A DNA stretch of 64,000 bases from Victivallales bacterium (GTDB lineage: Bacteria; Verrucomicrobiota; Lentisphaeria; Victivallales; JAUVCU01): assembly GCA_029934175.1 (NCBI GenBank), contig JAOZMT010000001.1, positions 19,286 through 83,285 on the forward strand, written 5' to 3'. Of the stretch, positions 1 through 64,000 are shown piece by piece. The position numbers were made by a program, and so were the translations under genes. Numbering within the stretch: position 1 is the stretch's first letter; the number at the start of each line of letters is the position of its first letter. The notes under the pieces are model-generated. The model ran no database searches, had not been told where the DNA came from, and worked only from the letters and a program-made list of their open reading frames with translations.

Positions 1-1
1 G

Positions 2-2014
2 AAAAAGATAGCTGTTCAAGAACTTTCCAAAATGGGTGAAGGTATGGCATATTATGTTGAACAGATTAAAAAAGCAGAAGATCCTTTAACTGCTATAATG
101 ACGGCGGTTGGAGTGTTAGGATTAGTAATGTATGATTTAAATGAAAGAGTAGAAGAGAGTAAAGATAGAGTAGAAAAACTTCATGAATCATTGAAAGAAA
201 AGTTAAATAAGAGTGTAGATGAACTTTTCGATGAATTAAAAGATTTAGTAATGTGTTGGTTGAATTTTAATAGAGCATTAAAAGAAGAAGAAGTAAAAAA
301 ATTGACTGATTCTTTAGATAAAATGACTAAAATTTTGAGAGCAATAGGAACTGATATATCTCCTAAAGTTATAATACAACTTAAGAAAATTTTCCTTTGG
401 ATTATACAATTAGCTAAAGCTGGGAAATTGTCATCAGCTGATCTTAGAACAGTTGTAGTTTCCTTACAGCAATTAATTTTAGCCATTCCAGAAGATAAAC
501 GTGCTGGAGTTCTTAATTGGTTTGCTAATATGTTGAAATTACTTGTAAGAATGGGAGTAATTGGCAAGAAAGATTTTGTGGAAATGGCTAAGGCATTGAG
601 ACAATGGGCAGCTTTATTACCAGATGAACAAGCTATAAGATTTCTTACAGTATTGATGGATTTGTGCCGTCAAATGGGCGTATTTGAGCAAGTATTTGGT
701 GAATTAGGAAAGACTATGATGAAAGTTCCAATTGCTGATCAATTGAAAAAATTACGTGATGAATTGACTAAGCTAGAGCCATTTGAAGCTTATACAAGAA
801 TTAGGATTAGACAGATTAATAGAGAAATTGCTGCAATGAGAAGACAGCGTCAAGAATATCAGAGACACGTTAATGCGTTGAATGTATTGATAGGTATGAA
901 ACAGAATTGGATGCGGACAAGCATTCAGGCTTCTGAAGAAGCTTTTGCTGCTGAAGAAAGAAGATGGATGCGTTGGGAAGGATTAACACAACAAGAAATA
1001 AAGACAGCAGAACAAGCAGAAAGATTAGTTAGTTATGCCCATCGTAGAGAATCAAGAGCGCAAGATTTGTATGTTAAGGCATTGGATTATAGGGAAAAAG
1101 CCTTAAGTTATTATCGTAAAGCGGCAGATTATGCAAGGAAAGGCGATGTACAAGCTGCTAGAGCTGCATTATCACAGGCTAATTTCTTCTGGCAAACATC
1201 CGAGCAATATTATAGTTTGACTGAAAGAAATTTACAACGTGCCATTTCAATACTTCAGCAAATTCCAGAAGGATTGAAGACGCCAGAAGTACAACAATTT
1301 ATAGATATGTTGAGAGATGATCTTGATGAGATTGCAGAAAAACGTGCTAGAGACATTGAAGATATTAAAGATGCTGAATCAGATAGTCTTGATATGCTTA
1401 TGCGTGAACGTGAAGAATATGAAAAACTTATTGATCAACTTGATAAAGAGATAGAACGTCAAGAAAAAATAGTAAAGAAATTTCAAGATGCATTGGATAA
1501 TATTTCATTACTTAGAACTGAATTTGAAGCAATCCAAAAAATAAAAGATATATATCCAAAAGTTGATTTCAGAGATTTAAATCAATTAATGAAAATTTTG
1601 GAAGATTATATAAAGAAATTGCAAAAGGCATTAGAATTACAGAAACAATTAGGAAAGACAAAACCAACTACACCGCCAACTGGTATGCAATTAGGTGGTT
1701 TAGTAACTGGATTTGGAACTGGCGATAGAATTCCAGCATTGTTAGAACCTGGTGAATTTGTATTGAAAAAGAAAGTTGTTGAATCATATGGTTTGAAATT
1801 CTTAAATGCCTTGAATAATTTACAATTTCCAAAAGAAATGTTTAGACCTTATCAAGGCGGTGGTGAAGTCCAAACAATTGAAGGAGTTAAAAGAACTGTG
1901 AATCTCAATTTAGTAATTGGAACAGAAACATTTCCAGTGGTGACTTCTGAAGAGGTTGCCAATAAATTAGAGAAATTTTTAACAAGAAAAAGATTAGTTG
2001 GAAGAAATGCTTAG
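2..2014 (+). CDS. tail tape-measure-like protein, 5'-truncated by the window edge
   Basis: The frame is open from nt 2 through the first ATG at 32, so the ORF probably starts upstream. Long E/K/R/Q/L-rich coiled-coil-type sequence. The Gly-rich C-terminal block GGLVTGFGTGDRIPALLEPGEFVLKK..FLNALNN resembles TMP C-termini. It lies directly upstream of baseplate and fibre genes. Confidence 0.55.
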   Translation, partial: KKIAVQELSKMGEGMAYYVEQIKKAEDPLTAIMTAVGVLGLVMYDLNERVEESKDRVEKLHESLKEKLNKSVDELFDELKDLVMCWLNFNRALKEEEVKKLTDSLDKMTKILRAIGTDISPKVIIQLKKIFLWIIQLAKAGKLSSADLRTVVVSLQQLILAIPEDKRAGVLNWFANMLKLLVRMGVIGKKDFVEMAKALRQWAALLPDEQAIRFLTVLMDLCRQMGVFEQVFGELGKTMMKVPIADQLKKLRDELTKLEPFEAYTRIRIRQINREIAAMRRQRQEYQRHVNALNVLIGMKQNWMRTSIQASEEAFAAEERRWMRWEGLTQQEIKTAEQAERLVSYAHRRESRAQDLYVKALDYREKALSYYRKAADYARKGDVQAARAALSQANFFWQTSEQYYSLTERNLQRAISILQQIPEGLKTPEVQQFIDMLRDDLDEIAEKRARDIEDIKDAESDSLDMLMREREEYEKLIDQLDKEIERQEKIVKKFQDALDNISLLRTEFEAIQKIKDIYPKVDFRDLNQLMKILEDYIKKLQKALELQKQLGKTKPTTPPTGMQLGGLVTGFGTGDRIPALLEPGEFVLKKKVVESYGLKFLNALNNLQFPKEMFRPYQGGGEVQTIEGVKRTVNLNLVIGTETFPVVTSEEVANKLEKFLTRKRLVGRNA

Positions 2015-2017
2015 AAT

Positions 2018-2046
2018 TTGCAAAAGTTCAAGTTTTATGTTATAAA
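2018..2046 (+). promoter_or_regulatory. sigma70-like promoter TTGCAA-N17-TATAAA with TGT extended -10
   Basis: TTGCAA at 2018-2023, a 17-nt spacer ending in TGT, and TATAAA at 2041-2046. It sits about 30 nt upstream of the ORF 2076 start. Confidence 0.4.
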
Positions 2047-2075
2047 GAAGAAATAAAAAGTGGAGGTTTTTAACA

Positions 2076-2654
2076 ATGGCAGCAACAGTAGCAGTAGAAG
2101 AATTAAATGGCCCAGAAAGTCCAGGCCCAACTGCAAATGAAATTACAAGTGCCAGATTTTGTACTGCTGACACATACAATCCTGGTTTAAATTATCCAAT
2201 TCCAATTCCTGATTCAGGTTTTCATTATAGTTATTGGAAGAATCATAGGATAAAATTTACAGGTAGTTTTACAAAGATTAATAATATTAGATGGTATTGC
2301 GATGGTACTATTGGATGGACATTGGGAACTAATGGTGAAGTTCGTGTTGGCGTAAGGGATACTGGTGATAATGGATGTCCTGATTCCGATTATCAGCAAG
2401 CAGATGGAACCCAAGGTACAACAGGTCATCCAATAGAAGACGCTACAAATGGACATGCTTACTATAAGAATCAGACGGATAAAGTTAAAAATGTAGAAAA
2501 TTATACTTCTTCTAATCCGTTAGTAGTGGATACTACGGATTATACATCAGAAGGACATAGTAAACATGTAGTGCTACAGTGCAAAGTGGCATCGGACGCC
2601 AGCCACGGGCAACAAAGTTCAGAGACTTTGACTTGGATTTGGGATGAAATATAA
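2076..2654 (+). CDS. hypothetical virion/tail structural protein
   Basis: 192-aa ORF. GGAGG at 2062-2066 lies 9 nt before the ATG. It has its own promoter and is followed by a strong hairpin. No family recognised. Confidence 0.7.
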   Translation: MAATVAVEELNGPESPGPTANEITSARFCTADTYNPGLNYPIPIPDSGFHYSYWKNHRIKFTGSFTKINNIRWYCDGTIGWTLGTNGEVRVGVRDTGDNGCPDSDYQQADGTQGTTGHPIEDATNGHAYYKNQTDKVKNVENYTSSNPLVVDTTDYTSEGHSKHVVLQCKVASDASHGQQSSETLTWIWDEI

Positions 2655-2730
2655 TTGATATATCTAGAATTTCTGAAAATATCATTTAGAATAACCTGCA
2701 ATTGAATAGAATAAAGAATTCATAACTTCA

Positions 2731-2770
2731 GTCCCATTCTATAATCCAAGTCGGGTTATCAGAATGGGAC
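2731..2770 (+). terminator. long RNA hairpin (attenuator/terminator-like, no U-tract)
   Basis: Perfect 10-bp stem GTCCCATTCT / AGAATGGGAC. The 20-nt loop can pair further (ATAA/TTAT). It lies in the intergenic gap between ORF 2076 and ORF 2790. Confidence 0.3.
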
Positions 2771-2789
2771 GGATTATTGTCTATAAACA

Positions 2790-3164
2790 ATGGTAAAAAT
2801 TGACACAATAGAATTACCAGACCTAATTTGGGTAGATGAATTTGATTATCTATCCACATCTTCTTCCAAAGATAGAACTTTGGGATATAATGTCCTAGTC
2901 TGGTCTTCCAAGAATAAATTCCAAAGAAATATTACATTGCAAGGTGATGAAAATAGAGCTTGGCTGACAAGGAAACAAGTAAAAGAATTGGAAAAATTAG
3001 CTTCTATTCCAGATGCTGTATTTGATTTTGAATATAATGGGAAAAAATATAAAGTTAGATTCAGACATGAAGATGTTCCAATTGAAGTATATCCAATTTT
3101 GCCAAGAACTAATCCAGATGATAAAGATTATTATTATGGAACTATAAGATTACAAGAGGTTTAG
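2790..3164 (+). CDS. small tail-associated protein, stand-alone copy of the C-terminal domain of ORF 3172
   Basis: The whole 124 aa aligns by eye with the last ~125 aa of ORF 3172 (LIW.DEF, WLTRKQV, ASIP, YNGK.Y.VRFR.ED.P, PILPR.N..D.DYYYGTI.L). Confidence 0.75.
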   Translation: MVKIDTIELPDLIWVDEFDYLSTSSSKDRTLGYNVLVWSSKNKFQRNITLQGDENRAWLTRKQVKELEKLASIPDAVFDFEYNGKKYKVRFRHEDVPIEVYPILPRTNPDDKDYYYGTIRLQEV

Positions 3165-3171
3165 TTTTTTT

Positions 3172-4770
3172 ATGGGGTGGTTAAGTAATTGGCAATATAG
3201 AAAAAAAATTACCATTCAAGGACAATCAGGTGCTGGAACTGATTATCAAGTACTACTCAAAGTTGGAGAAAGTTCTGGCGCTTCAGGATATGATTTTCAT
3301 GTAGAAGGGCACTCAGCTAATTTTCCAAGTGATAAGAACCAATCTGGCGATTTACGTTTCACTAAAAGCGATGGTACTACTTTACTAAAATTTTGGGTAG
3401 AAAAAGTAGAAGGAACATCTCCTAATCGTGTAGCATATTGCTGGGTAAAAATTGAAGATAATCTTGATAATAATGTAGATATTTATTGCTATTATGGTAA
3501 TTCTAGTACAACTAATGTAAGTAGTGGTGATGATACTTTCCTATTATTTGATGATTTTAATGGTTCTAATTTAGATACGAATAAATGGAATGAGCTTAAC
3601 TCAGGACCTTTATCATTTAGTAATAGTATAATGAGCATAAAAAGTGATACTGAAAATACGAATCATGATATTTATTCGAAAGATGCATTTTCTTATGGAC
3701 ATTGTTTGAGAGGACGGGTGGCAATTAAACAGAAAACATGTTTTGCTTTTGAAAATTCCAATCATACTGAAGGTGTTTTGGAATGGTATGATGCTAGTGA
3801 TAATTGGAACTTTGGTGTTAGAACAGGTGGATCACTTAATTTTGATAGTCTTGGCAGCGCAGATATTGGTGCGTGGCATATAGATGAAATTATATACAAA
3901 TCAGGTGAAGGAAAATTACGTCGAGATGGCGTTGATAAAGCTACTAAAACTTCAGGAGTACCTACTATTGCCCTTCCTGTTAATAGTCGGAGTTGGTCAA
4001 GTACGAACGAGATACAAGTTGATTGGATCGCTGTTCGTAAGTATATTTCTCCAGAACCATCCTTTTCTTCAGCTTCAGGTGAAGAAAAAGAAGTAACAGA
4101 AACTTACGCAATTAATGTATTATTGCAGAATTTAGAGAATAAAAATTATAATATAGATTTATTAGTAAAGAAAATTTTGGATAAAAATTATGATATAAGC
4201 ACATTATTGCAAAAAATTATATATAAGAATTATAATATAAGTTCGTTACTACAAGAATTAATAAGTAAAAATTATGATATAAATTTGTTAATACAACATC
4301 TAAATATTTCTTTTGATTGTTTAATTAATGCTTTATTTCAAGCTACAAAATCATATTCGTATAATCTTGAAATTTCGTTATTTGATACTAATTATATCTT
4401 TTTTGATGGCATGATATTGCAATTAATTTGGAATGATGAGTTTAATAATTCAGAAATAGACGCAATTAAGCGATTGACTTTAGCACAAAGTTATAATATT
4501 CAAGAATTTAATGTATGTGAAAAACCAATTACTTTGGAAGCTACGGAAAATCAAGGTTGGTTAACTAGAAAACAGGTAGAAATGCTTTATCAAAAGGCAT
4601 CAATTCCAAATAAGACATATCCATTGATATATAATGGAAAGCATTATTTAGTTAGATTTAGATGGGAAGATCCACCAGTTATTGATGTAACGCCTATTTT
4701 GCCAAGGCCAAATATGGCAGATGATGATTACTATTATGGAACCATAAAATTAATGCAAATATTAAGATAA
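3172..4770 (+). CDS. DUF2341 + LamG-like fibre/adhesin protein
   Basis: The N-terminus W.YRKKITI..GDLRF..WVK..YCYYGN matches the DUF2341 signature. It is followed by a DDFNGSNLDTNKW concanavalin/LamG-like region and the linker RKYISPEPSFSSAS. Then come four 14-aa KNY.I..LL repeats and a C-terminal ORF2790-like domain. Confidence 0.85.
   Translation: MGWLSNWQYRKKITIQGQSGAGTDYQVLLKVGESSGASGYDFHVEGHSANFPSDKNQSGDLRFTKSDGTTLLKFWVEKVEGTSPNRVAYCWVKIEDNLDNNVDIYCYYGNSSTTNVSSGDDTFLLFDDFNGSNLDTNKWNELNSGPLSFSNSIMSIKSDTENTNHDIYSKDAFSYGHCLRGRVAIKQKTCFAFENSNHTEGVLEWYDASDNWNFGVRTGGSLNFDSLGSADIGAWHIDEIIYKSGEGKLRRDGVDKATKTSGVPTIALPVNSRSWSSTNEIQVDWIAVRKYISPEPSFSSASGEEKEVTETYAINVLLQNLENKNYNIDLLVKKILDKNYDISTLLQKIIYKNYNISSLLQELISKNYDINLLIQHLNISFDCLINALFQATKSYSYNLEISLFDTNYIFFDGMILQLIWNDEFNNSEIDAIKRLTLAQSYNIQEFNVCEKPITLEATENQGWLTRKQVEMLYQKASIPNKTYPLIYNGKHYLVRFRWEDPPVIDVTPILPRPNMADDDYYYGTIKLMQILR
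3190..3558 (+). repeat. DUF2341 cassette, DNA-level copy 1 of 4
   Basis: Long runs are identical in nucleotide sequence to 6228-6593 and 7227-7595 (for example ggtgctggaactgattatcaagtactact, gaaagttctggcgcttcaggatatgattttcatgt). Confidence 0.9.
4100..4345 (+). repeat. tandem 42-bp (14-aa) intragenic repeats KNY(N/D)I..LL......
   Basis: Four consecutive KNY-initiated 14-residue units are visible in the translation, with flanking degenerate units. Confidence 0.8.
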
Positions 4771-4787
4771 AATGGAGGTTTAAAATC

Positions 4788-6188
4788 ATGGCAATATCTA
4801 GATCAGATATTGTATTTGTAAAATCAGAAACAGTTACAGATAGCAATACAAATGGTGGCAGAAAAAGTTATATTGAAATTCCCAATAGGACGAAGTATAA
4901 TTTATTTCCACGTGTGACTAAACCTGAGAGAGATAATGGAATTACAAGATACAGAAAAGAATTTATTTGGAATAAAAATGCTGATAATGAAAGTGTTTTC
5001 GGTGCTATGATTTACTTGCTATTTCCTTCACCCGCAAATGATAGATTTTATTTAGCTTTAGGAACACAGACTGATGTTCAAGGCGATATAGATGATAGTT
5101 ATAAATGGTATTCAGGTGGAAAATTAAATGCTGATGTAACTGCTGGTTCGCAGCAAATCCAAATCTTATTTGAAAGTAATGATGTTTATATTGACAATGA
5201 CCTTTACATTGCGATTTCTTCACAATTCAAAACAAACCAGACTATAGATAGTGGTGTTAAACCGTTTGATCCAGTCTATTATAATGGAAGTAAATGGATA
5301 AAGCAATCTGCACCAAGCCCATCTCAAGAAGATAATTATCCTTATGGAACATATTTGGGCAATAATGTAGTTTTCACTTATCATTCTGAAGGTCATATTG
5401 AATATATAAAAACTGCTAATGACAAATATGAAAATGAAAATTTAAGCGGTTCAGGTTCTGGCCCTTATACTGGACAAAATGGTGGAAAATTATTACATCC
5501 ACCAATAAAAAAACAGACTGTTACTGTTAAATATGCATTTAATGGTATTGATTATGAAGCTACTGATGATGGTAATGGAAACATTACTGGGACAAATGTT
5601 TCAGATGGTAGCGTAAATTATGAAACTGGTGAAATTAGTATAACATTTTCCGATACACCAGATTCTACGCCAACAGTTGATTATTATAAAAGATGCTATA
5701 CTTGGTCTGGTAATGTTTGTACCATAAATCTTGCGGATCAAGTTGCTAATAGTTATAATGCAGACAATACTTATTGTGGCATTTGTCTATCACTTGGCGA
5801 AATAAAAACAAGTCTTTCAGATGTAACTGTGAATTCTGCAAATGGTAATTTTGATGAATCAAAAGTTTCATTAGATAATCAGGGGACTGTGGAAGATACT
5901 TGGACTTTAACTTTTACAGATAGTTCACATTTTACATGTAGTGGTTCACTTGAAGGAAATGTAGGTACAGGAACAATTACATCTAATTTTTCACCAACAA
6001 ATACCAATACATCTAAACCATATTTTACAATAGATTCTACCGCTTGGTCTGGAAGTTTTGAAGCCAATGATAAAATTACATTTAAGACACATCCTTCTGC
6101 CAAAGGAATTTGGTTGAAAGAAGTTGTACCAGCAGGCTCAGATGCATATAGTAACAATGGTATTCTCATGGAAGTTTATATTGAATAA
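4788..6188 (+). CDS. hypothetical tail/baseplate structural protein
   Basis: 466-aa ORF with GGAGG 9 nt upstream. Ser/Thr/Asn/Gly-rich beta-type composition. It is embedded between fibre genes. Confidence 0.75.
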   Translation: MAISRSDIVFVKSETVTDSNTNGGRKSYIEIPNRTKYNLFPRVTKPERDNGITRYRKEFIWNKNADNESVFGAMIYLLFPSPANDRFYLALGTQTDVQGDIDDSYKWYSGGKLNADVTAGSQQIQILFESNDVYIDNDLYIAISSQFKTNQTIDSGVKPFDPVYYNGSKWIKQSAPSPSQEDNYPYGTYLGNNVVFTYHSEGHIEYIKTANDKYENENLSGSGSGPYTGQNGGKLLHPPIKKQTVTVKYAFNGIDYEATDDGNGNITGTNVSDGSVNYETGEISITFSDTPDSTPTVDYYKRCYTWSGNVCTINLADQVANSYNADNTYCGICLSLGEIKTSLSDVTVNSANGNFDESKVSLDNQGTVEDTWTLTFTDSSHFTCSGSLEGNVGTGTITSNFSPTNTNTSKPYFTIDSTAWSGSFEANDKITFKTHPSAKGIWLKEVVPAGSDAYSNNGILMEVYIE

Positions 6189-6209
6189 ATTTGATTGGGA
6201 GGATTAGAA

Positions 6210-9200
6210 TTGAGTTGGTTATCCGATTGGCAATATAGAAAAAAAATCACAATACAAGGCCAATCTGGTGCTGGAACTGATTATCAAGTACTACTAAAAG
6301 TAGGTGAAAGTTCTGGCGCTTCAGGATATGATTTTCATGTGGAAGGCCATTCAGCTAATTTCCCTAGTGATACTAACCAATCTGGTGATTTAAGGTTCAC
6401 TAAAAGCGATGGTACTACTTTACTAAAATTTTGGGTAGAAAAAGTAGAAGGAACATCACCTAATCGTGTAGCATATTGCTGGGTAAAAATTGCTGATAAT
6501 TTAGATAACAATGTAAATATTTATTGTTATTATGGTAATCCTAATGCTGACAATGTAAGTAATGGTGATGATACTTTCATTTTCTTTGATGATGCCTCAT
6601 CCAATAAATCAGCTAATTATGAGTGGGTGGACATTTATGACACTCCATTCTCACCCGTGTTGTTTTATGACTCGGCAAATAAGGAATATGATCTGTCCCA
6701 TTCTGATCACGATAATGAATTTCTCAAAATCAAGGATGTGGCAATATCCAATGTTTGTGCCAGAGCCAAGTTCAAGATCACTGATTCAGAACCTACTAAT
6801 CCAAACGATCAATTTGGTTTTTTTCTAAGACATTCTGGCCTTGCAAGGCCTAATGATAAGGGTTATCTTCTTCGATTCAATAGATTCACCGAGCCAAATC
6901 GTATTAGTATTCATGCAGAAGATGGCGGAATTAATGAGACGAGCCTTGCAACAGCTAATCTTTCCGAAAATATCAATTTAAATGATTTTTATGAATTTGA
7001 AGCTAAAGTTTATGGAAATAATTTTTCTTGTTCAATAAGAAAATTGGATGGCACTGAATTAGCTTCTACATCTGCATCTGATTCTACGTATAATTATGAT
7101 AAAATTGCTGTACAATTTGCTTATCATCAAACTACTAAAGTTTCATTCAAGGATTTAATTATTAGAAAATACATTTCTCCAGAACCATCTTTCTCTTCAG
7201 CTTCAAGTGAATTAAATACAAGTAATTGGAATTATAGAAAAAAAATTACCATTCAAGGACAATCTGGTGCTGGAACTGATTATCAAGTACTACTAAAAGT
7301 AGGTGAAAGTTCTGGCGCTTCAGGATGCGATTTTCACGTAGAAGGCCATTCTGCTAACTTTCCAAACGATACTAATCAGTCTGGCGATTTGCGTTTCACT
7401 AAAAGTGATGGTACTACTCTATTAAGCTTTTGGGTAGAAAAAGTTGAAGGCACATCACCTAATCGTGTAGCATATTGTTGGGTAAAAATTACTGACAATC
7501 TTGATAATAATGTAGATATTTACTGTTATTATGGTAATTCTGGTGCAACTAATATAAGTAATGGTGATGATACTTTCATTTTCTTTGATGATTTTCAGGG
7601 TTCATCACTTGATTCTAACAAATGGGACGGTGATGGCAGTTATTCAGTGGCCGATGGCCATATTACCTTGCAGGCAGGTGGAAATATAAAGTCGAAGAAT
7701 GAATTTGCAATGGAGAACACTACAGTTGAAGCGTTGGTCAAAGTCGATTCTAACTACAGATTGTTACTTGCATATATGGAGCGCAAAGTTCAGTATGATG
7801 TGCCTGGCTCATCTTTTGGAGAATGGCAGTTATGGGATAATAGTGGAAACAAATTAGATCATTTTGATGGATTAGATCCTACTGTTGGTTCATATCAATG
7901 GTGGAAATTACGATATCTTTCGAACGAAATTAAAATTTACTTGGATGCTGATTATGTTGGTAATTTTTCCGATTCTTATAGAACAACTTCTAAAGTTGAA
8001 GCTTATCATTGGTATTCTGGAACAACAGAAATTGATCAATGTCGTATAAGAAAATATATTTCTCCAGAACCATCTTTTCTTTCAGTTTCTACTGAACAAT
8101 TAAATAAATTGAATGTAACCGATTGGCAATATAGAAAGAAAATCACCATCCAAGGCCAATCTGGCGCTGGAACTAATTATCAGGTATTGCTTAAAGTAGG
8201 AGAAAGTCTTGCTCCATCTAGTGCTGATGATAACTTTGATGATAATATAATAAATACTTATTTATGGAAGAAGATAATACATGGCAATAATGTAAAAATA
8301 GAAGAGAAGAATGGAAGGATAGAAGCTTCAATAACTGCTACTGAAGGAACGAATTATGGTCTTTTACAAAGTAAATTTCATTTATCTGGTGATTTTGATA
8401 TCCAAATAGATTTTTCAAATTTAAATCTAGAAAATAAAAATTTCACATTTGCTCGTGGTTTCGAAGTAGTAGTCGATTCATTAAATTATGCCTATTGTCA
8501 ATTGCAGTATGCAAGTGGTACTGGACGAGCATATCATGCTGGAATTAAAGTTAATGGAAATGAAACTTATAATGATATATCTTCAAGTCATACTTCTGGT
8601 AAATTTCGAATTACCAGACAAGGTCAGACATTAACTTGTTATTATTGGGATGGTTCTGATTGGCAGCAGATTCATCAAAGAACAGATTTTTCTACTGAAA
8701 ATGTTTATGTAAATACTTGTTATGTATATAATACTAATCAATGTGGTCAAGTTTCAGTTCATTTTGATAATTTTAAAGTCAATGAAGGAACAATTTTAAA
8801 TTTAAAGCCATTTGATTTTGACGTAGAAAGTCATTCTGCTAACTTTCCTAATGCTAATGATAATTTCGACGATAATATAATAGATAGTTATCTATGGAGA
8901 AAAATAATAAGTGGTAATGTTACTTTAGAAGAGCAAAATGGAAGAATAGAAGCTTCAATATCAGCAACGTCTGGAACTAATACTGGTAAATTAAGAAGTA
9001 AATTTTTCTTGTCTGGTAATTTTGATATCCAAATAGATTTTTCAAATTTGAATTTAGAAAGTAAGGAATTCGGTTTCATACGTCTAGCAATAACTGTTGA
9101 TAGTGACAATTATGCTTATTGCCAAAGAGAATATAGAAATTCTTATGGTCATAATTATTATGCTGGGATTAAAATCAATGGCAGCGAAACCGATGGTCAT

Positions 9201-12200
9201 GTAAGCACGTCTGATACTTCTGGCAAACTTCGAATCACCAGACAAGGTCAAACATTAACTTGTTATTATTGGGATGGTTCTAGTTGGCAACAAATTCATC
9301 AAAGAACAGGCTTTTCGACTAATGATGTCTCAATATCGATTTGTGAAATATATAGTTCTGCTGATCATCCTCAAATATCAGCTTACTTTGACAATTTTAA
9401 AATTAATGAGGGAACAGTTTTAAAGCCGTCAAGCGGTGATTTAAGATTTACAAAAGATGATGAAGTCACTCTATTAGACTTTTGGGTAGAAAAAGTAGAA
9501 GGGACAAGTCCTAATAGAATAGCTTATGTATGGGTAAAAATTTTAGATAATTTAGATAACAATGTGAATATTTATTGCTACTATGGTAATCCTAATGCTA
9601 ATAATGTAAGTAATGGTGATAATACATTTATTTTCTTTGATGATTTTGAAGGAACAGATATTGATACTAATAAATGGACTTTTGTTCAAGGTACTCAAGG
9701 TAATGGAAATTATTCGGTATGGGCTAGTGTTTTAAGCTGGACTCATTTGCCATTTGGAATAAAATACGCTCATGCTGCTTTAGGCAATGCTGCATTACGT
9801 GCACGATACTATCAATTGAATCCAACTGATCATGGCTCTGGTCTTGTTTGGAGAAATGACGTAGAGAATAAGGCAATATTTAATATTTGGAGAGATACAA
9901 ATGATTTGGTTAGGCTTATTGAGACTAATCAAACTGCGCATGATGTTAGTGATAATTTAACTTCTTGGGGTATTCTTGAATTTCTAAAAGATCAAAATGA
10001 CAATATTTCAATCTATTTAAATAGTCGCCAGCAGAATGGATCTTATATCAATTCTTATGATTTAGATGCACTTTATATAGGAAATCGAGGAGAAGCTTCT
10101 TCTTATGATGCCTCGGATTTTAAGTTTGATTGGATATTAATACGTAAGTACATTTCTCCAGAGCCTTTGTTTAGTTCGGTAGGAAATGAGGAAGGAATTG
10201 GAGTTGAAACATATTCTTATAACTATCAGGCCGATTCATTTATAATTCGTTGTATTGATTCAAGTTTGCCATTAGATTCGTTACTTTATCCTTTCCAAAG
10301 AAAATTAGTAAGGAGATCCGATGGTTCTTTTATTGCAGTTTACCATAAGGAAATTAATAATGTTTGTCAAATTTTCTTGGCTTCATCTAATGATAATGGT
10401 ATTACTTGGTCTTCCATACAAATAACAAATAGTTCTTATGATCAAAAATATCCAGCAGTAATAGTAGATACGGAAGATGATGTTCACTTAGTGTGGTTAT
10501 CACAAATTGATTCTAATACTTATAAAATTGCATATGAGTGTCAGTTAAATGGGCAATGGCAAGATACAGAAATTATTGGAGACGCTGTTGAAAATTCAGC
10601 ACCGACAATTACTTTTTCTAATAAAAATGATAATATAATTTACGTAAGTTGGCATAGTCTTGGCAATGAAATTTCTATAAGAAAAAAAATAAATGATTCT
10701 TGGCAATCACCGCATGAATTTTCAACGGGAATTGAACAATTATTTCCATGTATTACAGTTGATAATGATGCGAAATATCATTTAGTCTGGTCTATAAAAA
10801 AAGCGGAAGACCAACCTTATCAAATAGTCTATTCGAATGAAAATAGGTTTCCAGATAAAGATGTACTTGCAGAATCAGAAGGAAATAATTATCCCATAAT
10901 TTTAATCGATTTGAATAATAATATATATGTTTGTTGGCGTGATAAAGGATATGGTAATAATCCTAATTATTATAATATAGTCTATAGAAAAAATGATGGT
11001 AATGGATGGACTAATATTCAAAATATTTCGGATGAAGACCATAATCAATTAGCACCTTCTGCTTCTGCTACAATTGAAAATGATATTTATGCAGTTTGGT
11101 CTGGACTTGGATGGCAAAATAATCCAACATTTTACAATATACAGTATAGAAAATCTGGCCAATCAATTCAATCGGTAACCGATATAGATAGACATCAATG
11201 GTTTCCTAATACTATTTATTCATTATATCCAAAAGTATTTGGAATACACACTAATGTTCCAAAGCAAGGATTTGGTTTTATTTGGCTAGACGATATATAT
11301 CTGAAATTTTACAATTTCAATTTGGATTGGCAATCAGCAATTTGGAAACATTATTCTGTCGATGTTTTATTAGTAAATAAAACAACTAATTTATTAGATG
11401 TTTTATTACGAAAGTTTTTTACTTTAGATTATTCACTAGATTTATTATTGGAGAAACATATTGGTACTATTATTAAAGAAGATGTCACTAATGAAAATCT
11501 TAAATCACAAAGAAGATTAATTAGAAAAGATAATAATTTATACTGTGTTTACATATATAATAATCAGTTATATTTGGCTACTTCTGATGATAATGGCCAA
11601 ACTTGGACAGAAGGACAAGTTACAAATGAAAGTAATCCACAGTCTGAACCTGATATTGCAGTAGATAGTGAAGGATATATTCATATTGTTTGGGTCAATA
11701 ATGGTAATATTTATTATATTAGAAGAATTGAAGAAGGATTTAATACACCTATTCAAATAACTACTGAAGGTGATCAACATTCACCTATAATTATTATTGA
11801 TGCAAATGATAACGGTTATATAACTTGGTATGGAAAAACTAATAATACTTATAACATTTATATTGCTTATTTAAATACGGCTACAGGTCAGATCACGAAT
11901 ATAGAACAAATAACTAACAATAATTTATATGATCAAATCAATCCAATCTTAGCAATAGATGGCTCTTATTTACATCTTATTTGGACAGGAAAAGGTTATG
12001 GTTCTAATCCAAATTTCTATAATTTGCAATATAAACGCAAAGCTTTAGATGGTAATTGGTATCCACAAGAGAACATTACTGATAAACCTTATGATCAAAA
12101 TTTTCCTTCTGCAATTGTGGATTTAGATGGAAATTTAAATGTTGTTTGGCAAGGCAAAGGTTGGGGAAACAATCCAAATACTTGGAATATAATTTTTAGA

Positions 12201-15200
12201 AAACGTACTGCTGCAACTTCGGTCTGGGAAGATGAAGAAATAATTACTGATAAAGCAGAAGATCAAATTCAACCTTCAATAAGTGTAGATAGTTATTCTA
12301 ACATTAATGTCATTTGGACTGGAAAAGCATGGGGATTATTTACGAATCATTTTAATATTCAATATAAACAAAAAACTGCAAGTGCTTGGTCTTCAATAAG
12401 ACATATAACTGATACTTCAAATGATCATTATTGGCCAAATTTTATTTCTAGTATTTATCCAATAATTGATGAAGTACATACTAACATTCCCAAAACAGGT
12501 TATGCTTTTAGTTGGATAGATAAAAGTGATTTAAGATATTATGTTAGTTCAGATTTAGAATGGGAAATACCAGAAAATAAATTTTTGATTGCACAAAATA
12601 TAGATTATTTAGGACAACATCCTTTAGCAAGAGATTCCGATGGAAGATTATGGATTGCATATTCTAAAAAAATAGGTGATTATTATCATATTTTTGTTGC
12701 ATATTCAGAAGATAATGGAAAAACATGGATTGAAGAACAGATTACATCAGGAAATAGGCATCAGAAATATAGCTCCATTGTAATAGATTCATTGAATAAT
12801 ATACATTTGGTTTACTTAGATTGTACGGATCAGTTAAATATTTGTTATAAAAAAGGAAAATTTGGAAATTGGTCAGATGCTGAAATAATAGATACTAGTT
12901 TAGAAGAATTTAATCCAATAACTATTGCAATAGATAGTCAAGATAATATTCATGTTGCATGGAAAAAGTTTGATACTACGGAAAATTTGACCTATATAGC
13001 ATATAAGAAGAAAACCGAAAGTGGATGGCAAAATCTAGAAGAAGCAAGTCCTAAGCATAATTATGATGATTATCCTTACATTGCCATTGATGATAATGAT
13101 AATGTGCACTTAGTTTTTACGGGAAAATATGGGATAAATGGCCATTCCAATGTCCAATATAGAAAAAGGACTAGTTCTGGTTGGCAATCTAGAATAGCTC
13201 TTGAGAATGTAGATTATGAAAGTGAAAATTGTTATCTTTGCTTAGATGATGATGGAAATATTTACGTGTCTTGGAATAGTGGTGCAAATATTTATACTAG
13301 AAGCTATATAAATGGCGAATGGAAAGATAAATATAAACTTACCAATTTGCCAGAAGGAACAGATTTGGTTTCCAAAATTCCCACTTTATCTTCAACCAAG
13401 GGTGGGAAAATACATGTAATATATATAGGAATGACAGAAGATTCGCCGACGCCAATGTATTATCATTCAGAAAAATCTGTAGCAACAACTGATTGGTCTG
13501 ATTCTGAAAATATTTTGGATATATATTCATATTATGAAGGGCCAGAGAGATTGATTTGGGCAAATTGGCCGCAAATATCTTATTTTAAGCCTAATAGACC
13601 AAAATCTGGTTATGCTTTTGTTTATGAAGATTTATTTAATAAGGAATTATGGTTTTTTAGAAGTTTAGATTTGAAATGGGATAAGTTTACTACTGCGACT
13701 GAAAGATTTATACTTTCTTATATCAAATGTAATTTATTAACTGAATCTTCTGTAAATTATCAAGTGGATTTACTGAATTTAAAAGAAAAGTTATGTCAAT
13801 ATAATGTTGATAGTTATTTATGTCTTGCTAAATTATTGAACATTGAAGCATTATTATTAAAGGAACTTTATAAATCTTATGATATAGATTTAAAATTTGT
13901 TGGGATGAAAAAATTAAATGTAAATACTTGCTTGCGCAAGCCAAACATATTAGAATATAATATTGATATGTTCATTATAAAAGATGGTGTGATTTTTTCA
14001 GAAACATTATTAAAAGGTAAAGCAGACTATAATTATTTTTTAGATACTTTGATTCAAGAATTAAATAAAACTTCAAATTATAATGAAGATGTCCTTTTGA
14101 AAATTGAAAAAAGTATAAATCTAAATATAGATTCAATTTTAAAACCTACTAAAAGCTTTGATTTAGACATTTTGTTAAAAGGTTTCGGAATAGTATTGAA
14201 TTATCCAATTGATATGTGTATTAATGATACATATATTTCACAGTTTAATATCGATTCAATTTTGAGTACTTTTGGTAATAAATCTTATTCGGTTGATATG
14301 TTAATTCCAACATTGAACCGTAATGTGATTTCAATTGATATGATTATATCAAATAAATTTACAAAGTCACTTTCATTATCTAATTCTTTAGTTTATAATT
14401 TTAAATCAACCGTTCTTCTACCTTTCTTATTAGATTTAAGAAATGTTTTAATTAATGAATTACTTTCACCAAAATACAAAGGATTTTATTTGAGAAATTC
14501 AATAGCTAATGTTGATATTTTTAAGTCATTGAGTTTAGTTAATAGCTATGAAAAATTTGCAGCAAATCAATCATTGATAAATGAATTGTCAGAAGTATTA
14601 AATAAAATCTTGTATTTATTAAACGCATTGGCCAATATTAATATTGAAAATCGTCAATTTATTGTTAATTCATTACAGCAATTAGTAAAAACTAATCAAT
14701 TACAAAATGAATTAGGTGATGCTTTTTCTTCGATATTAGCGATTTTGAATGATTTAGTTAAACCAATAAGTAAGACAGAAACGATATCTTCTGATATCCT
14801 AAATTATTTAGTAACAAATCAATCATTAAGAAATGAGCTTTCGTATTTGTATCCTTCAGAGCAACAAATAGAAGGAGAAGAAATTTGTACAAGATTTTTG
14901 GAATATAACGATTGGGATATCAAATTAGACGGAACTTCTATAAAAGATAAAGTAACAGAAATTAATGTTTATAGAAGGGAAAGTGAAATTTTCAATCATA
15001 TAGAACTTACAATAGTTGATCCTAAGTTATTTAAGCAATGTGATCCATATTATAATAGTGGATTAGAAAGAATTGAACTAAGGACTAATGACAAAACTAT
15101 GAAATTTTTACTTGAAAGTAGAGAAGGTTCCGAAGAAAATCGTGAATTTAGTATTTGGGGAAGATGCAAAGCAGCAATCTTATCAGAACCATTTTCCATA

Positions 15201-16301
15201 AAAACTAGCTATGTAATTAAAGATAAGAAAGCAAGTGAAATAGCAAAAGAACTTGCAGGAAGTATTGATGTAGATTGGCAAATTTATGATTTTTATGTGA
15301 AAGAATTTACTTATGAAGGCTATCCAATTGACGGAATTTCAAGATTAGCAGAAGTAATAGGTGGTATAGTAAGAACAAAATCTGATGGTTCATTGTTAGT
15401 TAGGTACAAATTTCCAGTAAGACCTAAAGATTTACAAAATGTTAATGCAGTTTATGAATTAGATAGATATTCCAATTTAGTTTCGCTTGACTATAGCGAA
15501 GAAGCGGCGCTGTACGATTCAGTAGAAGTTCGTGGTGCTGATTATTCGGAAATGCAAACTTATTTTTCAATTGAAACAGATAAGACTTGTTTTGAAATAG
15601 GAAAAGAAGATGCAATATTAAGAGTTTATAAATATCCATTTGATGTTGACTATACTGTTTTTTCAACAGATGGGGAAATTACTAAGATAAGCTCTAATAA
15701 AACAGAAGAAATTACAGAAAATATTAATATTGAAAATGAATCTGGAAGTACATCTAAATATATTGATATTTTGACTTCATATGAATGGATAGGTAATATT
15801 AAGAAGAAAAATGAGAAAGAACCTTTGGGAAGTATTGAATTTGATGGAAATAATATTCAATGTACTAATTGTGCAGGCGCTTATCTAAGAGTTAATTATA
15901 AGACTAAATATGATGAATGGAAATTATCATGTGATAAAGAGACGGAAGTTAAATCTATTGTAATTGTTCCAGAAGGTGAAACTGTTGTTTTGAATGTTGT
16001 TATTGGTGACGGGAATAGACCTGCATCTCCAATTCAAGATGAATTGATTACTGAAGAATATATGGCAGTATTAAGAGGACAGGCATTTCTTGATGATAAT
16101 TATTATCAAAAAATAAAACATACTGTGAAGTTACCATATGTAGATATAGAAGATGGTCAAGTTGTTTCATTAGCTGATGATTATTATAATTTATATGGCA
16201 ATTATTTAGTAAAGCAAAGCGATATTAATATTACATTAGAAGAAGATACTTTGAAAATTTGGCTTTCGCTAAATATTGAGAAGTATAGAAAGGTGCTGTA
16301 A
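6210..16301 (+). CDS. giant modular tail fibre / adhesin fused to a hub-like C-terminal domain (3363 aa from TTG 6210)
   Basis: Uninterrupted ORF. GGGAGGA at 6197-6203 is followed by TTG at 6210. That start gives (M)SWLSDWQYRKK, colinear with MGWLSNWQYRKK of ORF 3172; the track start at 6195 is also TTG. Contents in order: four DUF2341+LamG-like modules each ending in RKYISPEP, three propeller units with Asp-boxes S.D.G.TW, a 13-15-aa repeat shaft, and a C-terminal ~470 aa gpD/gp27-like region. Confidence 0.9.
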   Translation: MSWLSDWQYRKKITIQGQSGAGTDYQVLLKVGESSGASGYDFHVEGHSANFPSDTNQSGDLRFTKSDGTTLLKFWVEKVEGTSPNRVAYCWVKIADNLDNNVNIYCYYGNPNADNVSNGDDTFIFFDDASSNKSANYEWVDIYDTPFSPVLFYDSANKEYDLSHSDHDNEFLKIKDVAISNVCARAKFKITDSEPTNPNDQFGFFLRHSGLARPNDKGYLLRFNRFTEPNRISIHAEDGGINETSLATANLSENINLNDFYEFEAKVYGNNFSCSIRKLDGTELASTSASDSTYNYDKIAVQFAYHQTTKVSFKDLIIRKYISPEPSFSSASSELNTSNWNYRKKITIQGQSGAGTDYQVLLKVGESSGASGCDFHVEGHSANFPNDTNQSGDLRFTKSDGTTLLSFWVEKVEGTSPNRVAYCWVKITDNLDNNVDIYCYYGNSGATNISNGDDTFIFFDDFQGSSLDSNKWDGDGSYSVADGHITLQAGGNIKSKNEFAMENTTVEALVKVDSNYRLLLAYMERKVQYDVPGSSFGEWQLWDNSGNKLDHFDGLDPTVGSYQWWKLRYLSNEIKIYLDADYVGNFSDSYRTTSKVEAYHWYSGTTEIDQCRIRKYISPEPSFLSVSTEQLNKLNVTDWQYRKKITIQGQSGAGTNYQVLLKVGESLAPSSADDNFDDNIINTYLWKKIIHGNNVKIEEKNGRIEASITATEGTNYGLLQSKFHLSGDFDIQIDFSNLNLENKNFTFARGFEVVVDSLNYAYCQLQYASGTGRAYHAGIKVNGNETYNDISSSHTSGKFRITRQGQTLTCYYWDGSDWQQIHQRTDFSTENVYVNTCYVYNTNQCGQVSVHFDNFKVNEGTILNLKPFDFDVESHSANFPNANDNFDDNIIDSYLWRKIISGNVTLEEQNGRIEASISATSGTNTGKLRSKFFLSGNFDIQIDFSNLNLESKEFGFIRLAITVDSDNYAYCQREYRNSYGHNYYAGIKINGSETDGHVSTSDTSGKLRITRQGQTLTCYYWDGSSWQQIHQRTGFSTNDVSISICEIYSSADHPQISAYFDNFKINEGTVLKPSSGDLRFTKDDEVTLLDFWVEKVEGTSPNRIAYVWVKILDNLDNNVNIYCYYGNPNANNVSNGDNTFIFFDDFEGTDIDTNKWTFVQGTQGNGNYSVWASVLSWTHLPFGIKYAHAALGNAALRARYYQLNPTDHGSGLVWRNDVENKAIFNIWRDTNDLVRLIETNQTAHDVSDNLTSWGILEFLKDQNDNISIYLNSRQQNGSYINSYDLDALYIGNRGEASSYDASDFKFDWILIRKYISPEPLFSSVGNEEGIGVETYSYNYQADSFIIRCIDSSLPLDSLLYPFQRKLVRRSDGSFIAVYHKEINNVCQIFLASSNDNGITWSSIQITNSSYDQKYPAVIVDTEDDVHLVWLSQIDSNTYKIAYECQLNGQWQDTEIIGDAVENSAPTITFSNKNDNIIYVSWHSLGNEISIRKKINDSWQSPHEFSTGIEQLFPCITVDNDAKYHLVWSIKKAEDQPYQIVYSNENRFPDKDVLAESEGNNYPIILIDLNNNIYVCWRDKGYGNNPNYYNIVYRKNDGNGWTNIQNISDEDHNQLAPSASATIENDIYAVWSGLGWQNNPTFYNIQYRKSGQSIQSVTDIDRHQWFPNTIYSLYPKVFGIHTNVPKQGFGFIWLDDIYLKFYNFNLDWQSAIWKHYSVDVLLVNKTTNLLDVLLRKFFTLDYSLDLLLEKHIGTIIKEDVTNENLKSQRRLIRKDNNLYCVYIYNNQLYLATSDDNGQTWTEGQVTNESNPQSEPDIAVDSEGYIHIVWVNNGNIYYIRRIEEGFNTPIQITTEGDQHSPIIIIDANDNGYITWYGKTNNTYNIYIAYLNTATGQITNIEQITNNNLYDQINPILAIDGSYLHLIWTGKGYGSNPNFYNLQYKRKALDGNWYPQENITDKPYDQNFPSAIVDLDGNLNVVWQGKGWGNNPNTWNIIFRKRTAATSVWEDEEIITDKAEDQIQPSISVDSYSNINVIWTGKAWGLFTNHFNIQYKQKTASAWSSIRHITDTSNDHYWPNFISSIYPIIDEVHTNIPKTGYAFSWIDKSDLRYYVSSDLEWEIPENKFLIAQNIDYLGQHPLARDSDGRLWIAYSKKIGDYYHIFVAYSEDNGKTWIEEQITSGNRHQKYSSIVIDSLNNIHLVYLDCTDQLNICYKKGKFGNWSDAEIIDTSLEEFNPITIAIDSQDNIHVAWKKFDTTENLTYIAYKKKTESGWQNLEEASPKHNYDDYPYIAIDDNDNVHLVFTGKYGINGHSNVQYRKRTSSGWQSRIALENVDYESENCYLCLDDDGNIYVSWNSGANIYTRSYINGEWKDKYKLTNLPEGTDLVSKIPTLSSTKGGKIHVIYIGMTEDSPTPMYYHSEKSVATTDWSDSENILDIYSYYEGPERLIWANWPQISYFKPNRPKSGYAFVYEDLFNKELWFFRSLDLKWDKFTTATERFILSYIKCNLLTESSVNYQVDLLNLKEKLCQYNVDSYLCLAKLLNIEALLLKELYKSYDIDLKFVGMKKLNVNTCLRKPNILEYNIDMFIIKDGVIFSETLLKGKADYNYFLDTLIQELNKTSNYNEDVLLKIEKSINLNIDSILKPTKSFDLDILLKGFGIVLNYPIDMCINDTYISQFNIDSILSTFGNKSYSVDMLIPTLNRNVISIDMIISNKFTKSLSLSNSLVYNFKSTVLLPFLLDLRNVLINELLSPKYKGFYLRNSIANVDIFKSLSLVNSYEKFAANQSLINELSEVLNKILYLLNALANINIENRQFIVNSLQQLVKTNQLQNELGDAFSSILAILNDLVKPISKTETISSDILNYLVTNQSLRNELSYLYPSEQQIEGEEICTRFLEYNDWDIKLDGTSIKDKVTEINVYRRESEIFNHIELTIVDPKLFKQCDPYYNSGLERIELRTNDKTMKFLLESREGSEENREFSIWGRCKAAILSEPFSIKTSYVIKDKKASEIAKELAGSIDVDWQIYDFYVKEFTYEGYPIDGISRLAEVIGGIVRTKSDGSLLVRYKFPVRPKDLQNVNAVYELDRYSNLVSLDYSEEAALYDSVEVRGADYSEMQTYFSIETDKTCFEIGKEDAILRVYKYPFDVDYTVFSTDGEITKISSNKTEEITENINIENESGSTSKYIDILTSYEWIGNIKKKNEKEPLGSIEFDGNNIQCTNCAGAYLRVNYKTKYDEWKLSCDKETEVKSIVIVPEGETVVLNVVIGDGNRPASPIQDELITEEYMAVLRGQAFLDDNYYQKIKHTVKLPYVDIEDGQVVSLADDYYNLYGNYLVKQSDINITLEEDTLKIWLSLNIEKYRKVL
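6228..6593 (+). repeat. DUF2341 cassette, DNA-level copy 2
   Basis: Near-identical nucleotide runs shared with 3190-3558 and 7227-7595. Confidence 0.9.
7227..7595 (+). repeat. DUF2341 cassette, DNA-level copy 3
   Basis: Near-identical nucleotide runs shared with 3190-3558 and 6228-6593. It is preceded by the conserved linker coding for RKYISPEPSFSSAS. Confidence 0.9.
8124..9646 (+). repeat. DUF2341 cassette copy 4, split into three pieces by two tandem paralogous ~195-aa inserts
   Basis: The DUF2341 pieces are 8124-8207 (WQYRKKITI..VGES), 8808-8852 (PFDFDVESHSANFPN) and 9432-9646 (SGDLRFTKDDE..YCYYGN..FFDDF). The inserts 8208-8807 and 8853-9431 both run DNFDDNII..YLW.KII .. RITRQGQTLTCYYWDGS.WQQIHQRT .. 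FDNFK.NEGT. Confidence 0.85.
10270..13685 (+). repeat. three tandem ~355-aa BNR/sialidase-like beta-propeller modules (approximate limits 10270-11335, 11497-12570, 12586-13685)
   Basis: Each unit has one canonical Asp-box (SSNDNGITWS, TSDDNGQTWT, YSEDNGKTWI). Each also has repeated blades of the form D..(D/N)..H(L/I)VW and G(K/L)G(Y/W)G.NPN.(Y/W)N(I/L).(Y/F)(R/K)K. Confidence 0.75.
13700..14870 (+). repeat. ~390-aa array of short-period (13-15 aa) repeats, core (N/S)Y.(V/I)D.(L/I)(L/I)
   Basis: The translation shows NYQVDLL, QYNVDSYL, SYDIDLKF, EYNIDMFI, NLNIDSIL, SFDLDILL, NYPIDMCI, QFNIDSIL, SYSVDMLI and VISIDMII at regular spacing. Shorter versions occur at 11350-11465 and 4100-4345. Confidence 0.7.
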
Positions 16302-16302
16302 A

Positions 16303-16536
16303 ATGAAATTATTAGATTTAATCAAACCAGAAATAATAGAAAATGGTACAATTATTGCATATAGTGGTTCAAATTATTTAGTTAAAATTGGAAATAATAC
16401 AGTTAAAGCATTTGGTGCTAAAGGTTTTCAGGTTAATGATAATGTTGTTGTTGGAAAAGTTAATGATCAATATTTAATCTTGACAAAAACTTCTTCTTTT
16501 GCTAAGAAAATTAAGACAATAAGAATTCAAGGGTGA
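16303..16536 (+). CDS. small beta-rich baseplate protein (possibly gpV/spike OB-like)
   Basis: The ATG at 16303 lies 1 nt after the giant ORF stop; the track start at 16276 overlaps that ORF. The pattern G.I...........VK.G......F...GF.V.D.V.VGKV resembles small spike/OB proteins. The family call is weak. Confidence 0.6.
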   Translation: MKLLDLIKPEIIENGTIIAYSGSNYLVKIGNNTVKAFGAKGFQVNDNVVVGKVNDQYLILTKTSSFAKKIKTIRIQG

Positions 16537-16542
16537 TAAGAA

Positions 16543-17046
16543 ATGGCTAATGGGAATAATGTTAATAATATTGCAAAAGCCAGTATAGTTTTAACTTTTG
16601 CAGCTTCTTGTGCAGCTGAAGATCATTTTATTAATGTAGAAATGGATGATGAAAAGAACCAAGGTAAAACATGTTTTTTATATGGTGAAAAGATTTATTT
16701 CCGTGTGTTTACAAGTCCAAAGGATATGAATATAAGATTGGAATCAAGTGATGGTTCAATTTTTAATGAGGGAACAGATTATTTTGAATATGAAGAAGAT
16801 ATTCAATTTCCTAATACAAATGAAGCTAATACACAATATCCAGTAGATTCAGTAATTTGGGATGATTGGCTTGGTAATTCTTTAGGATCAATATCAATTT
16901 CTAACACTACAATAAGGACAAGTAAAACTGGAGTAGCGATTTTGAAATTGAGATATCGTGTATCATATCGTTCGTACGCAATAACGGTAGGTCCAAGGAA
17001 TTATGATGAGTATCCCATTTTGGTTTATATTGAGGAGATATTATAA
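16543..17046 (+). CDS. hypothetical baseplate/tail protein
   Basis: 167-aa ORF, co-directional and tightly packed, with its stop overlapping the next start (TAATG). Confidence 0.7.
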   Translation: MANGNNVNNIAKASIVLTFAASCAAEDHFINVEMDDEKNQGKTCFLYGEKIYFRVFTSPKDMNIRLESSDGSIFNEGTDYFEYEEDIQFPNTNEANTQYPVDSVIWDDWLGNSLGSISISNTTIRTSKTGVAILKLRYRVSYRSYAITVGPRNYDEYPILVYIEEIL

Positions 17047-17780
17047 TGGCTGCTAGAACTTCTATTGAATTAAGATTCTCCAAAGTTTGCGAGATTAGTG
17101 AGGGTAGATTCGTTTTGGAGCTTGATGATGAAGTAAATGAAAATAAGAGCATATTTGTACCAAAAGTAGATACTGCATATATAAGATTATTTCCATGTTG
17201 CCTAATGCCTACATTGAGAAGTAATTTAGGAACAGTTTCATTAGTAAGTTCTTCTATTCCAAGAACTATTGAACAAGATATTGCTTTTAGAAGAACTAAG
17301 ACTGCTAGTTTGTCATATCCATTATTTGAGTTAATAAGTTGGACTTGGCTTGGCAGAACTTACCCAGAAAATATTACATTAACAATAACTAATTGGGATA
17401 TTACAGCATCAGAAGAAGTTTCTGGAATAGCTAGGATAACTTATATTAGTTATTTTGATAGGATAGCATTGTCAGGTGTCAATCAAGAAGCGGAAGTCTT
17501 AGTTGAAGCAATTAAAGAGTCTATGTATGGTTCAATAATTGTTAACTTTAAAGTAGAAGAAGTTCCAGTTTATTTAACAGTTCGGGATGCCTGTACTAGA
17601 TTACCCATAGAAGATGTTTCAGTATATGTAGATGGAAAATTTGTTGGTGTAACTTCTGCTAATGGACAAATTAATTTGGGTAAATTAAGAACGGGTAAAC
17701 ATTCTTTAAAAATGGTTAAATTCGGCTATCAATCAAGTGATGAAGATATGATAGCTAATGATTACTTTGTGGTAGAATAA
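17046..17780 (+). CDS. hypothetical baseplate protein with a CarboxypepD_reg-like C-terminal beta-sandwich
   Basis: GAGGAG RBS. The C-terminus VYLTVRDA.T..PI.DV.VYVDGKFVGVT.ANGQI.LG.L..GKH.L.. .K.GY resembles carboxypeptidase-regulatory-like domains. Confidence 0.6.
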   Translation: MAARTSIELRFSKVCEISEGRFVLELDDEVNENKSIFVPKVDTAYIRLFPCCLMPTLRSNLGTVSLVSSSIPRTIEQDIAFRRTKTASLSYPLFELISWTWLGRTYPENITLTITNWDITASEEVSGIARITYISYFDRIALSGVNQEAEVLVEAIKESMYGSIIVNFKVEEVPVYLTVRDACTRLPIEDVSVYVDGKFVGVTSANGQINLGKLRTGKHSLKMVKFGYQSSDEDMIANDYFVVE

Positions 17781-17782
17781 TT

Positions 17783-19411
17783 ATGGCAACTAGAAGGAAT
17801 ATAACAGCATATTTGTGTCCAGAACCTTGGAAACCAACAGGAATATGTTCTTATGGTAGATGCCAAGAAAGTACAAGTTCGGAAAGAGTCCTAGACAACC
17901 AAAGAAAATTAAAACAGATAAATCTTCAAAGTTATCTGATTGGTGAAGGTTACAATATTGGAAATAGATTTGATGCTTATTTATTGCCTTCTGATAAGGA
18001 TGTAGTTGATTGTTTATTTTGTATTCCAGCTTGTGATGAAATAAGGCAGGGCGAAGGCGATATAGAAAATTTCTCACATCAGATTTTAAATTCTTTTAAT
18101 AATCTTCGTAAAACACATCCTGAAGAATGTATACAGCCGTGTTTTGAATTAGTTTTAGATTCAAATGCTTGTTCAGCTGCTCAATGGTTTTGCAATGATA
18201 TGATAATAAAAAATTATTGTTGTCCAAAGAATGGTATTGACAGTTTGGGAAGAACACCGAAAGTAAGATTGCAAAATTATGGTTGTAGAGTTATCAATAA
18301 TTATGAAATAGTTGATTACATAGAATATAGTGAACAGGATGTTTCAATTGAACAAGTAGCAAATGATTTTATAACTAATTGGTCAAATACTCCTTCAATA
18401 AGAAAACAAATAATGTATTCGCATTATAATGCAATAGGTGTTGGATTACAAAAAGAAACGCATGTAATAAATTATAAACCAGTATTTAAATACATTGCTG
18501 TAATAGATTTAATCTATTTACATCCAAATGATAGACAATTATATGATGTGCCATTGCCAACATTAGAATGTGCAACAGAGTGTTTGCAGAAGATTCATTG
18601 GTATCAAAAATCATATACAGTAGAAAATGTTGAACGTCCTTTGCCATATATAGTTTGTGAAGTTCCGATTCCAAGGAACTGTGCAATTGAAAAGATGGAA
18701 TTTAGATTTGAAGAATCACCTTGCTATGCAGTATTTAAACCAGATTTGACTAAAATTCCAGATGAAAGAAAAACTATACCATCCAATAATTCTTTGCGTT
18801 TTGTTTGGGAAAAAGAAAAAGCAGATCCATTGGTTGATATGGGAATTATGAATGAGGGTAAGACTTGGTTTATTGTGTGGGCATTGAAAAATAGTGCTTG
18901 TTTAATACCAGGTGAATATATGATAGTTTATGTATGGTTAAAAGGATTTGAAAGTCAATGCAATCCTTTCATTTGGGCAATTAATTGGTTTGAAACACCC
19001 TGCTGGACTTCTGGAATAGTGCAAGGTTGTGGTTTATTAGATGAAGAAGGAAATGTTATAGAAGGTGGATTAGGGCATTCATTTCATAGTGATTGGGTGG
19101 GCGATGAAAGATTAAGATGGTTAATATCATATAAAGGACAAAAAGAATTGTATTGGTTGAAATGCTCTGATTTTGCAGAATATAAAATTGGTGATAGAGT
19201 GTTCATACAAAAGCAAGGGCTTTCTAAAGTTTTAAATTACGATGGAACTGAAGCAGAGCCTGATCCAGCTTGTCGTTGGCCTTATCCATGGCATAACGAA
19301 TTTCCAATGAACCAAAAGGATGGTAGTCCACCCATATTGAGTGATTCTAATGTTTCATATACGCTTGATCCATCAAATGATATAATAGTTCCACAGAAAT
19401 TTTATGCATAG
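17783..19411 (+). CDS. Cys-rich tail protein with a CAP/SCP (PR-1)-like domain
   Basis: 542 aa with many Cys residues. The central block ..FNNLRKTHP..L..D...C.AAQW....M......H.. ..ITNWSNTPSIRKQIMYSHYNAIGVG resembles the CAP-domain tail motif W..S.gH..ni....y...GvG. Confidence 0.5.
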   Translation: MATRRNITAYLCPEPWKPTGICSYGRCQESTSSERVLDNQRKLKQINLQSYLIGEGYNIGNRFDAYLLPSDKDVVDCLFCIPACDEIRQGEGDIENFSHQILNSFNNLRKTHPEECIQPCFELVLDSNACSAAQWFCNDMIIKNYCCPKNGIDSLGRTPKVRLQNYGCRVINNYEIVDYIEYSEQDVSIEQVANDFITNWSNTPSIRKQIMYSHYNAIGVGLQKETHVINYKPVFKYIAVIDLIYLHPNDRQLYDVPLPTLECATECLQKIHWYQKSYTVENVERPLPYIVCEVPIPRNCAIEKMEFRFEESPCYAVFKPDLTKIPDERKTIPSNNSLRFVWEKEKADPLVDMGIMNEGKTWFIVWALKNSACLIPGEYMIVYVWLKGFESQCNPFIWAINWFETPCWTSGIVQGCGLLDEEGNVIEGGLGHSFHSDWVGDERLRWLISYKGQKELYWLKCSDFAEYKIGDRVFIQKQGLSKVLNYDGTEAEPDPACRWPYPWHNEFPMNQKDGSPPILSDSNVSYTLDPSNDIIVPQKFYA

Positions 19412-19421
19412 GTGAAGATTT

Positions 19422-21614
19422 ATGCCAAGACTTGAAGCAGAAGATGCAACATATCCAGTAATGAGACATGATTTTAAATGGGCTAGAATTACAAAAATTG
19501 ATTATAGTTTAGATATATGCGATATAGTAATTTTAGATAAAAATAAAAATGAAACTAATGAAAAGTATAGTAATGTGCCTATTTTTTATCATTGCGAACC
19601 AAATGCTAAACGAAATGCTAATGGTTCATTGGAAAATGCTTCATTTGCATTTGAATTAAATGATGATGTTTTGGTAAGGTTTGAAGATGATCAGCCAATT
19701 GTAGTTGCAAGATTAGATGGATTAAAACCTTGTTTAAAAGGATTTTTATTTCTCCATGGATTCGATTATGATAAAGTGATTTTCTCCGAAGTGGAAGGTG
19801 AATTTATTGAAGGTGAATCTACTACTTGTAGTGATGGTGGCGAAGGTATAGTTGCAAAATATGAACCAGATAAAAAACTATTATATCATGATGCTAGAAA
19901 GTGTTGGTCAGGAACGATTACAGGAAATTCATCTGGCGCAATAGGTACTATTGCAAGTTGCGAATATCCACATTATATATGGCATCCTGAAGAAGTGCCT
20001 AGTTATACCGAATATACTAAAAAAACAGAACCTAGATTTCCAGTAGAAGAAATTTGTGCACATGGTTGTGGTTCGCATTTCGGCGGTTGCGGGAGAAGTT
20101 GGTCAAAGACTTATGAGGGTGTTACTTTAACAGCTTTCTTATGGGACCCTGGTACAGGAGTTCCTGTATGGTCTGTAGCAGCAACACGTGGGAATAAACA
20201 ATTATTATTCAAACATGGCAATATGGAATACACTTTTTATCATCCAAATGGTTCGCCTAGGTATAAATGGGAAACAGATACGGATTTGAGAACTTGTCAT
20301 ATTGGATTTGATATTTGGGAAGAAAACGGTCATATCATGGTTGGAATAGCCAATGATGACGGTGGCGTTTTCATATTTAAATTAAATGGCGAATATTTAG
20401 AAATGCAAAATACGCCATTTTCACATTTTAAAAGTTGGTGGGCTGAAAATAAATGTAAGAGAACACCACAATGGTATTGTTATGATGTAGCAGAAAAACA
20501 TTTCAGATTAATAGGATATGATGGCCCAAAATATAAATTATATTGGTGTTGGTTTGGACAAAATACTTATTATGAGGAATATGTAAAGACGGGTGAAATT
20601 ATTGAGAGAAAATTAGGAAATTGGCCCACAGATAATGATGGTATGATTTTGGATGCGATTTGGCATCCATTAGAAAGAGAAGTTTATTGGTATTATAAGA
20701 CAGGTCAGAAATATGATGACCAAGGTGTTCAGATTTATCGTGATGAGCCAGCAAGAGGTTATGTATATCATACTAATGCACTTACAATAATTCATTATAG
20801 ATGGACTGAAGGTGGTAGTTTTGAACCCGTTAATCCTTGGCCATGTCTTTGTTTATGGGGACCAGAATCATATCCAGTTTCAACGCCTTGGGGTATTTTG
20901 ACTGCATATTGCATAGGTGTTACTAGTCAAGGCGGTTGCTGGGGCTATGGTGGTCGAACGGAAAAGAAATATCATGCTGGACATAAAACTATTATATATC
21001 ATGGTAAGTGCACAATAGGAAATTCACATTATGATTTAGGTCAAAGTGAATATTATGATAATTGTCTTACAATAAGTGCAAAATGTTGGGCAGGAAGCAG
21101 ACCAAATCCGAGTCAATATGAAGGTGAAAATTCTATAGGATGTCATGAGATAACTTGTGGGCCATGCCAAGGGGACCCTAAGACTTGTTATATTTATGGA
21201 ATAACAAGTTATGCTTCATATGGCGCAAAACCTGAATGTATTTCAACTTCGCAAAAGGATATTTATTTATCTTATTGGCAATTCAATCAAGAAGGTGGAA
21301 TTTCAGCGGTGTATGTTAGGATTCCATATAAGGTTGAAGAAGATGAAAAAGGAAATAAGCAATGTGTTAGAGATGATGAAAATGCTACTGAACATGTAAT
21401 AGGTAGTAAAGTGATAGCAGAAACAAATGCAGGTGATCAATTTCCTTGGGATGATGGTTGGGAAGCTATTCTATTAAAAGGAACTACTGAATCTGGAATT
21501 GTTAAAAATCATGTAGCATATAGGATTAAAGATAAAGATGAATTTTTAATTAAGCCGAGTGGCAAGAGATTTTCAGGTATTAGAGCATTTTACCAAAAGT
21601 TAACGCCCGCATAA
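19422..21614 (+). CDS. Trp/Cys/Gly-rich tail tip protein, N-terminus spike-OB-like
   Basis: 730-aa ORF with an AGGTGA RBS. The N-terminal ~110 aa (ARITKIDYS.DICDIVI....YSNVPIFYHC....FELNDDVLVRFEDDQPIVVARLDG) resembles gpV/gp5 OB spikes. The rest is unassigned. Confidence 0.6.
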   Translation: MPRLEAEDATYPVMRHDFKWARITKIDYSLDICDIVILDKNKNETNEKYSNVPIFYHCEPNAKRNANGSLENASFAFELNDDVLVRFEDDQPIVVARLDGLKPCLKGFLFLHGFDYDKVIFSEVEGEFIEGESTTCSDGGEGIVAKYEPDKKLLYHDARKCWSGTITGNSSGAIGTIASCEYPHYIWHPEEVPSYTEYTKKTEPRFPVEEICAHGCGSHFGGCGRSWSKTYEGVTLTAFLWDPGTGVPVWSVAATRGNKQLLFKHGNMEYTFYHPNGSPRYKWETDTDLRTCHIGFDIWEENGHIMVGIANDDGGVFIFKLNGEYLEMQNTPFSHFKSWWAENKCKRTPQWYCYDVAEKHFRLIGYDGPKYKLYWCWFGQNTYYEEYVKTGEIIERKLGNWPTDNDGMILDAIWHPLEREVYWYYKTGQKYDDQGVQIYRDEPARGYVYHTNALTIIHYRWTEGGSFEPVNPWPCLCLWGPESYPVSTPWGILTAYCIGVTSQGGCWGYGGRTEKKYHAGHKTIIYHGKCTIGNSHYDLGQSEYYDNCLTISAKCWAGSRPNPSQYEGENSIGCHEITCGPCQGDPKTCYIYGITSYASYGAKPECISTSQKDIYLSYWQFNQEGGISAVYVRIPYKVEEDEKGNKQCVRDDENATEHVIGSKVIAETNAGDQFPWDDGWEAILLKGTTESGIVKNHVAYRIKDKDEFLIKPSGKRFSGIRAFYQKLTPA

Positions 21615-22085
21615 AATTTTTAAATCTTTCGGCATTTTCGGATAAAATTTCAATAATGCCAATTGTCTTTTATGATTTAATATAAACTTACTACTGGAAT
21701 GGAATCCTATTTTTAACCAAGTATTGTTCTTGATTAAAGCATTGGTAATTTGTATCAAACCATATTGCATTGCCAAACTATCTAATAATCGCAAATACAT
21801 TAAGTAATTTTCTTCATCTATTTCACACTTAATACCCAATTCAATTTTATACCTAGCATTGGGATAAACAACTATTTTGTTTATATTCAAAGATTCATCG
21901 CTACTAGTTCTAAATTCAGGTAACAATCTTTTTTGCACTTCATCCATATCTGTTGTGATATTAACAGTGGTGTGATCTTTCCATACTTCAATTTCACTAT
22001 TCTTAATGGAAGCATAACAGATTAATTCTTTATCACTTATTTTTTTAGGCGTTAATTCCTCGCTTCTAACAATGATTTTGTTCAT
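21600..22085 (-). CDS. hypothetical protein (very weak dUTPase/dCTP-deaminase-like beta-barrel resemblance)
   Basis: The start was moved to the ATG at 22085, which overlaps the upstream stop (ATGA). The 3' end overlaps the end of the convergent gene 19422-21614 by 15 nt. Confidence 0.6.
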   Translation of the reverse strand: MNKIIVRSEELTPKKISDKELICYASIKNSEIEVWKDHTTVNITTDMDEVQKRLLPEFRTSSDESLNINKIVVYPNARYKIELGIKCEIDEENYLMYLRLLDSLAMQYGLIQITNALIKNNTWLKIGFHSSSKFILNHKRQLALLKFYPKMPKDLKILCGR

Positions 22086-22648
22086 AGAATGCCACCCCAA
22101 TTTCTGGAAATTTCAATAATCTTATATGCCATTTGTTTTGCAATTTCTGTATTAACATTTCTTTTTCCTTCTTCAGTTTCCATTTCTGGTATATAAACTT
22201 CTTCAAATGGAAGATGAAATTCATCTAGATATTTCTTTATATAGTAAACAATTTCCGCATCTTCTTTTTTATTTCTAATTAAAAATGTGTAAATATCATA
22301 TTTGACTATGTTATATTTTACTTTATTATAAATTAAATTAAAATATTTTTTTTCTAAAGTTATCTTGCTATATGCTAAGGAATCAATGAATGTTCTATCT
22401 GTAATAATTGAATAATTTTTCCAAATGTCAAATTTAAAATATTCCATTTCATTAATTAACCATTCCCATCTAAAAGTCATTTCTTGATTGGAATATAATA
22501 AAGTTTTAGCATCTTTTTGCAAAATATCTAAAAATGATCTGGCTACTTCAGGAAGGAAAATGAAGTCTTTCAATAAATCATTTTCTTTTAATAAGTTGAA
22601 CAATGTAGTCTTTCCAACATTATGACTGCCAGATAATGAAAAAATCAT
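22082..22648 (-). CDS. P-loop NTPase, AAA_28/NadR-kinase-like
   Basis: N-terminal Walker A GSHNVGKTT. The downstream PEVAR and ITDRTF..SLAY pattern is typical of small nucleotide/nucleoside kinase-like ATPases. AGGTGA RBS. Confidence 0.6.
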   Translation of the reverse strand: MIFSLSGSHNVGKTTLFNLLKENDLLKDFIFLPEVARSFLDILQKDAKTLLYSNQEMTFRWEWLINEMEYFKFDIWKNYSIITDRTFIDSLAYSKITLEKKYFNLIYNKVKYNIVKYDIYTFLIRNKKEDAEIVYYIKKYLDEFHLPFEEVYIPEMETEEGKRNVNTEIAKQMAYKIIEISRNWGGIL

Positions 22649-22727
22649 TTTGCTTCACCTATTTTAGATAGGATTTCACATAATTTTTTTAAGCAAGTTT
22701 TGAAAGATTTATCAACTATTATTGGAT

Positions 22728-22868
22728 CTACATAATCCAAGGTTTTTCTGCATAATTCCATTCTAAAAACAATAATGAATATTTATTATTGTTTTCAACT
22801 ATTTCAAATAACTTTTTATTTTTACAATCTCTTGTAATTAAAATTACATTTCCTAATTCATTTTTCAT
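22728..22868 (-). CDS. hypothetical small protein
   Basis: The start was moved to the ATG at 22868 (AGGAA RBS 7 nt upstream), just after the upstream stop at 22879. Confidence 0.45.
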   Translation of the reverse strand: MKNELGNVILITRDCKNKKLFEIVENNNKYSLLFLEWNYAEKPWIM

Positions 22869-22878
22869 TGTTTTTTCC

Positions 22879-23070
22879 TTAGATATTAATATCATTTTTA
22901 CAATGAGATAAAAGAATCTTTGCAAACAATGCTCTCATTCTAATCACTTTATCATTTGAACGAACAGCTTGCCTAATACATTCTTCTGGAGATAAATTGT
23001 GTTCTTTACAATACTGTTTCAATAAATTCTTATGAAATATAGGAAATTTAATTTTTTGGATATAACTCAT
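22879..23070 (-). CDS. ribbon-helix-helix (CopG/Arc-like) DNA-binding protein
   Basis: The N-terminal strand-helix-helix pattern IKFPIFHKNLLKQYCKEHNLSPEECIRQAV fits the fold. The call comes from sequence pattern only. Confidence 0.45.
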   Translation of the reverse strand: MSYIQKIKFPIFHKNLLKQYCKEHNLSPEECIRQAVRSNDKVIRMRALFAKILLSHCKNDINI

Positions 23071-23309
23071 TTTAACCTCCCTTCTTTATAACCTTTAAAT
23101 ATATCAATCAATATTCCATTGGCTATTAATTTTTCTCTAAAATGATTAAAAAATTTTTTAATTTCTTTTTCAGAACTACTTTGGTAAATACAAATTTCTT
23201 TCTTATTCGATATAAATACTAATCTAAAATCATCACACCATCTTTTGATACAAATAATATTTCCATTTGCCAAATTTAATAAATTTCCATTTTGGCAGAT
23301 AATCCACAT
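23067..23309 (-). CDS. hypothetical protein
   Basis: 80-aa ORF, co-directional, with a 4-nt overlap with the downstream neighbour. Confidence 0.55.
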   Translation of the reverse strand: MWIICQNGNLLNLANGNIICIKRWCDDFRLVFISNKKEICIYQSSSEKEIKKFFNHFREKLIANGILIDIFKGYKEGRLK

Positions 23310-23311
23310 AG

Positions 23312-23773
23312 CTAAACTCCTTTGTAATTTTTGTAATTTTCTAATGCTTGTTTCAAATATTGCTTCATAACATTATCATCTAAATAACCATCAAATTCCG
23401 TACCAATTTTCTTTTCAAGTATCACTTCACCAGCTACTGCGTTCCAAATATCATTTGTTTCTCCGTGTGATATTCTAATACTCAATTTTCCCCATCTATA
23501 ACGTACATAGACCATTTTACCATTTGTTAATTTAATTTCCCATTGACTGGGACAGCATTCACATGTTCTTTTGATATACTGTATTTCCAAATCAGAACCA
23601 GAATCATAAATTTCCTTTAAAGATTTTTTTTCAATACCTTCAATGTAGTCTAAGGCAAATTTAACTCCATCAATGAATGACCTATTCCAAATGTGCTTTT
23701 CATCTTCCAATTCTTTGCATTCTTTTTTCAATTTTATAAATCTTTTCATTATTACAAAGAAGTCTATCTTCAT
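23312..23773 (-). CDS. hypothetical protein
   Basis: 153-aa ORF with AGGAG 7 nt upstream of the ATG. Confidence 0.65.
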   Translation of the reverse strand: MKIDFFVIMKRFIKLKKECKELEDEKHIWNRSFIDGVKFALDYIEGIEKKSLKEIYDSGSDLEIQYIKRTCECCPSQWEIKLTNGKMVYVRYRWGKLSIRISHGETNDIWNAVAGEVILEKKIGTEFDGYLDDNVMKQYLKQALENYKNYKGV

Positions 23774-23840
23774 TTTTAAACTCCTTAATTTAATTTATCT
23801 ATTATGTAAATTAATACAATTAAATATAAGATGCCAAATA

Positions 23841-24062
23841 TTATGGTTTCCATTTTCTAGTAAGTTCAGCTAATTTTATAATTTGCTCATCAGTCAAAGG
23901 AAAATTGAATATATTTACTTTTCCAGAGATAGTGGCAATTTTTTCTCCATTTAAATAAATTTTTGCATTATCTTTATCATATATTACATTGATAACAATA
24001 TTTTTATTTGTATTATTGAGAAGCTCCCCTATTAACCATTCAACAATTTGTTTTTTTAACAT
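23841..24062 (-). CDS. hypothetical protein
   Basis: The start was moved to the ATG at 24062 (AGGAG RBS, MLKKQIVEW...). The track start at 24140 lies inside the upstream gene. Confidence 0.55.
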   Translation of the reverse strand: MLKKQIVEWLIGELLNNTNKNIVINVIYDKDNAKIYLNGEKIATISGKVNIFNFPLTDEQIIKLAELTRKWKP

Positions 24063-24270
24063 TATTATTCTCCTTAATTTCTTTTTTTTCTGGAAATAAC
24101 CCCCAATAAAATCGACCCCAGTAATTGTCCAATACATCAAAAATCTCTATAGGAACTTCACAATTTTCAAAAGAATTGGTTTCTTCGTTATACTGACCTA
24201 ATTTAATACCAAGCTTTTCTAAAAACTCCTTATCTTTATAATCAGCTATTATCCATCCTTTATATTTCAT
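24040..24270 (-). CDS. hypothetical protein
   Basis: 76-aa ORF immediately downstream of lon. Confidence 0.55.
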   Translation of the reverse strand: MKYKGWIIADYKDKEFLEKLGIKLGQYNEETNSFENCEVPIEIFDVLDNYWGRFYWGLFPEKKEIKENNNVKKTNC

Positions 24271-24278
24271 TTTTTCTC

Positions 24279-26501
24279 CTATTTTTCAAAACAAAATTCA
24301 AAAACTTCTTCTATGCTTTTAACAAATTTGATATTGATTTTAGATTTTGTTTCTTCATCTATATCTGCTAAGTCAAATTTATTTCCAACTGGAATTAAGA
24401 CATTTTTAATTCCTTCTCTAACAGCAGCAGTTATCTTTTCCTGTAATCCGCCAATTGGCAATACCTTTCCAGTTAAGCTCAATTCACCTGTCATTGCGAT
24501 GTCTTCCTTAACTTTTTGTTGTTTAACTGCCGATAATACAGCAGTTGCAATAGCAATTCCAGCAGAAGGCCCATCTTTTGGAACAGCTCCTGGTATAGCA
24601 TGGATGTAAATGTCAACATCATTTGGCCAATCTTTATATAATCTTTTAACATTAGCGATAGCAATATTTACACTTTCCTTGATAACATCCTTCAAATTAC
24701 CACTTATGTGAATTTTTTGTTTTTCTTCTTCTTTTGGAACTAATGTCACTTCAATGGGTAATATACTACCGCCTGTTCCAGATACTGCTAGGCCGTTTAC
24801 GATGCCAATTCCTTCTAATTTATATTTATAGATTGGTTTTTGTAAATAATATTTCACATCATCTTTCGTTATTATTTCCTTTTTAATTCCTTTTTCAAAA
24901 TAGTCTTTTAATGCTTTTCTCAAAATAGTTCTAATTTTTTCATCTAATTTTCTAACGCCAGCTTCATTGGTATATTCTTTGATAACTTTAATAATAGCTT
25001 CATCTTCAAATCTAATATCAAATAACTTATCAATTCCAACTTCTTTCTTCTCTTTTGGAATTATATAATCTTTTGCAATATATAATTTTTCAATATCTGT
25101 ATAGCCATTTAATTCTATAACTTCCAATCTATCTAATAGGATTGGATTAACATTTTCAATATAATTACCTGTTAAAATAAATAATACTTTACTTAAATCA
25201 AATGGTACTTCTAACCAATGATCTCTAAATTCACGATTTACAGCAGGATCAAGAATTTCCAAAAGAGCAGCTTGTGGATCGCCATGTATTGAATATCGTC
25301 CGACTTTATCTATCTCATCTAATATTATTACAGGATTTTTAGATTTAGCCAAATGAATTCTTTGCATAATTACGCCTGCGCTAGAACCAACGTAGGTTCT
25401 GCGAAAACCTTTTAGAAAATGTGGATCAGAAACTCCACCCAATGATATTTGAATGCATTTTCTTCCTAGTGCTTTTGCAATTGATTGCGCCAAAGTAGTT
25501 TTTCCACATCCCATTGGGCCTATAAAAGTTAAAATATTAGATTTTGGCCCTTTTACTTTCCAAACAGCTAAATATTCTAAAATTCTTTCTTTTGCTTTTT
25601 CCATTCCATAATGTGTTTTATTTAAATGTTCTTTAATTGAATTTAAATCTAAATTATCTTCTGTATAAGTATTCCAAGGCAATTCAAGAACAAAATTAAT
25701 ATAATCTTCAATATTGCCAGCTTCAGGTGAATTTTCATTTATGGCAGTTAATCTTTCAATTTCCCTATCAAGTTTATCTTTAACTTCTTTTGGAAGTATG
25801 TTTTGTTTTTCTTTGATTTTTTTCTTTAATTCTTCTACTCTCTTTTCAATACCAAGCTCCTTTTTTATAACTTCCATTTGTGCATGAAGAAAGTTTTTCT
25901 TTCCCCATTCTTCCAATTTCTTTTGTGTTTTCATTTGAAGTTCTTTTTTCCATTCAATTGCCTTATTTTCTTTTAAAATATAAAATAATAATTTTTCAAC
26001 TTTAATCTTTATGCTCCTTTCAAATAGAATTTCCTTTCTTGCTTCCATATCTGGGAGATATCCAGTTAATAGATGGATTCTATCCAAGAATGTATATTTT
26101 CCATCAGAGATAATATCAGGATTGATTCTAATGATATTAGCGATTTTATTGATATAATCTTGTTGTTCTAATAGCATTAAATTATATGCCTTTTCTTCTT
26201 CTTCATTTATATCCCAATTGAGTTCAAATTCATAAATAAAACCATCTTCTTTAATTTCAGCAACATATCTCACAACTAGAAATAAGTTAATAAATTCATC
26301 TATTGTTAAAAATTCAGAAATAACACCTTTGTTTTCTTCATATTCAAGAAAAATTTTAAATTGCTTTTCCTTTCCAAAAAAATCAATTAATTTATTTTCA
26401 CCTTTGATTCTAGTTGTTTGGAAAGGACAAGCAATAATTGTAGAAGGAATGACTGGCACTTCAATGACTTTGTCTTTATCTTTTAATTTTGCTACTTTCA
26501 T
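24279..26501 (-). CDS. lon: ATP-dependent Lon protease (LonA type, full length)
   Basis: Walker A GPMGCGKTT and Walker B VIILDEIDK. Catalytic Ser motif PKDGPSAGIA and Lys motif PIGGLQEKITAA. LonA-like N-domain with the MEVIKKELG helix. AGGAG RBS. Confidence 0.92.
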   Translation of the reverse strand: MKVAKLKDKDKVIEVPVIPSTIIACPFQTTRIKGENKLIDFFGKEKQFKIFLEYEENKGVISEFLTIDEFINLFLVVRYVAEIKEDGFIYEFELNWDINEEEEKAYNLMLLEQQDYINKIANIIRINPDIISDGKYTFLDRIHLLTGYLPDMEARKEILFERSIKIKVEKLLFYILKENKAIEWKKELQMKTQKKLEEWGKKNFLHAQMEVIKKELGIEKRVEELKKKIKEKQNILPKEVKDKLDREIERLTAINENSPEAGNIEDYINFVLELPWNTYTEDNLDLNSIKEHLNKTHYGMEKAKERILEYLAVWKVKGPKSNILTFIGPMGCGKTTLAQSIAKALGRKCIQISLGGVSDPHFLKGFRRTYVGSSAGVIMQRIHLAKSKNPVIILDEIDKVGRYSIHGDPQAALLEILDPAVNREFRDHWLEVPFDLSKVLFILTGNYIENVNPILLDRLEVIELNGYTDIEKLYIAKDYIIPKEKKEVGIDKLFDIRFEDEAIIKVIKEYTNEAGVRKLDEKIRTILRKALKDYFEKGIKKEIITKDDVKYYLQKPIYKYKLEGIGIVNGLAVSGTGGSILPIEVTLVPKEEEKQKIHISGNLKDVIKESVNIAIANVKRLYKDWPNDVDIYIHAIPGAVPKDGPSAGIAIATAVLSAVKQQKVKEDIAMTGELSLTGKVLPIGGLQEKITAAVREGIKNVLIPVGNKFDLADIDEETKSKINIKFVKSIEEVFEFCFEK

Positions 26502-26541
26502 AAATCTTCTCCTATGAGAAATTTTTGAAAAATAAAAATTT

Positions 26542-26715
26542 TTACCATACTATTGATATTGATTCAAGAACCACTTTTTTGCCACACCATTGGCATTTGT
26601 ATGGAGGTTTATCTATATAGATATTTTTTCCTGTCCATTGTTCGCAATATGGGCAATAAACATTTCCATTGATGCTTATATTTGGCTGCCAATAGACTTT
26701 TTTTATGTTTTTCAT
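26542..26715 (-). CDS. zinc-ribbon protein (57 aa)
   Basis: The start was moved to the ATG at 26715 (GGAGG RBS). Two CxxC pairs are present (CPYC .. CQWC). Confidence 0.6.
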   Translation of the reverse strand: MKNIKKVYWQPNISINGNVYCPYCEQWTGKNIYIDKPPYKCQWCGKKVVLESISIVW

Positions 26716-26752
26716 ATTATACCTCCTATGAAATTTTTTATGCTTTATAAAA

Positions 26753-26780
26753 ATATAACAATTTTTCACACAAAAGTCAA
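26753..26780 (-). promoter_or_regulatory. sigma70-type promoter TTGACT-N17-TATATT with TGT extended -10
   Basis: Read on the - strand, in the gap between SNF2 and the zinc-ribbon/lon genes. Confidence 0.55.
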
Positions 26781-26795
26781 TAGGAATTCTCTAAA

Positions 26796-28289
26796 TTATT
26801 TAGTAGATTCAATGCTTCTAATTTTGTTAATAAATTTGGATAAAATTCGCATATTTACTTTTCTTTTTTCTTTTAAAGTTTTCAACATGAATTCATCTAT
26901 TAAGTTTTTTGTAATATAATAATCCACATATACTGGTTTTTTCTGTCCATATCTATGTAATCTAGCAATACATTGTTTAATTGAACTTGGACTCCACGAC
27001 AATTCACAAAAAATCATTCTATTGCATACATCTTGTAGATTTAATCCATATTTTGCTGTTTCAATTTGTGCTATCAATAAATTTTTTTCATTTTTAAATT
27101 TTCTAATAATTTCATCTCTATTTGAAGCATTTCCTAGCAGAACGACACAATCATCTGGAAAATGATGTGCTAGTATTAATGCAGTTTCTCTAAACCAAAC
27201 CCAAACTATTATTTTTTCATTATTCTTTAGAATTTCTTTAATTTTTTCAATGACCTTATTTATTTTTGAACTTCCAAAATGTTTTATTTTATCATCCAAT
27301 TTAATCCATCCGCTACTAACTTCCATTTCCTTTATCAATCTGTTTTTTATAACTTGTAATTGCGCATCTTCATCTTCAAATATCAATCTTCTAATGTCAT
27401 TTGCTAAAATATATTGTTGCTTGGAAGGTTTTTCAAAAATATAATTTTGTATTAATTTTGCATCTAACGACATTTCCTTTCCCTTCATTACTATACTGTT
27501 GCTTAATACTTTTTTATTTAAATCTTCTTTTGCCCAAGGTCTAACTTTATAAATTGTATATTTACTCGTTCTAACACTATAAAAATAGTATTGCATAAAT
27601 GTATGATAATTGTATGGAAAAGTCCAAGGATTGATAATTGATAATTGCGTAAATAAATCATTTGGTCTATTCATTATTGGTGTTCCACTCAAAATGTATC
27701 TATATTTGATAGGTTTTATTAATCTAATCAATCTTCTGAATGTTTGACTTCTAATGTTTTTTATCCTAGTGCTTTCATCAATAACAATTACTTTTGAATT
27801 TGCATTTTTTAATTTATAAAAAGATTCGGGTATTAATATGCGTTCATAATTAGTTACAATAATACATTGTTTATCTGGTATTTCTTCTTCAGGATAAAGT
27901 ATAACTGGAAATTTTAAATCAAAAAATTTATTCAATTCGCTTTTCCATTGTGCTTTAATAGTCTTTGGACATAAGATTAATCCATTTCCATTGGTTTTTA
28001 TCATCCTATTTATCATTGCAATTGAACTGATATAAGTCTTACCACTTCCAACTTCCAAAAATAAAGCGGCACGAGCGTGCTTCAATACAAACTTGATTAT
28101 TGGAATTTGATAGTCTAAAGGTGGTGTTTTGAGAAAATTAGGCAATTCTATAGATGATTCAAATTTTCCTTGATTGAATAGTTTACAATCATGTTGGTAA
28201 GTTTTAGCCCATTTTTTTAGCTTTACTAAATCAATTTTTTCATCTTCAATTAAATTAGCTCTATGTTTTAAGTTATAGATGCTTAACAT
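26796..28289 (-). CDS. SNF2-family DNA-dependent ATPase/helicase
   Basis: Motif I EVGSGKTY, motif II VIDESTRIKN, motif III LSGTPIMNRPNDLF, motif V KYGLNLQ and motif VI WSPSSIKQCIARLHRYGQKKPV. Confidence 0.9.
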   Translation of the reverse strand: MLSIYNLKHRANLIEDEKIDLVKLKKWAKTYQHDCKLFNQGKFESSIELPNFLKTPPLDYQIPIIKFVLKHARAALFLEVGSGKTYISSIAMINRMIKTNGNGLILCPKTIKAQWKSELNKFFDLKFPVILYPEEEIPDKQCIIVTNYERILIPESFYKLKNANSKVIVIDESTRIKNIRSQTFRRLIRLIKPIKYRYILSGTPIMNRPNDLFTQLSIINPWTFPYNYHTFMQYYFYSVRTSKYTIYKVRPWAKEDLNKKVLSNSIVMKGKEMSLDAKLIQNYIFEKPSKQQYILANDIRRLIFEDEDAQLQVIKNRLIKEMEVSSGWIKLDDKIKHFGSSKINKVIEKIKEILKNNEKIIVWVWFRETALILAHHFPDDCVVLLGNASNRDEIIRKFKNEKNLLIAQIETAKYGLNLQDVCNRMIFCELSWSPSSIKQCIARLHRYGQKKPVYVDYYITKNLIDEFMLKTLKEKRKVNMRILSKFINKIRSIESTK

Positions 28290-28308
28290 TTTTGTTGATT
28301 ATCTATCC

Positions 28309-28380
28309 TTAATAGATTATTCTTCCTTTCCAAAGCCAAAGAATTATTGCTATCCAAATTAGTATTGCTAAAATTTGCAT
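28309..28380 (-). CDS. 23-aa hydrophobic micro-protein (MQILAILIWIAIILWLWKGRIIY)
   Basis: Not in the track. GGAGGG lies 5 nt upstream inside the preceding gene end. Single TM-like segment. Confidence 0.4.
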   Translation of the reverse strand: MQILAILIWIAIILWLWKGRIIY

Positions 28381-28381
28381 T

Positions 28382-28747
28382 TTATCCCTCCAAAAAAATA
28401 TCATCCACTTCAATGATATTACTATTAAATAAATCAAAATTTCCGACTTTCATCATGGATTCTTTAATTTTCCTTTTCCATTCAAGGACCATTTCTGATG
28501 GCACTTCTTTTGCTAAAGGACAACCTTTGCATTGCTTTCTTAGCATCATTAATGCGCAAGTTCTTCGCCAATCTTCCGTTTTCACTCGGAATTTGTGTCT
28601 TTTGCACTCAAACCAAGGATAATCGGGTTCAATTATTTTAATTTTTCTTAATGGCAAAGTAACAGGATCATAATTTTTAGGCATTTTCTTTCCATATACT
28701 ATTTTATTTCCTTCTTCATCTTCAATATAATCAACGTATTTTTTCAT
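28382..28747 (-). CDS. hypothetical protein
   Basis: 121-aa ORF with a GGAGG RBS (aaGGAGGttactATG). Confidence 0.65.
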   Translation of the reverse strand: MKKYVDYIEDEEGNKIVYGKKMPKNYDPVTLPLRKIKIIEPDYPWFECKRHKFRVKTEDWRRTCALMMLRKQCKGCPLAKEVPSEMVLEWKRKIKESMMKVGNFDLFNSNIIEVDDIFLEG

Positions 28748-28757
28748 AGTAACCTCC

Positions 28758-28946
28758 TTAGTAATGGATAGTTACTATTTTATCATCTTCATATACGACT
28801 ACCATTTGACTGGCTTGTATTCTCTTAGTATATTTTTCTCTTATTATTATGACTTCCCAATATGGATCATTCGGCTCTGGCGGATGAACCATAACTTGAT
28901 CTCCGTCTTTCCAATCTATGCCATAACATAGCGTTTTTCCTATCAT
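28758..28946 (-). CDS. hypothetical protein
   Basis: 62-aa ORF with an AGGAG RBS. Confidence 0.55.
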   Translation of the reverse strand: MIGKTLCYGIDWKDGDQVMVHPPEPNDPYWEVIIIREKYTKRIQASQMVVVYEDDKIVTIHY

Positions 28947-28969
28947 TTTTTATCTCCTTATTTTCAGTA

Positions 28970-29167
28970 TTATTCATCACTTAGCTTTATAGTAAAAGTA
29001 ACTAACTGCAAACCTATTGTGATTAGTAAAGTATCTAAAACGGTAACTTTTATTCCAATATAATGTGAAAGAACCTTTAATAAAAGAAAAATTCCCAAAA
29101 TCTTATTGAAAATGCGAGAATTAAATTCAACTAAGTCTTTATTAAGATTAGCCTTTATCCTTAACAT
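28970..29167 (-). CDS. small membrane protein
   Basis: The start was moved to the ATG at 29167 (GAAGGAG RBS). Two hydrophobic segments. Confidence 0.5.
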   Translation of the reverse strand: MLRIKANLNKDLVEFNSRIFNKILGIFLLLKVLSHYIGIKVTVLDTLLITIGLQLVTFTIKLSDE

Positions 29168-29188
29168 CTTTGTCTCCTTCATGGCCCA

Positions 29189-29386
29189 TCAAAAATATTC
29201 CTTCTGCATAGCAATTTCTGGTGTATCAAACATTTTCGCTTTAGGATTTCTAATCACTCTATACTCATATACTCTATTGCATTCCAAACATAATACGGCA
29301 AAATAGTCATCCCAAGGCAATAATAATCTATGTTTAGTTTCTCTTTTACAATATGGACATTTTCTTATAAAATCATAGTCTTTCAT
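29189..29386 (-). CDS. zinc-ribbon protein
   Basis: CPYC .. CLEC pairs. 65 aa. Confidence 0.55.
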   Translation of the reverse strand: MKDYDFIRKCPYCKRETKHRLLLPWDDYFAVLCLECNRVYEYRVIRNPKAKMFDTPEIAMQKEYF

Positions 29387-29387
29387 T

Positions 29388-29579
29388 TTACTCTTCTCCG
29401 ATTATTTTTTTATATATTTTAATTAATGATAGGGAATGAGTTAATGCTACACCAATATAAATTATTGCTAATCCTAAACGATTAAGCCAACTTTGCATAA
29501 TTGTTACTTCTGTAACTTTCCAGCCAAGCCATATAAGTATGATTCCTAATATAATTGCAATGTAAGCTTTAACTTTCAT
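29388..29579 (-). CDS. small membrane protein (2 TM)
   Basis: 63 aa, with hydrophobic stretches AYIAIILGIILIWLGW and LGLAIIYIGVALTHSL. Confidence 0.55.
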   Translation of the reverse strand: MKVKAYIAIILGIILIWLGWKVTEVTIMQSWLNRLGLAIIYIGVALTHSLSLIKIYKKIIGEE

Positions 29580-29739
29580 AATTTTTCTCCTTTTTCATTT
29601 TTTCAATTTTTAATAATGTATCGGCAATATTATCCAAAACTTCATAATACTCATTTAATTCATTTCTCATTCTAATAATATTTTCTTCTATTCTTTGTAC
29701 TATTTCAAGAATTTCTTTTATTTTACAATTTTTCTCCAT
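29569..29739 (-). CDS. 56-aa coiled-coil protein
   Basis: Not in the track. ATG at 29739 with GGAG 10 nt upstream. Its stop overlaps the next start. Sequence MEKNCKIKEILEIVQRIEENIIRMRNELNEYYEVL... Confidence 0.4.
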   Translation of the reverse strand: MEKNCKIKEILEIVQRIEENIIRMRNELNEYYEVLDNIADTLLKIEKMKKEKNYES

Positions 29740-29980
29740 AACATTCACACTCCTTTATTATTTTGTGATATTCATTAAGCTCTTTTAACAATCTAATAAA
29801 TGCATCTATGAAACGTATATCCATTTTTAAATCAACTTCTGTGGAAAGATTATCCGTTCCTTTTATGTAGATGTAATCTTTATCCACTTCAATATCTAAT
29901 TCCAAGACAAAATTACTTTTTTCCCTTTGTATATTAGCAATATATTTGTGTGACTTTTTTCTTATTTCTAATTTTGCCAT
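29723..29980 (-). CDS. hypothetical protein
   Basis: 85-aa ORF, co-directional. Confidence 0.55.
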   Translation of the reverse strand: MAKLEIRKKSHKYIANIQREKSNFVLELDIEVDKDYIYIKGTDNLSTEVDLKMDIRFIDAFIRLLKELNEYHKIIKECECYGEKL

Positions 29981-30003
29981 TTTATACCTTCTTTTTTATT
30001 TTT

Positions 30004-30708
30004 TTATGGCCATTCGGCAATTATTTCCCATTTTTTAAGTAAATAAAATTTTCCTTCTTTATCTATTATTAAACTTGTACAGCTATCCAACATATCACCC
30101 AATTGGAAAATTACATGTCCACTTTCTCTTTTTATAATTCCACACCAGTGCGTGTGTCCAAAAATTAAATTTTTATTTGCTTTGTAAGCATTATTCAATA
30201 CTTTTTTAACTGTAATATCATAAATTTTTTGCTTTTGTCCATATTTAGCTTTTCCTGGAGTAACAAAATATGGTATTAACCAACTAAAAAATTTATATAA
30301 CCATACATGTTTACATATAGGATCAAATTGATGTCCATGTAAGATACAGAATGTAGTTTCATTAACAGATATATAATCTCTATCGCTATCAGTATAAGAT
30401 GGAAGCCCAAAAACTTTGCCAGATTCCATGTCGTGATTTCCTCTTAATAAAAATAGTCTATTTAGCTGCTTTAATTTCCTTAGTAAGCCTATTTCAATAA
30501 TACCTTTTTTTCTAACTTCATCTTCCTTACATTCTATTAATTCAAAAACATCACCTAACCCATAGACCTTAGCTTTGCTATAGTCTATAACCTTCATAAG
30601 CCATTCGGTAAAAAATTCATTATTTCTTGGAATGTGACTGTCACTGAAAAACATTTTTTCAGCGTTTTTTAGAAGCTCTTTAATTTTCATTTCAATCAAT
30701 TCCTCCAT
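30004..30708 (-). CDS. calcineurin-like metallophosphoesterase (LpxH / Mre11-SbcD-type motif set)
   Basis: Motifs SDSH, GLGDVFE, RGNHD, LHGHQFD and GHTHW occur in the canonical order. The start abuts the Ku stop. Confidence 0.8.
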   Translation of the reverse strand: MEELIEMKIKELLKNAEKMFFSDSHIPRNNEFFTEWLMKVIDYSKAKVYGLGDVFELIECKEDEVRKKGIIEIGLLRKLKQLNRLFLLRGNHDMESGKVFGLPSYTDSDRDYISVNETTFCILHGHQFDPICKHVWLYKFFSWLIPYFVTPGKAKYGQKQKIYDITVKKVLNNAYKANKNLIFGHTHWCGIIKRESGHVIFQLGDMLDSCTSLIIDKEGKFYLLKKWEIIAEWP

Positions 30709-31416
30709 TTATTTTTTTCCATTGAGAGATTCCTTTAATAAATCAACAAGACTTGTTGCTACCTTTCCATTTTTCTTTTTAGCCCTTTTCTTTCTATTTG
30801 TCAAATCTAAGGCTACCTGTTTTATAAATTCTCCCTTGTCAAAAAATGTGTATTCTTCCTTGTTTTTTTCCTTTACAATTCTATCAAAAAGTTCTTTTTC
30901 TTTTTTTGTCACTTTTACTTTTGGAATTTCAATTTTGATATCCCTAATTGGCCTTATCCGTGCCATGAGTAACTGTCCATCAGATGGAAATACAACAACA
31001 TTAGTTATGTTTCCTCTTAAAATCATATGGCCTAACCATTTATAATTAGCTATTAGACTTATCAATTTATCATCTTTTTCTGCTTCCAATAGATATAACT
31101 CACCCGCAAAAAGCAATGGATTGATTTCTTTTATTGTTTTAATCAAATTGATTACTTTGCCTTCATGCTTTAGCTGATTCAAATCTTCTTTATCAAAGAA
31201 AACTAACTTTTCATCATCTAATTTGATTCCTTTCAATATCTCTGTAACTTCTTTTCCACAATTTCCACAAACCTTAACATATCTCACTCTTTCTTTGCAG
31301 CAAGATGAATATTCATGAAAAACATTTCCATTAATGTCTTCATTTAATTTGTAAACGCCAACATTAGTACTTATTAAATCATTTACCTTAATTTTTAATG
31401 TTGCTATCTTTTTCAT
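30709..31416 (-). CDS. ku: Ku-like DNA end-binding protein
   Basis: Colinear with bacterial Ku (for example B. subtilis YkoV). The matches are VRYVKVCGNCGKEV..ILKG (vs IKYEKVCTNCEKTL..IVKG), FFDKEDLNQL, INLIKTIKEINPLLF and LLMARIRP.RDI. GGAGG RBS. Confidence 0.8.
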   Translation of the reverse strand: MKKIATLKIKVNDLISTNVGVYKLNEDINGNVFHEYSSCCKERVRYVKVCGNCGKEVTEILKGIKLDDEKLVFFDKEDLNQLKHEGKVINLIKTIKEINPLLFAGELYLLEAEKDDKLISLIANYKWLGHMILRGNITNVVVFPSDGQLLMARIRPIRDIKIEIPKVKVTKKEKELFDRIVKEKNKEEYTFFDKGEFIKQVALDLTNRKKRAKKKNGKVATSLVDLLKESLNGKK

Positions 31417-31436
31417 TTTTTACCTCCTTATTTTTC

Positions 31437-31464
31437 TAATAATCATTATTGATTTAAAAGTCAA
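31437..31464 (-). promoter_or_regulatory. conserved early promoter TTGACT-N13-TGATTATTA
   Basis: The - strand reads ggcTTGACTtttaaatcaataaTGATTATTA. It overlaps the vWA gene stop, upstream of ku. Confidence 0.65.
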
Positions 31465-33182
31465 GCCTTGCTTAAAATTTCATTTAAATTTTTGACATAG
31501 GCATCAAATGTTGGAGAAAGATATTTTTTAAAATACCTCATTAGTCTTGGAATATGTATTTTTCCCACTTGATCTAGAGCCAACTTTTTCCTTATCAATA
31601 AAAATATAATGTTTTGATTGTAACCAATCATTTTATCTATTCTTTCTAACTCATAAGGATAAAAATGCATATCTGTTAGAATTATAAATAATTTTTCATC
31701 GCTATCATTTAATCTATTTATTTCTTGCTCAACTTTGCTATATGAAGTTCCACCACCAACATCTTTGAAAAATTCTTCTACATTTCCTTTTTTATTCCAT
31801 CTATATACTTTAGTATTGAATTTATAAAGTTCAAAATTATCCAAATCAGCATTTTTCTTAAAGGCTTTGACTGTTATTATCGCCCATTTGATTTGTTCAG
31901 GTGTCATGCTACTGCTTATATCAACAAAAAGATAAATCTTCTTTTCTTCCGCTTCAATAATTTCCATTTCAAATAAATTTGTAATATCTTTAGTAAACCA
32001 ATTTTCTAATTCATTGGTTAAATGGATACCATTTTCAAGCTTTTGCCTAACTTCCTTTGGAATTATCTTTATTTTTTCTATACTCTCTTCATTCTTTTTG
32101 GTTAATCTTAAATTCCTATAATCATATATAGTTCTAAACAAATTAGTAATATCTTCAAAGCCTACGTTTCCGTTAACCATTGTTCTGTTAACGCTTGCCA
32201 ATTTATATTTTAATTTATTAGCTTTCTTTCTTATATCTTCAAATTTAGAATAGCTTCCTATTTCCAATAGTTTGTAAAGGTCAAGTAATTGTTCACTGAT
32301 TTTAATATTAAATGCTCTTTCAAATTCGTCTTTTGAAATTAATTTATCTTCAAGATTTTGTTCCAATAAACGATTAAGTAATACTTTATATTGACTAACT
32401 TGTGTTCTAATTTGCAAATTTTTTGATGGATCTTGTTTTTCATCCATTTCAGCTTTTACCACTGCTGCAATTTTTTTCAAATCTTCTTTTTCTTCTTCTG
32501 TAAATAACTGACTTTTGTTTATATCTGTATTAGTTACAATTTCTTTTGACTTTTTCTTTCTTTCTTTTGGAATTTCAATTTCCAAAAATCCTAAAATGTC
32601 ATGTGCAAGTTCGATTTCTTTATCTATGGACAATTTTTTAAATCTTAAAAAGTTTATAGCTTTACCAAACTTTTTGACTATTTCATAAGCAATTGCTTTT
32701 GCTTGATTATCAAAACTAATATCTGGATAACAATAGTATAGATAAAGATGTAACAACACATTTATATACAAAGGATTTTTCTTAAAGGCTTCCAAATTAT
32801 CTTCAATTACCTTTCGTGTAGCAAAATATCTAATTTTAGCCAAATTAGTATCTTTTAACTCCTTTTCCATCAAAGTTTTAGTATCAACTTTAATATCTTC
32901 TAATACATTAACAGTGAATTTTAATGCACTTGAACATCTATTTGCCAATTTCATTTGATAAGATACTGGCGTATATAAGATATGCGCTCTTTCATGGAAT
33001 AATAGGTGTAATAGAATTTGCCTATTTGCGTCATCAATTTCTGCATTTAAATATTTTTCAGGAATATAGATAATTCTTTCTTTCAAATCGGTTTTTGGTG
33101 TATCTTTTGTGGCTATTATGTTTACATCTTCACTTTTAGTAAATGTATTAAAGATATATCTTAGACTTTCTAAATTATTCAT
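31461..33182 (-). CDS. metallopeptidase-like + vWA domain protein (DUF2201-type partner of AAA+ ATPase)
   Basis: N-terminal HExxH (LFHERAHILY). C-terminal MIDAS elements DISSSM, GGGTSY and ILTDMH. Its start overlaps the AAA+ gene stop (ATGA). Confidence 0.75.
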   Translation of the reverse strand: MNNLESLRYIFNTFTKSEDVNIIATKDTPKTDLKERIIYIPEKYLNAEIDDANRQILLHLLFHERAHILYTPVSYQMKLANRCSSALKFTVNVLEDIKVDTKTLMEKELKDTNLAKIRYFATRKVIEDNLEAFKKNPLYINVLLHLYLYYCYPDISFDNQAKAIAYEIVKKFGKAINFLRFKKLSIDKEIELAHDILGFLEIEIPKERKKKSKEIVTNTDINKSQLFTEEEKEDLKKIAAVVKAEMDEKQDPSKNLQIRTQVSQYKVLLNRLLEQNLEDKLISKDEFERAFNIKISEQLLDLYKLLEIGSYSKFEDIRKKANKLKYKLASVNRTMVNGNVGFEDITNLFRTIYDYRNLRLTKKNEESIEKIKIIPKEVRQKLENGIHLTNELENWFTKDITNLFEMEIIEAEEKKIYLFVDISSSMTPEQIKWAIITVKAFKKNADLDNFELYKFNTKVYRWNKKGNVEEFFKDVGGGTSYSKVEQEINRLNDSDEKLFIILTDMHFYPYELERIDKMIGYNQNIIFLLIRKKLALDQVGKIHIPRLMRYFKKYLSPTFDAYVKNLNEILSKA

Positions 33183-34303
33183 TTTATTGTCCTTATTTTA
33201 GTTGTTATTGCCGATTCTTTTGGAAGTTCACCTACAAGCCATCTCCACCAATCATCTTCAATTATTATGTCTTTTTTCATTTCTTTGTAATAATCTTTTA
33301 ATTTATCTATTGTTTTTTCTACTTTTTTCTTTTTCTCTTTCTCTTCTTCTTTAAGTAGTAACGTTTGCAACTTTTTCATGGCTTCGTCTTCTTCATTTAG
33401 CATTGCCTTATTTACAAAGGCAATTTCAAATGCTTCTTTTTTACTAAATCCAATATCTCGCAGTGATTGATATTGTTTTATAGTTCTAATACTGTACATG
33501 GTACGCATTTCGTTTCTATTAATCATTTTGACTGCTTCAATATAAAATCTTAAGATATCATCTTCAATCTTAAATTTTGTTGATAACTCTTTATCTGTAA
33601 AATGTGGAAATTTAATTATGATTAATCTATCTAGAAAAGCTGCATTAAAATTATTCGTACCGATATATCTCATATTTTTTTGGTTACATGCAAAAGCAAT
33701 TCTACATTCAGGATGAATTTTAACAGTTTTTCTAAGCTCAGGTATAAATAAGCTTCTATTTTCTGTCATTTCGTGAAACCTAAATGCAGCTTTGGCTGGC
33801 AATGCATTTATTTCATCAAATAAAATTAAGGATGGATTTTGTAGAAAATCAACCATTAATCCTGCTTCAAATGTAGTTTCATTATTTCTAATTTCCCTAA
33901 ATCCCAACAAATGATTAAATTTACTATTATCATCTAGACTTATTATTAAGCATGGCAAATTATGCTTGTAAGCATAATATCTGCAAGCATAAGTTTTTCC
34001 TGTGCCAGTTTCGCCAACCAAGAGTGCCATCTTATTAGCTTCCAAAATAGCATCCAACTTATTATCTATATCTCTGTGAATATAGTCTTTAAATTCGTCT
34101 TCATTTGGGATATAGACGTCTAATGGTTTAGAATGTACTTTACTTAAATGTTCATATGCTTCTTTTTCTTTGATGAATTTTCTATTGATAAGGCTGACTG
34201 TTGATTGACTAATGTTTAACTCTTCTGCTATATCCTTTTGTTTATAACCTTTTAATAGCATTTCTATTATTTTTTCCCTTTTTTTCTCTTTTATTTTTTT
34301 CAT
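33179..34303 (-). CDS. HTH-fused AAA+ ATPase (AAA_5 / MoxR-CbbQ-CobS-like)
   Basis: N-terminal sigma-r4/LuxR-like HTH (KQKDIAEELNISQSTVSLINRKF). Walker A VGETGTGKTY and Walker B LILFDEINA. GGAG RBS and ATGA coupling on both sides. Confidence 0.8.
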   Translation of the reverse strand: MKKIKEKKREKIIEMLLKGYKQKDIAEELNISQSTVSLINRKFIKEKEAYEHLSKVHSKPLDVYIPNEDEFKDYIHRDIDNKLDAILEANKMALLVGETGTGKTYACRYYAYKHNLPCLIISLDDNSKFNHLLGFREIRNNETTFEAGLMVDFLQNPSLILFDEINALPAKAAFRFHEMTENRSLFIPELRKTVKIHPECRIAFACNQKNMRYIGTNNFNAAFLDRLIIIKFPHFTDKELSTKFKIEDDILRFYIEAVKMINRNEMRTMYSIRTIKQYQSLRDIGFSKKEAFEIAFVNKAMLNEEDEAMKKLQTLLLKEEEKEKKKKVEKTIDKLKDYYKEMKKDIIIEDDWWRWLVGELPKESAITTKIRTIK

Positions 34304-34794
34304 TTTATCACTCCTTTCTCTTCTACTAAATAATCATTCTTTATTTCAATGTCAAGAGGTAAATATACTATCAATTTGTTTTTGGTTATATGCTCCAAAA
34401 ATCGTTTTGCCTTTTCATCATTATTTGGTGCTTGCCACCTAGTGGAATGACATAATTTCCTTATTTGTTCTCTACATTTATTTAATGTTTTCCATCTTTC
34501 AGCTAATATTTTTCTTTCCTTACTATTTTTTGGCAATTTTCGTAATTGGTTGTTTAGTTCTGTAATTTCTTCTTTCCATTGATTCTTCAATTTTATTAAT
34601 TTTTCTCTAACTGCTAACCACTTAAATACTCCTCTAGCTAGAAGTATCATATATGTTAGTCTTTCATCAATACCAAATAGATTTTCAAAGTCTCTAGCTA
34701 TATATCTAGGCTTATTTTGTTTAAAACTATTTATCGTTTTTGGATTTAACTCAAATATTTTTTCCATATCTTTCATACTAATCAGTTTCATCAA
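34300..34794 (-). CDS. hypothetical protein
   Basis: 164-aa ORF with a GGAGG RBS (aaGGAGGattgATG). Confidence 0.65.
   Translation of the reverse strand: MMKLISMKDMEKIFELNPKTINSFKQNKPRYIARDFENLFGIDERLTYMILLARGVFKWLAVREKLIKLKNQWKEEITELNNQLRKLPKNSKERKILAERWKTLNKCREQIRKLCHSTRWQAPNNDEKAKRFLEHITKNKLIVYLPLDIEIKNDYLVEEKGVIK
34328..34355 (-). promoter_or_regulatory. conserved early promoter TTGACA-N13-TGATTATTT
   Basis: The - strand reads TTGACAttgaaataaagaaTGATTATTT. It lies in the 3' end of ORF 34300-34794, upstream of the AAA+ gene. Confidence 0.6.
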
Positions 34795-34944
34795 TCCTCC
34801 TTTCTTTAAAAATTTCTTTATAGGTTAATTAAACAATAATCCCAAATTCTATAACCTTTATGGATTAGGGCAAATGGATTTGGGTGTTCATTAACTTTAA
34901 TTACAATTGCAGTTCCAAGAGGTTTGTCCCCTCTTACCCAAATT

Positions 34945-35496
34945 TTAAACCAACTTCCAGACATTTGGGTAGAATGCATCGTTGGAACTATTGTTGCATT
35001 TTTTCCTCCATTTAATTTTTTTTATTTCCTTAAAAACATTTCTAAACCATAATGTTGATTCACAATCCCAACCATATAAGCTTGGATTACTGTACCTTGT
35101 TTCTTTCTCGCCTTCCTCGGTTAACATCACTCCATCATAGTATTTGGCAATTTCTTCCCAATCTAATGGTGCAAGTAAACCCGATAAAGAGTCTGCCTTT
35201 GCCCACATAAATCTTTCGCAAAGATATTTAAGATCATCAAATGAATTTATGATAAACACATTTACATCTTCTTTCGGAATTAAAAGGAAAAAGTTGATGC
35301 CTTTAATCCATTCTGGTTGTTCTTTTATACACCATTTTACCCAAGCACTTGGATATTCATCGTTTGGAGTATATGTTGATGTCCATAAACCACCAATTGG
35401 TTTAGCTGGATACCAATCTATGTTTTTAACAGGTAATATTTTTCCAAATTCTTTCTTTCTAGTGCAAAATAATTGTGGTTTAATAATCTTAAACAT
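34945..35496 (-). CDS. hypothetical Trp-rich protein
   Basis: 183-aa ORF, adjacent to 35498-35884 (2-nt gap). Confidence 0.6.
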   Translation of the reverse strand: MFKIIKPQLFCTRKKEFGKILPVKNIDWYPAKPIGGLWTSTYTPNDEYPSAWVKWCIKEQPEWIKGINFFLLIPKEDVNVFIINSFDDLKYLCERFMWAKADSLSGLLAPLDWEEIAKYYDGVMLTEEGEKETRYSNPSLYGWDCESTLWFRNVFKEIKKIKWRKKCNNSSNDAFYPNVWKLV

Positions 35497-35497
35497 A

Positions 35498-35884
35498 TTA
35501 CCAAGCCTTATGCCAAGTAATAGGAGATGTATTTATATCTGTTTGTCTAATAACTTTCCAATTATTGATTCTAGCTTTATGGAAAATATCCATTAGCGTG
35601 TGTATTTGATTCGGATAGGTACAGTCTAAAACAAATCCTAAATGCCAATAATCAACATGCGCATCATCTACTCCATAACAATCTACCCTATCCTTATACA
35701 ACATAAATTTAACTATGCCTTCATATACTATTCTATCTTTCTTATTCAAAACTGTGAGTTTATCGCCCTGTTTAATTTCCAAATTTCCAATCCTTAATCC
35801 TATATCCTTACCTAAAAGCTCAAAATCTATATTTGGCCTTTTGTTTAACTTCCTTAAGTATTTATTATCTAAAAATTCATTCAT
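35498..35884 (-). CDS. small beta-rich protein, paralogue of 48013-48333
   Basis: Shares the pattern ..G..I.......KI.F.G...F..Y.D......DD.HLGFV....... with ORF 48013-48333. Both lie downstream of an amidoligase-amidotransferase pair. Confidence 0.65.
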   Translation of the reverse strand: MNEFLDNKYLRKLNKRPNIDFELLGKDIGLRIGNLEIKQGDKLTVLNKKDRIVYEGIVKFMLYKDRVDCYGVDDAHVDYWHLGFVLDCTYPNQIHTLMDIFHKARINNWKVIRQTDINTSPITWHKAW

Positions 35885-35885
35885 C

Positions 35886-36260
35886 TTAATTCTCCTTTAA
35901 ATATATTTCTTCTTCTAATGTTTTAATTTCTTCTTTGAGTTTTTTCAATCTGCTTATTTTATCTTTTCTAGCTTTTTCTTCTTTGTCAGCTTTAATAGCT
36001 TTTGCAATTTCAAAGAGAAAATCATAAAATTCATCCATTTGACTAGAAGAGTAAAAATCAGGTAAACCATTAAAGTCCTTTACAATAGCAATAAAAACTT
36101 TCTTATTGTCAATAGCATCCTTAAGTAATGGAAAAAACGTATATTTGATTCTCATTGCCCAATCTATTTTGTGACATAAATTCTCAAGTGCAACATCTGT
36201 AAAATTGCGTTTTTCTACTTTATCAAATTCTTTTTTGATTAAACTTGAAAATCTATCCAT
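35886..36260 (-). CDS. hypothetical protein with a C-terminal coiled coil
   Basis: 124-aa ORF with a GGAGG RBS and its own promoter. Confidence 0.65.
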   Translation of the reverse strand: MDRFSSLIKKEFDKVEKRNFTDVALENLCHKIDWAMRIKYTFFPLLKDAIDNKKVFIAIVKDFNGLPDFYSSSQMDEFYDFLFEIAKAIKADKEEKARKDKISRLKKLKEEIKTLEEEIYLKEN

Positions 36261-36272
36261 CTTAAACCTCCT

Positions 36273-37028
36273 TTACATTAAATAATCATTCTTTAATAGA
36301 AAGTCAATATATGTTTTCAAAGATTCTTTATAAAAGTTTTGTGTATCTAATTTCACTATTCCTGGTGCAGTATTAACATCTAATACCCAAATGATATTAT
36401 CATCATCGATAGCAATATCTATGCCTGCAAAATCTAATCCACAAGCCAATAATGCTTTTTTAGCCATTTGACTTATTTCTGGAATATTATCAATCTTTCT
36501 AAATTCATATCTATTTATTGCAGAATTTCTTATAATAAATGTATCATGTTTAATATCTCTAGGTATTTTCTCATAAGTCAAGTAATTAAATTCTTTGTTT
36601 GATAACTTAGATATATGAACTCTAAACTCTCTGGCTATTGGAATACATCTGCTAAAAATGGAAATTTTAACTTTTCTTTCTTTAATAATTTTAAGATCAT
36701 GCCTAGACATTAATAAAATTATACCATTCCCACCTTCACTATAATTTTTATATGCATAAATGGGAAAGTTATCTGCATTCAAACAATAAGGCGTTCTAAC
36801 CCTATTCTTTTTCATATAATAATAAAATAATCTCCTATTCTTTGCCACTTCAATAGCAAAGGCATTATTGATTTCAACATGTATAGTATTTATTTTTTTA
36901 GTGCTATTTCCAAATCTAATAATAATATCTTCATTTTTCAATAAGCTATCACTATTGCCATATGTATAATTACAATCTAATAAACTTGCCAATTTTTCTC
37001 CACTTTCGTTACTTGTTAGCACCATCAT
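36273..37028 (-). CDS. ATP-grasp ligase (RimK-like)
   Basis: PIYAYKNYSEGGNGIILL, REFRVHI, IIRNSAINRYEF and the C-terminal AKKALLACGLDFAGIDIAID..IIWVLDVNTAPGI follow the RimK/ATP-grasp motif order. Confidence 0.7.
   Translation of the reverse strand: MMVLTSNESGEKLASLLDCNYTYGNSDSLLKNEDIIIRFGNSTKKINTIHVEINNAFAIEVAKNRRLFYYYMKKNRVRTPYCLNADNFPIYAYKNYSEGGNGIILLMSRHDLKIIKERKVKISIFSRCIPIAREFRVHISKLSNKEFNYLTYEKIPRDIKHDTFIIRNSAINRYEFRKIDNIPEISQMAKKALLACGLDFAGIDIAIDDDNIIWVLDVNTAPGIVKLDTQNFYKESLKTYIDFLLKNDYLM
36279..36307 (-). promoter_or_regulatory. conserved early promoter TTGACT-N13-TGATTATTT
   Basis: The - strand reads TTGACTttctattaaagaaTGATTATTT. It overlaps the 3' end of the ATP-grasp gene. Confidence 0.6.
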
Positions 37029-37314
37029 CTTTCAACTCCTTTTCTATTTCCTTTTTTATTCTATCCATTTCCTTTTGGAATTCATTGCCATGTCCTTTGA
37101 CTTTCAAATGTGCTAATTCATGTGCTAGCGTTTCAATAACATCTTCTTCTTTTTTTGCATATTTGGCGTTTAATAGAATTTCTATACCATTAGTTTGGAG
37201 ATTCCTAGTGCAAACTCCTCTAATGTTTTTATCCAATTGTGTACTAATATGAATATCTACTTTCTCTTTGGTTATCTTTTCAGCTATTTCTTTTAATTTC
37301 ATCCACCTTAACAT
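37009..37314 (-). CDS. SprT/WLM-like zinc metalloprotease (minimal)
   Basis: HELAHLKVKGHGNEF fits the HExxHxxxxxH zincin motif. 101 aa. Confidence 0.6.
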   Translation of the reverse strand: MLRWMKLKEIAEKITKEKVDIHISTQLDKNIRGVCTRNLQTNGIEILLNAKYAKKEEDVIETLAHELAHLKVKGHGNEFQKEMDRIKKEIEKELKDDGANK

Positions 37315-37315
37315 A

Positions 37316-38005
37316 TTAATTCTCCTTAATTGGAACTAATTTACCTGTTTTATTGTCTATTTTATATTTTTTTACATGATTGCTATGATGATGACCATAT
37401 CCATAACCTCCATATTCATAGCCGCCACCATATGTATAAACTTTAGTTCCAAAATAAGAAGCATTACTAAAATAGATTCCTTTCTCTTCAATAAAATTAC
37501 CATATAGTATTAGCTTATATGGCAAAAGTATAATAAATTTACCAGTATCAATAGTTTCCATGTAGTTTAAACCCAAAATACTCAATAAAGTTGCAACAGC
37601 TCTACTATCTGAGAACTCTCCATCAGGGAATTTAATCCCTTTTCTTATGCAATAATAAGCTACTAAGTTTAATTTTTCTCTCCAATTTGATATCACTCCA
37701 TTATGGAATAAAACACCTTTTCTAGTTTTGCCTTCAAGTGGATTTTCTAGACTGATCTTAAATGGATGCGTTAATTCTGGAGTTTTCCCACCAGATGTAC
37801 CTGTTCTAAAATGTACAACATGTGGAAAATGACTAAAATCTTTGTAAAATTCCTTAAAGCTTTCCAAATTCATAAATCCTTTCTTGAAATATACTAATCC
37901 TTTCTTTTGCCATCCTATGCCTATTCCATCACTGTTTGTGATGAAACAGTTTTTTAGCTCTTCATTATTTAACTTTCTATATTTGCAATAAGCTATTATA
38001 CACAT
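37316..38005 (-). CDS. class II (Ntn) glutamine amidotransferase-like protein, copy 1
   Basis: The start was moved to the RBS-supported ATG at 38005 (GGAGGttaaaATG). That gives MCIIAY, with the Cys2 nucleophile typical of Ntn amidotransferases. Most positions are identical by eye to ORF 47011-47694. Confidence 0.7.
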   Translation of the reverse strand: MCIIAYCKYRKLNNEELKNCFITNSDGIGIGWQKKGLVYFKKGFMNLESFKEFYKDFSHFPHVVHFRTGTSGGKTPELTHPFKISLENPLEGKTRKGVLFHNGVISNWREKLNLVAYYCIRKGIKFPDGEFSDSRAVATLLSILGLNYMETIDTGKFIILLPYKLILYGNFIEEKGIYFSNASYFGTKVYTYGGGYEYGGYGYGHHHSNHVKKYKIDNKTGKLVPIKEN

Positions 38006-38006
38006 T

Positions 38007-39494
38007 TTAACCTCCAAAATTTATTTTGATATATCTCCTTAATGGTTTGAATATTTTTGCAACATCATCCAAGTTTTGCCTTAAGTGCCATGCAATTCCA
38101 ACTTTGCGTTTATCATTTTCAGTATATGTGTGAGATATGCGTTTGTAACCTTTAACTCTAATTCCTGACGTTACTTTTCCTCTATTTTCTCTCAATCCAA
38201 ATAATACTAACTTTACTGGCTTTTTCAATCTTAATGTTTTTGCCCAATCTGCTACTTTATTTGCAATTTTGTGATTCCATTCGTCTGCAAAGATAATTTC
38301 CAAAGGAAATGTCTTTTTTCTTCTTGTGTTATTTAACTTAAGTTTCCAAAATTGGAGAATGCTATATGGTGGTTTTGGCGGATTATTTATGAATTCTAAA
38401 AACATTGCGGCTTCTTTTCGTGTTAATTTTGCTATTTTTACATAATCATCCTCAGTTGGTGGATCATTGTATTCTATTTGCTTTCCCTTTGTAGCCAATT
38501 TGGTTAAGTTTTTTATAATCTTCATTGAGATTCTGGCGATTTCTGGATGTGCAAAGATAGCCGCACTTGGTGTACGATATTCAAAACCCCAGTCTTTAGT
38601 TTCAAAACTAGATAGTTCACCGTAACCTTCTCTATAACATAATCTGTTCGTTCTCTTTCCTAAAAAGTCATCATAAGCGGTTAAAAGTGGATATGATGGC
38701 GTAACAGGTTTAACTTTTGTACCAAACTTAAATCCTACATGAATATGTCCACCTAACGGCGCTTCATTTGCAATTTGAACATCAAACCCATCGTCTTTAA
38801 CCCGCTTTAATAATCGCTTTATGTTACTTATTACGATTCTAGGATTTGATGATGGATCTGGTCTTAATTCTAGCTGTGTACCAGCTCCATCACAACCTAT
38901 TGGATTTTCTAAGCTATCGTATACATCTCTTGCCCTTACCCAAGTATTTCTCCTTATCATAAATTCTGGATCACATCCTAAAGTAATATCAATTTTTACT
39001 TTTGGATTTTTGGCCTTTTCTACTTTGCAATTTGGCCAATTAGTATCAATGCCTAACACTCTTACTATTGCCTTCAATGCCTTGTATGCGTGTGTTAAAT
39101 TATCATATTTGTGAGTAAAATCAGTTAATAAAAGTACCTTGTGTTTAGGTAAATAATGTCCAACAAAAATTCCATTAATTTTTAACTTGATTGTATCTAC
39201 AATCTCAAAGCCAGTAAAATTATTTGTCCAATCATGGAAAATGCTTACTTGATTAAAAAATTCATCATCTATATGAATATCAATCAAAGCAAAGGGCCTA
39301 AGTCTTATCCCATTATTTTCTGCATAGATATAAACACTAAATGGTGAGTCAAGCCAAGCGGTGCAATGATTTGCAAAAAGTCTTATATATGGAAATTTCT
39401 GTGCGTAACGCCTAATAAATGATGGCAAAGCTTCAGATGGACTTCTTACGTATCTAGCCCTATCTCTTGTCAATTCTAATCTTAGTCTTTTCAT
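38007..39494 (-). CDS. glutamine-synthetase-fold carboxylate-amine ligase (Amidoligase_2-like), copy 1
   Basis: Ordered motifs GCDPEF, GCDGAGTQLELRP, GGHIHVG and WGFEYRTPSA resemble the metal/ATP ligand pattern of GS-like amidoligases. Paralogue of 45557-46996. GGAGG RBS. Confidence 0.55.
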   Translation of the reverse strand: MKRLRLELTRDRARYVRSPSEALPSFIRRYAQKFPYIRLFANHCTAWLDSPFSVYIYAENNGIRLRPFALIDIHIDDEFFNQVSIFHDWTNNFTGFEIVDTIKLKINGIFVGHYLPKHKVLLLTDFTHKYDNLTHAYKALKAIVRVLGIDTNWPNCKVEKAKNPKVKIDITLGCDPEFMIRRNTWVRARDVYDSLENPIGCDGAGTQLELRPDPSSNPRIVISNIKRLLKRVKDDGFDVQIANEAPLGGHIHVGFKFGTKVKPVTPSYPLLTAYDDFLGKRTNRLCYREGYGELSSFETKDWGFEYRTPSAAIFAHPEIARISMKIIKNLTKLATKGKQIEYNDPPTEDDYVKIAKLTRKEAAMFLEFINNPPKPPYSILQFWKLKLNNTRRKKTFPLEIIFADEWNHKIANKVADWAKTLRLKKPVKLVLFGLRENRGKVTSGIRVKGYKRISHTYTENDKRKVGIAWHLRQNLDDVAKIFKPLRRYIKINFGG

Positions 39495-39515
39495 TTCTAC
39501 CTCCTTTCATTTTTT

Positions 39516-39779
39516 TTATGCTCCAATTGAACATCTACCACACCAAGCCCAGTTGTTACCAACTTTTGGATCAATCACTATGTATTTAGCTTCATTTCCA
39601 CAATCACAACATTTAAATTCTTTACATTCTTCACAAATTGCCTTTGCCCACTTGTCTAGTTCATATAAATAAACTACCCTACCAACCATATAATAAGTTT
39701 TTAAAAATTTATCTGGTATATAAACTAATATAGTTTTCCTTTTGTCAATGCTTCCATCCCATATTTTTACTCTTATCAT
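39516..39779 (-). CDS. Cys-rich zinc-binding small protein
   Basis: CEECKEFKCCDC .. WCGRC. 87 aa. AGGAGG RBS. Confidence 0.6.
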   Translation of the reverse strand: MIRVKIWDGSIDKRKTILVYIPDKFLKTYYMVGRVVYLYELDKWAKAICEECKEFKCCDCGNEAKYIVIDPKVGNNWAWCGRCSIGA

Positions 39780-39808
39780 CTTTACCTCCTTTTTTGATTC
39801 TTACTTTT

Positions 39809-39837
39809 CAAATAATCATTTTTCACTTCAATGTCAA
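39809..39837 (-). promoter_or_regulatory. conserved early promoter TTGACA-N13-TGATTATTT
   Basis: The - strand reads TTGACAttgaagtgaaaaaTGATTATTT, in the gap upstream of ORF 39516-39779. Confidence 0.65.
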
Positions 39838-39843
39838 GACCTT

Positions 39844-40506
39844 TTATAACCAAATCCCATAATTAAATGTAAAATTGATTTTATTTCCATTCTTATTCTT
39901 TTGTGCAATTTCTCTATCTTTCTTTTTGATTTTTATCCAATCTACATGCTGACCATCTGTCCATACACTATTTTCATTTCTAACAATTAGCCCTTCATAT
40001 CCCAATTCGTATATCCACTTTTTAATCAACTGCTGCAATTCTTTCCAATCCATAACCATCCACATTGGTGCAATTCTTAAATGCTCAAAATGTTCTGTTA
40101 ATTTAGTATAATGACTAAAATAATTAAAAGTTTGCCTAGCATCAAAATTAGTTCTATCTAATTTTTGCAAAATCCCAAATAAAGCTAGATTCAAATCATC
40201 GCTAGCCTTGTTTCTTAGTAATTGATAAAAATCTTCTTTTGTTCTTCCTGCGCCATAGTATAACTCTGCCAAATAGATTCCATCTGGAAGGTTTAATTTT
40301 TTGAATTCATGCAATGCTGGATAATCCAATCTATATCTGCCGTATTTATCTTTATTAACGCTAAATACTGTATCCTTTCTTTTGATAATATATTGTAATT
40401 CACCGTCTAGTTTCAAAGATACATAACATGGAAATTTAATATTATGCTTTGACCCTCTAAATTTACATAATGGAAGCTTATAGTTCTTCTTGGAGAATGT
40501 TTTCAT
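39844..40506 (-). CDS. minimal ATP-dependent DNA/RNA ligase (nucleotidyltransferase domain only)
   Basis: Motif I SLKLDGE, motif III GIYLAELYY, motif IV YEGLIVRN and motif V DWIKIKKK. Only ~30 aa follow motif V, so no OB domain is apparent. The start was moved to the GGAGG-supported ATG at 40506. Confidence 0.7.
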   Translation of the reverse strand: MKTFSKKNYKLPLCKFRGSKHNIKFPCYVSLKLDGELQYIIKRKDTVFSVNKDKYGRYRLDYPALHEFKKLNLPDGIYLAELYYGAGRTKEDFYQLLRNKASDDLNLALFGILQKLDRTNFDARQTFNYFSHYTKLTEHFEHLRIAPMWMVMDWKELQQLIKKWIYELGYEGLIVRNENSVWTDGQHVDWIKIKKKDREIAQKNKNGNKINFTFNYGIWL

Positions 40507-40681
40507 TTTTACCTCCATAAATTTCATCGGCTTCAATCTCTATATATAATCTCCTATACAACTGATATAATTTCCAATGTTTCAAGTTTAAATCGTTCCT
40601 ATTTAATTGGTCCTCAATCTCTTTTTCATAAAATTTTACAAATGCACAAGTCATTTCCTTGTATGTTTGCTTTCCATTCAT
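40478..40681 (-). CDS. hypothetical protein
   Basis: The start was moved to the ATG at 40681 (GGGAGG RBS). Confidence 0.5.
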   Translation of the reverse strand: MNGKQTYKEMTCAFVKFYEKEIEDQLNRNDLNLKHWKLYQLYRRLYIEIEADEIYGGKNENILQEEL

Positions 40682-40734
40682 TTGGACCTCCCATCTTTGC
40701 ATTGCATGAATTACAAAGATTTTTATCCTTCATT

Positions 40735-40944
40735 TTAATTTACTGGATAATTATTATCCAATAATCCAAAAATACATACTAAATAGCCTGCTATTTTTTC
40801 AGCTGGCACTTTAAAAAAAGCACACCATTTAATAGCCCTAACCACCTTTTCTGGTGGAATGTTGCGTCTTTCTAATTCACCGATAACACTGGGAAGATCC
40901 CAACTTGAATTGGCAATGAGTTTTTTTATTTCTCTCTTATTCAT
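40735..40944 (-). CDS. hypothetical protein
   Basis: 69-aa ORF with a GGAGG RBS. Confidence 0.6.
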   Translation of the reverse strand: MNKREIKKLIANSSWDLPSVIGELERRNIPPEKVVRAIKWCAFFKVPAEKIAGYLVCIFGLLDNNYPVN

Positions 40945-40955
40945 TTTAGCCTCCT

Positions 40956-41129
40956 TTAATTTAATAATGATTCAATTACTATAGCACTATCCACTATTTG
41001 CTCTGCTCTCTCTTTTGGTATTTCATAGTCTTTTATCAATTCGTCTATAACTTCTTGGATTTGTCTTTTTGCTTCATCTTCACTTACATTATATTTTTTT
41101 GCTAATTTTTTAATTAAATTCTTTTTCAT
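40956..41129 (-). CDS. 57-aa helical protein (MKKNLIKKLAKKYNVSEDEAKRQIQEVIDEL...)
   Basis: Not in the track. GGAGGT RBS 5 nt upstream. A conserved promoter sits directly upstream. Confidence 0.55.
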   Translation of the reverse strand: MKKNLIKKLAKKYNVSEDEAKRQIQEVIDELIKDYEIPKERAEQIVDSAIVIESLLN

Positions 41130-41149
41130 CTTTTACCTCCTTACTTTCT

Positions 41150-41177
41150 TAGTAATCATTTTAAATGTAAAAGTCAA
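41150..41177 (-). promoter_or_regulatory. conserved early promoter TTGACT-N13-TGATTACTA
   Basis: The - strand reads TTGACTtttacatttaaaaTGATTACTA. Confidence 0.6.
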
Positions 41178-42331
41178 TACTCCAAAAACATAATTTTATC
41201 GTTCAATTTATTGATTGGAATTTTTCCTATTATACTGGACCTTTCCTTTCTCACTAACTCAAAATCTTTGATATAATTTTCATAGCCCTTTGGAATTCTT
41301 ATCAAAATCTTTGCAACTTTCTTAGGTTTTTCTTGAACCTTTTGTTGTGTAGGCAATATATTATTACTCTCTTCTCTTTTAATCAATTCCCCTTCCTTAT
41401 CAAATAACTCATATTTGTAAAGAGTATCTTTTTCAAAATATACCTTAACTTTTTTAACATTATCTTTTAAAGATTCTAACAACATATTAATTTTCTTTTC
41501 CTTTTCATTACTAATGCTGCAAACTTTTATCTCTTTATCTTGTATCTTTAAATAGGTTTCAACTATTGGTTTTTCCCTTTTATCTTTTTCAATTTGATAT
41601 ATAGTAATTCCATCAGGACAACTAACTGATATACTATTATTTTCTCCAAAGATTACGTCATATTTTATTATTTTATTTCCTTTCAAAACAAGCTTCAATT
41701 CCTTCATATTCTTAATCCAATCATATCTTTTTTTAAGTATTTCATAAGCTTTTTGTGCCTTAAAAGAATAGCTTGGAATTGGTTTACCATCTTCAAATGC
41801 TTTAATAACTACATCTTCTTTTTTCTCAATGTCTTCAATTACTTTCTGTATTATCAAACCGCTAATAAATGTCACTCTATATTTGATTATTTTCCCATTG
41901 GAAAGCCAAACTTTTAAATGTTTAACTTTGTTGGATTTTTCTAAATTGAATAATAAATCGTTAATTTTTTCAATCTCTGTTCCAATTGGCCAAATTTTGA
42001 ATTCCACGCCAGTGAAGGTTACCATGTGCGCTTCAATAACTGGTAAATTAACAAAATCATTTTTTACTCCAATCTCAAGCTCTTTTCCATCTTTGTATCT
42101 GATTTTATAATAATAAACATAATAATCATCACCTTTGGTAGGTTTTTTTGCATAGAGTTTTGCTGATTCAGAGTCTTTTCTTTCTAATTGTGCTTTTAAA
42201 AAAGGACATATATTTTTTAATATAGCTCTACTTATATAAGAACAAGTGGTAGCATCAATCAACATATTTTCTTCTTTGCAAAAAATTTTTATTTTTTGTT
42301 TTATTTCTGGTTTTATTTCTGTTGTAGCCAT
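41174..42331 (-). CDS. hypothetical protein with three internal repeats
   Basis: 385 aa. Repeat cores are VKHLKVWLSNGKIIKYRVTF, MKELKLVLKGNKIIKYDVIF and VKKVKVYFEKDTLYKYELFD. GGGAGG RBS. Confidence 0.7.
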   Translation of the reverse strand: MATTEIKPEIKQKIKIFCKEENMLIDATTCSYISRAILKNICPFLKAQLERKDSESAKLYAKKPTKGDDYYVYYYKIRYKDGKELEIGVKNDFVNLPVIEAHMVTFTGVEFKIWPIGTEIEKINDLLFNLEKSNKVKHLKVWLSNGKIIKYRVTFISGLIIQKVIEDIEKKEDVVIKAFEDGKPIPSYSFKAQKAYEILKKRYDWIKNMKELKLVLKGNKIIKYDVIFGENNSISVSCPDGITIYQIEKDKREKPIVETYLKIQDKEIKVCSISNEKEKKINMLLESLKDNVKKVKVYFEKDTLYKYELFDKEGELIKREESNNILPTQQKVQEKPKKVAKILIRIPKGYENYIKDFELVRKERSSIIGKIPINKLNDKIMFLEY

Positions 42332-42332
42332 T

Positions 42333-42566
42333 TTAGCCTCCCTTTAAAATAATTTGCCTAAACCAACGGTGTAAACAACAACAAATTCCCTTTTCCGCAT
42401 AGATTTTTAATCCAATGATTTTTTTGTCTTCTGTATCTCCTCTTGTATAAAGCATCTCATCTAATTCTTTATCTAATTCTGCTAATTCTTTCCAATGTTG
42501 ATGCTTCATTTTTTCATAAAGTGCTTGCCTTTGCTGTTGCCCTAACTTATTTAAAATTTCCTTCAT
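42333..42566 (-). CDS. hypothetical protein, apparently leaderless mRNA
   Basis: The ATG at 42566 lies 7-8 nt downstream of the promoter -10 element. There is no RBS. Confidence 0.55.
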   Translation of the reverse strand: MKEILNKLGQQQRQALYEKMKHQHWKELAELDKELDEMLYTRGDTEDKKIIGLKIYAEKGICCCLHRWFRQIILKGG

Positions 42567-42573
42567 ATCTTTT

Positions 42574-42601
42574 TAATAATCATTTTGAATATAAAAGTCA
42601 A
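42574..42601 (-). promoter_or_regulatory. conserved early promoter TTGACT-N13-TGATTATTA
   Basis: The - strand reads TTGACTtttatattcaaaaTGATTATTAaaaagatATG. Confidence 0.65.
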
Positions 42602-42609
42602 TCCTTTTT

Positions 42610-42996
42610 TTAAAAAAATTGATTCAAATAATCAACTATTGCCTTTTCAGTTTTCGGCATCCTTTTCAATTTAGGTCTTACTAACTTTGTTTTTTTCTTA
42701 GAACTTTCCAAGGCAGTCCTTAATTTTGCAAAACTGTCCATAATCGTTTCATTTTCCATCCAACCCAATTCCTTCCATGCTTGCCTTAAATTTTCTGCCG
42801 CTTCTGGATACCTTTTCCAATAAAAATTGGATACAAGCCCTAAAGGTTTACATTTAATATAAATAGCATTAATAACCTCACTTTCACTAAATCCTTCTTT
42901 TTGCCATTCTTCTTTGATTTTTAATAGATGTTTTTTCATTTGTTCTTTAGACATATAGGCTTTCAAGCCAATTGGCCTACCTTTTAATGTTTTCAT
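42610..42996 (-). CDS. hypothetical protein
   Basis: 128-aa ORF with a GGGGAGG RBS. Confidence 0.65.
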   Translation of the reverse strand: MKTLKGRPIGLKAYMSKEQMKKHLLKIKEEWQKEGFSESEVINAIYIKCKPLGLVSNFYWKRYPEAAENLRQAWKELGWMENETIMDSFAKLRTALESSKKKTKLVRPKLKRMPKTEKAIVDYLNQFF

Positions 42997-43297
42997 CTTT
43001 CACCTCCCCAATGCCTACAAGGCTAAATTCATTGATTTTTATTTTTATGTTTTTATTTGCTTGATTAATTTTTTCAAAGATTTTTCTTATTAAATCAGTG
43101 ACATTCCAAAAAACTATGTCTTCTGTAAATTCTTTATCTTTATTACCAATATCTACTTGGATATTGTCAAAGTAAATATAAGCTTTGCAATATATTGAAC
43201 CTTGATACTTTTTCCCTTTATTAGTTTTATTATCTTCTTTTTTATAATGTTCAAAAAACTCTAACCAGTGATCAACATAATCTTTTTTATTTTGCAT
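42977..43297 (-). CDS. hypothetical protein
   Basis: The start was moved to the ATG at 43297 (GGGAGG RBS), 1 nt after the upstream stop. Confidence 0.6.
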   Translation of the reverse strand: MQNKKDYVDHWLEFFEHYKKEDNKTNKGKKYQGSIYCKAYIYFDNIQVDIGNKDKEFTEDIVFWNVTDLIRKIFEKINQANKNIKIKINEFSLVGIGEVKDENIKR

Positions 43298-43298
43298 T

Positions 43299-43520
43299 TT
43301 AAACCTCCCTTCTAATGCCTTTTCCTTCTTTACTATCTTTATCCAAAATAGCGTCAATTTCTTTACACACTTGAGTTAACGCAGAATTGATTTTTAACCA
43401 ATTGTCATCTTCTACTAACAATTCTTTTTCCTTTCCACTACGGGAAATTATTAAACTACAATCGGTGCAGCCTATTTGTCCTATTTTTATCTCATAATTA
43501 TGTATTTTAAATAAAAGCAT
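43299..43520 (-). CDS. hypothetical protein
   Basis: 73-aa ORF with a GGAGG RBS. Confidence 0.6.
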   Translation of the reverse strand: MLLFKIHNYEIKIGQIGCTDCSLIISRSGKEKELLVEDDNWLKINSALTQVCKEIDAILDKDSKEGKGIRREV

Positions 43521-43521
43521 T

Positions 43522-43668
43522 TTAAACCTCCTTTAAATCTATTAAATAGCCTAATATAAGGAAAAGCCACATAAGTGCAAACATTCTTAAATCGTGGTAG
43601 ATTAAGTAACCTATTGCACTGCCTATACATAAAATATCTGGCAATAACCTAATAAATAATTTAATCAT
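43522..43668 (-). CDS. 48-aa membrane protein
   Basis: Not in the track. GGAGGAAAG lies directly upstream. ATGA overlap with the upstream ORF. Sequence MIKLFIRLLPDILCIGSAIGYLIYHDLRMFALMWLFLILGYLIDLKEV. Confidence 0.5.
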   Translation of the reverse strand: MIKLFIRLLPDILCIGSAIGYLIYHDLRMFALMWLFLILGYLIDLKEV

Positions 43669-43835
43669 CTTTCCTCCTTGTAAATTTTTGCTTTATATAA
43701 AAAACAATAGACATAATCCTTGCCAGTTTTAAAATCTGTTTTTGGATTTCCGCCAAAACGGCAATAGTGACACTTCAAAAAACTAACTCCCATTTCTCTT
43801 TGAAACCTATAAATATTTTTCATTTTGAACTTCAT
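43665..43835 (-). CDS. 56-aa Cys-containing small protein
   Basis: Not in the track. GGAGAG RBS. Sequence MKFKMKNIYRFQREMGVSFLKCHYCRFGGNPKTDF... Confidence 0.45.
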   Translation of the reverse strand: MKFKMKNIYRFQREMGVSFLKCHYCRFGGNPKTDFKTGKDYVYCFLYKAKIYKEER

Positions 43836-43861
43836 TTTTAACTCTCCTTTTTGCTAATTTC

Positions 43862-44086
43862 CTAATAAAGCCTTAAGATACATTCTGCATTATTTGCCCT
43901 CTCACCAATATATTCTTCTGCAACTTTTTTAGCATATTTAACTAATACATTCCCAGGAACTCCAAATGGAAGCCCGTATAAATGGGCAGGGCAATAAAAA
44001 TAGATTCTATCAATCCTTAAACCCCTGACCTTTTTTGCTATTGTCTTTTCTTCTTTGTTAAATTCTATCTCTACTTTATATGCCAT
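43862..44086 (-). CDS. hypothetical protein
   Basis: 74-aa ORF with a GGAGG RBS. Confidence 0.6.
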   Translation of the reverse strand: MAYKVEIEFNKEEKTIAKKVRGLRIDRIYFYCPAHLYGLPFGVPGNVLVKYAKKVAEEYIGERANNAECILRLY

Positions 44087-44097
44087 TTTTTTCCTCC

Positions 44098-44328
44098 TTA
44101 AATGTAATATTTTATTTCCTTTTTAAACTTTTTAAAGAATGGGCTATGAGATGGAGGCATGCGTTTTAATGCAAAAATTAATAGTGCCATTCTGAAAGTG
44201 ATAAAATGTTCTTCATCCGTATCTAAATTCTTTTTGGCTTCTTCAATTAATTCATTCCATTCGTTCTTTAAATCCTTAATAAACACTTTTAGTCCGTACT
44301 CTCTTTCAAATAAATTTTTGAGTGACAT
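44098..44328 (-). CDS. hypothetical protein
   Basis: The start was moved to the ATG at 44328 (GGAGG RBS, MSLKNLFE...). Confidence 0.55.
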   Translation of the reverse strand: MSLKNLFEREYGLKVFIKDLKNEWNELIEEAKKNLDTDEEHFITFRMALLIFALKRMPPSHSPFFKKFKKEIKYYI

Positions 44329-44380
44329 TTTAAACCTCCTTTTTCTCATAATAAGATGCTTTAATAATTATAAACTAATC

Positions 44381-44608
44381 CTATATTATATGGACTTGAT
44401 TTTTGCCATTTATTGTAAAGGCCTCATACCATATACCATTAACTTTTATTCCTAAAGTTTTTCTTTTTTCCGTCTTGACTAAATAAACCATTGCATTCTT
44501 AGATTCATAATATGTACCATCTGGACGATAAAAATAAATGATTCCAAAAGCATCAACGGGTTTTAGAATTTCTTTGACTTTGATTCTTGGAGATATTATT
44601 TTATTCAT
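44381..44608 (-). CDS. hypothetical protein
   Basis: 75-aa ORF with a GGAGG RBS. Confidence 0.6.
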   Translation of the reverse strand: MNKIISPRIKVKEILKPVDAFGIIYFYRPDGTYYESKNAMVYLVKTEKRKTLGIKVNGIWYEAFTINGKNQVHII

Positions 44609-44630
44609 CTTAAACCTCCTTTTTCTTTTC

Positions 44631-44658
44631 TAATAATTATTTTAAACATGAAAGTCAA
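44631..44658 (-). promoter_or_regulatory. conserved early promoter variant TTGACT-N13-TAATTATTA
   Basis: The - strand reads TTGACTttcatgtttaaaaTAATTATTA. It overlaps the stop of ORF 44642-45031. Confidence 0.5.
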
Positions 44659-45031
44659 TAGTTACCTTAAACTTTTTAACAATTTTCCAAAAGTCCTGTT
44701 TATCCTTAAAGAAAAATAAATATTTATGCCATTCTTTTTCTTGACCTAATGACCAAGGTTTTGTTTCCATTCTTATGGAATATTTTTTTAAACAAAGAAA
44801 AAAATTAGATGATTCTTTATTTTTAGTTTTTTTAACTTTTAAAGTGCCATCCCATAAATTTCCTGTTATTTGTTCTAAATCATAATTTATATAGTCATCA
44901 AATGATCCAAAAGCTGCTTTAATAAACATACACATGTCACCAAAAAATGGCATTAAATCATATCTGGCCTGATCATGTTCTTTTATGATGAAAACCTTTT
45001 TTCCAATTTGTAGATTGTAATAAGATGCCAT
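44642..45031 (-). CDS. hypothetical protein, first gene of the leftward arm
   Basis: 129-aa ORF with a GGAG RBS, directly downstream of promoter 45051-45078. Confidence 0.65.
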   Translation of the reverse strand: MASYYNLQIGKKVFIIKEHDQARYDLMPFFGDMCMFIKAAFGSFDDYINYDLEQITGNLWDGTLKVKKTKNKESSNFFLCLKKYSIRMETKPWSLGQEKEWHKYLFFFKDKQDFWKIVKKFKVTIDFHV

Positions 45032-45050
45032 TTAAATCTCCTTTTCTTCT

Positions 45051-45078
45051 TAATAATCATTTCAAATATAAAAGTCAA
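45051..45078 (-). promoter_or_regulatory. conserved early promoter TTGACT-N13-TGATTATTA (leftward)
   Basis: The - strand reads TTGACTtttatatttgaaaTGATTATTAagaagaaaaGGAGatttaaATG. Confidence 0.7.
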
Positions 45079-45094
45079 TAGGAAAAGATAATGA

Positions 45095-45490
45095 TTAGAT
45101 AGACCTAATTTTTGCTGATTTTATCAATATTGTATTTGTGACTAAATCAACAATTTATTTTTTTGCCCATAAATTTGGGAAAAAAGAAAAGTTTGGATTC
45201 ATATTTTCCGAGAAAAAATTCATTTGCACTTCAAATAGAAAAGATTCGAGAAAAAGAAAATTTTTTGATTGAAAGGAAAAAGTTAGATGTTTCAAACAAT
45301 GTCTCATAAAACAAATTTAGTTGCACTTCAAATAAGAAAAGTTTTAATATTTTATTTTTTCTAAAGAGCAAGAGAAAGTTAGGTCTGCCAAAGTATCTTA
45401 GATTGGCCTAACAATGCATGGCGGGACTAACAATTAAATCTATGTCGAGAATTAGGTCTATCTAACATTGGCAATTGGACCTAATCGTAC
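45095..45490. repeat. iteron-like repeat cluster A in the divergent control region
   Basis: Copies of GTTAGKYC / RGNCTAAY in both orientations: agacctaat 45101, aagttagatg 45280, aagttaggtc 45376, ggcctaac 45405, ggactaac 45424, attaggtc 45451 and ggacctaat 45478. In addition, TTGCACTTCAAATA(A)GAAAAG occurs twice, at 45224 and 45321. Confidence 0.7.
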
Positions 45491-45500
45491 AAAGTGGGTA

Positions 45501-45528
45501 TTGACTGTAAGACCAATAATGATTATTT
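45501..45528 (+). promoter_or_regulatory. conserved early promoter TTGACT-N13-TGATTATTT (rightward)
   Basis: TTGACTgtaagaccaataaTGATTATTT. It lies inside the track's GTG-started ORF, which argues for the ATG at 45557 as the true start. Confidence 0.7.
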
Positions 45529-45556
45529 ACATCTTAGATTTAGTTTGGAGGTGATC

Positions 45557-46996
45557 ATGCAGAAGGTAGTCAAGCTAAAATTAGAGAATTCTTTTGATAC
45601 AAACGGTGCGGAGGCCTTGCCTAAGTTTTTAAGGACTTATGGCAAGGCTTTTTCTTTTATTAGAGGTTTTTATAATCATAGGGCTATAGATTATAAGTCA
45701 AAATCTGTTTATATATACCCTTATACCAGTATAACATATTGGTATTCTATAGTTATCCATTTTGATATTGATCTCCAATTTAATGGAGATCAAGAGGAGC
45801 TATTCTATGATTTAAGCTTAAACTATGCTTATAACAACATTAGTGATGGAATTTTAATAAAAAACAAAGGCAGGGTAATTGGCTATTATGATTTGAGATA
45901 TCAAAGATTGATCCTAAGTGACATTACCCATTATGATGATGAATTATATCTAAAAAATGCTTATATTGTTTTGAAAGCAATTACAAGATTTTTTAACTTA
46001 AAAAAGTTATGGCAAAGGAAATATATAGATATAACTGTTGGCTGTGATCCAGAATTTTGTTTGGTTGATAGATATGGTGATATTGTACATGCCAATGATT
46101 ACATTGACGATGATTATGGTGAAAATGAAATAGGTGTAGATGGTAGCGGAGATCAGTTAGAGCTTAGACCTGCACCAGGTACACCAAACCAGGTTATAAA
46201 TAACCTAAGAAGCTTGATCAAGCAAGTAAAAGAGGCAGGTTTTGGCATGGCGTTGACCGCTGATTTTAGTTTAGGCGGACATATTCATTTTGGTTTGGGT
46301 GGACAGGTGCATCCATCTAGAAGCTTACTAGATGTATTAGACGATTTTATTGGCATACCAACAAGGCATATGTGCGCCAGATATGGCTATGGTGCGCTAA
46401 GTAGTTATGAAACTAAGGAGTGGGGTTTTGAATATCGTACACCAAGTGCGGCTATCTTCTTATTTCCTAGCATTGCTAGGATAATTCTAAAATTGGCTAA
46501 AAATATAGTAGCAAAGGCAATAAAAAATCAAACGATTGCATACAATAATCCTCCACTATTAGAAGATTATGTAAAATTAGGTCTAACTAAGAATGAGGCC
46601 CAAAAACTATTAAATTTTTACAGCACCAAAAACTATTTGGGCTATAATGTGATTGGATATTGGCTAAATAATAAAAGGATGTATCAAAGAAAAACCTACC
46701 CATTGACATTGGAATTTGAGGATAGATGGAGCTTCTATACAAAGAAAAATCTCTTAGAATGGGCAAAGCATATGAAACTAAGAAGACCCATCACTTTAGT
46801 GTTATACGGACTTATGGAAAGTAGAGGAAAAGTGAACACGATAAAAATACCAGGGTATGGCGTAATACAACATGAGAAGAGTGAAAGTAGCGGCGGCTAT
46901 GCCATTGGTATATGTTATGACTTAAGGCAAGGCGCTAATGATTATAAGATTATTAGGGCAATTAGGAAATATTTAAGGGAAAAATTTAAGGTGTAA
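45557..46996 (+). CDS. GS-fold carboxylate-amine ligase (Amidoligase_2-like), copy 2
   Basis: GGAGG RBS then the ATG at 45557. Motifs GCDPEF, GVDGSGDQLELRP, GGHIHFG and WGFEYRTPSA. Colinear paralogue of 38007-39494. Confidence 0.55.
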   Translation: MQKVVKLKLENSFDTNGAEALPKFLRTYGKAFSFIRGFYNHRAIDYKSKSVYIYPYTSITYWYSIVIHFDIDLQFNGDQEELFYDLSLNYAYNNISDGILIKNKGRVIGYYDLRYQRLILSDITHYDDELYLKNAYIVLKAITRFFNLKKLWQRKYIDITVGCDPEFCLVDRYGDIVHANDYIDDDYGENEIGVDGSGDQLELRPAPGTPNQVINNLRSLIKQVKEAGFGMALTADFSLGGHIHFGLGGQVHPSRSLLDVLDDFIGIPTRHMCARYGYGALSSYETKEWGFEYRTPSAAIFLFPSIARIILKLAKNIVAKAIKNQTIAYNNPPLLEDYVKLGLTKNEAQKLLNFYSTKNYLGYNVIGYWLNNKRMYQRKTYPLTLEFEDRWSFYTKKNLLEWAKHMKLRRPITLVLYGLMESRGKVNTIKIPGYGVIQHEKSESSGGYAIGICYDLRQGANDYKIIRAIRKYLREKFKV

Positions 46997-47010
46997 AAGG
47001 GGGTAAAAAT

Positions 47011-47694
47011 ATGTGTATAATTGCTTACTGCAAGGAAAGAAAATTAAATTATAGTGAATTAACAAATTGCTGGTGTAATAACAATCATGGTGTCGGTGTA
47101 GCATGGCAAAGCAAAGGATTTGTTCACTTTAAAAAAGGATTTATGGAATTAAACGATTTTAAAGCATTCTATGATAAGTTTAATCATATTCCGCATGCTG
47201 TGCACTTCCGCACACAGACAAGTGGTGGTGTTTGCAAAGAATTAACTCATCCTTTTGTATTGGACTTTAAAAATCCTTTAGAAGGTAAAACTAAACAAGG
47301 CGTTTTATTTCATAATGGTATAATAACCGATTGGAGATCAAAGTTAGACATAATAGCTTATTACTGCATAAGAAAAAATAAAAAATTTCCTGTAGGTAAG
47401 ATGAGTGATAGCAGGGTAATGGCTATTTTAGTAAAGATTTTAGGCACGGGATATCTTGAATCTATAGCGGCTTATGATAGATTTTTGATTATGCGGCCTA
47501 ATGTTGTCACTTTATTAGGAGATTGGATAAAAGAAGATGGGATTTATTTTTCTAATTTAGATTATGAAGACTATAGTATCCTTTACAATAATACCGATTA
47601 TGATGATGATTTAGTCAGTTGTAGTTTTGGCTTTGAATGGGAAAAAACAAAGAAAAGGAGAAAGAAAAATGATAAAAGTTATCACAAAGTATAG
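47011..47694 (+). CDS. class II (Ntn) glutamine amidotransferase-like protein, copy 2
   Basis: Begins MCIIAYC. Colinear with 37316-38005 (HFRT.TSGG...ELTHPF, NPLEGKT..GVLFHNG, YYCIRK, SDSR, GIYFSN). Confidence 0.7.
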   Translation: MCIIAYCKERKLNYSELTNCWCNNNHGVGVAWQSKGFVHFKKGFMELNDFKAFYDKFNHIPHAVHFRTQTSGGVCKELTHPFVLDFKNPLEGKTKQGVLFHNGIITDWRSKLDIIAYYCIRKNKKFPVGKMSDSRVMAILVKILGTGYLESIAAYDRFLIMRPNVVTLLGDWIKEDGIYFSNLDYEDYSILYNNTDYDDDLVSCSFGFEWEKTKKRRKKNDKSYHKV

Positions 47695-47794
47695 AAAATG
47701 TTATTTGTGTGGTATTAGGAAAAAAATACTATATGAACACAAAGGTAATTTATACTGTAAAAAATGTTATAAATTGGTAAAGGGAGAAAAATGA
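47669..47794 (+). CDS. 41-aa zinc-ribbon protein
   Basis: Not in the track. AAGGAG RBS. CYLC .. CKKC. Its stop overlaps the next start (ATGA). Confidence 0.5.
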   Translation: MIKVITKYRKCYLCGIRKKILYEHKGNLYCKKCYKLVKGEK

Positions 47795-48000
47795 TAGATT
47801 TTATGGCATTTAAGAAGATATTAAATAGATATTGGATAAAAGTTATAGGGAATTATGTACCACACAATTTATCTATTGCTTTTTATGAAGCTTACCTAAA
47901 AACTTATCTTAAAAAAAGGATAAATGCTGAAGATTTTATAAAATTATTTTTTGTCTATGTGGGCAAAGGTAAAGGATTATACATAAATAAAAAAGCATAA
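47791..48000 (+). CDS. hypothetical protein
   Basis: 69-aa ORF with an AGGGAG RBS. Confidence 0.55.
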   Translation: MIDFMAFKKILNRYWIKVIGNYVPHNLSIAFYEAYLKTYLKKRINAEDFIKLFFVYVGKGKGLYINKKA

Positions 48001-48012
48001 AGGAGGTGCAAA

Positions 48013-48333
48013 ATGCACAAAATAAAATTAATCAATGATGGTGTAAGGATTAATGATAAAGATTATAAAATAGGGCATTATATCAAAGCAATAGACGATA
48101 AAGGTAAAATTAAATTTGTAGGCAGGATACAATTTAGGGCTTACTTAGATGGTGAAGGTTATATAGATGATCAACATTTGGGCTTTGTAGTGGAAGATAT
48201 TGATATTCCTCATATGCGGAGATATACCTTGATTGATTTGATAAATACAGGGTGGAAGCTTCATATTACTAAAACAAGACCCAAAGTAAAGGTTAAATTA
48301 ATAAAAGGCAAGACAATTTACAAGGAGGTATAA
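48013..48333 (+). CDS. small beta-rich protein, paralogue of 35498-35884
   Basis: Shared DD.HLGFV core and flanks. AGGAGG RBS. Confidence 0.65.
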   Translation: MHKIKLINDGVRINDKDYKIGHYIKAIDDKGKIKFVGRIQFRAYLDGEGYIDDQHLGFVVEDIDIPHMRRYTLIDLINTGWKLHITKTRPKVKVKLIKGKTIYKEV

Positions 48334-48582
48334 ATGCCTAATTGGCATATGATAAAGTTATTTAGCAAAATGAAAAAGTATCAAATTGGCATGATTAGTG
48401 CTAGGAGTAATTTTATGATGGAAAAACAAATAGAAAAATTGGAAATGGAAAGGAAATACAAAATAGATGATGAAGATATCTTAGTAAGAGAAGGGCTAAC
48501 AAGAGCAATGAACGATTGGCTTTTAGAGATTTTAAAAGCAAAAGAAGATTATTATGATAAAATAATAGCTAAGGAGGCATAG
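48334..48582 (+). CDS. hypothetical protein
   Basis: 82-aa ORF with an AGGAGG RBS. Confidence 0.6.
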   Translation: MPNWHMIKLFSKMKKYQIGMISARSNFMMEKQIEKLEMERKYKIDDEDILVREGLTRAMNDWLLEILKAKEDYYDKIIAKEA

Positions 48583-48584
48583 AG

Positions 48585-48797
48585 ATGACAGAAAAGCAGT
48601 TTAAAAAAACACCATTCTATCAAAGTGTTAAATTTTTGATTAAGGATATTGGTTTTGATCAATTTAAGAAAAGATACCTTGGTTTTGTTAAGAGTGCTGA
48701 GTTATGGCTGGAAATAGAAAAAATGAAAAAAGCCATTGATAAATTAGAAACTCAAGCCAATGATGTAATAAAAGATTACCAAAGACATATTACCTAA
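48585..48797 (+). CDS. hypothetical protein
   Basis: 70-aa ORF with an AGGAGG RBS. Confidence 0.6.
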   Translation: MTEKQFKKTPFYQSVKFLIKDIGFDQFKKRYLGFVKSAELWLEIEKMKKAIDKLETQANDVIKDYQRHIT

Positions 48798-48819
48798 ATT
48801 TTAAAAGGAGGTATAAAAA

Positions 48820-48996
48820 ATGAATAAACTAAACTTAATAGTTACGATAACTAGTAGATTAGAATTAGAAGACAAAGAAGGGTTTAAAGATGCGGTGTTG
48901 GAAAAGATAAGGGAAATGATCAATAACTACTATTGGCTAAGAGGCAAAAAATTTGATTTTACCTTAGAAGGCAAAATAACAAAAAAGGAGGCTTAA
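48820..48996 (+). CDS. 58-aa hypothetical protein
   Basis: Not in the track. AGGAGG RBS. Sequence MNKLNLIVTITSRLELEDKEGFKDAVLEKIREMINNYYWLRGKK... Confidence 0.55.
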   Translation: MNKLNLIVTITSRLELEDKEGFKDAVLEKIREMINNYYWLRGKKFDFTLEGKITKKEA

Positions 48997-48997
48997 A

Positions 48998-49210
48998 ATG
49001 ATAAAAGATTTGATCTTTAGGTGTAAAAAATGTAAGGCATTAAATGAGGTGTTAGATGCTAAAGATAAAGTTAGATGTGACAGGTGCGGCTTAGTGCACG
49101 ATTTGAGTGATTTGTTTAATGAAAAAGTGATAAAGGAAAAGGTAATTACCACAGAGATTTTTACCATAGATGGAAATTGCTTAAAAATAATAGAAAGGGA
49201 AAGGAGGTGA
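48998..49210 (+). CDS. zinc-ribbon protein
   Basis: CKKC .. CDRC. AGGAGG RBS. Confidence 0.6.
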   Translation: MIKDLIFRCKKCKALNEVLDAKDKVRCDRCGLVHDLSDLFNEKVIKEKVITTEIFTIDGNCLKIIERERR

Positions 49211-49214
49211 TAAC

Positions 49215-49568
49215 ATGGCAGAACCTACAACATTGGCAGTAGGTTTAAAGGCAAGTGAGTTAACAGAAGATGTTAGGGGAAGGTTATTTTATCTATCATC
49301 TAATTATGAGTGCCATTATGTAGATATCCTTGACTTTATACCAGGGAAATACGGAGACCAAAAAAGGGATAAAAAAGCAACAAGTGAGTATGAAAAAAGG
49401 ATTAGTGCCAGTGACAAATATTATGGCTTTGCAGTAGCACAAACGTGGAATGGAGTAATAAACTTAGATGATCCCCTCATACAAGACAGGATTAGGAAGG
49501 CAAAGGAATGGTTTAGGAAGGTGACGGGTAAAGAAGGCAAGATTTTATTAATAGGTGAACAAACATAA
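49215..49568 (+). CDS. hypothetical protein
   Basis: 117-aa ORF with an AGGAGG RBS. Confidence 0.65.
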   Translation: MAEPTTLAVGLKASELTEDVRGRLFYLSSNYECHYVDILDFIPGKYGDQKRDKKATSEYEKRISASDKYYGFAVAQTWNGVINLDDPLIQDRIRKAKEWFRKVTGKEGKILLIGEQT

Positions 49569-49583
49569 GAAAGGAGGTTTAAA

Positions 49584-49934
49584 ATGTTTAAAAATGATTT
49601 TTACAAAGAATATGTAATAAAAGAAGATGATGGTGAAAGGATTTTAGAAGGTAAATATAAAGAATATGGAGCTTTTTTGGTACTAGAAAAATTGAGTGAA
49701 TTAAAAATGCCTAGTCTATTAAAAAATCTAGTCTTGCAGTTAATGGAAAGAGATTATACTGATTTACAGGTTATCATTGACAATTTTAAAATCTCCAATG
49801 ATACTTGTGTCTTTAGTGGCAAAATCTATCATGACAATTTTACAGTAAATAGCAGTATAGAGATTTCCTTGACTATTGCTTATGATGTTTTTAAATATGA
49901 GATTACTCAAAGATATCATGGTGTTGTAGATTAA
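49584..49934 (+). CDS. hypothetical protein
   Basis: 116-aa ORF with an AGGAGG RBS. Confidence 0.65.
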   Translation: MFKNDFYKEYVIKEDDGERILEGKYKEYGAFLVLEKLSELKMPSLLKNLVLQLMERDYTDLQVIIDNFKISNDTCVFSGKIYHDNFTVNSSIEISLTIAYDVFKYEITQRYHGVVD

Positions 49935-49953
49935 AAAATTAGGAGGAACTAAA

Positions 49954-50115
49954 ATGAGGCATAAAATAAGAAAAATTTTACTAAGACTTAGGATTTATCC
50001 TAAATGTTTTAGTCCTTGTCCTCCATTCTATGATATATGCAACAGACAAGATTTAAGAAAGTTAAAATGTAGGTTATGCCAGGTAATTTATGACTGGTAC
50101 GATTACATTGAGTAA
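49954..50115 (+). CDS. 53-aa Cys-rich small protein
   Basis: Not in the track. AGGAGG RBS. Sequence MRHKIRKILLRLRIYPKCFSPCPPFYDICNRQDLRKLKCRLCQ... Confidence 0.5.
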   Translation: MRHKIRKILLRLRIYPKCFSPCPPFYDICNRQDLRKLKCRLCQVIYDWYDYIE

Positions 50116-50131
50116 AAATTAAAATTGGCTA

Positions 50132-50159
50132 TTGACTTTTAAACAAAGGATGATTATTG
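50132..50159 (+). promoter_or_regulatory. conserved early promoter TTGACT-N13-TGATTATTG
   Basis: TTGACTtttaaacaaaggaTGATTATTG. Confidence 0.65.
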
Positions 50160-50187
50160 TAATAGAAAAGGATAAAAGGAGGGTGAA

Positions 50188-50271
50188 ATGGATAAGGTGA
50201 ATTTGATTTTAACAGTAATGGTTTTTGGGCTAATTTTTTTGTTAATTGCTATATTAGATGGATTGTTATAA
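50188..50271 (+). CDS. 27-aa hydrophobic micro-protein (MDKVNLILTVMVFGLIFLLIAILDGLL)
   Basis: Not in the track. GGAGGG RBS. It is the first ORF after the promoter. Confidence 0.35.
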   Translation: MDKVNLILTVMVFGLIFLLIAILDGLL

Positions 50272-50284
50272 AGGAGGTATTAAA

Positions 50285-50488
50285 ATGAAAACTCACAAAG
50301 TAGCGGTCAAAAAAGCAAGTGATGAAGGGTGGAAAGTTAGATATACTAAGGATTTGAATGGCTTTATCAAAAACATGCTTAGTGAATACAAAACTATTGT
50401 CCTCAACATTGACCCTCAAGCTTTAGATTTTTATCCTAGTGAGAAAGTAGATGTAGCAATTACAATAGCAGATTTTTATTTAGGATAA
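50285..50488 (+). CDS. hypothetical protein
   Basis: The start was moved to the AGGAGG-supported ATG at 50285. Confidence 0.6.
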   Translation: MKTHKVAVKKASDEGWKVRYTKDLNGFIKNMLSEYKTIVLNIDPQALDFYPSEKVDVAITIADFYLG

Positions 50489-50500
50489 AGGAGGTGCACT

Positions 50501-50815
50501 ATGTTTAACCTTTTGCAAACTTTGCAAGATAAAAGGACGGGTAAATTGGTACTTTATCTAGGAGTGAAAGGTGAACATATGATAGGGAAGAGAGAGGATG
50601 GCAGAATTGTTAGAGATAAGACAGGGCGTCGATGGAAAGAGATCAGAGATGAAAAAGGTAGAATTTTGATTGGAAAGGAAGTGGATAAGTGGGAAATATA
50701 CGGCTATTATTTTGGGTGCGTAAAGCAAAGCTTGTGGGATAAGATGGGACCTGACATGAGCTTAAAAAAGTATGTAAAGGAGGCTAAAAATGCAAGTGGA
50801 AAAACTAACAGATAA
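50501..50815 (+). CDS. hypothetical basic protein
   Basis: 104-aa ORF with an AGGAGG RBS. Confidence 0.65.
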   Translation: MFNLLQTLQDKRTGKLVLYLGVKGEHMIGKREDGRIVRDKTGRRWKEIRDEKGRILIGKEVDKWEIYGYYFGCVKQSLWDKMGPDMSLKKYVKEAKNASGKTNR

Positions 50816-50963
50816 TATTTATTTCACTAATTATGGGCATAACACCAAAGGTAAAATTGTAACACTAAAAGACTTAAAAGAATGGGAAAGGGAAATAGTA
50901 AAGGTGCTAGAAGGTTTTGATATATGGCAGATAATCAAGGAAAAGGAGGTGATGCGTAAGTAA
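50790..50963 (+). CDS. 57-aa hypothetical protein
   Basis: Not in the track. AAGGAGG RBS inside the upstream gene end. It ends just before the terminator. Confidence 0.45.
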   Translation: MQVEKLTDNIYFTNYGHNTKGKIVTLKDLKEWEREIVKVLEGFDIWQIIKEKEVMRK

Positions 50964-50983
50964 GAAAAAGTAGGCGGCTTTTT

Positions 50984-51015
50984 GCCAAGGGCTTATTGTC
51001 CTTGGCATTTTTTTA
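50984..51015 (+). terminator. rho-independent terminator
   Basis: Stem GCCAAGG / CCTTGGC, a 9-nt loop, then ATTTTTTTA. Confidence 0.75.
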
Positions 51016-51056
51016 TGGCCAAACGCCAATTGAGTCAGGTAATTTTTTCCGATTAC

Positions 51057-51128
51057 TTGTCTTATCGGAGTTTTTGTCTGATATCCGATTTTCTTTTCTT
51101 TGTCGGAAGTCGGAATGTTTTGTCTGAT
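51057..51128. repeat. TTGTCTKAT direct repeats
   Basis: ttgtcttat 51057, ttgtctgat 51074 and ttgtctgat 51120, plus a degenerate tttgtcgga near 51100. Confidence 0.5.
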
Positions 51129-51134
51129 TGACAA

Positions 51135-51460
51135 TGTTTGATGGGCCTAAGTTTTCTGCCCAGAAAAAATTAGGTCTATTTAAGTTAGTTCAATTTGACA
51201 AAGTTTGTTTGGCCTAACTAAGTTAGTTCCACAAAACAAAGTTAGTTCGCTTCAATAAAGTTAGTTCAGTGGAACTAAGTTAGTTCGACCTAACAAAGTT
51301 AGAAAAAAAAACATAGTTCACTTCAATGAAAGTTAGTTCAATCTAACAATGTTTGTTAGGCCGAACTAACTTAGTTTGGCCTAATTAACTTTTTAAGACG
51401 GAACTAAGAATTTGTTCCAGAAAAGTTAGGCCTATCTAAGATTGTCTATTGGAACTTGTC
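51135..51460. repeat. iteron cluster B, including an array of AAGTTAGTTC with a 19-bp period
   Basis: AAGTTAGTTC starts at 51182, 51220, 51239, 51258, 51277 and 51330, and 51220-51277 are spaced exactly 19 bp apart. A degenerate unit is at 51296. Palindromes GAACTAAGTTAGTTC (51271) and GAACTAACTTAGTTT (51363) are present, along with GGCCTAAS copies. Confidence 0.85.
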
Positions 51461-51484
51461 GTTTAGTATTAAAATTTTAATATC

Positions 51485-51512
51485 TTGACAAGGTAAAAAA
51501 TGATGATTATTA
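51485..51512 (+). promoter_or_regulatory. conserved early promoter TTGACA-N13-TGATTATTA
   Basis: TTGACAaggtaaaaaatgaTGATTATTA, upstream of the ArdC-like gene. Confidence 0.65.
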
Positions 51513-51540
51513 GTTAAGAAAAAGCACAAGGAGGTTTAAG

Positions 51541-52458
51541 ATGAATAAGGTCTATCAAATAGTCAATGAAAAGATTTTGGAAGGTCTCCGTCAAGGTCAA
51601 ATACCTTGGCGCAAGCCATGGGCTGTTAATGATATCCTTACTTTCCATAGAAACGTTATAACTAAAAAACCCTATAGAGGAATAAACGTAATTTTACTTA
51701 GTTTGGCTTGCCAAAAAAATAGAGATTATCGTAAGTTATGGCTAACATATAGGCAAGCCAAACAATTAGGAGGTTTCATCTATAAAAACAGCAAGCCTCA
51801 ATTAGTGGTTTATTGGAGCTTATACATTAAACTAAATGGTAAGCTTGTAAAACTACAAGATATACAAGATTTTATCGATGATAATGAAGATAAGGAAATA
51901 ATACCAATTTTAAGATACTATAATGTTTTTAATGTTGCTAACTTAGGACCTGATGATTTAAGAGAAAAAATCATTAAAAAATTTGACAATATAGCTAATA
52001 ACACCAAAAAAATTAATCCTATCAATAGGGCAGAAAAAATTATCGAAAAGTATATTGATAAGCCTCCAATTTATCAAGAAGATATTGACAAAGCTTATTA
52101 TTCATTATTAAGAGATGAGATTCACTTGCCAAAAAGAGATTATTTTATTAGTGCGGAGGAATACTACTCTACCCTATTTCACGAAATGGTGCACTCTACT
52201 GGACATCCCAAACGTTTGGCAAGATTAAATAGCAATTATACCCATGAGGACTATAGTCTTGAGGAATTAACTGCCGAAATAGGAAGCGCTTACTTGCTAA
52301 ATATAGCTAACATTGACATTGAGGCAGTTACCAAAAACAACATTGCTTATATACAAAGTTGGTATAAGCAATTAAGTAATAATCCTAAATGGATAACTTG
52401 GGCCGCTAGTAGGGCCCAAAAGGCAGTTGATTACATTTTAGGCATAAAACAAGATTAA
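51541..52458 (+). CDS. ardC: ArdC-like antirestriction protein (ssDNA-binding N-domain + zincin metalloprotease)
   Basis: N-terminal WRKPW, YRGINVILL and TYRQAKQLGG. C-terminal HEMVHSTGH and EELTAEIGSAYL. AGGAGG RBS. Confidence 0.8.
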   Translation: MNKVYQIVNEKILEGLRQGQIPWRKPWAVNDILTFHRNVITKKPYRGINVILLSLACQKNRDYRKLWLTYRQAKQLGGFIYKNSKPQLVVYWSLYIKLNGKLVKLQDIQDFIDDNEDKEIIPILRYYNVFNVANLGPDDLREKIIKKFDNIANNTKKINPINRAEKIIEKYIDKPPIYQEDIDKAYYSLLRDEIHLPKRDYFISAEEYYSTLFHEMVHSTGHPKRLARLNSNYTHEDYSLEELTAEIGSAYLLNIANIDIEAVTKNNIAYIQSWYKQLSNNPKWITWAASRAQKAVDYILGIKQD

Positions 52459-52470
52459 AAAAAATTAAAT

Positions 52471-52508
52471 GGCATAGGAAATTTTAAAAATCCTATGCCA
52501 TTTTTTTA
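52471..52508 (+). terminator. rho-independent terminator
   Basis: Stem GGCATAGGA / TCCTATGCC, an 11-nt loop, then ATTTTTTTA. Confidence 0.8.
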
Positions 52509-52553
52509 TGCAAAAATCGTTCACTATGCAAAAATTATGCCAATATGCAAAAA
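52507..52553 (+). repeat. three direct TATGCAAAAA repeats (18-19 bp period)
   Basis: Starts at 52507, 52525 and 52544. Related ATGCAAAAAA copies occur at 54377 and 55937. Confidence 0.7.
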
Positions 52554-52588
52554 CTATGCCACGATAGAATATTTTAATAATGTTTAGT

Positions 52589-52840
52589 GGACCTAACTTT
52601 TGTGGAAAAAATCCTAGGCCGCTTCAATAAAGTTAGTTCACTTCAATAAACTTAAAGCACTTCAATAATGTTAGGTCGGCCTAACATTCTCCAAAGAAAG
52701 TTAGATTATGTAAAAAAATGTCAAGATTGCTAAACAAAGTTAGGCCCAGAAAACTTTGTTAGACGGCCTAAGAATGTCTATTGGAACTAACAAAGTTAGT
52801 CCAGGCATCTTCCGAACTAACTTTGTCTAATGGGCCTAAC
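52589..52840. repeat. iteron cluster C, including 3 x 19-bp tandem units CTTCAATAA-N-GTTAGKYC
   Basis: Units at 52622-52640, 52641-52659 and 52660-52678. Additional GTTAGKYC / RGNCTAAY copies and the near-palindrome GGAACTAACAAAGTTAGTCC are present. Confidence 0.85.
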
Positions 52841-52989
52841 ATTTGACAATTTATTATACTTTTGTGTCAATTTTGGCATATGTGTCAATTTAACACGCAC
52901 ACAACATAAGTATATTAAAGATATCCTTAATATATCTATGTTTTAATGTTGGCATAATGTTTGCATTAAATCCTAAGTGGGAGGCAAGG

Positions 52990-53133
52990 ATGAGGAAAAT
53001 AGCGGGGAATTTAACATATAAGGAGGCCATAGACCTTGTCTCTGAATTGTGGGGACAAGGTCTATATGAAGATGTAGACCTTATAAAGGCCAAGGATGGC
53101 CTTTATGAGGTTTATGTCTTAGATATTGACTAA
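52990..53133 (+). CDS. 47-aa hypothetical protein
   Basis: Not in the track. GGGAGG RBS. Preferred over the antisense track ORF 52890-53093. Confidence 0.45.
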   Translation: MRKIAGNLTYKEAIDLVSELWGQGLYEDVDLIKAKDGLYEVYVLDID

Positions 53134-53149
53134 AAAAGGAGGTGATAAA

Positions 53150-53341
53150 ATGAAAGTCCGCATCACAAAAAAACTATTGGCAGAGGTTCCTCAGGAAGTT
53201 AAAGAGATGTATCTTTTTTATAAAAAGTGCGTGGAGGAAGATTATAGAAGATACGGGTCCCCTGGCATTGGCGTTTATGCTTTGTACAAGTCCAGTAGGA
53301 GTAGAGTTATTGAAATTTTAAAACAAAAAAAATTAATTTGA
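53150..53341 (+). CDS. hypothetical protein
   Basis: The start was moved to the AGGAGG-supported ATG at 53150. Confidence 0.6.
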   Translation: MKVRITKKLLAEVPQEVKEMYLFYKKCVEEDYRRYGSPGIGVYALYKSSRSRVIEILKQKKLI

Positions 53342-53354
53342 AAGGAGGCAAAGA

Positions 53355-53486
53355 TGTACAAATTAATCAAATTAGATGTCTTCAAAGGCTTGGCAATAGT
53401 GGAAAGATTAAAGGATAACAAGACATTTGTAATTAACATTTACGTTTTAAATTTCCTAGCAAGTAACAAGCTATTAGTAAGCTAAG
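53355..53486 (+). CDS. 43-aa hypothetical protein
   Basis: Not in the track. AGGAGG RBS. Confidence 0.45.
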
Positions 53487-53497
53487 GAGGTGATAGA

Positions 53498-53680
53498 ATG
53501 AAATTGATAATTAAAGGCTTAGGATGGAATACAAGCTTAAATGTTAGGATTCATAATAAAGACGTAGTGATTAATAAAAACGATTTTGAAAAATTCTTAA
53601 AAATCTTAGCTTATACCCACGATATCATAAGTGGGGGGTTTGACTATGAATTTAAGGAGGTGATGAATAATGAAAAATAA
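53498..53680 (+). CDS. hypothetical protein
   Basis: 60-aa ORF with an AGGAGG RBS. Confidence 0.55.
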   Translation: MKLIIKGLGWNTSLNVRIHNKDVVINKNDFEKFLKILAYTHDIISGGFDYEFKEVMNNEK

Positions 53681-54011
53681 AATTTATATGTTAAATGCTA
53701 TTAGTCTTAACTTAGTCAATACTGATAAAGTAGATTTTTTTATGGTGAAGACGTCAATTGAAAGTGCCAAGGAATGGATGAAAGGAAAAACGGCTATTAG
53801 TGCTGTACGTCATGATCTCCAACACTTTGCTAGGGAAATAGCAAAGGATGCAAAGGAGTATAAAGAGGTTTCTGAGTTAAAGCTTGATACACCAATGGCT
53901 TATAATACCGTGGTAATACAGTATAAAGGTCCTAGATTGCCAGAAGGTGCAACAACATTGCCTCCTAATGCCAAATTGGAAATTTGGGAAGGTATCATTA
54001 GAGTATATTAA
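53670..54011 (+). CDS. DUF1874 / STIV-B116-like protein
   Basis: The pattern IYMLNAISLN .. ISAVRHD.. .. VVIQYKGPRLPEGATTLP resembles the DUF1874 family (G.RLPEG motif). The call comes from motif recall only. Confidence 0.45.
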   Translation: MKNKIYMLNAISLNLVNTDKVDFFMVKTSIESAKEWMKGKTAISAVRHDLQHFAREIAKDAKEYKEVSELKLDTPMAYNTVVIQYKGPRLPEGATTLPPNAKLEIWEGIIRVY

Positions 54012-54018
54012 ATTTTAA

Positions 54019-54057
54019 TTGGCATAGGGTTATTAATCCCTATGCCAATTTTTTTTT
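54019..54057 (+). terminator. rho-independent terminator
   Basis: Stem TTGGCATAGGG / CCCTATGCCAA, an 8-nt loop, then T9. The stem shares the GGCATAGG core with terminator 52471. Confidence 0.8.
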
Positions 54058-54091
54058 GTTCTGATTCATTAACTATATGGGAATCTTAAAT

Positions 54092-54346
54092 GTTAGGCCG
54101 ACCTATTATTTTAAATTTAAATGTCTAATTGACCTAATTTATGCCACTAAAATATAGTTAAACTCTACATCAAATAAAGTTAGGTCTATGCTAAATATTA
54201 AATTTAATATTTCTGTCTCACTAGACAATGTTAGATAGACCTAACAATTCCAGAAAAGGTAGGTGAATAAAGGGAAATAAAGCAATTGGCATGATTATTG
54301 CATAAGAAAATGTTAAGATATCTAAACAACGTTTAATGGGCCTAAC
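54092..54346. repeat. iteron cluster D
   Basis: gttaggccgacctat 54092, tgtctaattgacctaat 54122, aagttaggtc ~54178, gttagatagacctaac ~54229 and cgtttaatgggcctaac 54330. Confidence 0.7.
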
Positions 54347-54650
54347 ATATGCAATTTCCGTGCCAAGATAAACTGCATGCAAAAAATGTGCCAAAAGCAA
54401 AAAAACATTGGAAAAATGGGCGTTTTTTTCAGAAGTGCACGGGGGGCGGGCTGGCGACTTAGGCTCATTCTAAAATATATTTCATTTTTCCATTTTTTCC
54501 CTATTTCTTTTTTTTCTAGAACCTTTTCCAATTATAAATACATACTTGCCCACCAGAATGATGGGCAAGTGGAGGCATGGAGATGATGAAGGTGGCTAGA
54601 GAGCTATATATATTATAATACTTAATTTTCAAAAAGTCAATACCTTAATA

Positions 54651-54722
54651 TTAATCACTACCATATACGAAAATTAGAATGAAAATTAAAAGACATACAT
54701 ATGCTGTTATTGCTTCTGTCAT
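54651..54722 (-). CDS. 23-aa hydrophobic micro-protein (MTEAITAYVCLLIFILIFVYGSD)
   Basis: Not in the track. GGAGT RBS 8 nt upstream. Tandem paralogue of 54764-54838. Confidence 0.4.
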   Translation of the reverse strand: MTEAITAYVCLLIFILIFVYGSD

Positions 54723-54763
54723 ATTTTATCACTCCTTTTTTTAATTTTTAAAAAGTCCTTGAA

Positions 54764-54838
54764 TTAATCATTGCCATATATGAAAAGTAAAATTAAACCA
54801 TATATAAAAAGTAAAATTAAGATATATGTTTCTATCAT
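54764..54838 (-). CDS. 24-aa hydrophobic micro-protein (MIETYILILLFIYGLILLFIYGND)
   Basis: Not in the track. GGAGT RBS 7 nt upstream. It starts 20 nt downstream of the tRNA 3' end. Confidence 0.4.
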   Translation of the reverse strand: MIETYILILLFIYGLILLFIYGND

Positions 54839-54857
54839 TTTTTTACTCCTTCTTTAG

Positions 54858-54947
54858 CGGAGGGAGCAGGATTCGAACCTGCGAGAGCCCTTTTGGGACT
54901 CCAGCGGTTTTCAAGACCGCCGCCTTTAACCACTCGGCCACCCCTCC
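54858..54947 (-). tRNA. tRNA-Ser (anticodon UGA)
   Basis: The reverse complement folds as a cloverleaf.
- Acceptor stem GGAGGGG/TCCCTCC (one G-U).
- D arm GCC-GAGTGGTTAAA-GGC.
- Anticodon stem GCGGT/ACCGC with loop CTTGAAA.
- Long variable arm.
- T arm GCAGG-TTCGAAT-CCTGC.
- Discriminator G; no encoded CCA. Confidence 0.93.
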
Positions 54948-54988
54948 AAGGCAAGACCCGCTACGCAGTTCTTGCCTATGCAATTTTT

Positions 54989-55249
54989 CTAGAACCTTTT
55001 TCTTATCGGCCTTCTATAAATAATCTCATCTATCTTTTTCAATTGTTCTTTGGTCAATTTTGGATAATGGTCTTTTGGCAATTCAATATCTATGTCTAGT
55101 TTTGATTCTTGTTCTTTCCAATTTAAATATATAGCATACATTAGGATTAGTAAAGTAATTGGCCAAAAGGCAAATGAAATTGTTAATAAGACTGCTATTA
55201 GGAAGAATAGGGCCATGCCGCCTGCTATTAATCCAAAAATTGTTGTCAT
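54989..55249 (-). CDS. membrane protein (2 TM)
   Basis: 86 aa. ATGA overlap with the upstream ORF. Followed by the hairpin GGCAAGA/TCTTGCC (54950-54976) just before the tRNA. Confidence 0.6.
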   Translation of the reverse strand: MTTIFGLIAGGMALFFLIAVLLTISFAFWPITLLILMYAIYLNWKEQESKLDIDIELPKDHYPKLTKEQLKKIDEIIYRRPIRKRF

Positions 55250-55443
55250 TTTATTCCAATGTATTCAAATAATAATTTTTTATATTTTTTAAATGAATAG
55301 AAGCCATAGCAAAAGCCACAGGAGAAAAAATAATAAAGTTTGCCTTTTTCAATATGCCAGTTCCAAGGCCAAAAGAAAATTATTTCATCGCTATAATAGT
55401 TGAAATGAATTCCAAATTGGCTTATGCCCAAATATTTTATCAT
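55246..55443 (-). CDS. hypothetical aromatic-rich small protein
   Basis: 65 aa, with ATGA coupling at both ends. Confidence 0.5.
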   Translation of the reverse strand: MIKYLGISQFGIHFNYYSDEIIFFWPWNWHIEKGKLYYFFSCGFCYGFYSFKKYKKLLFEYIGIK

Positions 55444-55754
55444 TGTGTTAATTCCCTAAATTTTTTCATAGCTTTTTTGAAATTGCTAGTTCGTTTGATG
55501 ATTCCCTTGTTTCTGTGGTAGATTACATAAATGTCACGGGCGAAACGTCGATTTATTTTGTATAAACTGTAATATCCAATTCGTTTAATCAATATGATTT
55601 TGCTATGTTTTGCTGAGTGAGAATTTCGTGTACCAAAATATACAGTTAAAGGCATCGATGTACTAATACTACCGCCAGTATAACAATTAGCAAAGATAGT
55701 TCCAGACCAAAGGAAATTTAAAAGAATAGCTATAATTATAATTATTTTTTTCAT
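55440..55754 (-). CDS. secreted/periplasmic small protein
   Basis: N-terminal signal-like MKKIIIIIAILLNFLWSGTIFA. 104 aa. Confidence 0.6.
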   Translation of the reverse strand: MKKIIIIIAILLNFLWSGTIFANCYTGGSISTSMPLTVYFGTRNSHSAKHSKIILIKRIGYYSLYKINRRFARDIYVIYHRNKGIIKRTSNFKKAMKKFRELTQ

Positions 55755-55755
55755 T

Positions 55756-55857
55756 TTAAAATCTCCACCAAAAAAGTAAAAAATCTAATACTTCGTCTCC
55801 TGTTATTGTATCATCATCATTTGTATCTTTTAATATTTTTTCTTCAAAATTTTTCAT
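55756..55857 (-). CDS. 33-aa acidic micro-protein with a hydrophobic tail (MKNFEEKILKDTNDDDTITGDEVLDFLLFWWRF)
   Basis: Not in the track. AGGAG RBS 8 nt upstream. Its stop lies 1 nt before the next start. Resembles 58672-58782. Confidence 0.45.
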   Translation of the reverse strand: MKNFEEKILKDTNDDDTITGDEVLDFLLFWWRF

Positions 55858-55885
55858 TTAGAAACTCCTATAATCTTTTCTTATA

Positions 55886-55913
55886 ATATAAGCATTATTT
55901 CGGCTTATGTCAA
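55886..55913 (-). promoter_or_regulatory. promoter TTGACA-N13-TGCTTATAT (leftward)
   Basis: Same architecture as the conserved early promoter. Divergent from the promoter at 55980. Confidence 0.55.
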
Positions 55914-55979
55914 GTCTTAATTTTGATATTGACTTTATGCAAAAAATAATTTACATATTAGAAAAAAAATTATAGACTA

Positions 55980-56007
55980 TTGACTTTTCGATTAGAAATG
56001 ATTATAT
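55980..56007 (+). promoter_or_regulatory. conserved promoter TTGACT-N13-TGATTATAT (rightward)
   Basis: TTGACTtttcgattagaaaTGATTATAT. A second TTGACT at 55929 lies upstream. Confidence 0.6.
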
Positions 56008-56028
56008 TTTATAAAAAAGGAGGTTAAA

Positions 56029-56214
56029 ATGGACAGAGAATTAATAGAAAAAATAGATGAATTGGAAAAAAGAATAAGTAAAATTGATGAAAGGACATAT
56101 AGAATTTGGCAAAAATTATGTGAACTATTTAGAGAAGTAAAGGATGCAAAGCTTGAACATAAACAGATAATAAAATTAATAGAAATTTATGGCCCATCGC
56201 CAAGTCCTTTTTAA
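56029..56214 (+). CDS. small coiled-coil protein
   Basis: 61-aa ORF with an AGGAGG RBS. Confidence 0.6.
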   Translation: MDRELIEKIDELEKRISKIDERTYRIWQKLCELFREVKDAKLEHKQIIKLIEIYGPSPSPF

Positions 56215-56237
56215 TATTGCATGAAAGGAGGTATTAA

Positions 56238-56582
56238 ATGTTTTGGTTAATTCTTGCAATAGCGTGTACAGGTTTGTTTGCTTATGAATCCATTATAAAG
56301 AAATATGGAATTATTATCTGTTTTGCTAGCATTATAGGCTGGATGGCAGGTCCTTACATGATAGTAAAAGGTATATGGACATATCCTGATTTGCTATGCC
56401 AACTTAAGAAAATAGAATTACTCGAAAAAGAGAAGGCAGATATTGGACTTATTAATGTAGCCAAATTCAAATATAATCAATTGCTCAAAGAAGCTCGTTT
56501 TCATAAAACAAATCGCAATTCCTTAATTTTTAAACATGGTTATTTCATCTCTGACAAAATATTTGAACTAGATTATAAATAA
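56238..56582 (+). CDS. 2-TM membrane protein, tandem paralogue 1
   Basis: MFWLILAIACTGLF.. with C-terminal AR.HK.N......HG.FIS..IF.L, shared with the next ORF. AGGAGG RBS. Confidence 0.65.
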   Translation: MFWLILAIACTGLFAYESIIKKYGIIICFASIIGWMAGPYMIVKGIWTYPDLLCQLKKIELLEKEKADIGLINVAKFKYNQLLKEARFHKTNRNSLIFKHGYFISDKIFELDYK

Positions 56583-56593
56583 GGAGGTATAAA

Positions 56594-56974
56594 ATGTTTT
56601 GGCCATTATTTTTTGTAATTTGTATTTTAATTATGTCAAAATGTACCATTGGTTCTATATTGGATAAAAAACCATTACGATGGATTGGATTTGTAGCTTG
56701 TATAGGAATGCTTGCAGGTTTCACAGCAACGGTTGTGTTATTTGCAGATGGATTCACCACTTATAAAATACTAGTTCATAAGCTTAATAAAATACAAACA
56801 TTGACTATCAAGGGTGATACTGAAGCGGCCATACAAGTAAAAGCCGATTATATTTGCCGATTGACAAGAGCCCGTTATTATAAATCGAATCCATATATAG
56901 AATTTTTCACTCATGGTTCTTTCATTTCAAATGATATATTTAAACTACCAACATTTGGAGTAAAATATGATTGA
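56594..56974 (+). CDS. 2-TM membrane protein, tandem paralogue 2
   Basis: MFWPLFFVICILIM.. with the same C-terminal pattern. AGGAGG RBS. Confidence 0.65.
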   Translation: MFWPLFFVICILIMSKCTIGSILDKKPLRWIGFVACIGMLAGFTATVVLFADGFTTYKILVHKLNKIQTLTIKGDTEAAIQVKADYICRLTRARYYKSNPYIEFFTHGSFISNDIFKLPTFGVKYD

Positions 56975-56998
56975 TATCATCTTGTTTTACTAAATCTT

Positions 56999-57958
56999 TT
57001 ATAAATCATTAGCCAAAATTCTACTTCTTCTCGGTAAAAACCACCTATTATACCAATACTCCAAATTGTCTTTCAATGACAATAAAGTTTCACAAACATA
57101 AACACCACGAACTAATTTAGGAATTTTGAATGATAATTTGATTCCAGCTTCCTGTAAGTGATCATACATCCTAATTACATGTTCCGCCAATGCAGTCTTT
57201 TTTATTTTCCTATGTGGAAAATGTTTTTTGTAAAGTTTTTGAATTTCTTCTATGCATTCTTCAGGTAAGACTGAGTGTAAACCTTCTGTTAGTCCAAGAT
57301 ATTTCAAATTTCTCACTCTATTATACAATGATGATTTTCCAAATACAGAAGTTGTAAAGACTGCCTCTATATCAGTTCCATATTTTTCATTGAATATATT
57401 GATTATTTCTTTGCTTAATGCTACAAATACAGCTAATTTCCCAGAAAGGAATTTGGTTAATATTCCAAAACTGATGCAAACGGATAAATCAACAATTTTT
57501 TTATTAATAAATGAAAAATTAATTTTACCATATTTATTTTTAATCCATTCGGCTAATTGTTTATTCAAAACAGGTGAGCCATATTGTATATATGCCAATG
57601 GAATATTATCATGATATACAAGCAAATCTAATTGTCTTCCCACTCTACCTTTATAATACATAGATGATATATTGTTAATGAATAATCTTTTTGGAAAAGG
57701 CAAATCATATTCTTTAACTATAATTTTGTTTATATCAAAGGAATTGATTAGAGATTCTTGTAGTTTTGATATATTATTTAACCATACTTTTATTCGTGAA
57801 TCTTGTTTTTTAAATTGATTATAATATTCACGTTGTTCTTCTTTTGTTGATATTTCTTCTTTAATAATAGGTTTTTCATATATTGAGAATGAATACTTAA
57901 CTTTTTTTCTAACTATCTTATCTTTTGGCTTGCTTTTTATTAAATTGAAATAATGCAT
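56999..57958 (-). CDS. DUF4338-like protein (the family that includes Druantia DruA)
   Basis: The ordered pattern GR.GRQLDLLVYH...PLAYIQYGSP .. LS.K.LA .. KYGTDIEAVFTTSVFGKSSLYNRV.NLKYLGLTEG resembles the DUF4338 consensus (GR.lRyLv, ETFVd...f.GtcYkAaNW..lG.T.G). Motif recall only. Confidence 0.4.
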   Translation of the reverse strand: MHYFNLIKSKPKDKIVRKKVKYSFSIYEKPIIKEEISTKEEQREYYNQFKKQDSRIKVWLNNISKLQESLINSFDINKIIVKEYDLPFPKRLFINNISSMYYKGRVGRQLDLLVYHDNIPLAYIQYGSPVLNKQLAEWIKNKYGKINFSFINKKIVDLSVCISFGILTKFLSGKLAVFVALSKEIINIFNEKYGTDIEAVFTTSVFGKSSLYNRVRNLKYLGLTEGLHSVLPEECIEEIQKLYKKHFPHRKIKKTALAEHVIRMYDHLQEAGIKLSFKIPKLVRGVYVCETLLSLKDNLEYWYNRWFLPRRSRILANDL

Positions 57959-58114
57959 TACTTATTTAAGTTAAAAGGATGCTATTTTTAGCATTTTTCA
58001 GAAAGGAATCTATTATTATACAAGGTTTTGCTTTTTTTACACTTTTTACCTTTGCTCGTACATACTGTTTTCTTATTGGTGGAATCTTTACAATGACATC
58101 TTTCTCATAATAAT

Positions 58115-58525
58115 TTAAAAATTTAAATAGTCTTTTGCCCATTTAATCTTAGCTTTTTGGTTATTTTTTGGTGAAACTAAGCGAAGTGTTATAGCTGCTC
58201 TGCCTTGCTCGAATTCTTTAGAAGGTATATAATAACACTTATCAGTTGTTTCATCGTAAACAGCTATCCAATCGACAGTTTGTGAAGTATATTTTTTTGT
58301 TTTCCAATTATTAGTGGATCTACAAGAAACTATTATCGTTCTTCCATCTGATTTTACATATTTACATTGTAATCTCTCGAATTTTCCATTTTTTTCATCT
58401 TTCAGTACTAGCAGATCGAAATCCCAATCCTCACCATAAGGTATAGCTACTTTATAGCCTTTTTTTAATATGTCCGACATAATGGCAATTTCACCCATGT
58501 ATCCCTTTTGTTTTGATAAACCCAT
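58115..58525 (-). CDS. PD-(D/E)xK endonuclease (PF11645-like)
   Basis: KGYMGEIAI..DILKKGYKVAIPYGED.DFDLLV......FERLQCKYV fits the G.E ... D ... Q.K nuclease core. The ATG at 58525 with an AGGTGA RBS is preferred over the GTG at 58534. Confidence 0.6.
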   Translation of the reverse strand: MGLSKQKGYMGEIAIMSDILKKGYKVAIPYGEDWDFDLLVLKDEKNGKFERLQCKYVKSDGRTIIVSCRSTNNWKTKKYTSQTVDWIAVYDETTDKCYYIPSKEFEQGRAAITLRLVSPKNNQKAKIKWAKDYLNF

Positions 58526-58534
58526 ATTCTTCAC

Positions 58535-58672
58535 CTATAATTGAGCTACGCTGGCCAACTTATTTCTAATTTTTGACATGATGCCATTTCTCTTAGGAAA
58601 GACAATATAAAACACTCCTAATGGAATATCGTAATATTCCGATATCATCATTAATTCAAATAGTGATTTCAT
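58535..58672 (-). CDS. 45-aa micro-protein
   Basis: Not in the track. Its start overlaps the upstream stop (TAATG). Sequence MKSLFELMMISEYYDIPLGVFYIVFPKRNGIMSKIRNKLASVAQL. Confidence 0.4.
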   Translation of the reverse strand: MKSLFELMMISEYYDIPLGVFYIVFPKRNGIMSKIRNKLASVAQL

Positions 58673-58782
58673 TAGAAGATTCCAAATAATATTGGAATGA
58701 TTCGTGTTACATCATCCAATGTATCTTGATCATCATCATTGTCATCATCCCGCAGTACTCTTATAATCTTATCTTCTAACAT
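58672..58782 (-). CDS. 36-aa acidic micro-protein with a hydrophobic tail (MLEDKIIRVLRDDDNDDDQDTLDDVTRIIPILFGIF)
   Basis: Not in the track. GGAGG RBS 8 nt upstream. Confidence 0.45.
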   Translation of the reverse strand: MLEDKIIRVLRDDDNDDDQDTLDDVTRIIPILFGIF

Positions 58783-58797
58783 ATTTTTAACCTCCTA

Positions 58798-58929
58798 TCA
58801 AATAATTATCTTTTTTTTATCATAGCCAATTGGAATTCCTATAGGGCCTTTGCCTTTGCCACGGCCCAAGCCTCTCCCTTTACCTTTACTTCTAATTTTT
58901 GATCCTGGACATTTCTTTTTCTTTGCCAT
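58798..58929 (-). CDS. 43-aa highly basic Gly/Lys/Arg-rich micro-protein (MAKKKKCPGSKIRSKGKGRGLGRGKGKGPIGIPIGYDKKKIII)
   Basis: Not in the track. The ATG lies 2 nt after the methyltransferase stop (TAAAAATG). Confidence 0.4.
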   Translation of the reverse strand: MAKKKKCPGSKIRSKGKGRGLGRGKGKGPIGIPIGYDKKKIII

Positions 58930-58931
58930 TT

Positions 58932-59465
58932 TTATTCACCTTTGAAATTAATCTTTATATCACTTTCTATTTCATTGCCCCAACAATACCAACCAGCTCT
59001 CTTTCTTCTTGCAAATAATTCTAGCCTTGGTTTTGGACTAACTGGTTCTATCCATTCATATATTTCAATTGGCTTTTCACTATGTGCTTTAACTTTGGTT
59101 TGCAGAAAATTAGCCTTTTGGCAACGGAATGCTTTAACTTTTCCTTTTATTCCCAAAAGCAACATTTCAACTTGTCCTCTAAACCAAAATCCCATACCCA
59201 ATGACATAATCTTTCGCCAAAAGATAGCTGTTTTATATCTAAATCCCCATGTTTTCATAAGCTCCAATGCTTCAGGTAATAATGGAACGGTAGCCCAAAG
59301 CCATAAGATACAATCTTTATCTGCCAATTCATTTATTGGAAATGTCTTTAATTTTTCTAAACTTATAACAGGATATTTTTGAACCGCACTACTTTCCATT
59401 TGGAAACCTGTTCTCTCATTTTTGTATTGCCAAGGTGGATCTGCTAAAATTGTTCTGAATTTCAT
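58932..59465 (-). CDS. MT-A70-family N6-adenine DNA methyltransferase
   Basis: ILADPPWQY, LWLWAT, WGFRYKT..FW.K, HSEKP and ELFARR.R.GW.CWGNE. Confidence 0.88.
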   Translation of the reverse strand: MKFRTILADPPWQYKNERTGFQMESSAVQKYPVISLEKLKTFPINELADKDCILWLWATVPLLPEALELMKTWGFRYKTAIFWRKIMSLGMGFWFRGQVEMLLLGIKGKVKAFRCQKANFLQTKVKAHSEKPIEIYEWIEPVSPKPRLELFARRKRAGWYCWGNEIESDIKINFKGE

Positions 59466-59674
59466 ATTTTTTCAGCTAATAGTTTTTTAAGATATAATTT
59501 TGCTTCTTTGTCCAATTGTTCTTTATTTGTTTTATAAGCTTCTAAGACATTATTGAGTGTTATTTCAAAATCTCTTAATGCTTCTTTCAATGTTTTACCC
59601 GAACCCCATATTTTCAATTCATCACAATAGACGACATATTTATTGTTTTTTTTATATTTTTCCAATTTAATCAT
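59462..59674 (-). CDS. HicB-like / DUF1902-like small protein
   Basis: YVVYCDELKIWGSGKTLKEALRDFEITL resembles the HicB N-terminal fold signature. ATGA coupling to the methyltransferase gene. Confidence 0.4.
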   Translation of the reverse strand: MIKLEKYKKNNKYVVYCDELKIWGSGKTLKEALRDFEITLNNVLEAYKTNKEQLDKEAKLYLKKLLAEKI

Positions 59675-59807
59675 GCTTAATTAATCTACATCTAAAACAG
59701 ATTTTTGAAGGAAAAGATACATTTTTTTGTTTTCTTTTCCTAATGAGTCTTATCACAGGATGAGACCATTTATGGCCAAAAATAAAACATATAAATTTCT
59801 TATGCAT
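59667..59807 (-). CDS. small Cys/His protein (DUF1660-like GHKW .. CxRC)
   Basis: The start was moved to the ATG at 59807 (MHKKFICFIFGHKW...), which overlaps the upstream stop. Confidence 0.4.
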   Translation of the reverse strand: MHKKFICFIFGHKWSHPVIRLIRKRKQKNVSFPSKICFRCRLIKHD

Positions 59808-60039
59808 TATCAATGTTCTCCGATAGAATAGAAAGGACAATGCTAACAATTGAAATCAAAATGCTTATTACAAAACCAGCAGCTACTTTGGAAATATCAA
59901 GTCCTAAAGTATTTAATGCAAGTACAATTACTTCCGCAACCAAACAAATGCCCAAAACCAATGCAATAGGCCATGCTATTAAGGCAAGAGCGGTGAAAAA
60001 TAAATTGATTCCAGTAATTATTTGTTTTTTAGAAATCAT
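59800..60039 (-). CDS. membrane protein (2-3 TM)
   Basis: The start was moved to the GGAGG-supported ATG at 60039. Confidence 0.55.
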   Translation of the reverse strand: MISKKQIITGINLFFTALALIAWPIALVLGICLVAEVIVLALNTLGLDISKVAAGFVISILISIVSIVLSILSENIDNA

Positions 60040-60322
60040 TTTTGCCTCCACGATATAAAATTATAAGTATAAATAAAACTGTATGGAATAAAGCTGGAAT
60101 CAAATTTGCTACAAATAAATACCATAAATGGTTTATTAAACAACATAATCCATATAGAAAAAATGCAGTAAGCGATAATGCTAAAAATGGAATACTAAAT
60201 TCCTTAGAAGACTTTATTTTCAATGTCTTAATTATTTGAGGAATAGTTTCGACAGTCCACAATATACCTGCTAATAGGAATAACCACCAAAGTGTTAAAC
60301 TTGTATCATAAATCTTATCCAT
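60029..60322 (-). CDS. PQ-loop / SemiSWEET-like 3-TM membrane protein (possible holin role)
   Basis: 97 aa with three hydrophobic helices. ETIPQIIKTLKIKSSKEFSIPF matches the PQ-loop motif. Confidence 0.55.
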   Translation of the reverse strand: MDKIYDTSLTLWWLFLLAGILWTVETIPQIIKTLKIKSSKEFSIPFLALSLTAFFLYGLCCLINHLWYLFVANLIPALFHTVLFILIILYRGGKNDF

Positions 60323-60329
60323 AAACTTA

Positions 60330-60357
60330 TAATAAATTATTTTCCATTAAATGTCAA
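60330..60357 (-). promoter_or_regulatory. sigma70-type promoter TTGACA-N16-TTATTA
   Basis: Read on the - strand, upstream of the PQ-loop gene. It lacks the TG of the conserved family. Confidence 0.45.
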
Positions 60358-60467
60358 CTATTCTAAATAAGCATTCTGTTCACTAGCTATTAGCATGAAA
60401 TCATTTCCATCTTCATTAAGATACTCCAAAATTTTCTCTAATCTAGCGATTATTTCCAAAATTTTAA

Positions 60468-61124
60468 TTAAATTTTCCATAATAATCTTTCCTTTGTGGT
60501 TTTTAATGCTTCAAGATTAATATCACATCCGATAAATCTTCTTTTCATTTCTTGACACAAGACAACTACATTTCCACCACCTGTGAATGCATCTAAAACC
60601 AAATCGTTTTCTTTAGTTGTCATTTCTAAAATCCTTTTTACAACAGTTGGCGATATTTGTTCTTTATGATATAATTTGCCACGAGCACAATCATCCCATA
60701 AATCAGTCAAACCTTTTATTCTATTCCAATATTTAGGCGGCCTTTTTTTAGAAACCAACATTAAAATATTATAATGGTATGGAAGATATTTCCAAGACCA
60801 TCTAATTATGTTCTTAACACAAATGATATTTAAAACATCAAATTTATTTGAAAAATGTTTACTAAATTTATACATCATTATAGGTTGCCAAAAAACTGCT
60901 AGAATTCTATAAGGTTTTAAAATACGGTAAAATTCATTAGCTGTATCAAAAATAAATGTTTCTAATATTTCATCATTAGTTATTCTTTTATTATTTTTTA
61001 TTAAATAACTAAATGGATAATCAGCTATTATGCAATCTATACTTTCATTTTCAATTTCTTTAGTCAAATCTAATATATCGCTATGATAAATTTTCCCCAA
61101 TTTATTCTCAAAATATAATTTCAT
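60468..61124 (-). CDS. beta-class N4/N6 DNA methyltransferase with atypical motif IV (DYPF)
   Basis: N-terminal IIADYPF occupies the place of (D/S)PP(Y/F). C-terminal HKEQISPTVV and LDAFTGGGNVVV..RRFIGCDIN form the AdoMet motif I. Confidence 0.75.
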   Translation of the reverse strand: MKLYFENKLGKIYHSDILDLTKEIENESIDCIIADYPFSYLIKNNKRITNDEILETFIFDTANEFYRILKPYRILAVFWQPIMMYKFSKHFSNKFDVLNIICVKNIIRWSWKYLPYHYNILMLVSKKRPPKYWNRIKGLTDLWDDCARGKLYHKEQISPTVVKRILEMTTKENDLVLDAFTGGGNVVVLCQEMKRRFIGCDINLEALKTTKERLLWKI

Positions 61125-62008
61125 AATAGTTTTGGAACTACTCTTTTTAATCTTTCTTCGCCTATTTTACAATATTCTTCAAAAATATCAATACAAATGT
61201 AATTTCTTTTTAATAATTTAGCAGCTTTACAAGTTGTGCATGAACCTGCCAATGGGTCTAAAACTAAATCATCTTCATTAGTCCAAGTTCTTATATGATC
61301 AATAGCCAATTGTTCTGGAAATATAGCTGGATGTTTATATGCTATTTCATCTTTTGTAGAAAAACCATAACCAGTATTATATTTCCAGACGTTACGCCTA
61401 ATACTATATTCATGATAATTTATAAATTTTTTCCTAACTAACGTACCATCTTTCAATCTTTCACTTCGTTGTCCCCAAGGTTCTTTCCATTTTACTTTTC
61501 TATCCTTAATTGGATTAAATGTTTTTGGTGTTCCTTTTGAAATAACAAACATATATTCAAAGCATTGATAATATCTATTTTTCTCTGGAAAAGGCGCACT
61601 ATTTTTCATGTAAATCATTGTATCATGCAAATTGAAGCCAATTTCCTTAAAATATAATGCATATCTGAAAGATGTTCCAGATTCTGAACCATTTATTACT
61701 GCATCATTGCATACCCAAACTATTACACCACCGTCTTTCATTATTCTATATAACTCTTTGGACAATTGTTTAAATTTTTCAAAATTCCAGATTTTATTTA
61801 ATTCTTTTTCATTTGAAGTTTTGTAGAATCTAGTATTGTCGTAAGGGGGCGATGTAACGACTAAATCGATACATTCGTTTGGAAAAGTTTTCAATATTTC
61901 AACGCAATCGCCGCATATTATTTTGTTTTTTGTAAAATTCTTCATCGGCTTTGATGACACAGAGTAGGTTACAGGCATGTTTTGATATGCCTTCTTTAAT
62001 ACATTCAA
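61121..62008 (-). CDS. beta-class N4/N6 DNA methyltransferase (SPPY type)
   Basis: DLVVTSPPYDN, KHPAIFPEQL and LDPLAGSCTT..RNYICIDI. The track start at 62008 is TTG. Internal ATGs at 61978 and 61945 are alternatives, so the start is uncertain. Confidence 0.85.
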   Translation of the reverse strand: MNVLKKAYQNMPVTYSVSSKPMKNFTKNKIICGDCVEILKTFPNECIDLVVTSPPYDNTRFYKTSNEKELNKIWNFEKFKQLSKELYRIMKDGGVIVWVCNDAVINGSESGTSFRYALYFKEIGFNLHDTMIYMKNSAPFPEKNRYYQCFEYMFVISKGTPKTFNPIKDRKVKWKEPWGQRSERLKDGTLVRKKFINYHEYSIRRNVWKYNTGYGFSTKDEIAYKHPAIFPEQLAIDHIRTWTNEDDLVLDPLAGSCTTCKAAKLLKRNYICIDIFEEYCKIGEERLKRVVPKLL

Positions 62009-62088
62009 TAAAACATTTCTTATAAGTTTGTCTCCACAATTTATCCTTAGGTGCGTCAGGACTAAAAATAAAGTTTAAACAAACTAAA

Positions 62089-62301
62089 TTAATAATCAAA
62101 ATGATTCTCTTCATTATTTTGATTTGTGATTTTTAACATAGAATCCATAATTCTTTTTGCTTCTTCAAAATCAGTTGCAAAAACTATATATCTCTTATTT
62201 ATAGTATCATTTACCGCTTCGCAGTATGGGCCACTACCTGTATCATCGTTTGTTACAAAATAAATGTCATAATTCCTGTGAGTTCCTAAGAATTGTTTCA
62301 T
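62089..62301 (-). CDS. hypothetical protein
   Basis: 70-aa ORF with a GGAGG RBS. Confidence 0.6.
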   Translation of the reverse strand: MKQFLGTHRNYDIYFVTNDDTGSGPYCEAVNDTINKRYIVFATDFEEAKRIMDSMLKITNQNNEENHFDY

Positions 62302-62329
62302 TTTTACCTCCTAATCTTTCGATTTAACT

Positions 62330-62488
62330 TTATTTGTTTGAACGATTAAAAGATATTTCTCTTATGTTCTGTTTTAAATCATATCCTTGACCACTCCATT
62401 CGAAACCTAAATTTTCAAATGTCTGAATTATTTTCTTATCAAGTTCTTCGTCGATACTATCGTGAAAATACTTTACTATGAGTTTCAT
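62330..62488 (-). CDS. 52-aa hypothetical protein
   Basis: Not in the track. Its start overlaps the upstream stop (TAATG). Sequence MKLIVKYFHDSIDEELDKKIIQTFENLGFEWSGQGYDLKQ... Confidence 0.45.
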   Translation of the reverse strand: MKLIVKYFHDSIDEELDKKIIQTFENLGFEWSGQGYDLKQNIREISFNRSNK

Positions 62489-62706
62489 TATTTTTTACCT
62501 CCTATCTTTTGTTCGTAAATCATTTTCTTTTTCTTTTGTCTCTTATTTAATCTAATTGGCCCAAACAAATGTTTCATTTGATTCCAAATTTCATCAAATT
62601 TTTCTTTTTTACTTTTTTCCTTTTTTTTAATTATATACTTAATTTTGCCAAATTTAATTTCTCTTATTCCACCTTTGCCTACTCTTATCCTAGGATCAGT
62701 TTTCAT
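62488..62706 (-). CDS. highly basic small protein
   Basis: 72-aa Lys-rich ORF with no clear RBS. Confidence 0.45.
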   Translation of the reverse strand: MKTDPRIRVGKGGIREIKFGKIKYIIKKKEKSKKEKFDEIWNQMKHLFGPIRLNKRQKKKKMIYEQKIGGKK

Positions 62707-62723
62707 GTAAATATATTAATCAT

Positions 62724-63284
62724 TTAATCTCCATTTGTCAAGATGTCAAATTCTTCTGCTAAATACAATGATGTTAATTTAATATTCTTTTCGGCTAATT
62801 TTCGTTTGGCAATGCCATTTGATCTATCTATTACTGTAATGACTTTATTGACTTTATGTCCTAGTTTTTCCAATATATCTATTGCATTTAAAATAGAATT
62901 TCCTGTTGTAATAACATCATCAACAAGGTAAATTTTCAATCCTTTCATTAAGTAACCTTCTATTTGTTCTTCCAATCCATGATTTTTAGTTTTCGGTCTT
63001 ATATAAAAGCCATACATAAGATGACCTAAATCCCAACTTTTTAATATAATAGTAGATATTAATGGAATTGCACCTAAAGCCAAACCACCAATGCAACAAC
63101 AATTTTCCTTAATTAAGATATCTACTATTTGATTAATTATCAAATTGGCATATCTAGGATAAAAAAGAATTTTTTTAATGTTGAAATAGTAATTACTTTC
63201 CATTCCAGAAGAGAGTTTGACTTTTTTAAAGATTAACGCATTATTTTGAATAATTTGTTTCAAAAGATATTTCTCAAAATTCAT
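62724..63284 (-). CDS. type I phosphoribosyltransferase, orotate-PRTase (PyrE)-like
   Basis: PRPP loop IYLVDDVITTGNS. The N-terminus ALIF..V.LSSG..SNYYF and GGLALGAIPL resemble PyrE. Confidence 0.7.
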   Translation of the reverse strand: MNFEKYLLKQIIQNNALIFKKVKLSSGMESNYYFNIKKILFYPRYANLIINQIVDILIKENCCCIGGLALGAIPLISTIILKSWDLGHLMYGFYIRPKTKNHGLEEQIEGYLMKGLKIYLVDDVITTGNSILNAIDILEKLGHKVNKVITVIDRSNGIAKRKLAEKNIKLTSLYLAEEFDILTNGD

Positions 63285-63285
63285 T

Positions 63286-63837
63286 TTAAAATGGAAATCT
63301 ATTTATTAATTTTAAAATTCTGTTTAGCCAACCTTTCCCAAAAAATTTAAATTTCTTTAATTTCGTATAAAATTCTATTCTTTCTAATAAATATTCACAA
63401 CAAAAACGACATTTCATAACATCCAATAAAATATTTACAGTTGGAATAGTTTCTCTTTCACCAATGACTCCATCAACTTCAATCTTTCGAAATTTTAAAT
63501 CGCCATAATTTATTGGCATAAAGCTATTAATAGTCCTTTGCAATGTATAAATAGCTCTTTTCTTTCCAGCATTAACTGCAAAATCCATGACATAATAGTT
63601 AATTGGATAGTGAAGTTCTTTAATTTTTGATTTTATCCAATGATTTTCATAATAAAAATTATAAGCAATCTCTTTACATTTTTCTTTATCAAAATTTACT
63701 TCTTCAAATTTTTTAAAAATTTTAGGATGCCATTTTTGTGTAATACCATAAATAGTTAATCCCACATCATGAACATGATTTGAATAAAATCCTTCTGCTT
63801 CAACAATAAAATTAAAGATTTTATCAAAACTATTCAT
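63286..63837 (-). CDS. GH108-family lysozyme-like endolysin
   Basis: VEAEGFYSNHVHDVGLTIYGIT matches the GH108 N-terminal EGG-type motif. Also MDFAVNAG, LQRTIN, VDGVIGERT and a C-terminal F.GKGWLNR. The start was moved to the GGGAGG-supported ATG at 63837. Confidence 0.7.
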   Translation of the reverse strand: MNSFDKIFNFIVEAEGFYSNHVHDVGLTIYGITQKWHPKIFKKFEEVNFDKEKCKEIAYNFYYENHWIKSKIKELHYPINYYVMDFAVNAGKKRAIYTLQRTINSFMPINYGDLKFRKIEVDGVIGERETIPTVNILLDVMKCRFCCEYLLERIEFYTKLKKFKFFGKGWLNRILKLINRFPF

Positions 63838-64000
63838 ATTCTTCCTCCCAATACTCATCAATTTCCTGTTTTATTTTTATTTTTTCTTTTTTTCTATCGT
63901 ATTTAATCTTATTTTTATGAATCATCGTACCTTTATATGGTTTTTCTTCTGGAATCCTACTTCTTTTTAAAATTTTAACTAAATGTTCTCTTCTATTAGT
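63830..64000 (-). CDS. partial ORF running in from the right window edge (C-terminal 56 aa)
   Basis: The frame is open from nt 64000 to the TAG at 63830-63832. It overlaps the lysin start. Lys/Glu-rich. Confidence 0.35.
   Translation of the reverse strand, partial: TNRREHLVKILKRSRIPEEKPYKGTMIHKNKIKYDRKKEKIKIKQEIDEYWEEEYE

Follow-up and report, generated by a model that had tools for sequence, protein, structure and literature searches.

We think it likely that the locus described here codes for the distal region of the tail, in contact with the host, of an uncultivated tailed virus, and that its adhesin units are exchanged by recombination or gene conversion in a way that alters the binding of host glycans. 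That it is a further example of an established type of phage adhesin locus, modular and recombining, is well supported. The locus lies in a stretch of 64,000 nt (GC content 29.7%), hereafter the window, whose coordinates are used throughout; all the tail features given below are on the + strand.

The window opens with a gene for the C-terminal part of a tape measure protein (32..2014; tape measure matches to phrog_3547 and phrog_23013), whose full-length homologues in contigs L001 and L031 have 1883-1930 aa and a PhageMin_Tail domain. This gene identifies the locus as a tail module, and the modular region considered here is directly downstream of it. A 124-aa protein (2790..3164; phrog_4408, E = 4.6e-27) is a paralogue of the C-terminal domain of the fibre (47-48% aa identity in relatives), and the DNA repeats D10 and D11 connect its gene with the C-terminal part of the fibre gene. 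The fibre gene itself (3172..4770, 532 aa) encodes, in this order, one unit (unit A), a run of 14-aa repeats and a conserved phrog_4408-like C-terminal domain. The repeats, of NYNID type (4138..4296; period 42 nt, 3.8 copies according to TRF), likely form the shaft; their copy number differs between relatives, with a much longer run in the L002 fibre. Fibre homologues in relatives range from 226 to 606 aa and are variable at the N-terminal end alone.

Between the two modular genes lies ORF 4788 (4788..6188), which codes for a conserved tail protein of 466 aa (94-97% aa identity in close relatives, 78% in L018 and L019, 53-59% in distant ones) and was the anchor with which most relatives were fetched. 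The giant tail gene (6195..16301, 3368 aa), whose true start is probably the TTG at 6210, preceded by GGAGGA, encodes three units, three BNR/sialidase-like β-propellers, a repeat region and a conserved C-terminal domain. The propellers (10227..14054) are paralogous to one another (25-31% aa identity) and score above threshold for both PF13088 (E = 9e-15; 55.2 bits, cutoff 31.4) and PF15892 (32.4 bits, cutoff 27.3). The C-terminal ~400 aa (15075..16298), presumably the baseplate anchor, are 88-96% identical in close relatives and are the part that aligns (32-46% aa identity) with distant relatives, whose homologues of the giant protein have 726-943 aa and include an ORF4788-like stretch.

The initial annotation had pointed to a recurring segment of ~370 nt in this region, and its coordinates check out: the segment is a DUF2341 cassette of ~375 nt, present as direct repeats at the start of ORF 3172 (cassette A, 3184..3561; PF10102 E = 2.4e-22, 79.6 bits against a cutoff of 23.4) and in the giant ORF 6195-16301 (cassette B, 6222..6599; cassette C, 7221..7598), which scores 195 bits for PF10102 in three stretches. 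The longest exact runs are 62 nt for A-B, 67 nt for B-C and 32 nt for A-C. The copies had been called near-identical, which is overstated, since they are 85-90% identical in DNA (87.6% for A-B, 88.4% for A-C and 85.4% for B-C over the 378-nt frame) and 90% in protein, with dS of 0.39-0.53. The resemblance does exist at the level of DNA and not merely of protein, as had been proposed: where the residue is the same, 75-82% of codons are identical between cassettes against 55% expected (z = 4.8-6.3), more than protein conservation and AT-rich codon usage would give. The DUF2341 domain and the linker that closes each unit are at the same time under strong purifying selection (dN/dS ~0.12 for the cassette paralogues), and the dS of these paralogues is comparable to that of ORF 4788 orthologues among relatives (0.23-0.43).

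A fourth copy had been overlooked. This split cassette, D* (8121..9644; pieces 8121-8207, 8811-8849 and 9432-9644), is interrupted by two DUF1583-like inserts, E1 (8208..8810; DUF1583-C 31 bits, cutoff 22.9) and E2 (8850..9431), which are paralogous (66% aa identity); the region is 96% identical at the nucleotide level in L030, and a loop-2 insert like that of D* is also present in L024, L031, P0122 and P0126. The RKYISPEP linker recurs, as the initial annotation had claimed, at four sites, linker 1 (RKYISPEPSFSSAS, 4036..4077), linker 2 (7164..7205), linker 3 (8049..8090) and linker 4 (10143..10196), and the linker pattern has five matches against 0.34 expected by chance.

Within these frames lie the variable modules, cores A (3550..4035), B (6588..7163), C (7587..8048) and D (9639..10142), which begin at 3562, 6600, 7599 and 9645 when counted from the end of the preceding cassette, and here the earlier observation that the adjacent LamG-like segments are unrelated is confirmed: pairwise comparisons of the four revealed no similarity beyond a start of ~14 residues (DDFxGxxLDxNKW) in A, C and D, and core-core nucleotide identity is that of shuffled controls. 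Conserved motifs thus flank unrelated segments, as in modular phage adhesin loci.

The unit with core A, the only core modelled, gives a confident AF2 model (pLDDT 96.5, pTM 0.93), in which the core is predicted to be a ConA/GH16-like β-jelly-roll; Foldseek matches it to GH16 glucanases and CBM66 (E 2e-8 to 1e-6, TM-score normalised to the target up to 0.77). Family HMMs give no match above threshold for the cores, core A reaching 20.6 bits for the ConA-like family PF13385, below the cutoff of 27.6, and cores B, C and D having no Pfam match. Cassette A is modelled as a β-sandwich (pLDDT 92), for which no solved structural relative was found, and linker 1 contributes β-strands (280-290 and 297-301) that close the unit. 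A regular-expression search of the fibre and giant proteins for the GH16 catalytic motif (ExDxxE or ExDx(x)E) had no match, which argues against identifying the cores as GH16 hydrolases and makes a lectin-like role more likely than a hydrolytic one. Fold and gene position together suggest that the cores bind receptors, probably host glycans; core swaps may then alter host range.

Deletion and swap variants, which had been suggested as a check, do occur in related genomes, with junctions at the frames. Close relatives, 79-97% identical to the window in flanking DNA, differ at exactly the units made of a DUF2341 domain and a core. Across these viruses the fibre gene varies between having no unit and having core A, C, F or G: L001, L003, L014 and L030 lack the whole unit (window 3162-4118), L030 being otherwise 96-97% identical to the window, and other cores follow a conserved DUF2341 domain in L018 and L019 (core F), L025 (core G) and L020 (core C). 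The arrays of the giant gene differ too. The window has [B][C][D*] and L030 has [C][H][D*]; a single unit stands in L014 ([H]), in L024 (B, with a nested insert) and in L031-L040 (A-like, likewise with a nested insert), and L002 and L017 have no unit at all. Where the array is shorter than in the window, the alignment with the BNR part is taken up again around linker 4 (at 10151 in L014, 10158 in L024, 10217 in L020 and 10290-10296 in L002 and L017).

The same core can moreover be found in different places. Core C, in the giant gene here, belongs to the fibre gene in L020 (85% aa and 82.9% nt identity); L030 has it in the giant gene, within unit 1. Core A, in the fibre gene here, has a relative on the giant gene of L031. 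Core B has copies in L001 and L024 (81-85% aa identity), and cassette B has orthologues in L001 and L014 (89-91% identical). Beyond the family, an unrelated contig, L004, carries unit A with 93.6% nucleotide identity over 876 nt, the identity stopping at the cassette start and inside the linker, and an unrelated virus pair, L005 and L007, presents a clean core swap, with unrelated cores of 564 and 672 nt between flanks that are 95.8% and 99.7% identical. One exchange that had been envisaged, a deletion by which ORF 4788 is lost and ORF 3172 joined to the giant ORF, was seen in no relative, most of these having been fetched by means of ORF 4788.

These variants largely refute the view that old segmental or tandem duplications suffice, constraint and AT-biased codons having kept the DUF2341 copies similar while the cores diverged with no continuing recombination. 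The low dN/dS and the dS of the cassettes, too high for recent copies, are what such a view predicts, and codon bias alone would already make 55% of codons identical at conserved residues. We nevertheless consider it very unlikely, because cores at shuffled-control identity adjoin cassettes that are 85-90% identical, with an abrupt shift over ~30 nt (against relatives, identity falls to random at ~3580/6588, where ...TFxFFDD ends, and is regained at 4020, DWIAVRKYISPEP), and because cores C, A-like, H and B occupy different genes and array positions in genomes that are 87-97% identical elsewhere. Furthermore, the window is 100% identical to L018 over 4020-4259 next to flanks that are 79-90% identical, the cassette copies are mosaic, with significant runs of shared polymorphisms in a Sawyer-type run test (p = 0.0002 for B-L004), and the cassette tree is out of step with gene position.

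Our reading is therefore one of continuing exchange, with natural chimeras whose exchange points lie in or beside conserved motifs. The proposal of the initial annotation that modules are exchanged by homologous recombination fits the variants at the frames and the mosaic cassettes; the homologous mechanism itself we infer, crossovers being in our opinion guided by homology. The copies are 10-15% diverged and their longest exact runs are 62-67 nt, a point against this reading, since efficient RecA-type recombination is therefore not guaranteed.

The joins could instead be illegitimate, made by Ku/ligase end-joining or template switching, with selection keeping those that are in frame at domain boundaries, so that the conserved DNA would be a consequence of exchange and not its substrate. 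Two proteins of the virus, Ku (30709-31416) and an ATP-dependent ligase-like one (39844-40536), could support end-joining. The breakpoints, at the first and last jelly-roll strands, are structural domain borders and could reflect selection for foldable products; in L004, unit A is followed by one NYDLD repeat and then by an unrelated C-terminus, which has the look of an illegitimate join, and the N-terminal domain in L021 is not DUF2341. We think this scenario unlikely all the same: there are no indels or scars at junctions within the frames, array variants remain in register, the cassettes contain mosaic tracts as expected from gene conversion, and synonymous identity exceeds the codon-usage expectation.

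All the sequences are metagenomic contigs from samples with several related strains, and one may ask whether ~370-nt repeats of co-occurring strains led the assemblers to misjoin reads from different strains or genes. There are frameshifts in core C of L030, and the exact combination of the window (unit A on the fibre, B-to-C junction) was not found in full a second time. It is matched piecewise, however, by L004, L001 and L030, at 91-96% identity, long ORFs are intact across all junctions, and no exact stretch in common exceeds 67 nt. The same architectures were also assembled independently from different samples (L018 and L019, L005 and L006, L042 and L043, and 23 contigs of the L031 genotype). 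An artefact of this sort seems highly improbable to us.

Programmed diversification, by a diversity-generating retroelement, an invertase shufflon or phase variation, has a superficial resemblance in its favour, conserved repeats standing beside variable adhesin segments, and is hardly credible on other grounds. A retroelement was rejected: mismatches between copies have no adenine bias, cores are unrelated sequences and not mutated copies, the sole YxDD motif in a long ORF belongs to a phiEco32-like ligase homologue and not to a reverse transcriptase, and the subset of ORFs scanned gave no match to a reverse transcriptase or an invertase. An invertible shufflon of the Cin or Min type was discarded as well, the cassettes being all direct repeats and inverted repeats weak and at chance level.

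The exchange of modules that we favour would work as follows. Two tail proteins would be held in place by conserved C-terminal domains and carry one or more exchangeable adhesin units at their N-termini, each unit consisting of a conserved DUF2341 β-sandwich, a variable ConA/GH16-like jelly-roll, presumably the glycan-binding core, and a conserved closing strand and linker DW..VRKYISPEPSFSS. At the DNA level the frames stay 85-94% identical, whether compared inside the genome, from one of the two genes to the other or across co-occurring viruses, and therefore provide portable homology. In a tandem array, a linker and the next DUF2341 domain would form a ~440-nt block between successive cores, and recombination or gene conversion within such blocks could add, delete, replace or relocate cores, so that the tail would bind different surface glycans.

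'Evolved' Dit and Tal proteins of Gram-positive siphophages offer one comparison: carbohydrate-binding modules are inserted in these baseplate proteins as extensions, conserved tail-tip proteins having acquired lectin-like β-sandwich modules in loops or at their ends. The E1 and E2 inserts in DUF2341 loops and the N-terminal accretion of units recall this, although the host proteins and folds differ, and we know of no repeated DNA-conserved frame common to several genes in those systems. The organisation, presumably not the sequence, also resembles that of the T-even gp37/gp38 adhesins, in which conserved motifs, for example glycine-rich ones, alternate with hypervariable specificity segments (PMC3157838). 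According to that source, which cites Tétart et al. (1996, 1998), natural and laboratory chimeras have their exchange points in or near conserved motifs and draw on a common pool of interchangeable binding segments. Here too, conserved motifs flank variable segments and chimeras break there, but the frames are a whole DUF2341 domain of ~125 aa plus linker, the variable parts are whole jelly-roll domains of ~155-190 aa instead of loops, the units are N-terminal with a conserved C-terminus, and they stand in tandem arrays on two different genes.

The domain mosaicism of receptor-binding proteins is a further parallel, Smug et al. (2023; PMC10684548) describing ongoing module shuffling in tail fibres, tailspikes and other host-interaction proteins of otherwise unrelated phages; our virus likewise has DUF2341-lectin units in common with L041, a contig of an HK97-type virus, and with the 203-kb contig L042. 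A search of the accessible literature found no report of DUF2341 units in the context of phage adhesins; the domain is mentioned in work on archaeal type IV pili and on Patescibacteria. Cellular DUF2341-LamG surface proteins, such as those of MshQ type (type IV pilus loci) or those associated with pili in archaea or Patescibacteria, share PF10102 with the viral proteins, commonly followed by a ConA-like domain, and database homologues P0192 and P0206 have pilin-like N-termini. Unlike them, the proteins studied here are virion tail components, encoded downstream of a tape measure gene and fused to BNR propellers and tail-anchor domains.

A broader idea, which we put forward tentatively and with more doubt than belief, is that DUF2341 is a dedicated lectin docking scaffold, whose frames are gene-converted across virus lineages as a community-wide currency for host-binding modules. 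DUF2341 may accept lectin domains after its C-terminus and, as in the E1 and E2 inserts, inside two surface loops, and gene conversion may maintain the similarity of its coding sequence from gene to gene and between unrelated virus lineages that live in the same community. Such lineages would include this virus family, the HK97-type virus, which shares a bin with a DPANN (Aenigmatarchaeota) genome, and the 203-kb jumbo-like virus. If this were true, the trade in modules could involve viruses of DPANN archaea or other ultrasmall hosts, and perhaps cellular DUF2341 adhesins as well.

The locus lies in AT-rich DNA (the GC content of the window is 29.7%), where a fragment of a tape-measure gene (32-2014, phrog_3547) is followed downstream by five genes: ORF 2076, ORF 2790 (2790-3164, 124 aa, phrog_4408), the fibre gene ORF 3172 (532 aa), ORF 4788 (466 aa) and a giant ORF (6195-16301, 3368 aa). 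For the giant ORF the listed start is TTG 6195, but translation from TTG 6210, after a GGAGGA at 6198-6203, would yield MSWLSDWQYRKK; the fibre and database homologues have matching N-termini, and we therefore consider 6210 the likelier start. At its other end, ORF 16276-16536 represents a small gene of its own, with its start at ATG 16303; the idea that it is a phrog_4408-like domain frameshift-fused to the giant ORF was rejected for want of similarity (E = 0.08 over 12 residues). The stand-alone ORF 2790 and the fibre's C-terminal domain (4420-4761) are paralogues (~48% aa), a kinship still traceable in the DNA (repeats D10/D11), and this paralogy suggests that they share a docking structure in the tail. 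Upstream of ORF 2790 the intergenic region contains a relatively GC-rich hairpin, GTCCCATTCT-N20-AGAATGGGAC (2731-2787; core 2731-2770), which is exactly conserved in 11 related loci; L004 (4778-4834), a contig otherwise unrelated, has it with ~93% identity, there too upstream of a gene near a DUF2341 gene. This hairpin, for which an Rfam scan gave no match, may act in regulation or termination, or it may be a small mobile element. Between the homologues of ORF 2076 and ORF 2790, relatives have a Zn-ribbon/HNH-like ORF of 238-241 aa (9070-9795 in locus L001, 7560-8276 in locus L002) that is missing from the window (2654-2790) and looks like a homing-endonuclease-type gene, present or absent between relatives.

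The initial annotation had claimed that the fibre and giant genes share near-identical DNA cassettes, substrates for module shuffling. Repeat finding and a self dot-plot bear out its repeat coordinates: a DUF2341-coding segment of ~375 nt (A, 3184-3561) recurs at B (6222-6599) and C (7221-7598), and RKYISPEP linkers are found at 4036, 7164, 8049 and 10143. Over a 378-nt frame the three cassettes have 85-88% nucleotide and 90% amino acid identity, the longest exact runs reaching 62-67 nt, and matches to DUF2341 (PF10102) have E = 2e-22 and 2e-58. Where residues are identical between copies, 75-82% have identical codons, versus 55% predicted from the codon usage of the window (z = 4.8-6.3), and the similarity is therefore genuinely at the DNA level. 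"Near-identical" is nevertheless too strong, because the copies have diverged (dS 0.39-0.53, dN/dS ~0.12). The segments beside the cassettes are indeed mutually unrelated: cores A-D, between cassette and linker, have only a short DDFxGxxLDxNKW start in common, and their nucleotide identity is at the level of shuffled controls. The borders of the modules are exact (…TFxFFDD / core / DW..VRKYISPEP).

A fourth DUF2341 copy, here D*, which lies in the giant gene, had been overlooked. It consists of three pieces (8121-8207, 8811-8849 and 9432-9644), with two DUF1583-like domains, the paralogues E1 and E2 (66% aa identity), between them; these jelly-roll domains sit within loops of DUF2341 (8121-9644). 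The insert site in loop 2 (after ...HSANFPN) is found again in several relatives (window 8121-9644, loci L024 and L031, database proteins P0122 and P0126), and the loop-1 insert (after ...KVGES) occurs only in the window and in locus L030.

Residues 1-307 of ORF 3172 were modelled from an alignment of 79 sequences. The resulting model of unit A (cassette, core and linker) is compact and very confident (pLDDT 96.5, pTM 0.93), and the "linker" is no floppy tether in it: it forms β-strands that close the unit. In Foldseek the core A model matches GH16 glucanases, CBM66 and other ConA-like jelly rolls (E = 2e-8). A role as a GH16 enzyme was rejected, as a search of the proteins gave no catalytic motif, and for this reason a lectin-like role seems the better guess from the model. 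DUF2341 alone is modelled as a β-sandwich (pLDDT 92) with no significant solved structural neighbour (best E = 0.05). Pfam recognises core A only below threshold, and none of cores B-D.

With ORF 3172 and the conserved ORF 4788 as anchors, we collected ~30 related loci from IMG/VR, JGI and ENA assemblies, the backbones of which are 79-97% identical to the window. The N-terminus of the fibre is DUF2341 with core A in the window, with core F in L018/L019, with core G in L025, and with core C in L020 (85% aa to unit 2 of the giant gene of the window). In L001, L003, L014, L030 and L031-L040 the fibre has no unit (~226 aa; window 3162-4118 is missing), L002 also has none, yet has many more 14-aa repeats (L002 9887-11314), and L021 has a different, non-DUF2341 N-domain. 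These repeats (42-nt tandem repeats, NYNID-type) make up the middle of the fibre (4138-4296), and their copy number differs strongly between relatives, as in fibres of 226 aa and 475 aa that both lack the DUF2341 unit; NY.ID repeats of a similar kind are also found late in the giant protein.

The giant-gene array varies as well. It reads [B][C][D*] in the window, [C][H][D*] in L030 (96-97% identical to the window on both sides), [H] in L014, [B] with an E-type insert in the DUF2341 loop in L024, and an A-like core (69% aa) with an insert as in L024 in L031-L040; L001 begins with [B] where its contig ends, L002 and L017 have no array, and L020 has an extra propeller in its place. In distant relatives the protein has 726-943 aa and aligns only over the conserved C-terminal ~400 aa (32-46% aa) and, in most, an ORF4788-like stretch. 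Frameshifts and stops break the core C region in L030 (3783-4765, called as products of 156 aa and 1123 aa), either by sequencing error in an older assembly or because the unit is decaying. L002 has four genes beyond the set of the window, one of 331 aa before the fibre gene (L002 8870-9865) and three (177, 190 and 196 aa, the last two paralogues) between the fibre and the ORF 4788 homologue (L002 11333-13043), and the locus therefore varies by whole-gene cassettes too. A deletion variant without ORF 4788, which had been predicted, was found neither among the related loci retrieved nor in IMG/VR with ORF 3172 and ORF 2790 as anchors.

Window 1-25000 had no megablast match among 50,697 GenBank phage records, and tblastn gave only remote matches (27-37% aa), two methanogen-virus records among them. 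The relatives are binned as "bacterium", Nitrospirae, "uncultured archaeon" and Aenigmatarchaeota. On the minus strand the window encodes a Ku-like protein (30709-31416) and an ATP-dependent DNA-ligase-like protein (39844-40536), a possible end-joining pair; it also has two phiEco32-like COOH-NH2 ligases (38007-39494 and 45494-46996), Lon protease, SNF2 helicase, ArdC, a DruA-like protein and methylases. The Lon, SNF2, Ku, ligase, ArdC, DruA-like and methylase genes point to no particular host. An HK97-capsid virus contig that was binned with a DPANN archaeon (L041; GCA_038999735.1, an Aenigmatarchaeota MAG) also has DUF2341-lectin genes, in its tail region, and three consecutive copies are present in a 203-kb jumbo-like contig encoding gp32, RecA and RtcB (L042/L043); the unit type is therefore common to unrelated virus lineages.

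Swap variants with junctions at the cassettes were found in related genomes, the breaks falling at the cassette end and the linker. Identity is high through the cassette, falls to random at ~3580 and ~6588, right after …TFxFFDD, and picks up again at 4020 (DWIAVRKYISPEP). L018 and the window agree at 100% of positions over 4020-4259, with flanks at just 79-90% identity. Unit A is found in the unrelated contig L004 with 93.6% nucleotide identity over 876 nt, its limits being the cassette start and the linker. In another virus type, L005 and L007 (the latter labelled hydrothermal vent) have flanks 95.8% and 99.7% identical around unrelated cores (564 vs 672 nt), with breaks at the end of DUF2341 and at RKRVDPEP. 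That assembly chimerism generally explains such architectures is unlikely, because identical ones recur in independent samples, even if the full unit combination of the window itself is confirmed only in parts.

The cassettes are themselves mosaic. A Sawyer-type permutation test on five copies shows that runs of shared polymorphisms are significantly long (B-L004, p = 0.0002; A-L004, 0.008; A-B, 0.013; B-C, 0.013), the nearest neighbour of a cassette switches along its length, and the cassette tree is at odds with gene position. Unit 1 of L030 is finely mosaic relative to B, C and the L020 fibre copy, and a clean single B-like/C-like crossover was rejected for it. Within the window, paralogous cassettes differ about as much from one another as orthologues of different viruses do; judging from the sequences, this and the mosaicism would be expected from repeated gene conversion and relocation of units. 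A DGR is excluded, since the cores are unrelated and the mismatch spectrum is unbiased, as is an invertase/shufflon system, the repeats being in direct orientation and the cores unrelated.

The best-supported reading of these sequences is that DUF2341 and the linker would flank the interchangeable lectin-like cores with portable homology. In the arrays they form a contiguous block of ~440 nt, and recombination in such blocks would add, remove, replace or move cores, whether inside the giant gene, from fibre gene to giant gene or back, or from one co-occurring virus to another. Natural variants that break at the frames and the mosaic cassettes thus support recombination-driven module exchange, as initially proposed; we infer that homology guides the crossovers. 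A minor alternative is that the joins were illegitimate and that selection then kept those with intact domain borders; in its favour, the virus encodes Ku and a ligase-like protein, and L004 and L021 resemble non-homologous joins. Both proteins are conserved at the C-terminus (the phrog_4408-like domain of the fibre, the last ~400 aa of the giant protein), so that the variable end is N-terminal and presumably distal.

Our locus follows the classic pattern of T-even tail-fibre adhesins, in which specificity segments lie between conserved motifs and the exchanges take place in or close to these motifs (PMC3157838); domain mosaicism in phage receptor-binding proteins (PMC10684548) is the broader picture into which it fits. 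No new principle is involved, recombination at conserved motifs in phage adhesins being known since the T-even work. What is new is the DUF2341 building blocks, the whole-domain cores, the tandem arrays, one frame on two genes, the domain-in-domain inserts, and the occurrence of this unit type across unrelated virus lineages (L041, L042). There is almost no literature on DUF2341, and we found none linking it to viruses; the locus would give this uncharacterised domain a first concrete role, as a conserved scaffold presenting ConA-like lectin domains on virus tails. The locus is an unusually clean natural record of a virus rebuilding its host-binding apparatus, with the same frames and a dozen alternative contents, variously combined, in genomes otherwise up to 97% identical, and with these module borders, binding specificities could be engineered or predicted for the uncultivated viruses of these metagenomes.

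What the first reader, a model, noticed from the sequence alone, without database searches (positions are those of the whole stretch)
8124..9646. Domain-in-domain architecture: one DUF2341 module interrupted twice by tandem paralogous ~195-aa lectin-like inserts
The fourth DUF2341 copy is colinear with the other copies but split into three pieces.
- Piece 1 is WQYRKKITIQGQSGAGTNYQVLLKVGES.
- Piece 2 is PFDFDVESHSANFPN.
- Piece 3 is SGDLRFTKDDE...YCYYGN...FFDDF.

Two inserts separate the pieces, at 8208-8807 and 8853-9431. They are clear paralogues of each other: DNFDDNII.(T/S)YLW.KII, FDIQIDFSNLNLE, RITRQGQTLTCYYWDGS.WQQIHQRT and FDNFK.NEGT.

Each insert starts and ends at points that are adjacent in the uninterrupted copies, as expected for loop insertions of a compact ConA-like fold. 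Such a clean double nested insertion is rare. It gives a natural experiment on DUF2341 loop tolerance.
Basis: seen in the sequence. Interest (0 to 1): 0.66.

Follow-up and report, generated by a model that had tools for sequence, protein, structure and literature searches.

The report
Lectin-like domains nested in phage adhesin
One small beta-sandwich (DUF2341) module of a giant phage tail protein carries two related lectin-like domains inserted in neighbouring loops; the layout is real, but it recurs in this protein family and resembles sugar-binding modules inserted into other phage tail proteins.

Summary
Window 8124-9646 lies in a 3368-aa ORF (6195-16301) of a phage tail module. It holds three pieces colinear with three intact DUF2341 copies, at 8124-8207, 8808-8852 and 9432-9659. 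Two ~195-aa paralogous inserts separate them (66% aa, 72% nt identity).

AlphaFold2 models the 512 aa at pLDDT 92 and pTM 0.77. The pieces are under strong purifying selection (pN 0.015-0.17, pS about 0.55).

The inserts are ConA-like jelly rolls. They pass the Pfam threshold for PF07622 and also occur as free-standing small proteins.

The rarity claim fails.
- The same insert sits inside DUF2341 in at least 31 modules of some 20 giant proteins.
- The split two-site layout recurs in a 93%-identical relative and in two ~30%-identical proteins.
- Related viral contigs show the corresponding module with zero, one and two inserts.

The closest known analogue is the "evolved Dit" of siphophages, with CBMs inserted in loops of a galectin domain.

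Most likely function: extra glycan-binding heads on a host-adhesion protein (inferred, not tested). Verdict: a new variant of a known kind, of moderate interest.

The parts
6195..16301 (+). Giant ORF (3368 aa) of the phage tail module. It holds three DUF2341-led modules, three BNR/sialidase-like regions and a C-terminal tail-protein domain.
   Evidence: ORF list and translation. Pfam gives DUF2341 x3, BNR_2 and BNR_4. The C-terminus hits phrog_6079 'tail protein', and the upstream ORF 32-2014 hits tape-measure PHROGs.
8124..8207 (+). Piece 1 of the split DUF2341 structural domain (two beta-strands, WQYRKKITIQGQSGAGTNYQVLLKVGES).
   Evidence: DNA repeat D4 is 88% identical to the reference intact copy. 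27/28 aa are identical to copies 3190 and 6228, with pN 0.015 against pS 0.5-0.6. AF2 gives strands E3-9 and E19-26 at pLDDT 89-95.
8208..8807 (+). Insert A (site 1): a ConA-like domain of the PF07622/DUF1583_C type with its linkers. It replaces the loop SGASG(Y/C).
   Evidence: Pfam PF07622 E 2e-7, 31.0 bits against a cut-off of 22.9. 66% aa identity to insert B and 68% to the single insert of P0001. All-beta, pLDDT 86-98. Foldseek hits to ConA-like folds.
8808..8852 (+). Piece 2 of the split DUF2341 domain (PFDFDVESHSANFPN).
   Evidence: DNA repeat D5 at 78%. pN 0.06-0.11 against pS 0.4-0.8. AF2 pLDDT is about 87-89, with a beta-bridge at residues 232-233 homologous to E36-37 of the intact copy.
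8853..9431 (+). Insert B (site 2): a paralogous ConA-like domain. It replaces the loop D(T/K)NQ, at the same site as the single insert of P0001-P0003.
   Evidence: Pfam PF07622 E 6e-8, 32.6 bits. DUF1349 is weak at 23.3 bits, below its cut-off. DNA repeats D3/D6/D8 match insert A. pLDDT 85-97.
9432..9659 (+). Piece 3 of the split DUF2341 domain (SGDLRF...FIFFDDF). This is the only part covered by Pfam PF10102.
   Evidence: Pfam PF10102 E 4e-16, matching residues 438-507 of the segment. DNA repeat D1 at 77%. AF2 elements E441-444, E450, E453-459, E466-473, E481-487 and H498-501 map one-to-one on the intact copy.
9660..10170 (+). Downstream jelly-roll-like domain of the same module, ending in the linker RKYISPEPLF.
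   Evidence: Translation and linker repeat D7 at 10141-10195. The equivalent domain of the intact module is GH16/ConA-like by Foldseek. This particular copy has no Pfam hit.
3190..3570 (+). Intact DUF2341 structural domain, copy 1 (in ORF 3172-4770).
   Evidence: Pfam and repeats D1, D2, D4, D5.
6228..6608 (+). Intact DUF2341 structural domain, copy 2 (N-terminus of the giant ORF).
   Evidence: Pfam and repeats.
7227..7607 (+). Intact DUF2341 structural domain, copy 3. It was used as the reference model.
   Evidence: Pfam and repeats. The AF2 model of 7227-8100 has pLDDT 91.7 and pTM 0.89.
8583..8690 (+). Patch of insert A that is 86% nt identical to 9207-9314 of insert B, against 64% in both flanks. 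It is a candidate gene-conversion tract.
   Evidence: Sliding-window identity, direct count, and lower synonymous divergence in the patch (pS 0.31 against 0.43-0.64).

Best explanation
**Architecture**
- The region encodes one module of a giant phage tail/adhesion protein.
- A small DUF2341-type structural domain of about 120 aa, predicted to be almost all beta-strand, serves as a scaffold.
- Two paralogous ConA-like jelly-roll domains (PF07622/DUF1583_C type, about 195 aa each) are inserted into the two loops that flank its short middle segment.
- The three scaffold pieces still fold together as in uninterrupted copies. The two inserts project from it as extra heads.

**Function (inferred)**
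- By analogy with fold relatives and with CBM-decorated phage tail proteins, the inserts most likely act as additional glycan-binding (adhesion) units. They would raise the valency or breadth of host-surface recognition.

**Origin (inferred)**
- The site-2 insertion is the common, older state in this family.
- The site-1 copy arose by duplication or recombination of an insert with its own linkers. That event is about as old as the split from the one-insert relative P0001.
- Partial gene conversion between the two copies followed.

**Shown:** the sequence architecture, paralogy, selection on the pieces, recurrence elsewhere, and fold class of the inserts.
**Inferred:** physical co-folding (a model only), glycan binding, and the evolutionary route.
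For: **Colinearity and paralogy**
- DNA repeats D1-D8, the translation and the checked alignment A5.

**Structure prediction**
- The 512-aa AF2 model has pLDDT 92.0 and pTM 0.77. A pTM that high cannot arise from three independently floating units, because the largest is 200 of 512 residues.
- Piece 1 has pLDDT 89-95 and piece 2 about 87-89.
- The intact-copy model has E3-10, E19-26, E36-37, E56-58, E65, E68-74, E81-88, E96-102 and H113-116.
- These map one-to-one on E3-9, E19-26, E232-233, E441-444, E450, E453-459, E466-473, E481-487 and H498-501 of the split copy.

**Selection**
- Against intact copies pS is about 0.5-0.6. pN is 0.015 for piece 1, 0.06-0.11 for piece 2 and 0.15-0.17 for piece 3.

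**Nature of the insert**
- PF07622 scores above threshold, and 24 of 30 family members match it.
- Foldseek hits the GH43 C-terminal sandwich, laminin LG domains and galectins. The DUF1349 structure 3o12 has TMt 0.73.
- The domain is free-standing in 79 small proteins.

**Recurrence and series**
- One-insert relatives are P0001-P0003.
- The same two-site layout occurs in P0121 at 93% identity, and in P0123 and P0133b at about 30% identity.
- 31 nested modules were counted.
- The zero-insert counterpart is L002.

**Context and analogue**
- CBMs inserted in loops of the Dit galectin domain are described in PMC7291167.
- DUF2341 occurs in pilus-tip adhesin-like and giant surface proteins (PMC4858521 and PMC11809585).
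Against: - No coordinates or PAE could be read, so contacts between the pieces and the N-C distance of the inserts were not measured.
- The AF2 alignment contained intact homologues aligned across the three pieces. This builds the hypothesis into the input. The model therefore shows compatibility and confidence, not independent proof.
- No sugar-binding residues or ligands are known for PF07622 or DUF1349. No solved relative was found by sequence.
- The Pfam match to PF07622 covers only the C-terminal third of each insert.
- Insert A is overall closer to the single insert of P0001 (78% nt) than to insert B (72%). A simple recent in-situ duplication is therefore not supported, and the route remains open.
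Confidence: 0.75

Rival explanations
1. Beads on a string. Pieces 1 and 2 are leftover fragments from unequal recombination among the repeated DUF2341 modules. They no longer fold with piece 3. The region would then be a linear array of insert, insert and a truncated DUF2341.
For: - The gene holds several highly similar DUF2341 repeats that could recombine.
- Short degenerate remnants resembling the end of piece 2 precede the first insert in the window (LAPSSA), in P0133b (VGLPTIKSV) and in P0123 (FAGRSLSTIASV). Decay of redundant fragments therefore does happen.
Against: - Piece 1 keeps 27/28 residues while synonymous sites are half saturated: pN 0.015 against pS 0.5-0.6. Piece 2 has pN 0.06-0.11.
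- Pieces 1 and 2 are retained in three independent lineages with the split layout.
- AF2 gives both pieces pLDDT 87-95, with the same strand and bridge pattern as the intact copy, and a whole-model pTM of 0.77.
Confidence: 0.08
2. The inserts are catalytic or enzyme-associated jelly rolls, such as depolymerase accessory domains, rather than lectin-like binding heads.
For: - The top Foldseek hits are the C-terminal beta-sandwich of GH43 beta-xylosidases.
- The module's other jelly-roll domain resembles GH16 glucanases.
- One family member has a weak Glyco_hydro_16 hit.
Against: - The GH43 C-terminal sandwich is not itself the catalytic domain (established knowledge of GH43).
- Sequence identity to all hits is only 7-16%.
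- No glycoside-hydrolase Pfam family reaches threshold on the inserts.
- The family's conserved motifs (GDFDIQ.DF, SGK.R..R.G, YYW.G..W, FDNF) do not match any known catalytic signature that I could identify.
Confidence: 0.12
3. Assembly artefact: a chimeric or mis-joined repeat region that creates an apparent split domain.
For: - Repeated modules are prone to misassembly.
- A related IMG/VR contig (L002) carries a frameshift inside a DUF2341 copy.
Against: - The reading frame is open through all junctions.
- An independently assembled protein, P0121, has the same architecture and the same junction sequences at 93% identity over residues 391-902.
- The two inserts differ at 28% of nucleotides, so they cannot have been collapsed or duplicated by an assembler.
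Confidence: 0.02

Closest known systems
[quoted passage not shown]
   Same: - It is a phage tail/adhesion protein in which one or two carbohydrate-binding modules are inserted into loops of a beta-sandwich (galectin) domain, leaving the host domain intact (PMC7291167).
- The same logic applies here: extra binding heads are displayed from a structural scaffold. Related phages carry none, one or two.
   Different: - The scaffold here is a DUF2341-type domain in a 3368-aa multi-module protein, not the galectin domain of a Dit. No Dit signature was found.
- The inserted fold is a ~195-aa ConA-like jelly roll (PF07622/DUF1349-like), not the BppA-type CBM.
- Binding has been shown experimentally for evolved Dits but not here.
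DUF2341 (PF10102)-containing adhesin-like proteins: large archaeal type IV pilus-associated proteins, pseudopilin fusions, giant Patescibacteria proteins
   Same: - Piece 3 scores 59.5 bits on PF10102.
- The DUF2341 plus jelly-roll module is the same as in hundreds of ~330-aa proteins, several of them labelled Aenigmatarchaeota.
- The literature ties the domain to surface adhesion (PMC4858521, PMC11809585).
   Different: - Here the domain sits in a phage tail protein and is interrupted twice.
- The Pfam model omits the N-terminal ~50 residues. Database architectures therefore show the insert as a neighbour, not as nested.
PF07622 (DUF1583 C domain) and PF07081 (DUF1349) ConA-like domains; solved example 3o12
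   Same: - Both inserts pass the PF07622 threshold.
- Fold match to 3o12 with TMt 0.73 over 188 columns.
- The same domain is free-standing in 79 small proteins and in tandem in P0100 and P0214.
   Different: - The Pfam match covers only the last ~70 residues of each insert.
- DUF1349 is below its cut-off (23.3 against 32.4 bits).
- No function is known for either family.
- Here the domain is nested in another domain.

Membership tests
Pfam PF10102 DUF2341 | Score above the curated gathering threshold (23.4 bits) | tested here: met
   Segment 8124-9646 scores 59.5 bits, E 4.4e-16, over residues 438-507, which is piece 3.
Pfam PF10102 DUF2341 | The full structural domain, including the N-terminal W.YRK.ITI strands outside the Pfam model, is present and colinear with uninterrupted members | tested here: met
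   DNA repeats D4, D5 and D1. In alignment A5, 32 full-length intact DUF2341 segments align to piece 1 and 64 intact-copy rows (full-length or lacking piece 1) align to pieces 2 and 3.
Nested (domain-in-domain) insertion | The parent domain is continuous in homologues, and the insert is absent from them at the same positions | tested here: met
   Three intact copies lie in the window and about 106 intact segments occur in homologues. One-insert forms are P0001-P0003. The zero-insert counterpart is L002.
Nested (domain-in-domain) insertion | The insert is an autonomous domain found on its own elsewhere | tested here: met
   79 proteins of 111-350 aa (most of them 200-350 aa) match the insert profile; the checked ones carry a single insert-type domain. 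Free-standing tandem pairs occur in P0100 and P0214.
Nested (domain-in-domain) insertion | The parent pieces re-form one fold around the insert | tested here: inconclusive
   AF2 gives pLDDT 92 and pTM 0.77, with secondary structure identical to the intact copy at homologous residues. Coordinates and PAE were not available, and the input alignment favoured this outcome.
Nested (domain-in-domain) insertion | The N- and C-termini of the insert lie close together in space | not testable with these tools
   The tools return no coordinates. This is only inferred: the linkers are no longer than about 6 residues and the replaced loops are 4-6 residues long.
Pfam PF07622 DUF1583 C domain | Score above the gathering threshold (22.9 bits) | tested here: met
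   Insert A scores 31.0 bits and insert B 32.6 bits. 24 of 30 aligned family members match. The best-scoring match covers only profile positions ~161-242 of 256.
Pfam PF07081 DUF1349 | Score above the gathering threshold (32.4 bits) | tested here: not met
   Insert B scores 23.3 bits and insert A gives no hit. Only fold-level similarity to 3o12 was found.
Concanavalin A-like lectin/glucanase fold | Jelly-roll beta-sandwich fold | tested here: met
   The model is all-beta. Foldseek gives probability 1.00 to GH43 C-terminal domains, laminin LG domains and galectins, and TMt 0.73 to 3o12.
Concanavalin A-like lectin/glucanase fold | Carbohydrate binding | not testable with these tools
   No ligand-site knowledge exists for PF07622 or DUF1349. 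A profile search found no solved relative.
Evolved Dit (CBM-decorated distal tail protein) | The host protein is a Dit (N-terminal belt domain plus galectin domain directly after the tape measure gene) | tested here: not met
   The giant ORF gives no Dit family in Pfam (whole ORF). PHROGs, run only on its C-terminal 768 aa, gave a tail-protein match (phrog_6079). The scaffold is DUF2341.
Evolved Dit (CBM-decorated distal tail protein) | One or two binding modules inserted in loops of a beta-sandwich domain of a tail protein | tested here: met
   The architecture is shown. The definition comes from PMC7291167. This is functional analogy only.

The most novel reading that the evidence does not exclude
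The DUF2341 structural domain may be a general natural 'display scaffold'. The two loops flanking its middle segment are permissive sites that phages and giant adhesins of uncultivated microbes load repeatedly and combinatorially with binding domains.

**Cargoes seen at these loops**
- ConA-like inserts at site 2, singly or in runs of two or three.
- ConA-like inserts at site 1.
- ConA-like inserts at both sites.
- A ~57-aa Trp/Tyr-rich insert at site 1.

Recombination among modules would generate new receptor-binding combinations. Pfam's truncated model has hidden this nested organisation.
Probability: 0.45. Interest if true: 0.55.

Novelty: new variant of a known kind. Interest (0 to 1): 0.4.

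Why it matters
- **A new scaffold for a known strategy.** Phages are known to insert sugar-binding modules into loops of a structural tail domain ("evolved Dits"). This finding extends that strategy to a different scaffold (DUF2341) and a different inserted fold (PF07622/DUF1349-like).
- **A wider range of carriers.** The case lies in an uncultivated ~121-kb phage. The same nested layout occurs in giant multi-module proteins from metagenomes whose source organisms were not identified.
- **A correction to annotation.** Pfam PF10102 covers only the C-terminal two-thirds of the structural domain. Nested inserts are therefore reported as neighbouring domains.
- **A natural series for experiment.** The zero, one and two-insert series, plus two defined permissive loops, gives concrete constructs. 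They can be used to test loop tolerance and to look for ligands of two families of unknown function.

Tried and rejected

- A word-indexed homologue search with insert B alone returned nothing. This was a wasted search. The exhaustive search and a profile search were needed instead.
- A profile search of PDB sequences with the insert family found no relative.
- tblastn against 50,697 deposited phage genomes found no match.
- An exact look-up of P0016 found no contig. The source is known only as a 121,447-bp NCBI contig.

**Alignment trouble**
- MAFFT repeatedly misaligned the split copy.
- Only the row set, checked, placed the intact homologues on all three pieces. That alignment was used for AF2.

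**Ideas rejected**
- A recent in-situ duplication of insert B is rejected. The two inserts and the single insert of P0001 are roughly equidistant.
- A simple tandem duplication of one contiguous segment is rejected. It cannot produce the order piece 1, insert, piece 2, insert, piece 3 without a second event.
- A mobile-element or intein origin for the inserts is rejected. They show no splicing or endonuclease features. Inteins do occur in other DUF2341 proteins, but at a different site.

Full report
**1. What is there**

The flagged region lies inside a 3368-aa ORF (6195-16301, + strand). The ORF follows a tape-measure-like gene (32-2014, PHROG tape-measure hits). It ends in a domain matching a PHROG 'tail protein' family.

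The rest of the window carries phage-type genes: Lon protease, an SNF2 helicase and two phiEco32-like ligases. The source is an uncultivated phage-like contig of 121,447 bp in NCBI. The module has no match in 50,697 deposited phage genomes.

The giant protein starts with three modules. Each is led by a DUF2341-type domain and ends with the linker RKYISPEP(S/L)F. A fourth DUF2341 copy heads the neighbouring ORF 3172-4770.

**2.

At the DNA level they are colinear with the intact copies at 3190, 6228 and 7227.
- 8116-8207 is 88% identical to the reference copy.
- 8814-8873 is 78% identical.
- 9435-9678 is 77% identical.

The two intervening stretches match each other in register at 72-80%, and at 66% in protein.

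Corrections are small.
- There are four copies, not five.
- The inserts replace short loops (SGASG(Y/C) and D(T/K)NQ) rather than sitting between adjacent residues.
- They are separated by piece 2, so they are not tandem.
- Pfam PF10102 covers only piece 3. What is interrupted is the ~120-aa structural domain, not the Pfam-defined one.

**3. Do the pieces still form one domain?**

Three lines of evidence bear on this.

*Selection.* Against the intact copies, synonymous sites are about half saturated (pS 0.5-0.6). Non-synonymous divergence is far lower.
- Piece 1: pN 0.015.
- Piece 2: pN 0.06-0.11.
- Piece 3: pN 0.15-0.17.

The inserts evolve more freely, with pN/pS about 0.45.

*Structure prediction.* I first obtained an alignment in which intact homologues sit correctly on all three pieces. 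AlphaFold2 then modelled the 512 residues at mean pLDDT 92.0 and pTM 0.77.

A second model, of the intact module 7227-8100, has pLDDT 91.7 and pTM 0.89. Its secondary structure elements map one-to-one on the split copy:

| Intact copy | Split copy |
|---|---|
| E3-10 | E3-9 |
| E19-26 | E19-26 |
| E36-37 | E232-233 |
| E56-58 | E441-444 |
| E65 | E450 |
| E68-74 | E453-459 |
| E81-88 | E466-473 |
| E96-102 | E481-487 |
| H113-116 | H498-501 |

*Recurrence.* The same split layout is retained in other lineages (section 5).

Caveats apply. I could not read coordinates or PAE. The alignment I supplied also carries the hypothesis in it. Co-folding is therefore strongly indicated but not measured.

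**4. What the inserts are**

- Both pass the Pfam threshold for PF07622 (DUF1583 C domain): 31.0 and 32.6 bits against a cut-off of 22.9. Only their last ~70 residues match. DUF1349 stays below threshold.
- In a 30-member alignment of the family, 24 members match PF07622.
- No solved relative is detectable by sequence.
- By fold they are ConA-like jelly rolls. Foldseek hits the GH43 C-terminal sandwich, laminin LG pairs and galectins. The DUF1349 structure 3o12 has TMt 0.73.
- In the viral structure library the best matches are LamG/ConA-type phage tail and adhesin proteins. None shares the whole architecture (TMq at most 0.40).
- The domain also exists on its own, as 79 small single-domain proteins and as free-standing tandem pairs in P0100 and P0214.

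**5. It is not rare**

The exhaustive search and inspection of the hits show the same insert type nested in DUF2341 in at least 31 modules of about 20 giant proteins.
- The usual site is site 2, with one insert (P0001-P0003) or two in tandem (P0122, P0124, P0133a, P0140, P0158, P0187).
- P0131 has modules with an insert at site 1 only.
- The window's split layout (piece 1, insert, piece 2, insert, piece 3) recurs in three places. P0121 is 93% identical over the segment and was assembled independently. P0123 and P0133 module b are about 30% identical.
- In all split forms, a short remnant resembling the end of piece 2 precedes the first insert.
- Other cargoes occur too. A ~57-aa Trp/Tyr-rich insert sits at site 1 in P0007, P0086 and P0108, with only a weak CBM_5_12 similarity. 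An intein-like element sits after GDLRF in P0105 and P0115.

**6. A zero, one and two-insert series**

- P0001 (contig L001) carries the corresponding module, flanked by the same kinds of domains, with a single insert at site 2. It is 66% identical to the giant protein over insert B, piece 3 and the downstream domain.
- IMG/VR contig L002 has the corresponding downstream domain, 55% identical over giant aa 1067-1364. It is preceded by an uninterrupted DUF2341 of a more canonical subtype.
- The window and P0121 have two inserts.

**7. How the second insert arose**

This remains open.
- Insert A, insert B and the P0001 insert are roughly equidistant: 72% nt for A-B, 78% for A-C and 73% for B-C. 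The duplication is therefore about as old as the split from the P0001 lineage.
- Homology between the two inserts runs from the Pro/Ser codon before (N/S)A(N/D)DNFDD to the shared Lys-Pro after EGT(I/V)L. The copied unit was thus the insert with its own linkers.
- A single tandem duplication cannot give this order. Two routes fit: duplication of [piece 2 + insert] followed by decay of the upstream piece 2, or recombination within piece 2 between a site-1 module and a site-2 module.
- A 108-nt patch (8583-8690 against 9207-9314) is 86% identical, against 64% in both flanks. Its synonymous divergence is also lower. This suggests later gene conversion.

**8. Likely function and closest known system**

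DUF2341 is associated in the literature with pilus-tip-like adhesins of archaea and with giant surface proteins of Patescibacteria.

The closest mechanistic analogue is the 'evolved Dit' of siphophages. In it, one or two CBMs are inserted in loops of the galectin domain and bind the host (PMC7291167). The present case works like that but is not a member, because both the scaffold and the inserted fold differ.

I therefore read the inserts as additional glycan-binding heads on a host-adhesion protein. That step is inferred, and an enzymatic role is a minority alternative.

**9. Verdict**

The architecture is real and the domain-in-domain reading is well supported. The claim of rarity is not. 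I rate it a new variant of a known kind, of moderate interest. The most useful by-products are these:
- Pfam's DUF2341 model hides nested inserts.
- Two loops of this domain are recurrent insertion sites.

Noticed in passing
related proteins P0105 and P0115 (not in the window): An intein-like element of about 335 aa interrupts the DUF2341 domain right after GDLRF. It starts with Cys and ends ...SGN followed by Cys, and contains a LAGLIDADG_3 domain. Inteins in an adhesin-type domain are unusual.
   Followed up: partly
related proteins P0007, P0086 and P0108 (not in the window): A 55-60-aa Trp/Tyr-rich insert sits at site 1, after GE(S/N), which is the same site as insert A. It shows only a sub-threshold similarity to CBM_5_12 (E 0.044).
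   Followed up: partly
window 2790-3164 and 4420-4770: The 124-aa ORF 2790-3164 (phrog_4408) is 50% identical (E 5e-30) to the C-terminal ~115 residues of the DUF2341 protein ORF 3172-4770. A small domain is thus encoded both on its own and as a fusion in adjacent genes.
   Followed up: partly
window about 10200-13800 (giant ORF aa ~1340-2540): Three BNR/sialidase-like regions (Pfam BNR_2, BNR_4) follow the DUF2341 modules. This suggests beta-propeller domains in the same tail protein.
   Followed up: no
window about 4140-4400 and about 13700-14900: Both ORF 3172 and the giant ORF contain runs of short Asn/Leu-rich repeats, e.g. NYNIDLLVKKILDKNYDISTLLQKIIYKNYNISSLLQELISKNYDINLL. A related IMG/VR ORF (L002) also aligns to giant aa 2516-2718.
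   Followed up: no
window 8124-9659; alignments: MAFFT repeatedly aligned parts of the insert onto DUF2341 pieces. Examples are KLRITRQGQTLTCYYW with YRKKITIQGQSGAG or SGDLRFT..LL.FW, and the insert's last strand NFKVNEGTILKP with piece 2 DFHVEGHSANFP. This may be only shared beta-strand patterns, but a distant relationship was not excluded.
   Followed up: no
locus L002, about 6100-6170: A frameshift splits an otherwise intact DUF2341 copy at ...SGDL|RFTKNDG... in this IMG/VR contig. It could be an assembly error or a pseudogene.
   Followed up: no
window 38007-39494 (-) and 45494-46996 (+): There are two genes with the phage phiEco32-like COOH-NH2 ligase domain (PF14395). A Lon protease (24279-26501, -) and an SNF2-type helicase (26796-28289, -) are also present.
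   Followed up: no
window 3190-3570, 6228-6608, 7227-7607 and 8124-9659: Pfam PF10102 (84 positions) starts at SGDLRF. It omits the N-terminal ~50 residues (W.YRK.ITI strands and the middle segment), which AF2 models with the rest of the copy at pLDDT 96-98 (residues 1-120). Domain-architecture databases will therefore miss insertions in this part.
   Followed up: yes

Follow-up and report, generated by a model that had tools for sequence, protein, structure and literature searches.

Pairs of CobS/CobT-like proteins are among the most widespread annotated "auxiliary metabolic genes" in phage and archaeal-virus genomes, and to our knowledge the role of the viral pairs has never been tested. Two incompatible proposals are in print, a cobalamin boost (PMC8651126) and a virion-assembly chaperone (PMC7824862). 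In the former, viral cobST clusters, found in tailed phages and in tailed viruses of archaea, were proposed to raise cobalamin synthesis (PMC8651126). In the latter, Iyer et al. (2021) described a MoxR ATPase paired with a metallopeptidase-vWA protein in group 2.2 jumbo phages and proposed a function in virion assembly, drawing on the MoxR-vWA system of the Acidianus two-tailed virus (PMC7824862). What, then, might such a pair do when its ATPase carries a helix-turn-helix (HTH) and its neighbors are genes of DNA metabolism, as is the case in the 64,000-nucleotide stretch of DNA analyzed here (the window)? The architecture of the pair has already been described (PMC7824862, PMC8651126). New here are the HTH fusion, the promoter-like elements on either side of the pair, its place upstream of genes for Ku and a metallophosphoesterase, and the upstream ligase gene of a sister clade. 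A preliminary description of the locus had mentioned neither the Ku/phosphoesterase/ligase context nor the bracketing elements, nor the earlier accounts of the architecture.

The ATPase and its helix-turn-helix

The ATPase gene (33179..34303, minus strand) encodes 374 aa, and the CobT-like metallopeptidase-vWA gene (31461..33182, minus strand), recognized by its ORF, profile search, and structure matches, encodes 573 aa. Both ORFs lie where the preliminary description had placed them, and all the motifs it had quoted were found: GETGTGKTY and LILFDEINA in the ATPase and FHERAH, DISSSM, GGGTSY, and TDMH in the partner. The two genes are joined by an ATGA stop/start overlap at 33179..33182 (minus strand), also reported before, in which the TGA of the ATPase gene shares 4 nt with the ATG of the CobT-like gene (...aaaATGAat...); the same 4-nt overlap occurs in the five relatives L001 to L005. 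A second ATGA joins the start of the ATPase gene to an upstream 164-aa ORF (34300..34794, minus strand), which matched no family in Pfam or PHROG and is kept in the clade, with 80 to 92% identity in L001 and L003. This ORF is possibly a third component of the module.

The ATPase matched Pfam AAA_5 over residues 94 to 227 (33623..34024, minus strand) with 54.7 bits against a gathering cut-off of 22 (E = 1.4e-14), and it matched PHROG 249, a "porphyrin biosynthesis" ATPase, with an E value of 3.7e-31. This core contains Walker A (G97-T104) and Walker B (D163-E164). In an alignment of 34 ATPases, G97, G100, G102, K103, D163, E164, N207, R226, and R273 were invariant, and we infer that N207 is the sensor-1 Asn, R226 the Arg finger, and R273 the sensor-2 Arg. 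Ranked by sequence against the PDB, the Midasin AAA modules came out best (E = 9e-29 overall; 51.5 bits for the best single module), followed by CobS (7e-6) and CbbQ. The score for TIGR01650, the CobS equivalog model, was 17.6 bits versus a cut-off of 558.55, and Pfam found no CbbQ_C domain in the ATPase, whereas 18 of the 34 relatives have one. Pfam also returned a marginal match to sigma-54 activators.

The N-terminal HTH, residues 4 to 42 (KREKIIEMLLKGYKQKDIAEELNISQSTVSLINRKF; 34178..34294, minus strand), was detected above the Pfam cut-offs by HTH_23 (27.5 bits; gathering cut-off, 24.6) and GerE/LuxR (26.9 bits; cut-off, 23.5), which upholds the earlier claim that it is a genuine HTH. Weaker matches were to Sigma70_r4/r4_2, HTH_28, and HTH_7, all HTH matches fell on residues 2 to 46, and ECF-sigma models matched as well. 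When homologues were surveyed for the fusion, as had been proposed, it was present in all clade members (P0014 to P0016, L001, and L003) and was not found by Pfam in the 33 other viral relatives. Of 34 viral ATPases sampled, 1 has the HTH fusion, which was found in no clade but this rare one. Annotated phage proteins share only about 25% identity with the ATPase, and the HTH lies outside every match. Judged from these profiles and residues, the protein is predicted to be an ATPase of the AAA_5/MoxR clade, with all residues for ATP binding and hydrolysis present and a LuxR/sigma-4-type HTH in front.

The CobT-like partner

The CobT-like protein had no direct match in Pfam (E ≤ 0.1), NCBIfam, or PADLOC, so its reading as a zincin-vWA protein rests on other evidence. 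At the same Pfam threshold, CobT (PF06213) and CobT_C (PF11775) gave no direct match, and neither did DUF2201_N (PF13203) nor DUF2201 (PF09967). The "DUF2201-type" label of the preliminary description consequently survives as an analogy of architecture, the domain order being the same, and fails as family membership. An exhaustive profile search tied the protein to others with VWA or CobT domains: its remote relatives carry Pfam VWA, CobT, or CobT_C domains, CobT_C being present in P0041. The family profile, run against the PDB, reached CobT (9uka_G; E = 1.3e-8) and then integrin and TRAP vWA domains, and the protein matched PHROG 1314 (2.8e-9). By tblastn, the partner had no match in 50,697 phage records. 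A search of 185,579 species genomes found no relative.

The AlphaFold model of the protein (pLDDT, 69.7) and the conserved residues outline three parts. The zincin-like N-domain (residues 1 to 205; 32568..33182, minus strand) contains HExxH at residues 63 to 67 (32982-32996, minus strand) and E95-D96 (32895-32900), and N92, E95, and D96 sit on the helix that follows the HExxH helix. Its model runs from a helix through three strands to the HExxH helix (residues 52 to 70) and the E95 helix (residues 85 to 105), a zincin-like order of secondary structure, with a pLDDT of about 62 to 94; the predicted fold of this domain is only moderately confident. The linker (residues 206 to 410; 31953..32567, minus strand), delimited by composition, identity, and the model, is charged (K+R, 20%; D+E, 18%) and mainly helical, with part of the model at low confidence. 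It is the fastest-evolving part, sharing 57 to 78% identity with clade members versus 72 to 88% in the flanking domains, and the protein as a whole evolves faster than its neighbors (67 to 74% versus 79 to 93% identity). The vWA domain (31461..31952, minus strand), assigned by conservation and Foldseek, has an intact MIDAS (D421-x-S423-x-S425, T479, and D504), and in the model its strand/helix order and MIDAS positions agree with the vWA fold.

Across relatives of about 15 to 20% identity, H63, E64, H67, N92, E95, D96, D421, S423, S425, T479, and D504 are invariant or nearly so. For the N-domain, an alignment of 19 sequences (down to 14% identity) showed H63, E64, and H67 conserved in at least 90% and E95 and D96 invariant. 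Foldseek against the PDB returned the vWA domains of integrin I, TRAP, and anthrax receptor (probability, 1.0; TM score [target], 0.4 to 0.54), and among the top PDB structure matches, mostly vWA domains, there was no solved zincin. In a structure search of BFVD, the full-length matches were phage CobT, VWFA, and metallopeptidase-vWA proteins. On conservation and modeling, the partner is best described as a putative zincin-like HExxH...E domain followed by a helical linker rich in charged residues and, at the C terminus, a vWA domain whose MIDAS is complete. The chain of intermediates makes it a remote homologue of CobT, with the same order of N-domain, linker, and vWA.

Pfam, conservation, profile searches, and the model all bear out the preliminary pairing of an AAA_5/MoxR-like ATPase with an HExxH plus vWA/MIDAS protein, and the PHROG 249, PDB CobT, and full-length BFVD matches place it, as had been proposed, with the widespread phage CobS/CobT-like pairs. 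The two genes form a very divergent phage MoxR-type AAA+/metallopeptidase-vWA module of the kind usually annotated as CobS/CobT or "porphyrin biosynthesis." Applied to this two-gene phage module, the "cobalamin/porphyrin biosynthesis" label appears usually to be a mislabelling.

Promoter-like elements and gene neighborhood

Two copies of a promoter-like element bracket the pair. The element is composed of TTGACA, 17 nt, and TATTTA, with the invariant core AATGATTATT. One copy (34329..34355, minus strand) lies within the 3'-terminal part of the ORF that precedes the ATPase gene, 26 to 52 nt upstream of the ATPase ATG, and the other (31438..31464, minus strand) lies at the 44-nt gap that separates the CobT-like gene from Ku. 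The window holds nine copies versus none expected from 100 shuffles, eight of them in the block that contains the pair, and each aligned copy is followed by AAGGAG and then an ATG. The position upstream of the ATPase gene is kept in L003, and that upstream of Ku is kept in L001 and L002. Since Ku has a promoter-like element of its own, it does not, strictly speaking, share a unit with the pair.

Directly downstream of the CobT-like gene is a bacterial-type Ku gene (30709..31416, minus strand; 235 aa), which matched Pfam Ku (9.9e-11) and TIGR02772 (1.1e-14). It is abutted by a calcineurin-like metallophosphoesterase gene (30004..30708, minus strand) with DxH, GD, GNHD, and GHTH motifs, and both genes directly follow the pair in all five related contigs (L001 to L005). 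A small ATP-dependent DNA ligase with a KLDG motif (39844..40536, minus strand) is encoded 5.5 kb upstream of the pair; it scored 27.5 bits against Pfam DNA_ligase_A_M, whose cut-off is 26.2. The pair sits in a minus-strand block of DNA-metabolism genes, while the tail and tape-measure genes (1 to 21.6 kb) are on the opposite strand. Genes for protein modification and proteolysis are also abundant in this block (Lon, SprT-like, ATP-grasp, COOH-NH2 ligases, and GAT-II-like), and the window likewise contains an anti-restriction gene and methylases. Among the window ORFs scanned, we saw no cobalamin-synthesis, cobalamin-dependent, or CobN gene.

Homologues of the two proteins co-occur beyond this clade: a partner recognized by the family HMM is adjacent to the ATPase gene in 23 of 33 viral loci. 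In a sister clade of six loci (L006 and L012 to L016), a homologue of the window ligase lies directly upstream of the AAA_5 gene (phmmer, 1.3e-22 between the window and L013 ligases), and in four of them (L006 and L013 to L015) ligase and ATPase genes overlap by 4 nt. Within about 8 kb of these loci, the ligase and the ATPase were the only proteins of the window block that phmmer found; the vWA partner was found there by profile. The sister-clade linkage to ligase could be an inherited module order. More broadly, most neighbors across 21 viral loci are either CobT_C/VWA partners or genes that serve replication or repair, including ligase (5), DnaB (3), and DNA polymerases (three), as well as SNF2, PC4, and SPL; the 25 neighbor families listed for these loci comprise no capsid, tail, terminase, or recognized cobalamin family. 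In SSU5 and a crAss-like phage, the pair is located among ligase, polymerase, helicase, and primase genes. No Ku was found near the 33 other viral loci. All cases of Ku adjacency come from one clade of close genomes (at least 67% identity) and therefore amount to one observation; Ku adjacency and the HTH fusion are both specific to this clade.

Candidate functions and known systems

The reading that we favor, with a probability of roughly 0.45, is that the pair may be a DNA-tethered AAA+/MIDAS/zincin machine that remodels or cleaves a DNA-bound protein. The mechanistic steps are modeled on MoxR-vWA, chelatase, and Midasin systems. The ATPase would form a ring onto which the vWA partner docks, and the MIDAS of the partner would capture an acidic residue of the target protein. 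The linker would pass on ATP hydrolysis so that the target is remodeled, and the conserved HExxH site would then cut the target or a neighboring protein. In this clade, the HTH would tether the machine to DNA. A DNA-bound protein is proposed as the substrate on account of the HTH tether, the Ku, phosphoesterase, and ligase neighbors, and the ligase upstream of the pair in the sister clade. The likeliest candidate would be one that acts in end-joining, circularization, or replication of the phage genome, and, for example, Ku or ligase complexes might be loaded, taken off, or processed, or DNA-binding proteins of the host might be cleared away.

The HTH can be read in other ways. Its use for recruitment to DNA or for transcriptional regulation, as the preliminary description had proposed, is plausible given the HTH itself and the genomic context, and it could merely autoregulate the ATPase gene. 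A dedicated transcription regulator, in which the HTH-AAA+ protein binds the promoter-like elements and, with the help of the vWA-zincin protein as cofactor, remodels either RNA polymerase or a repressor, would draw on the match of the HTH to Sigma70_r4, r4_2, GerE, and ECF-sigma models, on the resemblance of the TTGAC core to a -35 box and of the HTH to sigma region 4, and on the nine copies of the element, eight in the block and one directly upstream of the ATPase gene. However, the resemblance to sigma region 4 lacks specificity, since many families are matched by simple three-helix HTHs. Transcription activators are not known among MoxR/AAA_5 proteins, the sigma-54 activator match is marginal, and the conserved protease and MIDAS partner would be left unexplained; we regard such a regulator as quite improbable. 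A virion-assembly chaperone and protease, whereby the pair folds or assembles structural proteins and the zincin processes them, is the proposal already attached to this architecture (PMC7824862), and ATV ORF892 was among the BFVD matches. Nevertheless, this function appears unlikely here, given that the pair lies in the DNA-metabolism block on the strand opposite the tail and tape-measure genes, that structural families are absent from the 25 neighbor families listed for the 21 loci, and that the HTH has no obvious role in assembly.

Cobalt insertion is an unlikely function of the pair. An auxiliary cobaltochelatase, in which viral CobS/CobT hijacks host CobN so that more cobalamin is made, is what was proposed for viral cobST clusters (PMC8651126), and the family profile does reach PDB CobT while the ATPase reaches CobS weakly. 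Nonetheless, the ATPase falls far short of the TIGR01650 cut-off, direct Pfam matches to CobT, CobT_C, and CbbQ_C are all missing, and Midasin modules resemble the ATPase more closely than CobS does. Moreover, the phage proteins have a conserved, intact HExxH for which the one cellular CobT of solved structure has no counterpart in the alignment, no cobalamin-synthesis or cobalamin-dependent gene appeared in the window ORFs scanned, and the HTH fusion and DNA-repair context would go unexplained. An auxiliary chelatase is thus highly improbable. We consider it rather unlikely that the pair is a protease of host takeover or counter-defense that, early in infection, destroys a DNA-associated protein of the host, for instance a nucleoid or defense factor. 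The abundance of proteolytic and protein-modifying genes in the block, the anti-restriction gene and methylases, and the faster evolution of the CobT-like protein would be in keeping with it, but the fast-evolving part is the linker rather than a recognizable recognition surface, and no host target is pointed to. Nor did the conflict-system role raised in the preliminary description gain ground, as the PADLOC matches of the ATPase were limited to weak P-loop similarity with IetA (best E = 9.4e-5, about 40 residues), the partner had none, and no other known defense or anti-defense family matched.

The remodeler-protease reading might extend beyond this clade. It is conceivable, if doubtful, that phage "CobS/CobT" at large is a DNA-metabolism machine rather than a set of cobalamin genes, its AAA+ ring and MIDAS/zincin adaptor loading, extracting, or cleaving proteins on phage DNA. 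Here and in the sister clade, its partners would be Ku and a small ATP-dependent ligase, with the HTH serving as tether, and it might, for example, strip trapped Ku rings or ligase complexes after end-joining or circularization, as a prokaryotic-virus counterpart of the p97-dependent removal of Ku in eukaryotes. Alongside the two published proposals, a third role, on DNA, is what the HTH fusion, the Ku/phosphoesterase/ligase linkage, and the conserved putative peptidase site point to. If a DNA role is true, a large body of viral annotation would have to be revised, and a candidate would be gained for the removal of Ku from DNA in prokaryotic systems.

Comparison with known systems places the window pair near several of them. 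As in viral cobST-like clusters, an AAA_5 gene adjoins a gene with an HExxH N-domain, charged linker, and vWA-MIDAS; in contrast to those clusters, the partner here is without Pfam CobT/CobT_C, the ATPase has an HTH, and Ku is adjacent. Compared by described architecture, the jumbo-phage pair likewise joins a MoxR-clade ATPase to a vWA co-chaperone with an N-terminal metallopeptidase, but it was proposed to act in virion assembly (PMC7824862), whereas the window pair has a DNA repair and replication context and an HTH. Cobaltochelatase CobS/CobT (PDB 9ujv and 9uka) shares an AAA+ ATPase and a partner with an acidic linker and C-terminal vWA; it requires CobN, which was not seen in the window ORFs scanned, and the solved cellular CobT reads DSMA.RQARH at the aligned site where the phage proteins have HExxH. 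SSU5_049, a protein with true Pfam CobT and CobT_C domains, has HExxH as the window partner does. DUF2201_N/DUF2201 proteins also place an HExxH domain before a vWA-like domain, although the detectable homology of the window partner leads to CobT-like proteins instead. Midasin/Rea1 works on the same principle, combining an AAA_5 motor with a charged linker and a MIDAS domain, but it is a single giant eukaryotic polypeptide of six AAA modules plus MIDAS that acts on pre-60S ribosomes, and it has neither the zincin domain nor the HTH of the window pair. Finally, McrB/McrC provides an analogy only: its NTPase, of the AAA_5 family, has a DNA-binding domain at the N terminus, and the gene beside it encodes the effector, which is a nuclease in McrC and a zincin-vWA protein in the window pair.

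The HTH-bearing ATPase

Both genes were found on the minus strand, the ATPase gene at 33179-34303 (374 aa) and the CobT-like partner gene at 31461-33182 (573 aa), with every motif quoted in the preliminary description. That description had also placed an N-terminal helix-turn-helix (HTH) and an AAA_5 domain on the ATPase, and Pfam agreed: AAA_5 covered residues 94 to 227 at 54.7 bits against a cut-off of 22, and a simple HTH lay on residues 2 to 46, where HTH_23 and GerE exceeded their curated cut-offs and Sigma70_r4/r4_2, HTH_28, and HTH_7 scored just under theirs. The top PHROG match was 249, the phage CobS-like family labeled "porphyrin biosynthesis" (3.7e-31). Walker A, Walker B, and three more polar positions were unchanged in 34 viral relatives.

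A survey of homologues confined the HTH fusion to the window's clade. It was present in every member (metagenome proteins P0014 to P0016 and related contigs L001 and L003), and a Pfam scan of 34 viral ATPases gave an HTH-family match for the window protein only. Alignments to annotated phage homologues started no earlier than window residue 25 to 90, and the N-terminal extensions of these homologues held no recognizable HTH. Likewise, hhalign did not find the N terminus of the sister-clade ATPases to be related to the HTH (probability, 0.3); its sole Pfam result was a weak match to DUF7051. In one distant locus (L008, 3010-5362), a separate 73-aa HTH_39 gene lies directly 5' of the AAA_5 gene, and the partner gene on its 3' side encodes a DUF7192 protein, not a vWA protein. 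Two metagenome proteins were left out of the evidence as chimera-like: P0024 joins the HTH-ATPase N terminus to a sigma-54 activator body, and in P0031 a subtilase and an FG-GAP beta-propeller are attached to the CobT-like protein's C-terminal half. Each is probably an assembly chimera, a genuine fusion being less likely.

The CobT-like partner protein

The preliminary description had given the partner a DUF2201-type architecture; membership of DUF2201 proved wrong. The partner had zero matches in Pfam, NCBIfam, and PADLOC, and its single PHROG match was confined to the C-terminal part. The lineage to which the protein belongs is rare. Among 5.8 billion proteins, a word-indexed search returned relatives only at ≥67% identity, a metagenome scan found 4 contigs, all of the same clade, and an exhaustive HMM search, which covered 1.84 billion cluster representatives, gave 11 matches. 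No match was obtained by tblastn against 50,697 phage records or by megablast with the 8-kb region, and a GTDB genome scan found no relative. The remote HMM matches (about 20% identity; E-values, 5e-6 to 8e-4) carry a Pfam VWA domain at the C terminus; one N-terminal fragment among them is a clear Pfam CobT (2.5e-14), and a further search added a CobT_C-bearing relative.

Conservation was counted over 19 sequences, with identity down to 14%. E95, D96, D421, S423, and S425 were invariant, and H63, E64, H67, N92, T479, and D504 were conserved in at least 90%. These columns add up to a HExxH...N..ED metal-site signature and a complete MIDAS motif. Because remote relatives had been added to the alignment, the family profile matched solved structures in the PDB, namely, CobT (9uka_G, 1.3e-8), followed by TRAP and integrin I-domains; the same search with close relatives was empty. 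AlphaFold gave an unusable model from 8 close sequences (pLDDT, 49.6) and a better one from the 19 sequences that included remote relatives (pLDDT, 69.7). In the latter, the N-terminal domain (pLDDT, 62 to 94) comprises one helix and three strands, with the HExxH helix at 52-70 and the E95 helix at 85-105; the middle region is a long helical linker; and in the vWA domain DxSxS lies past strand 1, T479 ahead of a helix, and D504 past strand 4. The linker evolves fastest (57 to 78% identity versus 72 to 88% in both domains), which fits a flexible connector. Foldseek matched the model to PDB vWA domains (probability, 1.0; TM [target], ≤0.54) and, in BFVD, to phage proteins over their full length that bear the names CobT, cobalamin biosynthesis protein, VWFA-domain protein, or metallopeptidase, as well as to ATV ORF892. 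A likeness to TROVE/Ro60 in the top PDB rows, with TM of about 0.2 and rmsd of about 21 Å, was taken as a shared vWA domain only.

Gene coupling and genomic context

As the preliminary description had noted, the ATPase stop overlaps the partner start; the junction reads aaaATGAat, with 4 nt shared, and AAGGA stands 9 nt 5' of the partner start. A 164-aa ORF (34300-34794) is joined to the ATPase start by a like ATGA, behind AAAGGAG. A repeat search further detected a 27-nt element, TTGACWTT-N4-T-N3-RAATRATTAYT, with 9 copies in the window versus 0 expected; in it, a -35-like TTGACT and a -10-like TATTAA stand 17 nt apart. Eight minus-strand copies span 31.4 to 45.1 kb (31438-31464, 34329-34355, 36281-36307, 39811-39837, 41151-41177, 42575-42601, 44632-44658, and 45052-45078), and the ninth is on the plus strand (55980-56006). 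When aligned, 7 of the 8 minus-strand copies had an AAGGAG-type site and an ATG on their 3' side, in most cases about 15 to 25 nt past the element. One copy lies 26 to 52 nt 5' of the ATPase ATG, within the end of the 164-aa ORF, and the next lies inside the 44-nt gap ahead of a Ku gene; both positions recur in relatives. With element copies ahead of both the ATPase and Ku genes, the ATPase gene and that of its partner make up a transcription unit of their own. No terminator-like site was seen between the pair and Ku, and a scan for sigma-70 promoters and terminators, which did not pick up the element, gave counts no higher than shuffles. The repeated element looks like one promoter class for an early or middle gene block.

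The gene order around the pair is conserved in five related contigs. Directly 3' lies the bacterial-type Ku gene (30709-31416, minus strand; Pfam, 9.9e-11; TIGR02772, 1.1e-14), abutted by a calcineurin-type metallophosphoesterase with all motifs complete (30004-30708, minus strand), and 5' of the pair is a 230-aa minimal ATP-dependent DNA ligase with a KLDG motif (39844-40536, minus strand). This NHEJ-like set of three genes suggests that the phage encodes end-joining or genome circularization. Also 5' and on the same strand is a phiEco32-type amidoligase cluster (36273-39494), with an ATP-grasp gene (RimK-like, PHROG 2599), a SprT-like zincin (37009-37314; HELAH), a GAT-II-like protein starting MCIIAY (37316-38017), and a COOH-NH2 ligase (38007-39494), which is a predicted peptide-tagging system; the cluster also includes a second, weaker COOH-NH2 ligase copy at 45494-46996 on the plus strand. 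Farther 3' of the pair are a SNF2 helicase and Lon. The Lon-type protease (24279-26501, minus strand; 740 aa) is without an intein, and its 1,081-aa orthologue in related contig L003 (16132-19377; 88 to 91% identical) has intein/LAGLIDADG matches.

Elsewhere in the window, 19-nt iteron-like repeat arrays with the core AAGTTAGTTC (51182-51391 and 52507-52674) flank an anti-restriction-like gene (51541-52458; PHROG 7245, 4.3e-65). These arrays could be an origin of replication or serve in partition, and an HTH protein might target them. Two adjacent DNA methyltransferase genes, a phosphoribosyltransferase, an endolysin, and tRNA-Ser(TGA) (60468-62008, 62724-63861, and 54857-54947, all minus strand) are consistent with a phage genome having anti-restriction functions. 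A giant 3,368-aa ORF after tail-like genes (6195-16301, plus strand) had no PHROG match and contains internal repeats of 240 to 300 nt common to an upstream ORF (3172-4770).

The pairing of ATPase and partner is general: homologues co-occur, with a partner-family HMM locating a partner next to the ATPase relative in 23 of 33 IMG/VR loci, mostly directly 3' and at times 5'. Pfam found CobT_C in 9 and VWA in 8 neighboring proteins in 21 of the 33 loci. The nearest other ATPases, those of the sister clade (L006 and L012 to L016; 31 to 36% identical), each have a partner with HExxH, EDIRID, and DSSGSM motifs. There, a ligase homologous to that of the window (1.3e-22) lies directly 5' of the ATPase gene, with a 4-nt overlap in 4 of 6 loci. 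Within about 8 kb in these loci, phmmer found only the ligase and ATPase of the window-block proteins, and the vWA partner was detected by profile. No Ku gene was detected near any of the 33 viral loci. SSU5 and a crAss-like phage carry the pair in replication/repair surroundings similar to those of the 21 loci. In crAss-like phage cr114_1 (L009), gp002 (5719-6630), beside the CobS-like gene, yielded no HExxH or DxSxS motif. Under table 11, it has in-frame stops near the CDS end, which could reflect stop-codon recoding or an annotation problem.

Proposed mechanism and comparison with known systems

Our data establish the domain content, gene coupling, two-gene co-occurrence, and genomic context, and they show that each of the three enzymatic or binding modules has kept its catalytic and metal-binding residues. 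The module is very likely identified correctly, and the preliminary interpretation was largely right in kind: this is a new and strongly divergent version, tagged with an HTH, of a gene pair already known from phages. More tentatively, with a probability of roughly 0.4 to 0.45, we propose that it acts as a DNA-linked remodeler/protease. By analogy with the established behavior of MoxR-vWA, chelatase, and Midasin systems (summarized in PMC7159879), the ATPase would form a ring, the vWA/MIDAS domain would capture a client protein by an acidic residue, and the charged linker would transmit ATP hydrolysis. The conserved zincin site would cleave the client, and the HTH would keep the machine on DNA. 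The client itself may be bound to DNA and belong to the end-joining or replication machinery.

Other roles were weighed against this remodeler/protease. In jumbo phages, Iyer et al. (2021) described a MoxR ATPase whose vWA co-chaperone carries a metallopeptidase at its N terminus, and they proposed a virion-assembly role for the pair (PMC7824862). Neighbor families at the 21 loci were mainly of replication/repair (ligase, DnaB, three DNA polymerases, SNF2, PC4, and spore-photoproduct lyase), and the 25 families listed included no structural family and no recognized cobalamin-related family; a virion chaperone is unlikely. A host-takeover protease is slightly less likely still. The preliminary description had suggested from the HTH fusion that the pair is recruited to DNA or regulates transcription; a transcription regulator seems improbable. 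It had also mentioned conflict systems, and a defense-system reading was rejected, PADLOC being negative. Liu et al. (2021) reported a widespread viral cobST cluster, proposed to hijack host CobN, and noted that viral cobT is frequently annotated as a peptidase (PMC8651126). With the CobS equivalog model, the ATPase scored 17.6 bits, far short of the cut-off of 558, and a cobaltochelatase helper is very improbable. Our literature search found no experimental test of the virion-assembly or CobN-hijack proposal and nothing on HExxH in phage CobT or on MoxR-vWA with a ligase.

Among solved structures, Midasin AAA modules are nearest to the window ATPase core (overall, 9e-29; 51.5 bits for the best of the single modules), and CobS (7e-6) and CbbQ come next. 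Phage CobT-like proteins, including SSU5_049, a strong Pfam CobT and CobT_C member, have HExxH intact, whereas the solved cellular CobT, a single cellular example, lacks it at the aligned position. This peptidase-site contrast and the DNA end-joining context are what our analysis adds, and because of them the "cobalamin biosynthesis" label commonly given to these viral genes is probably wrong.
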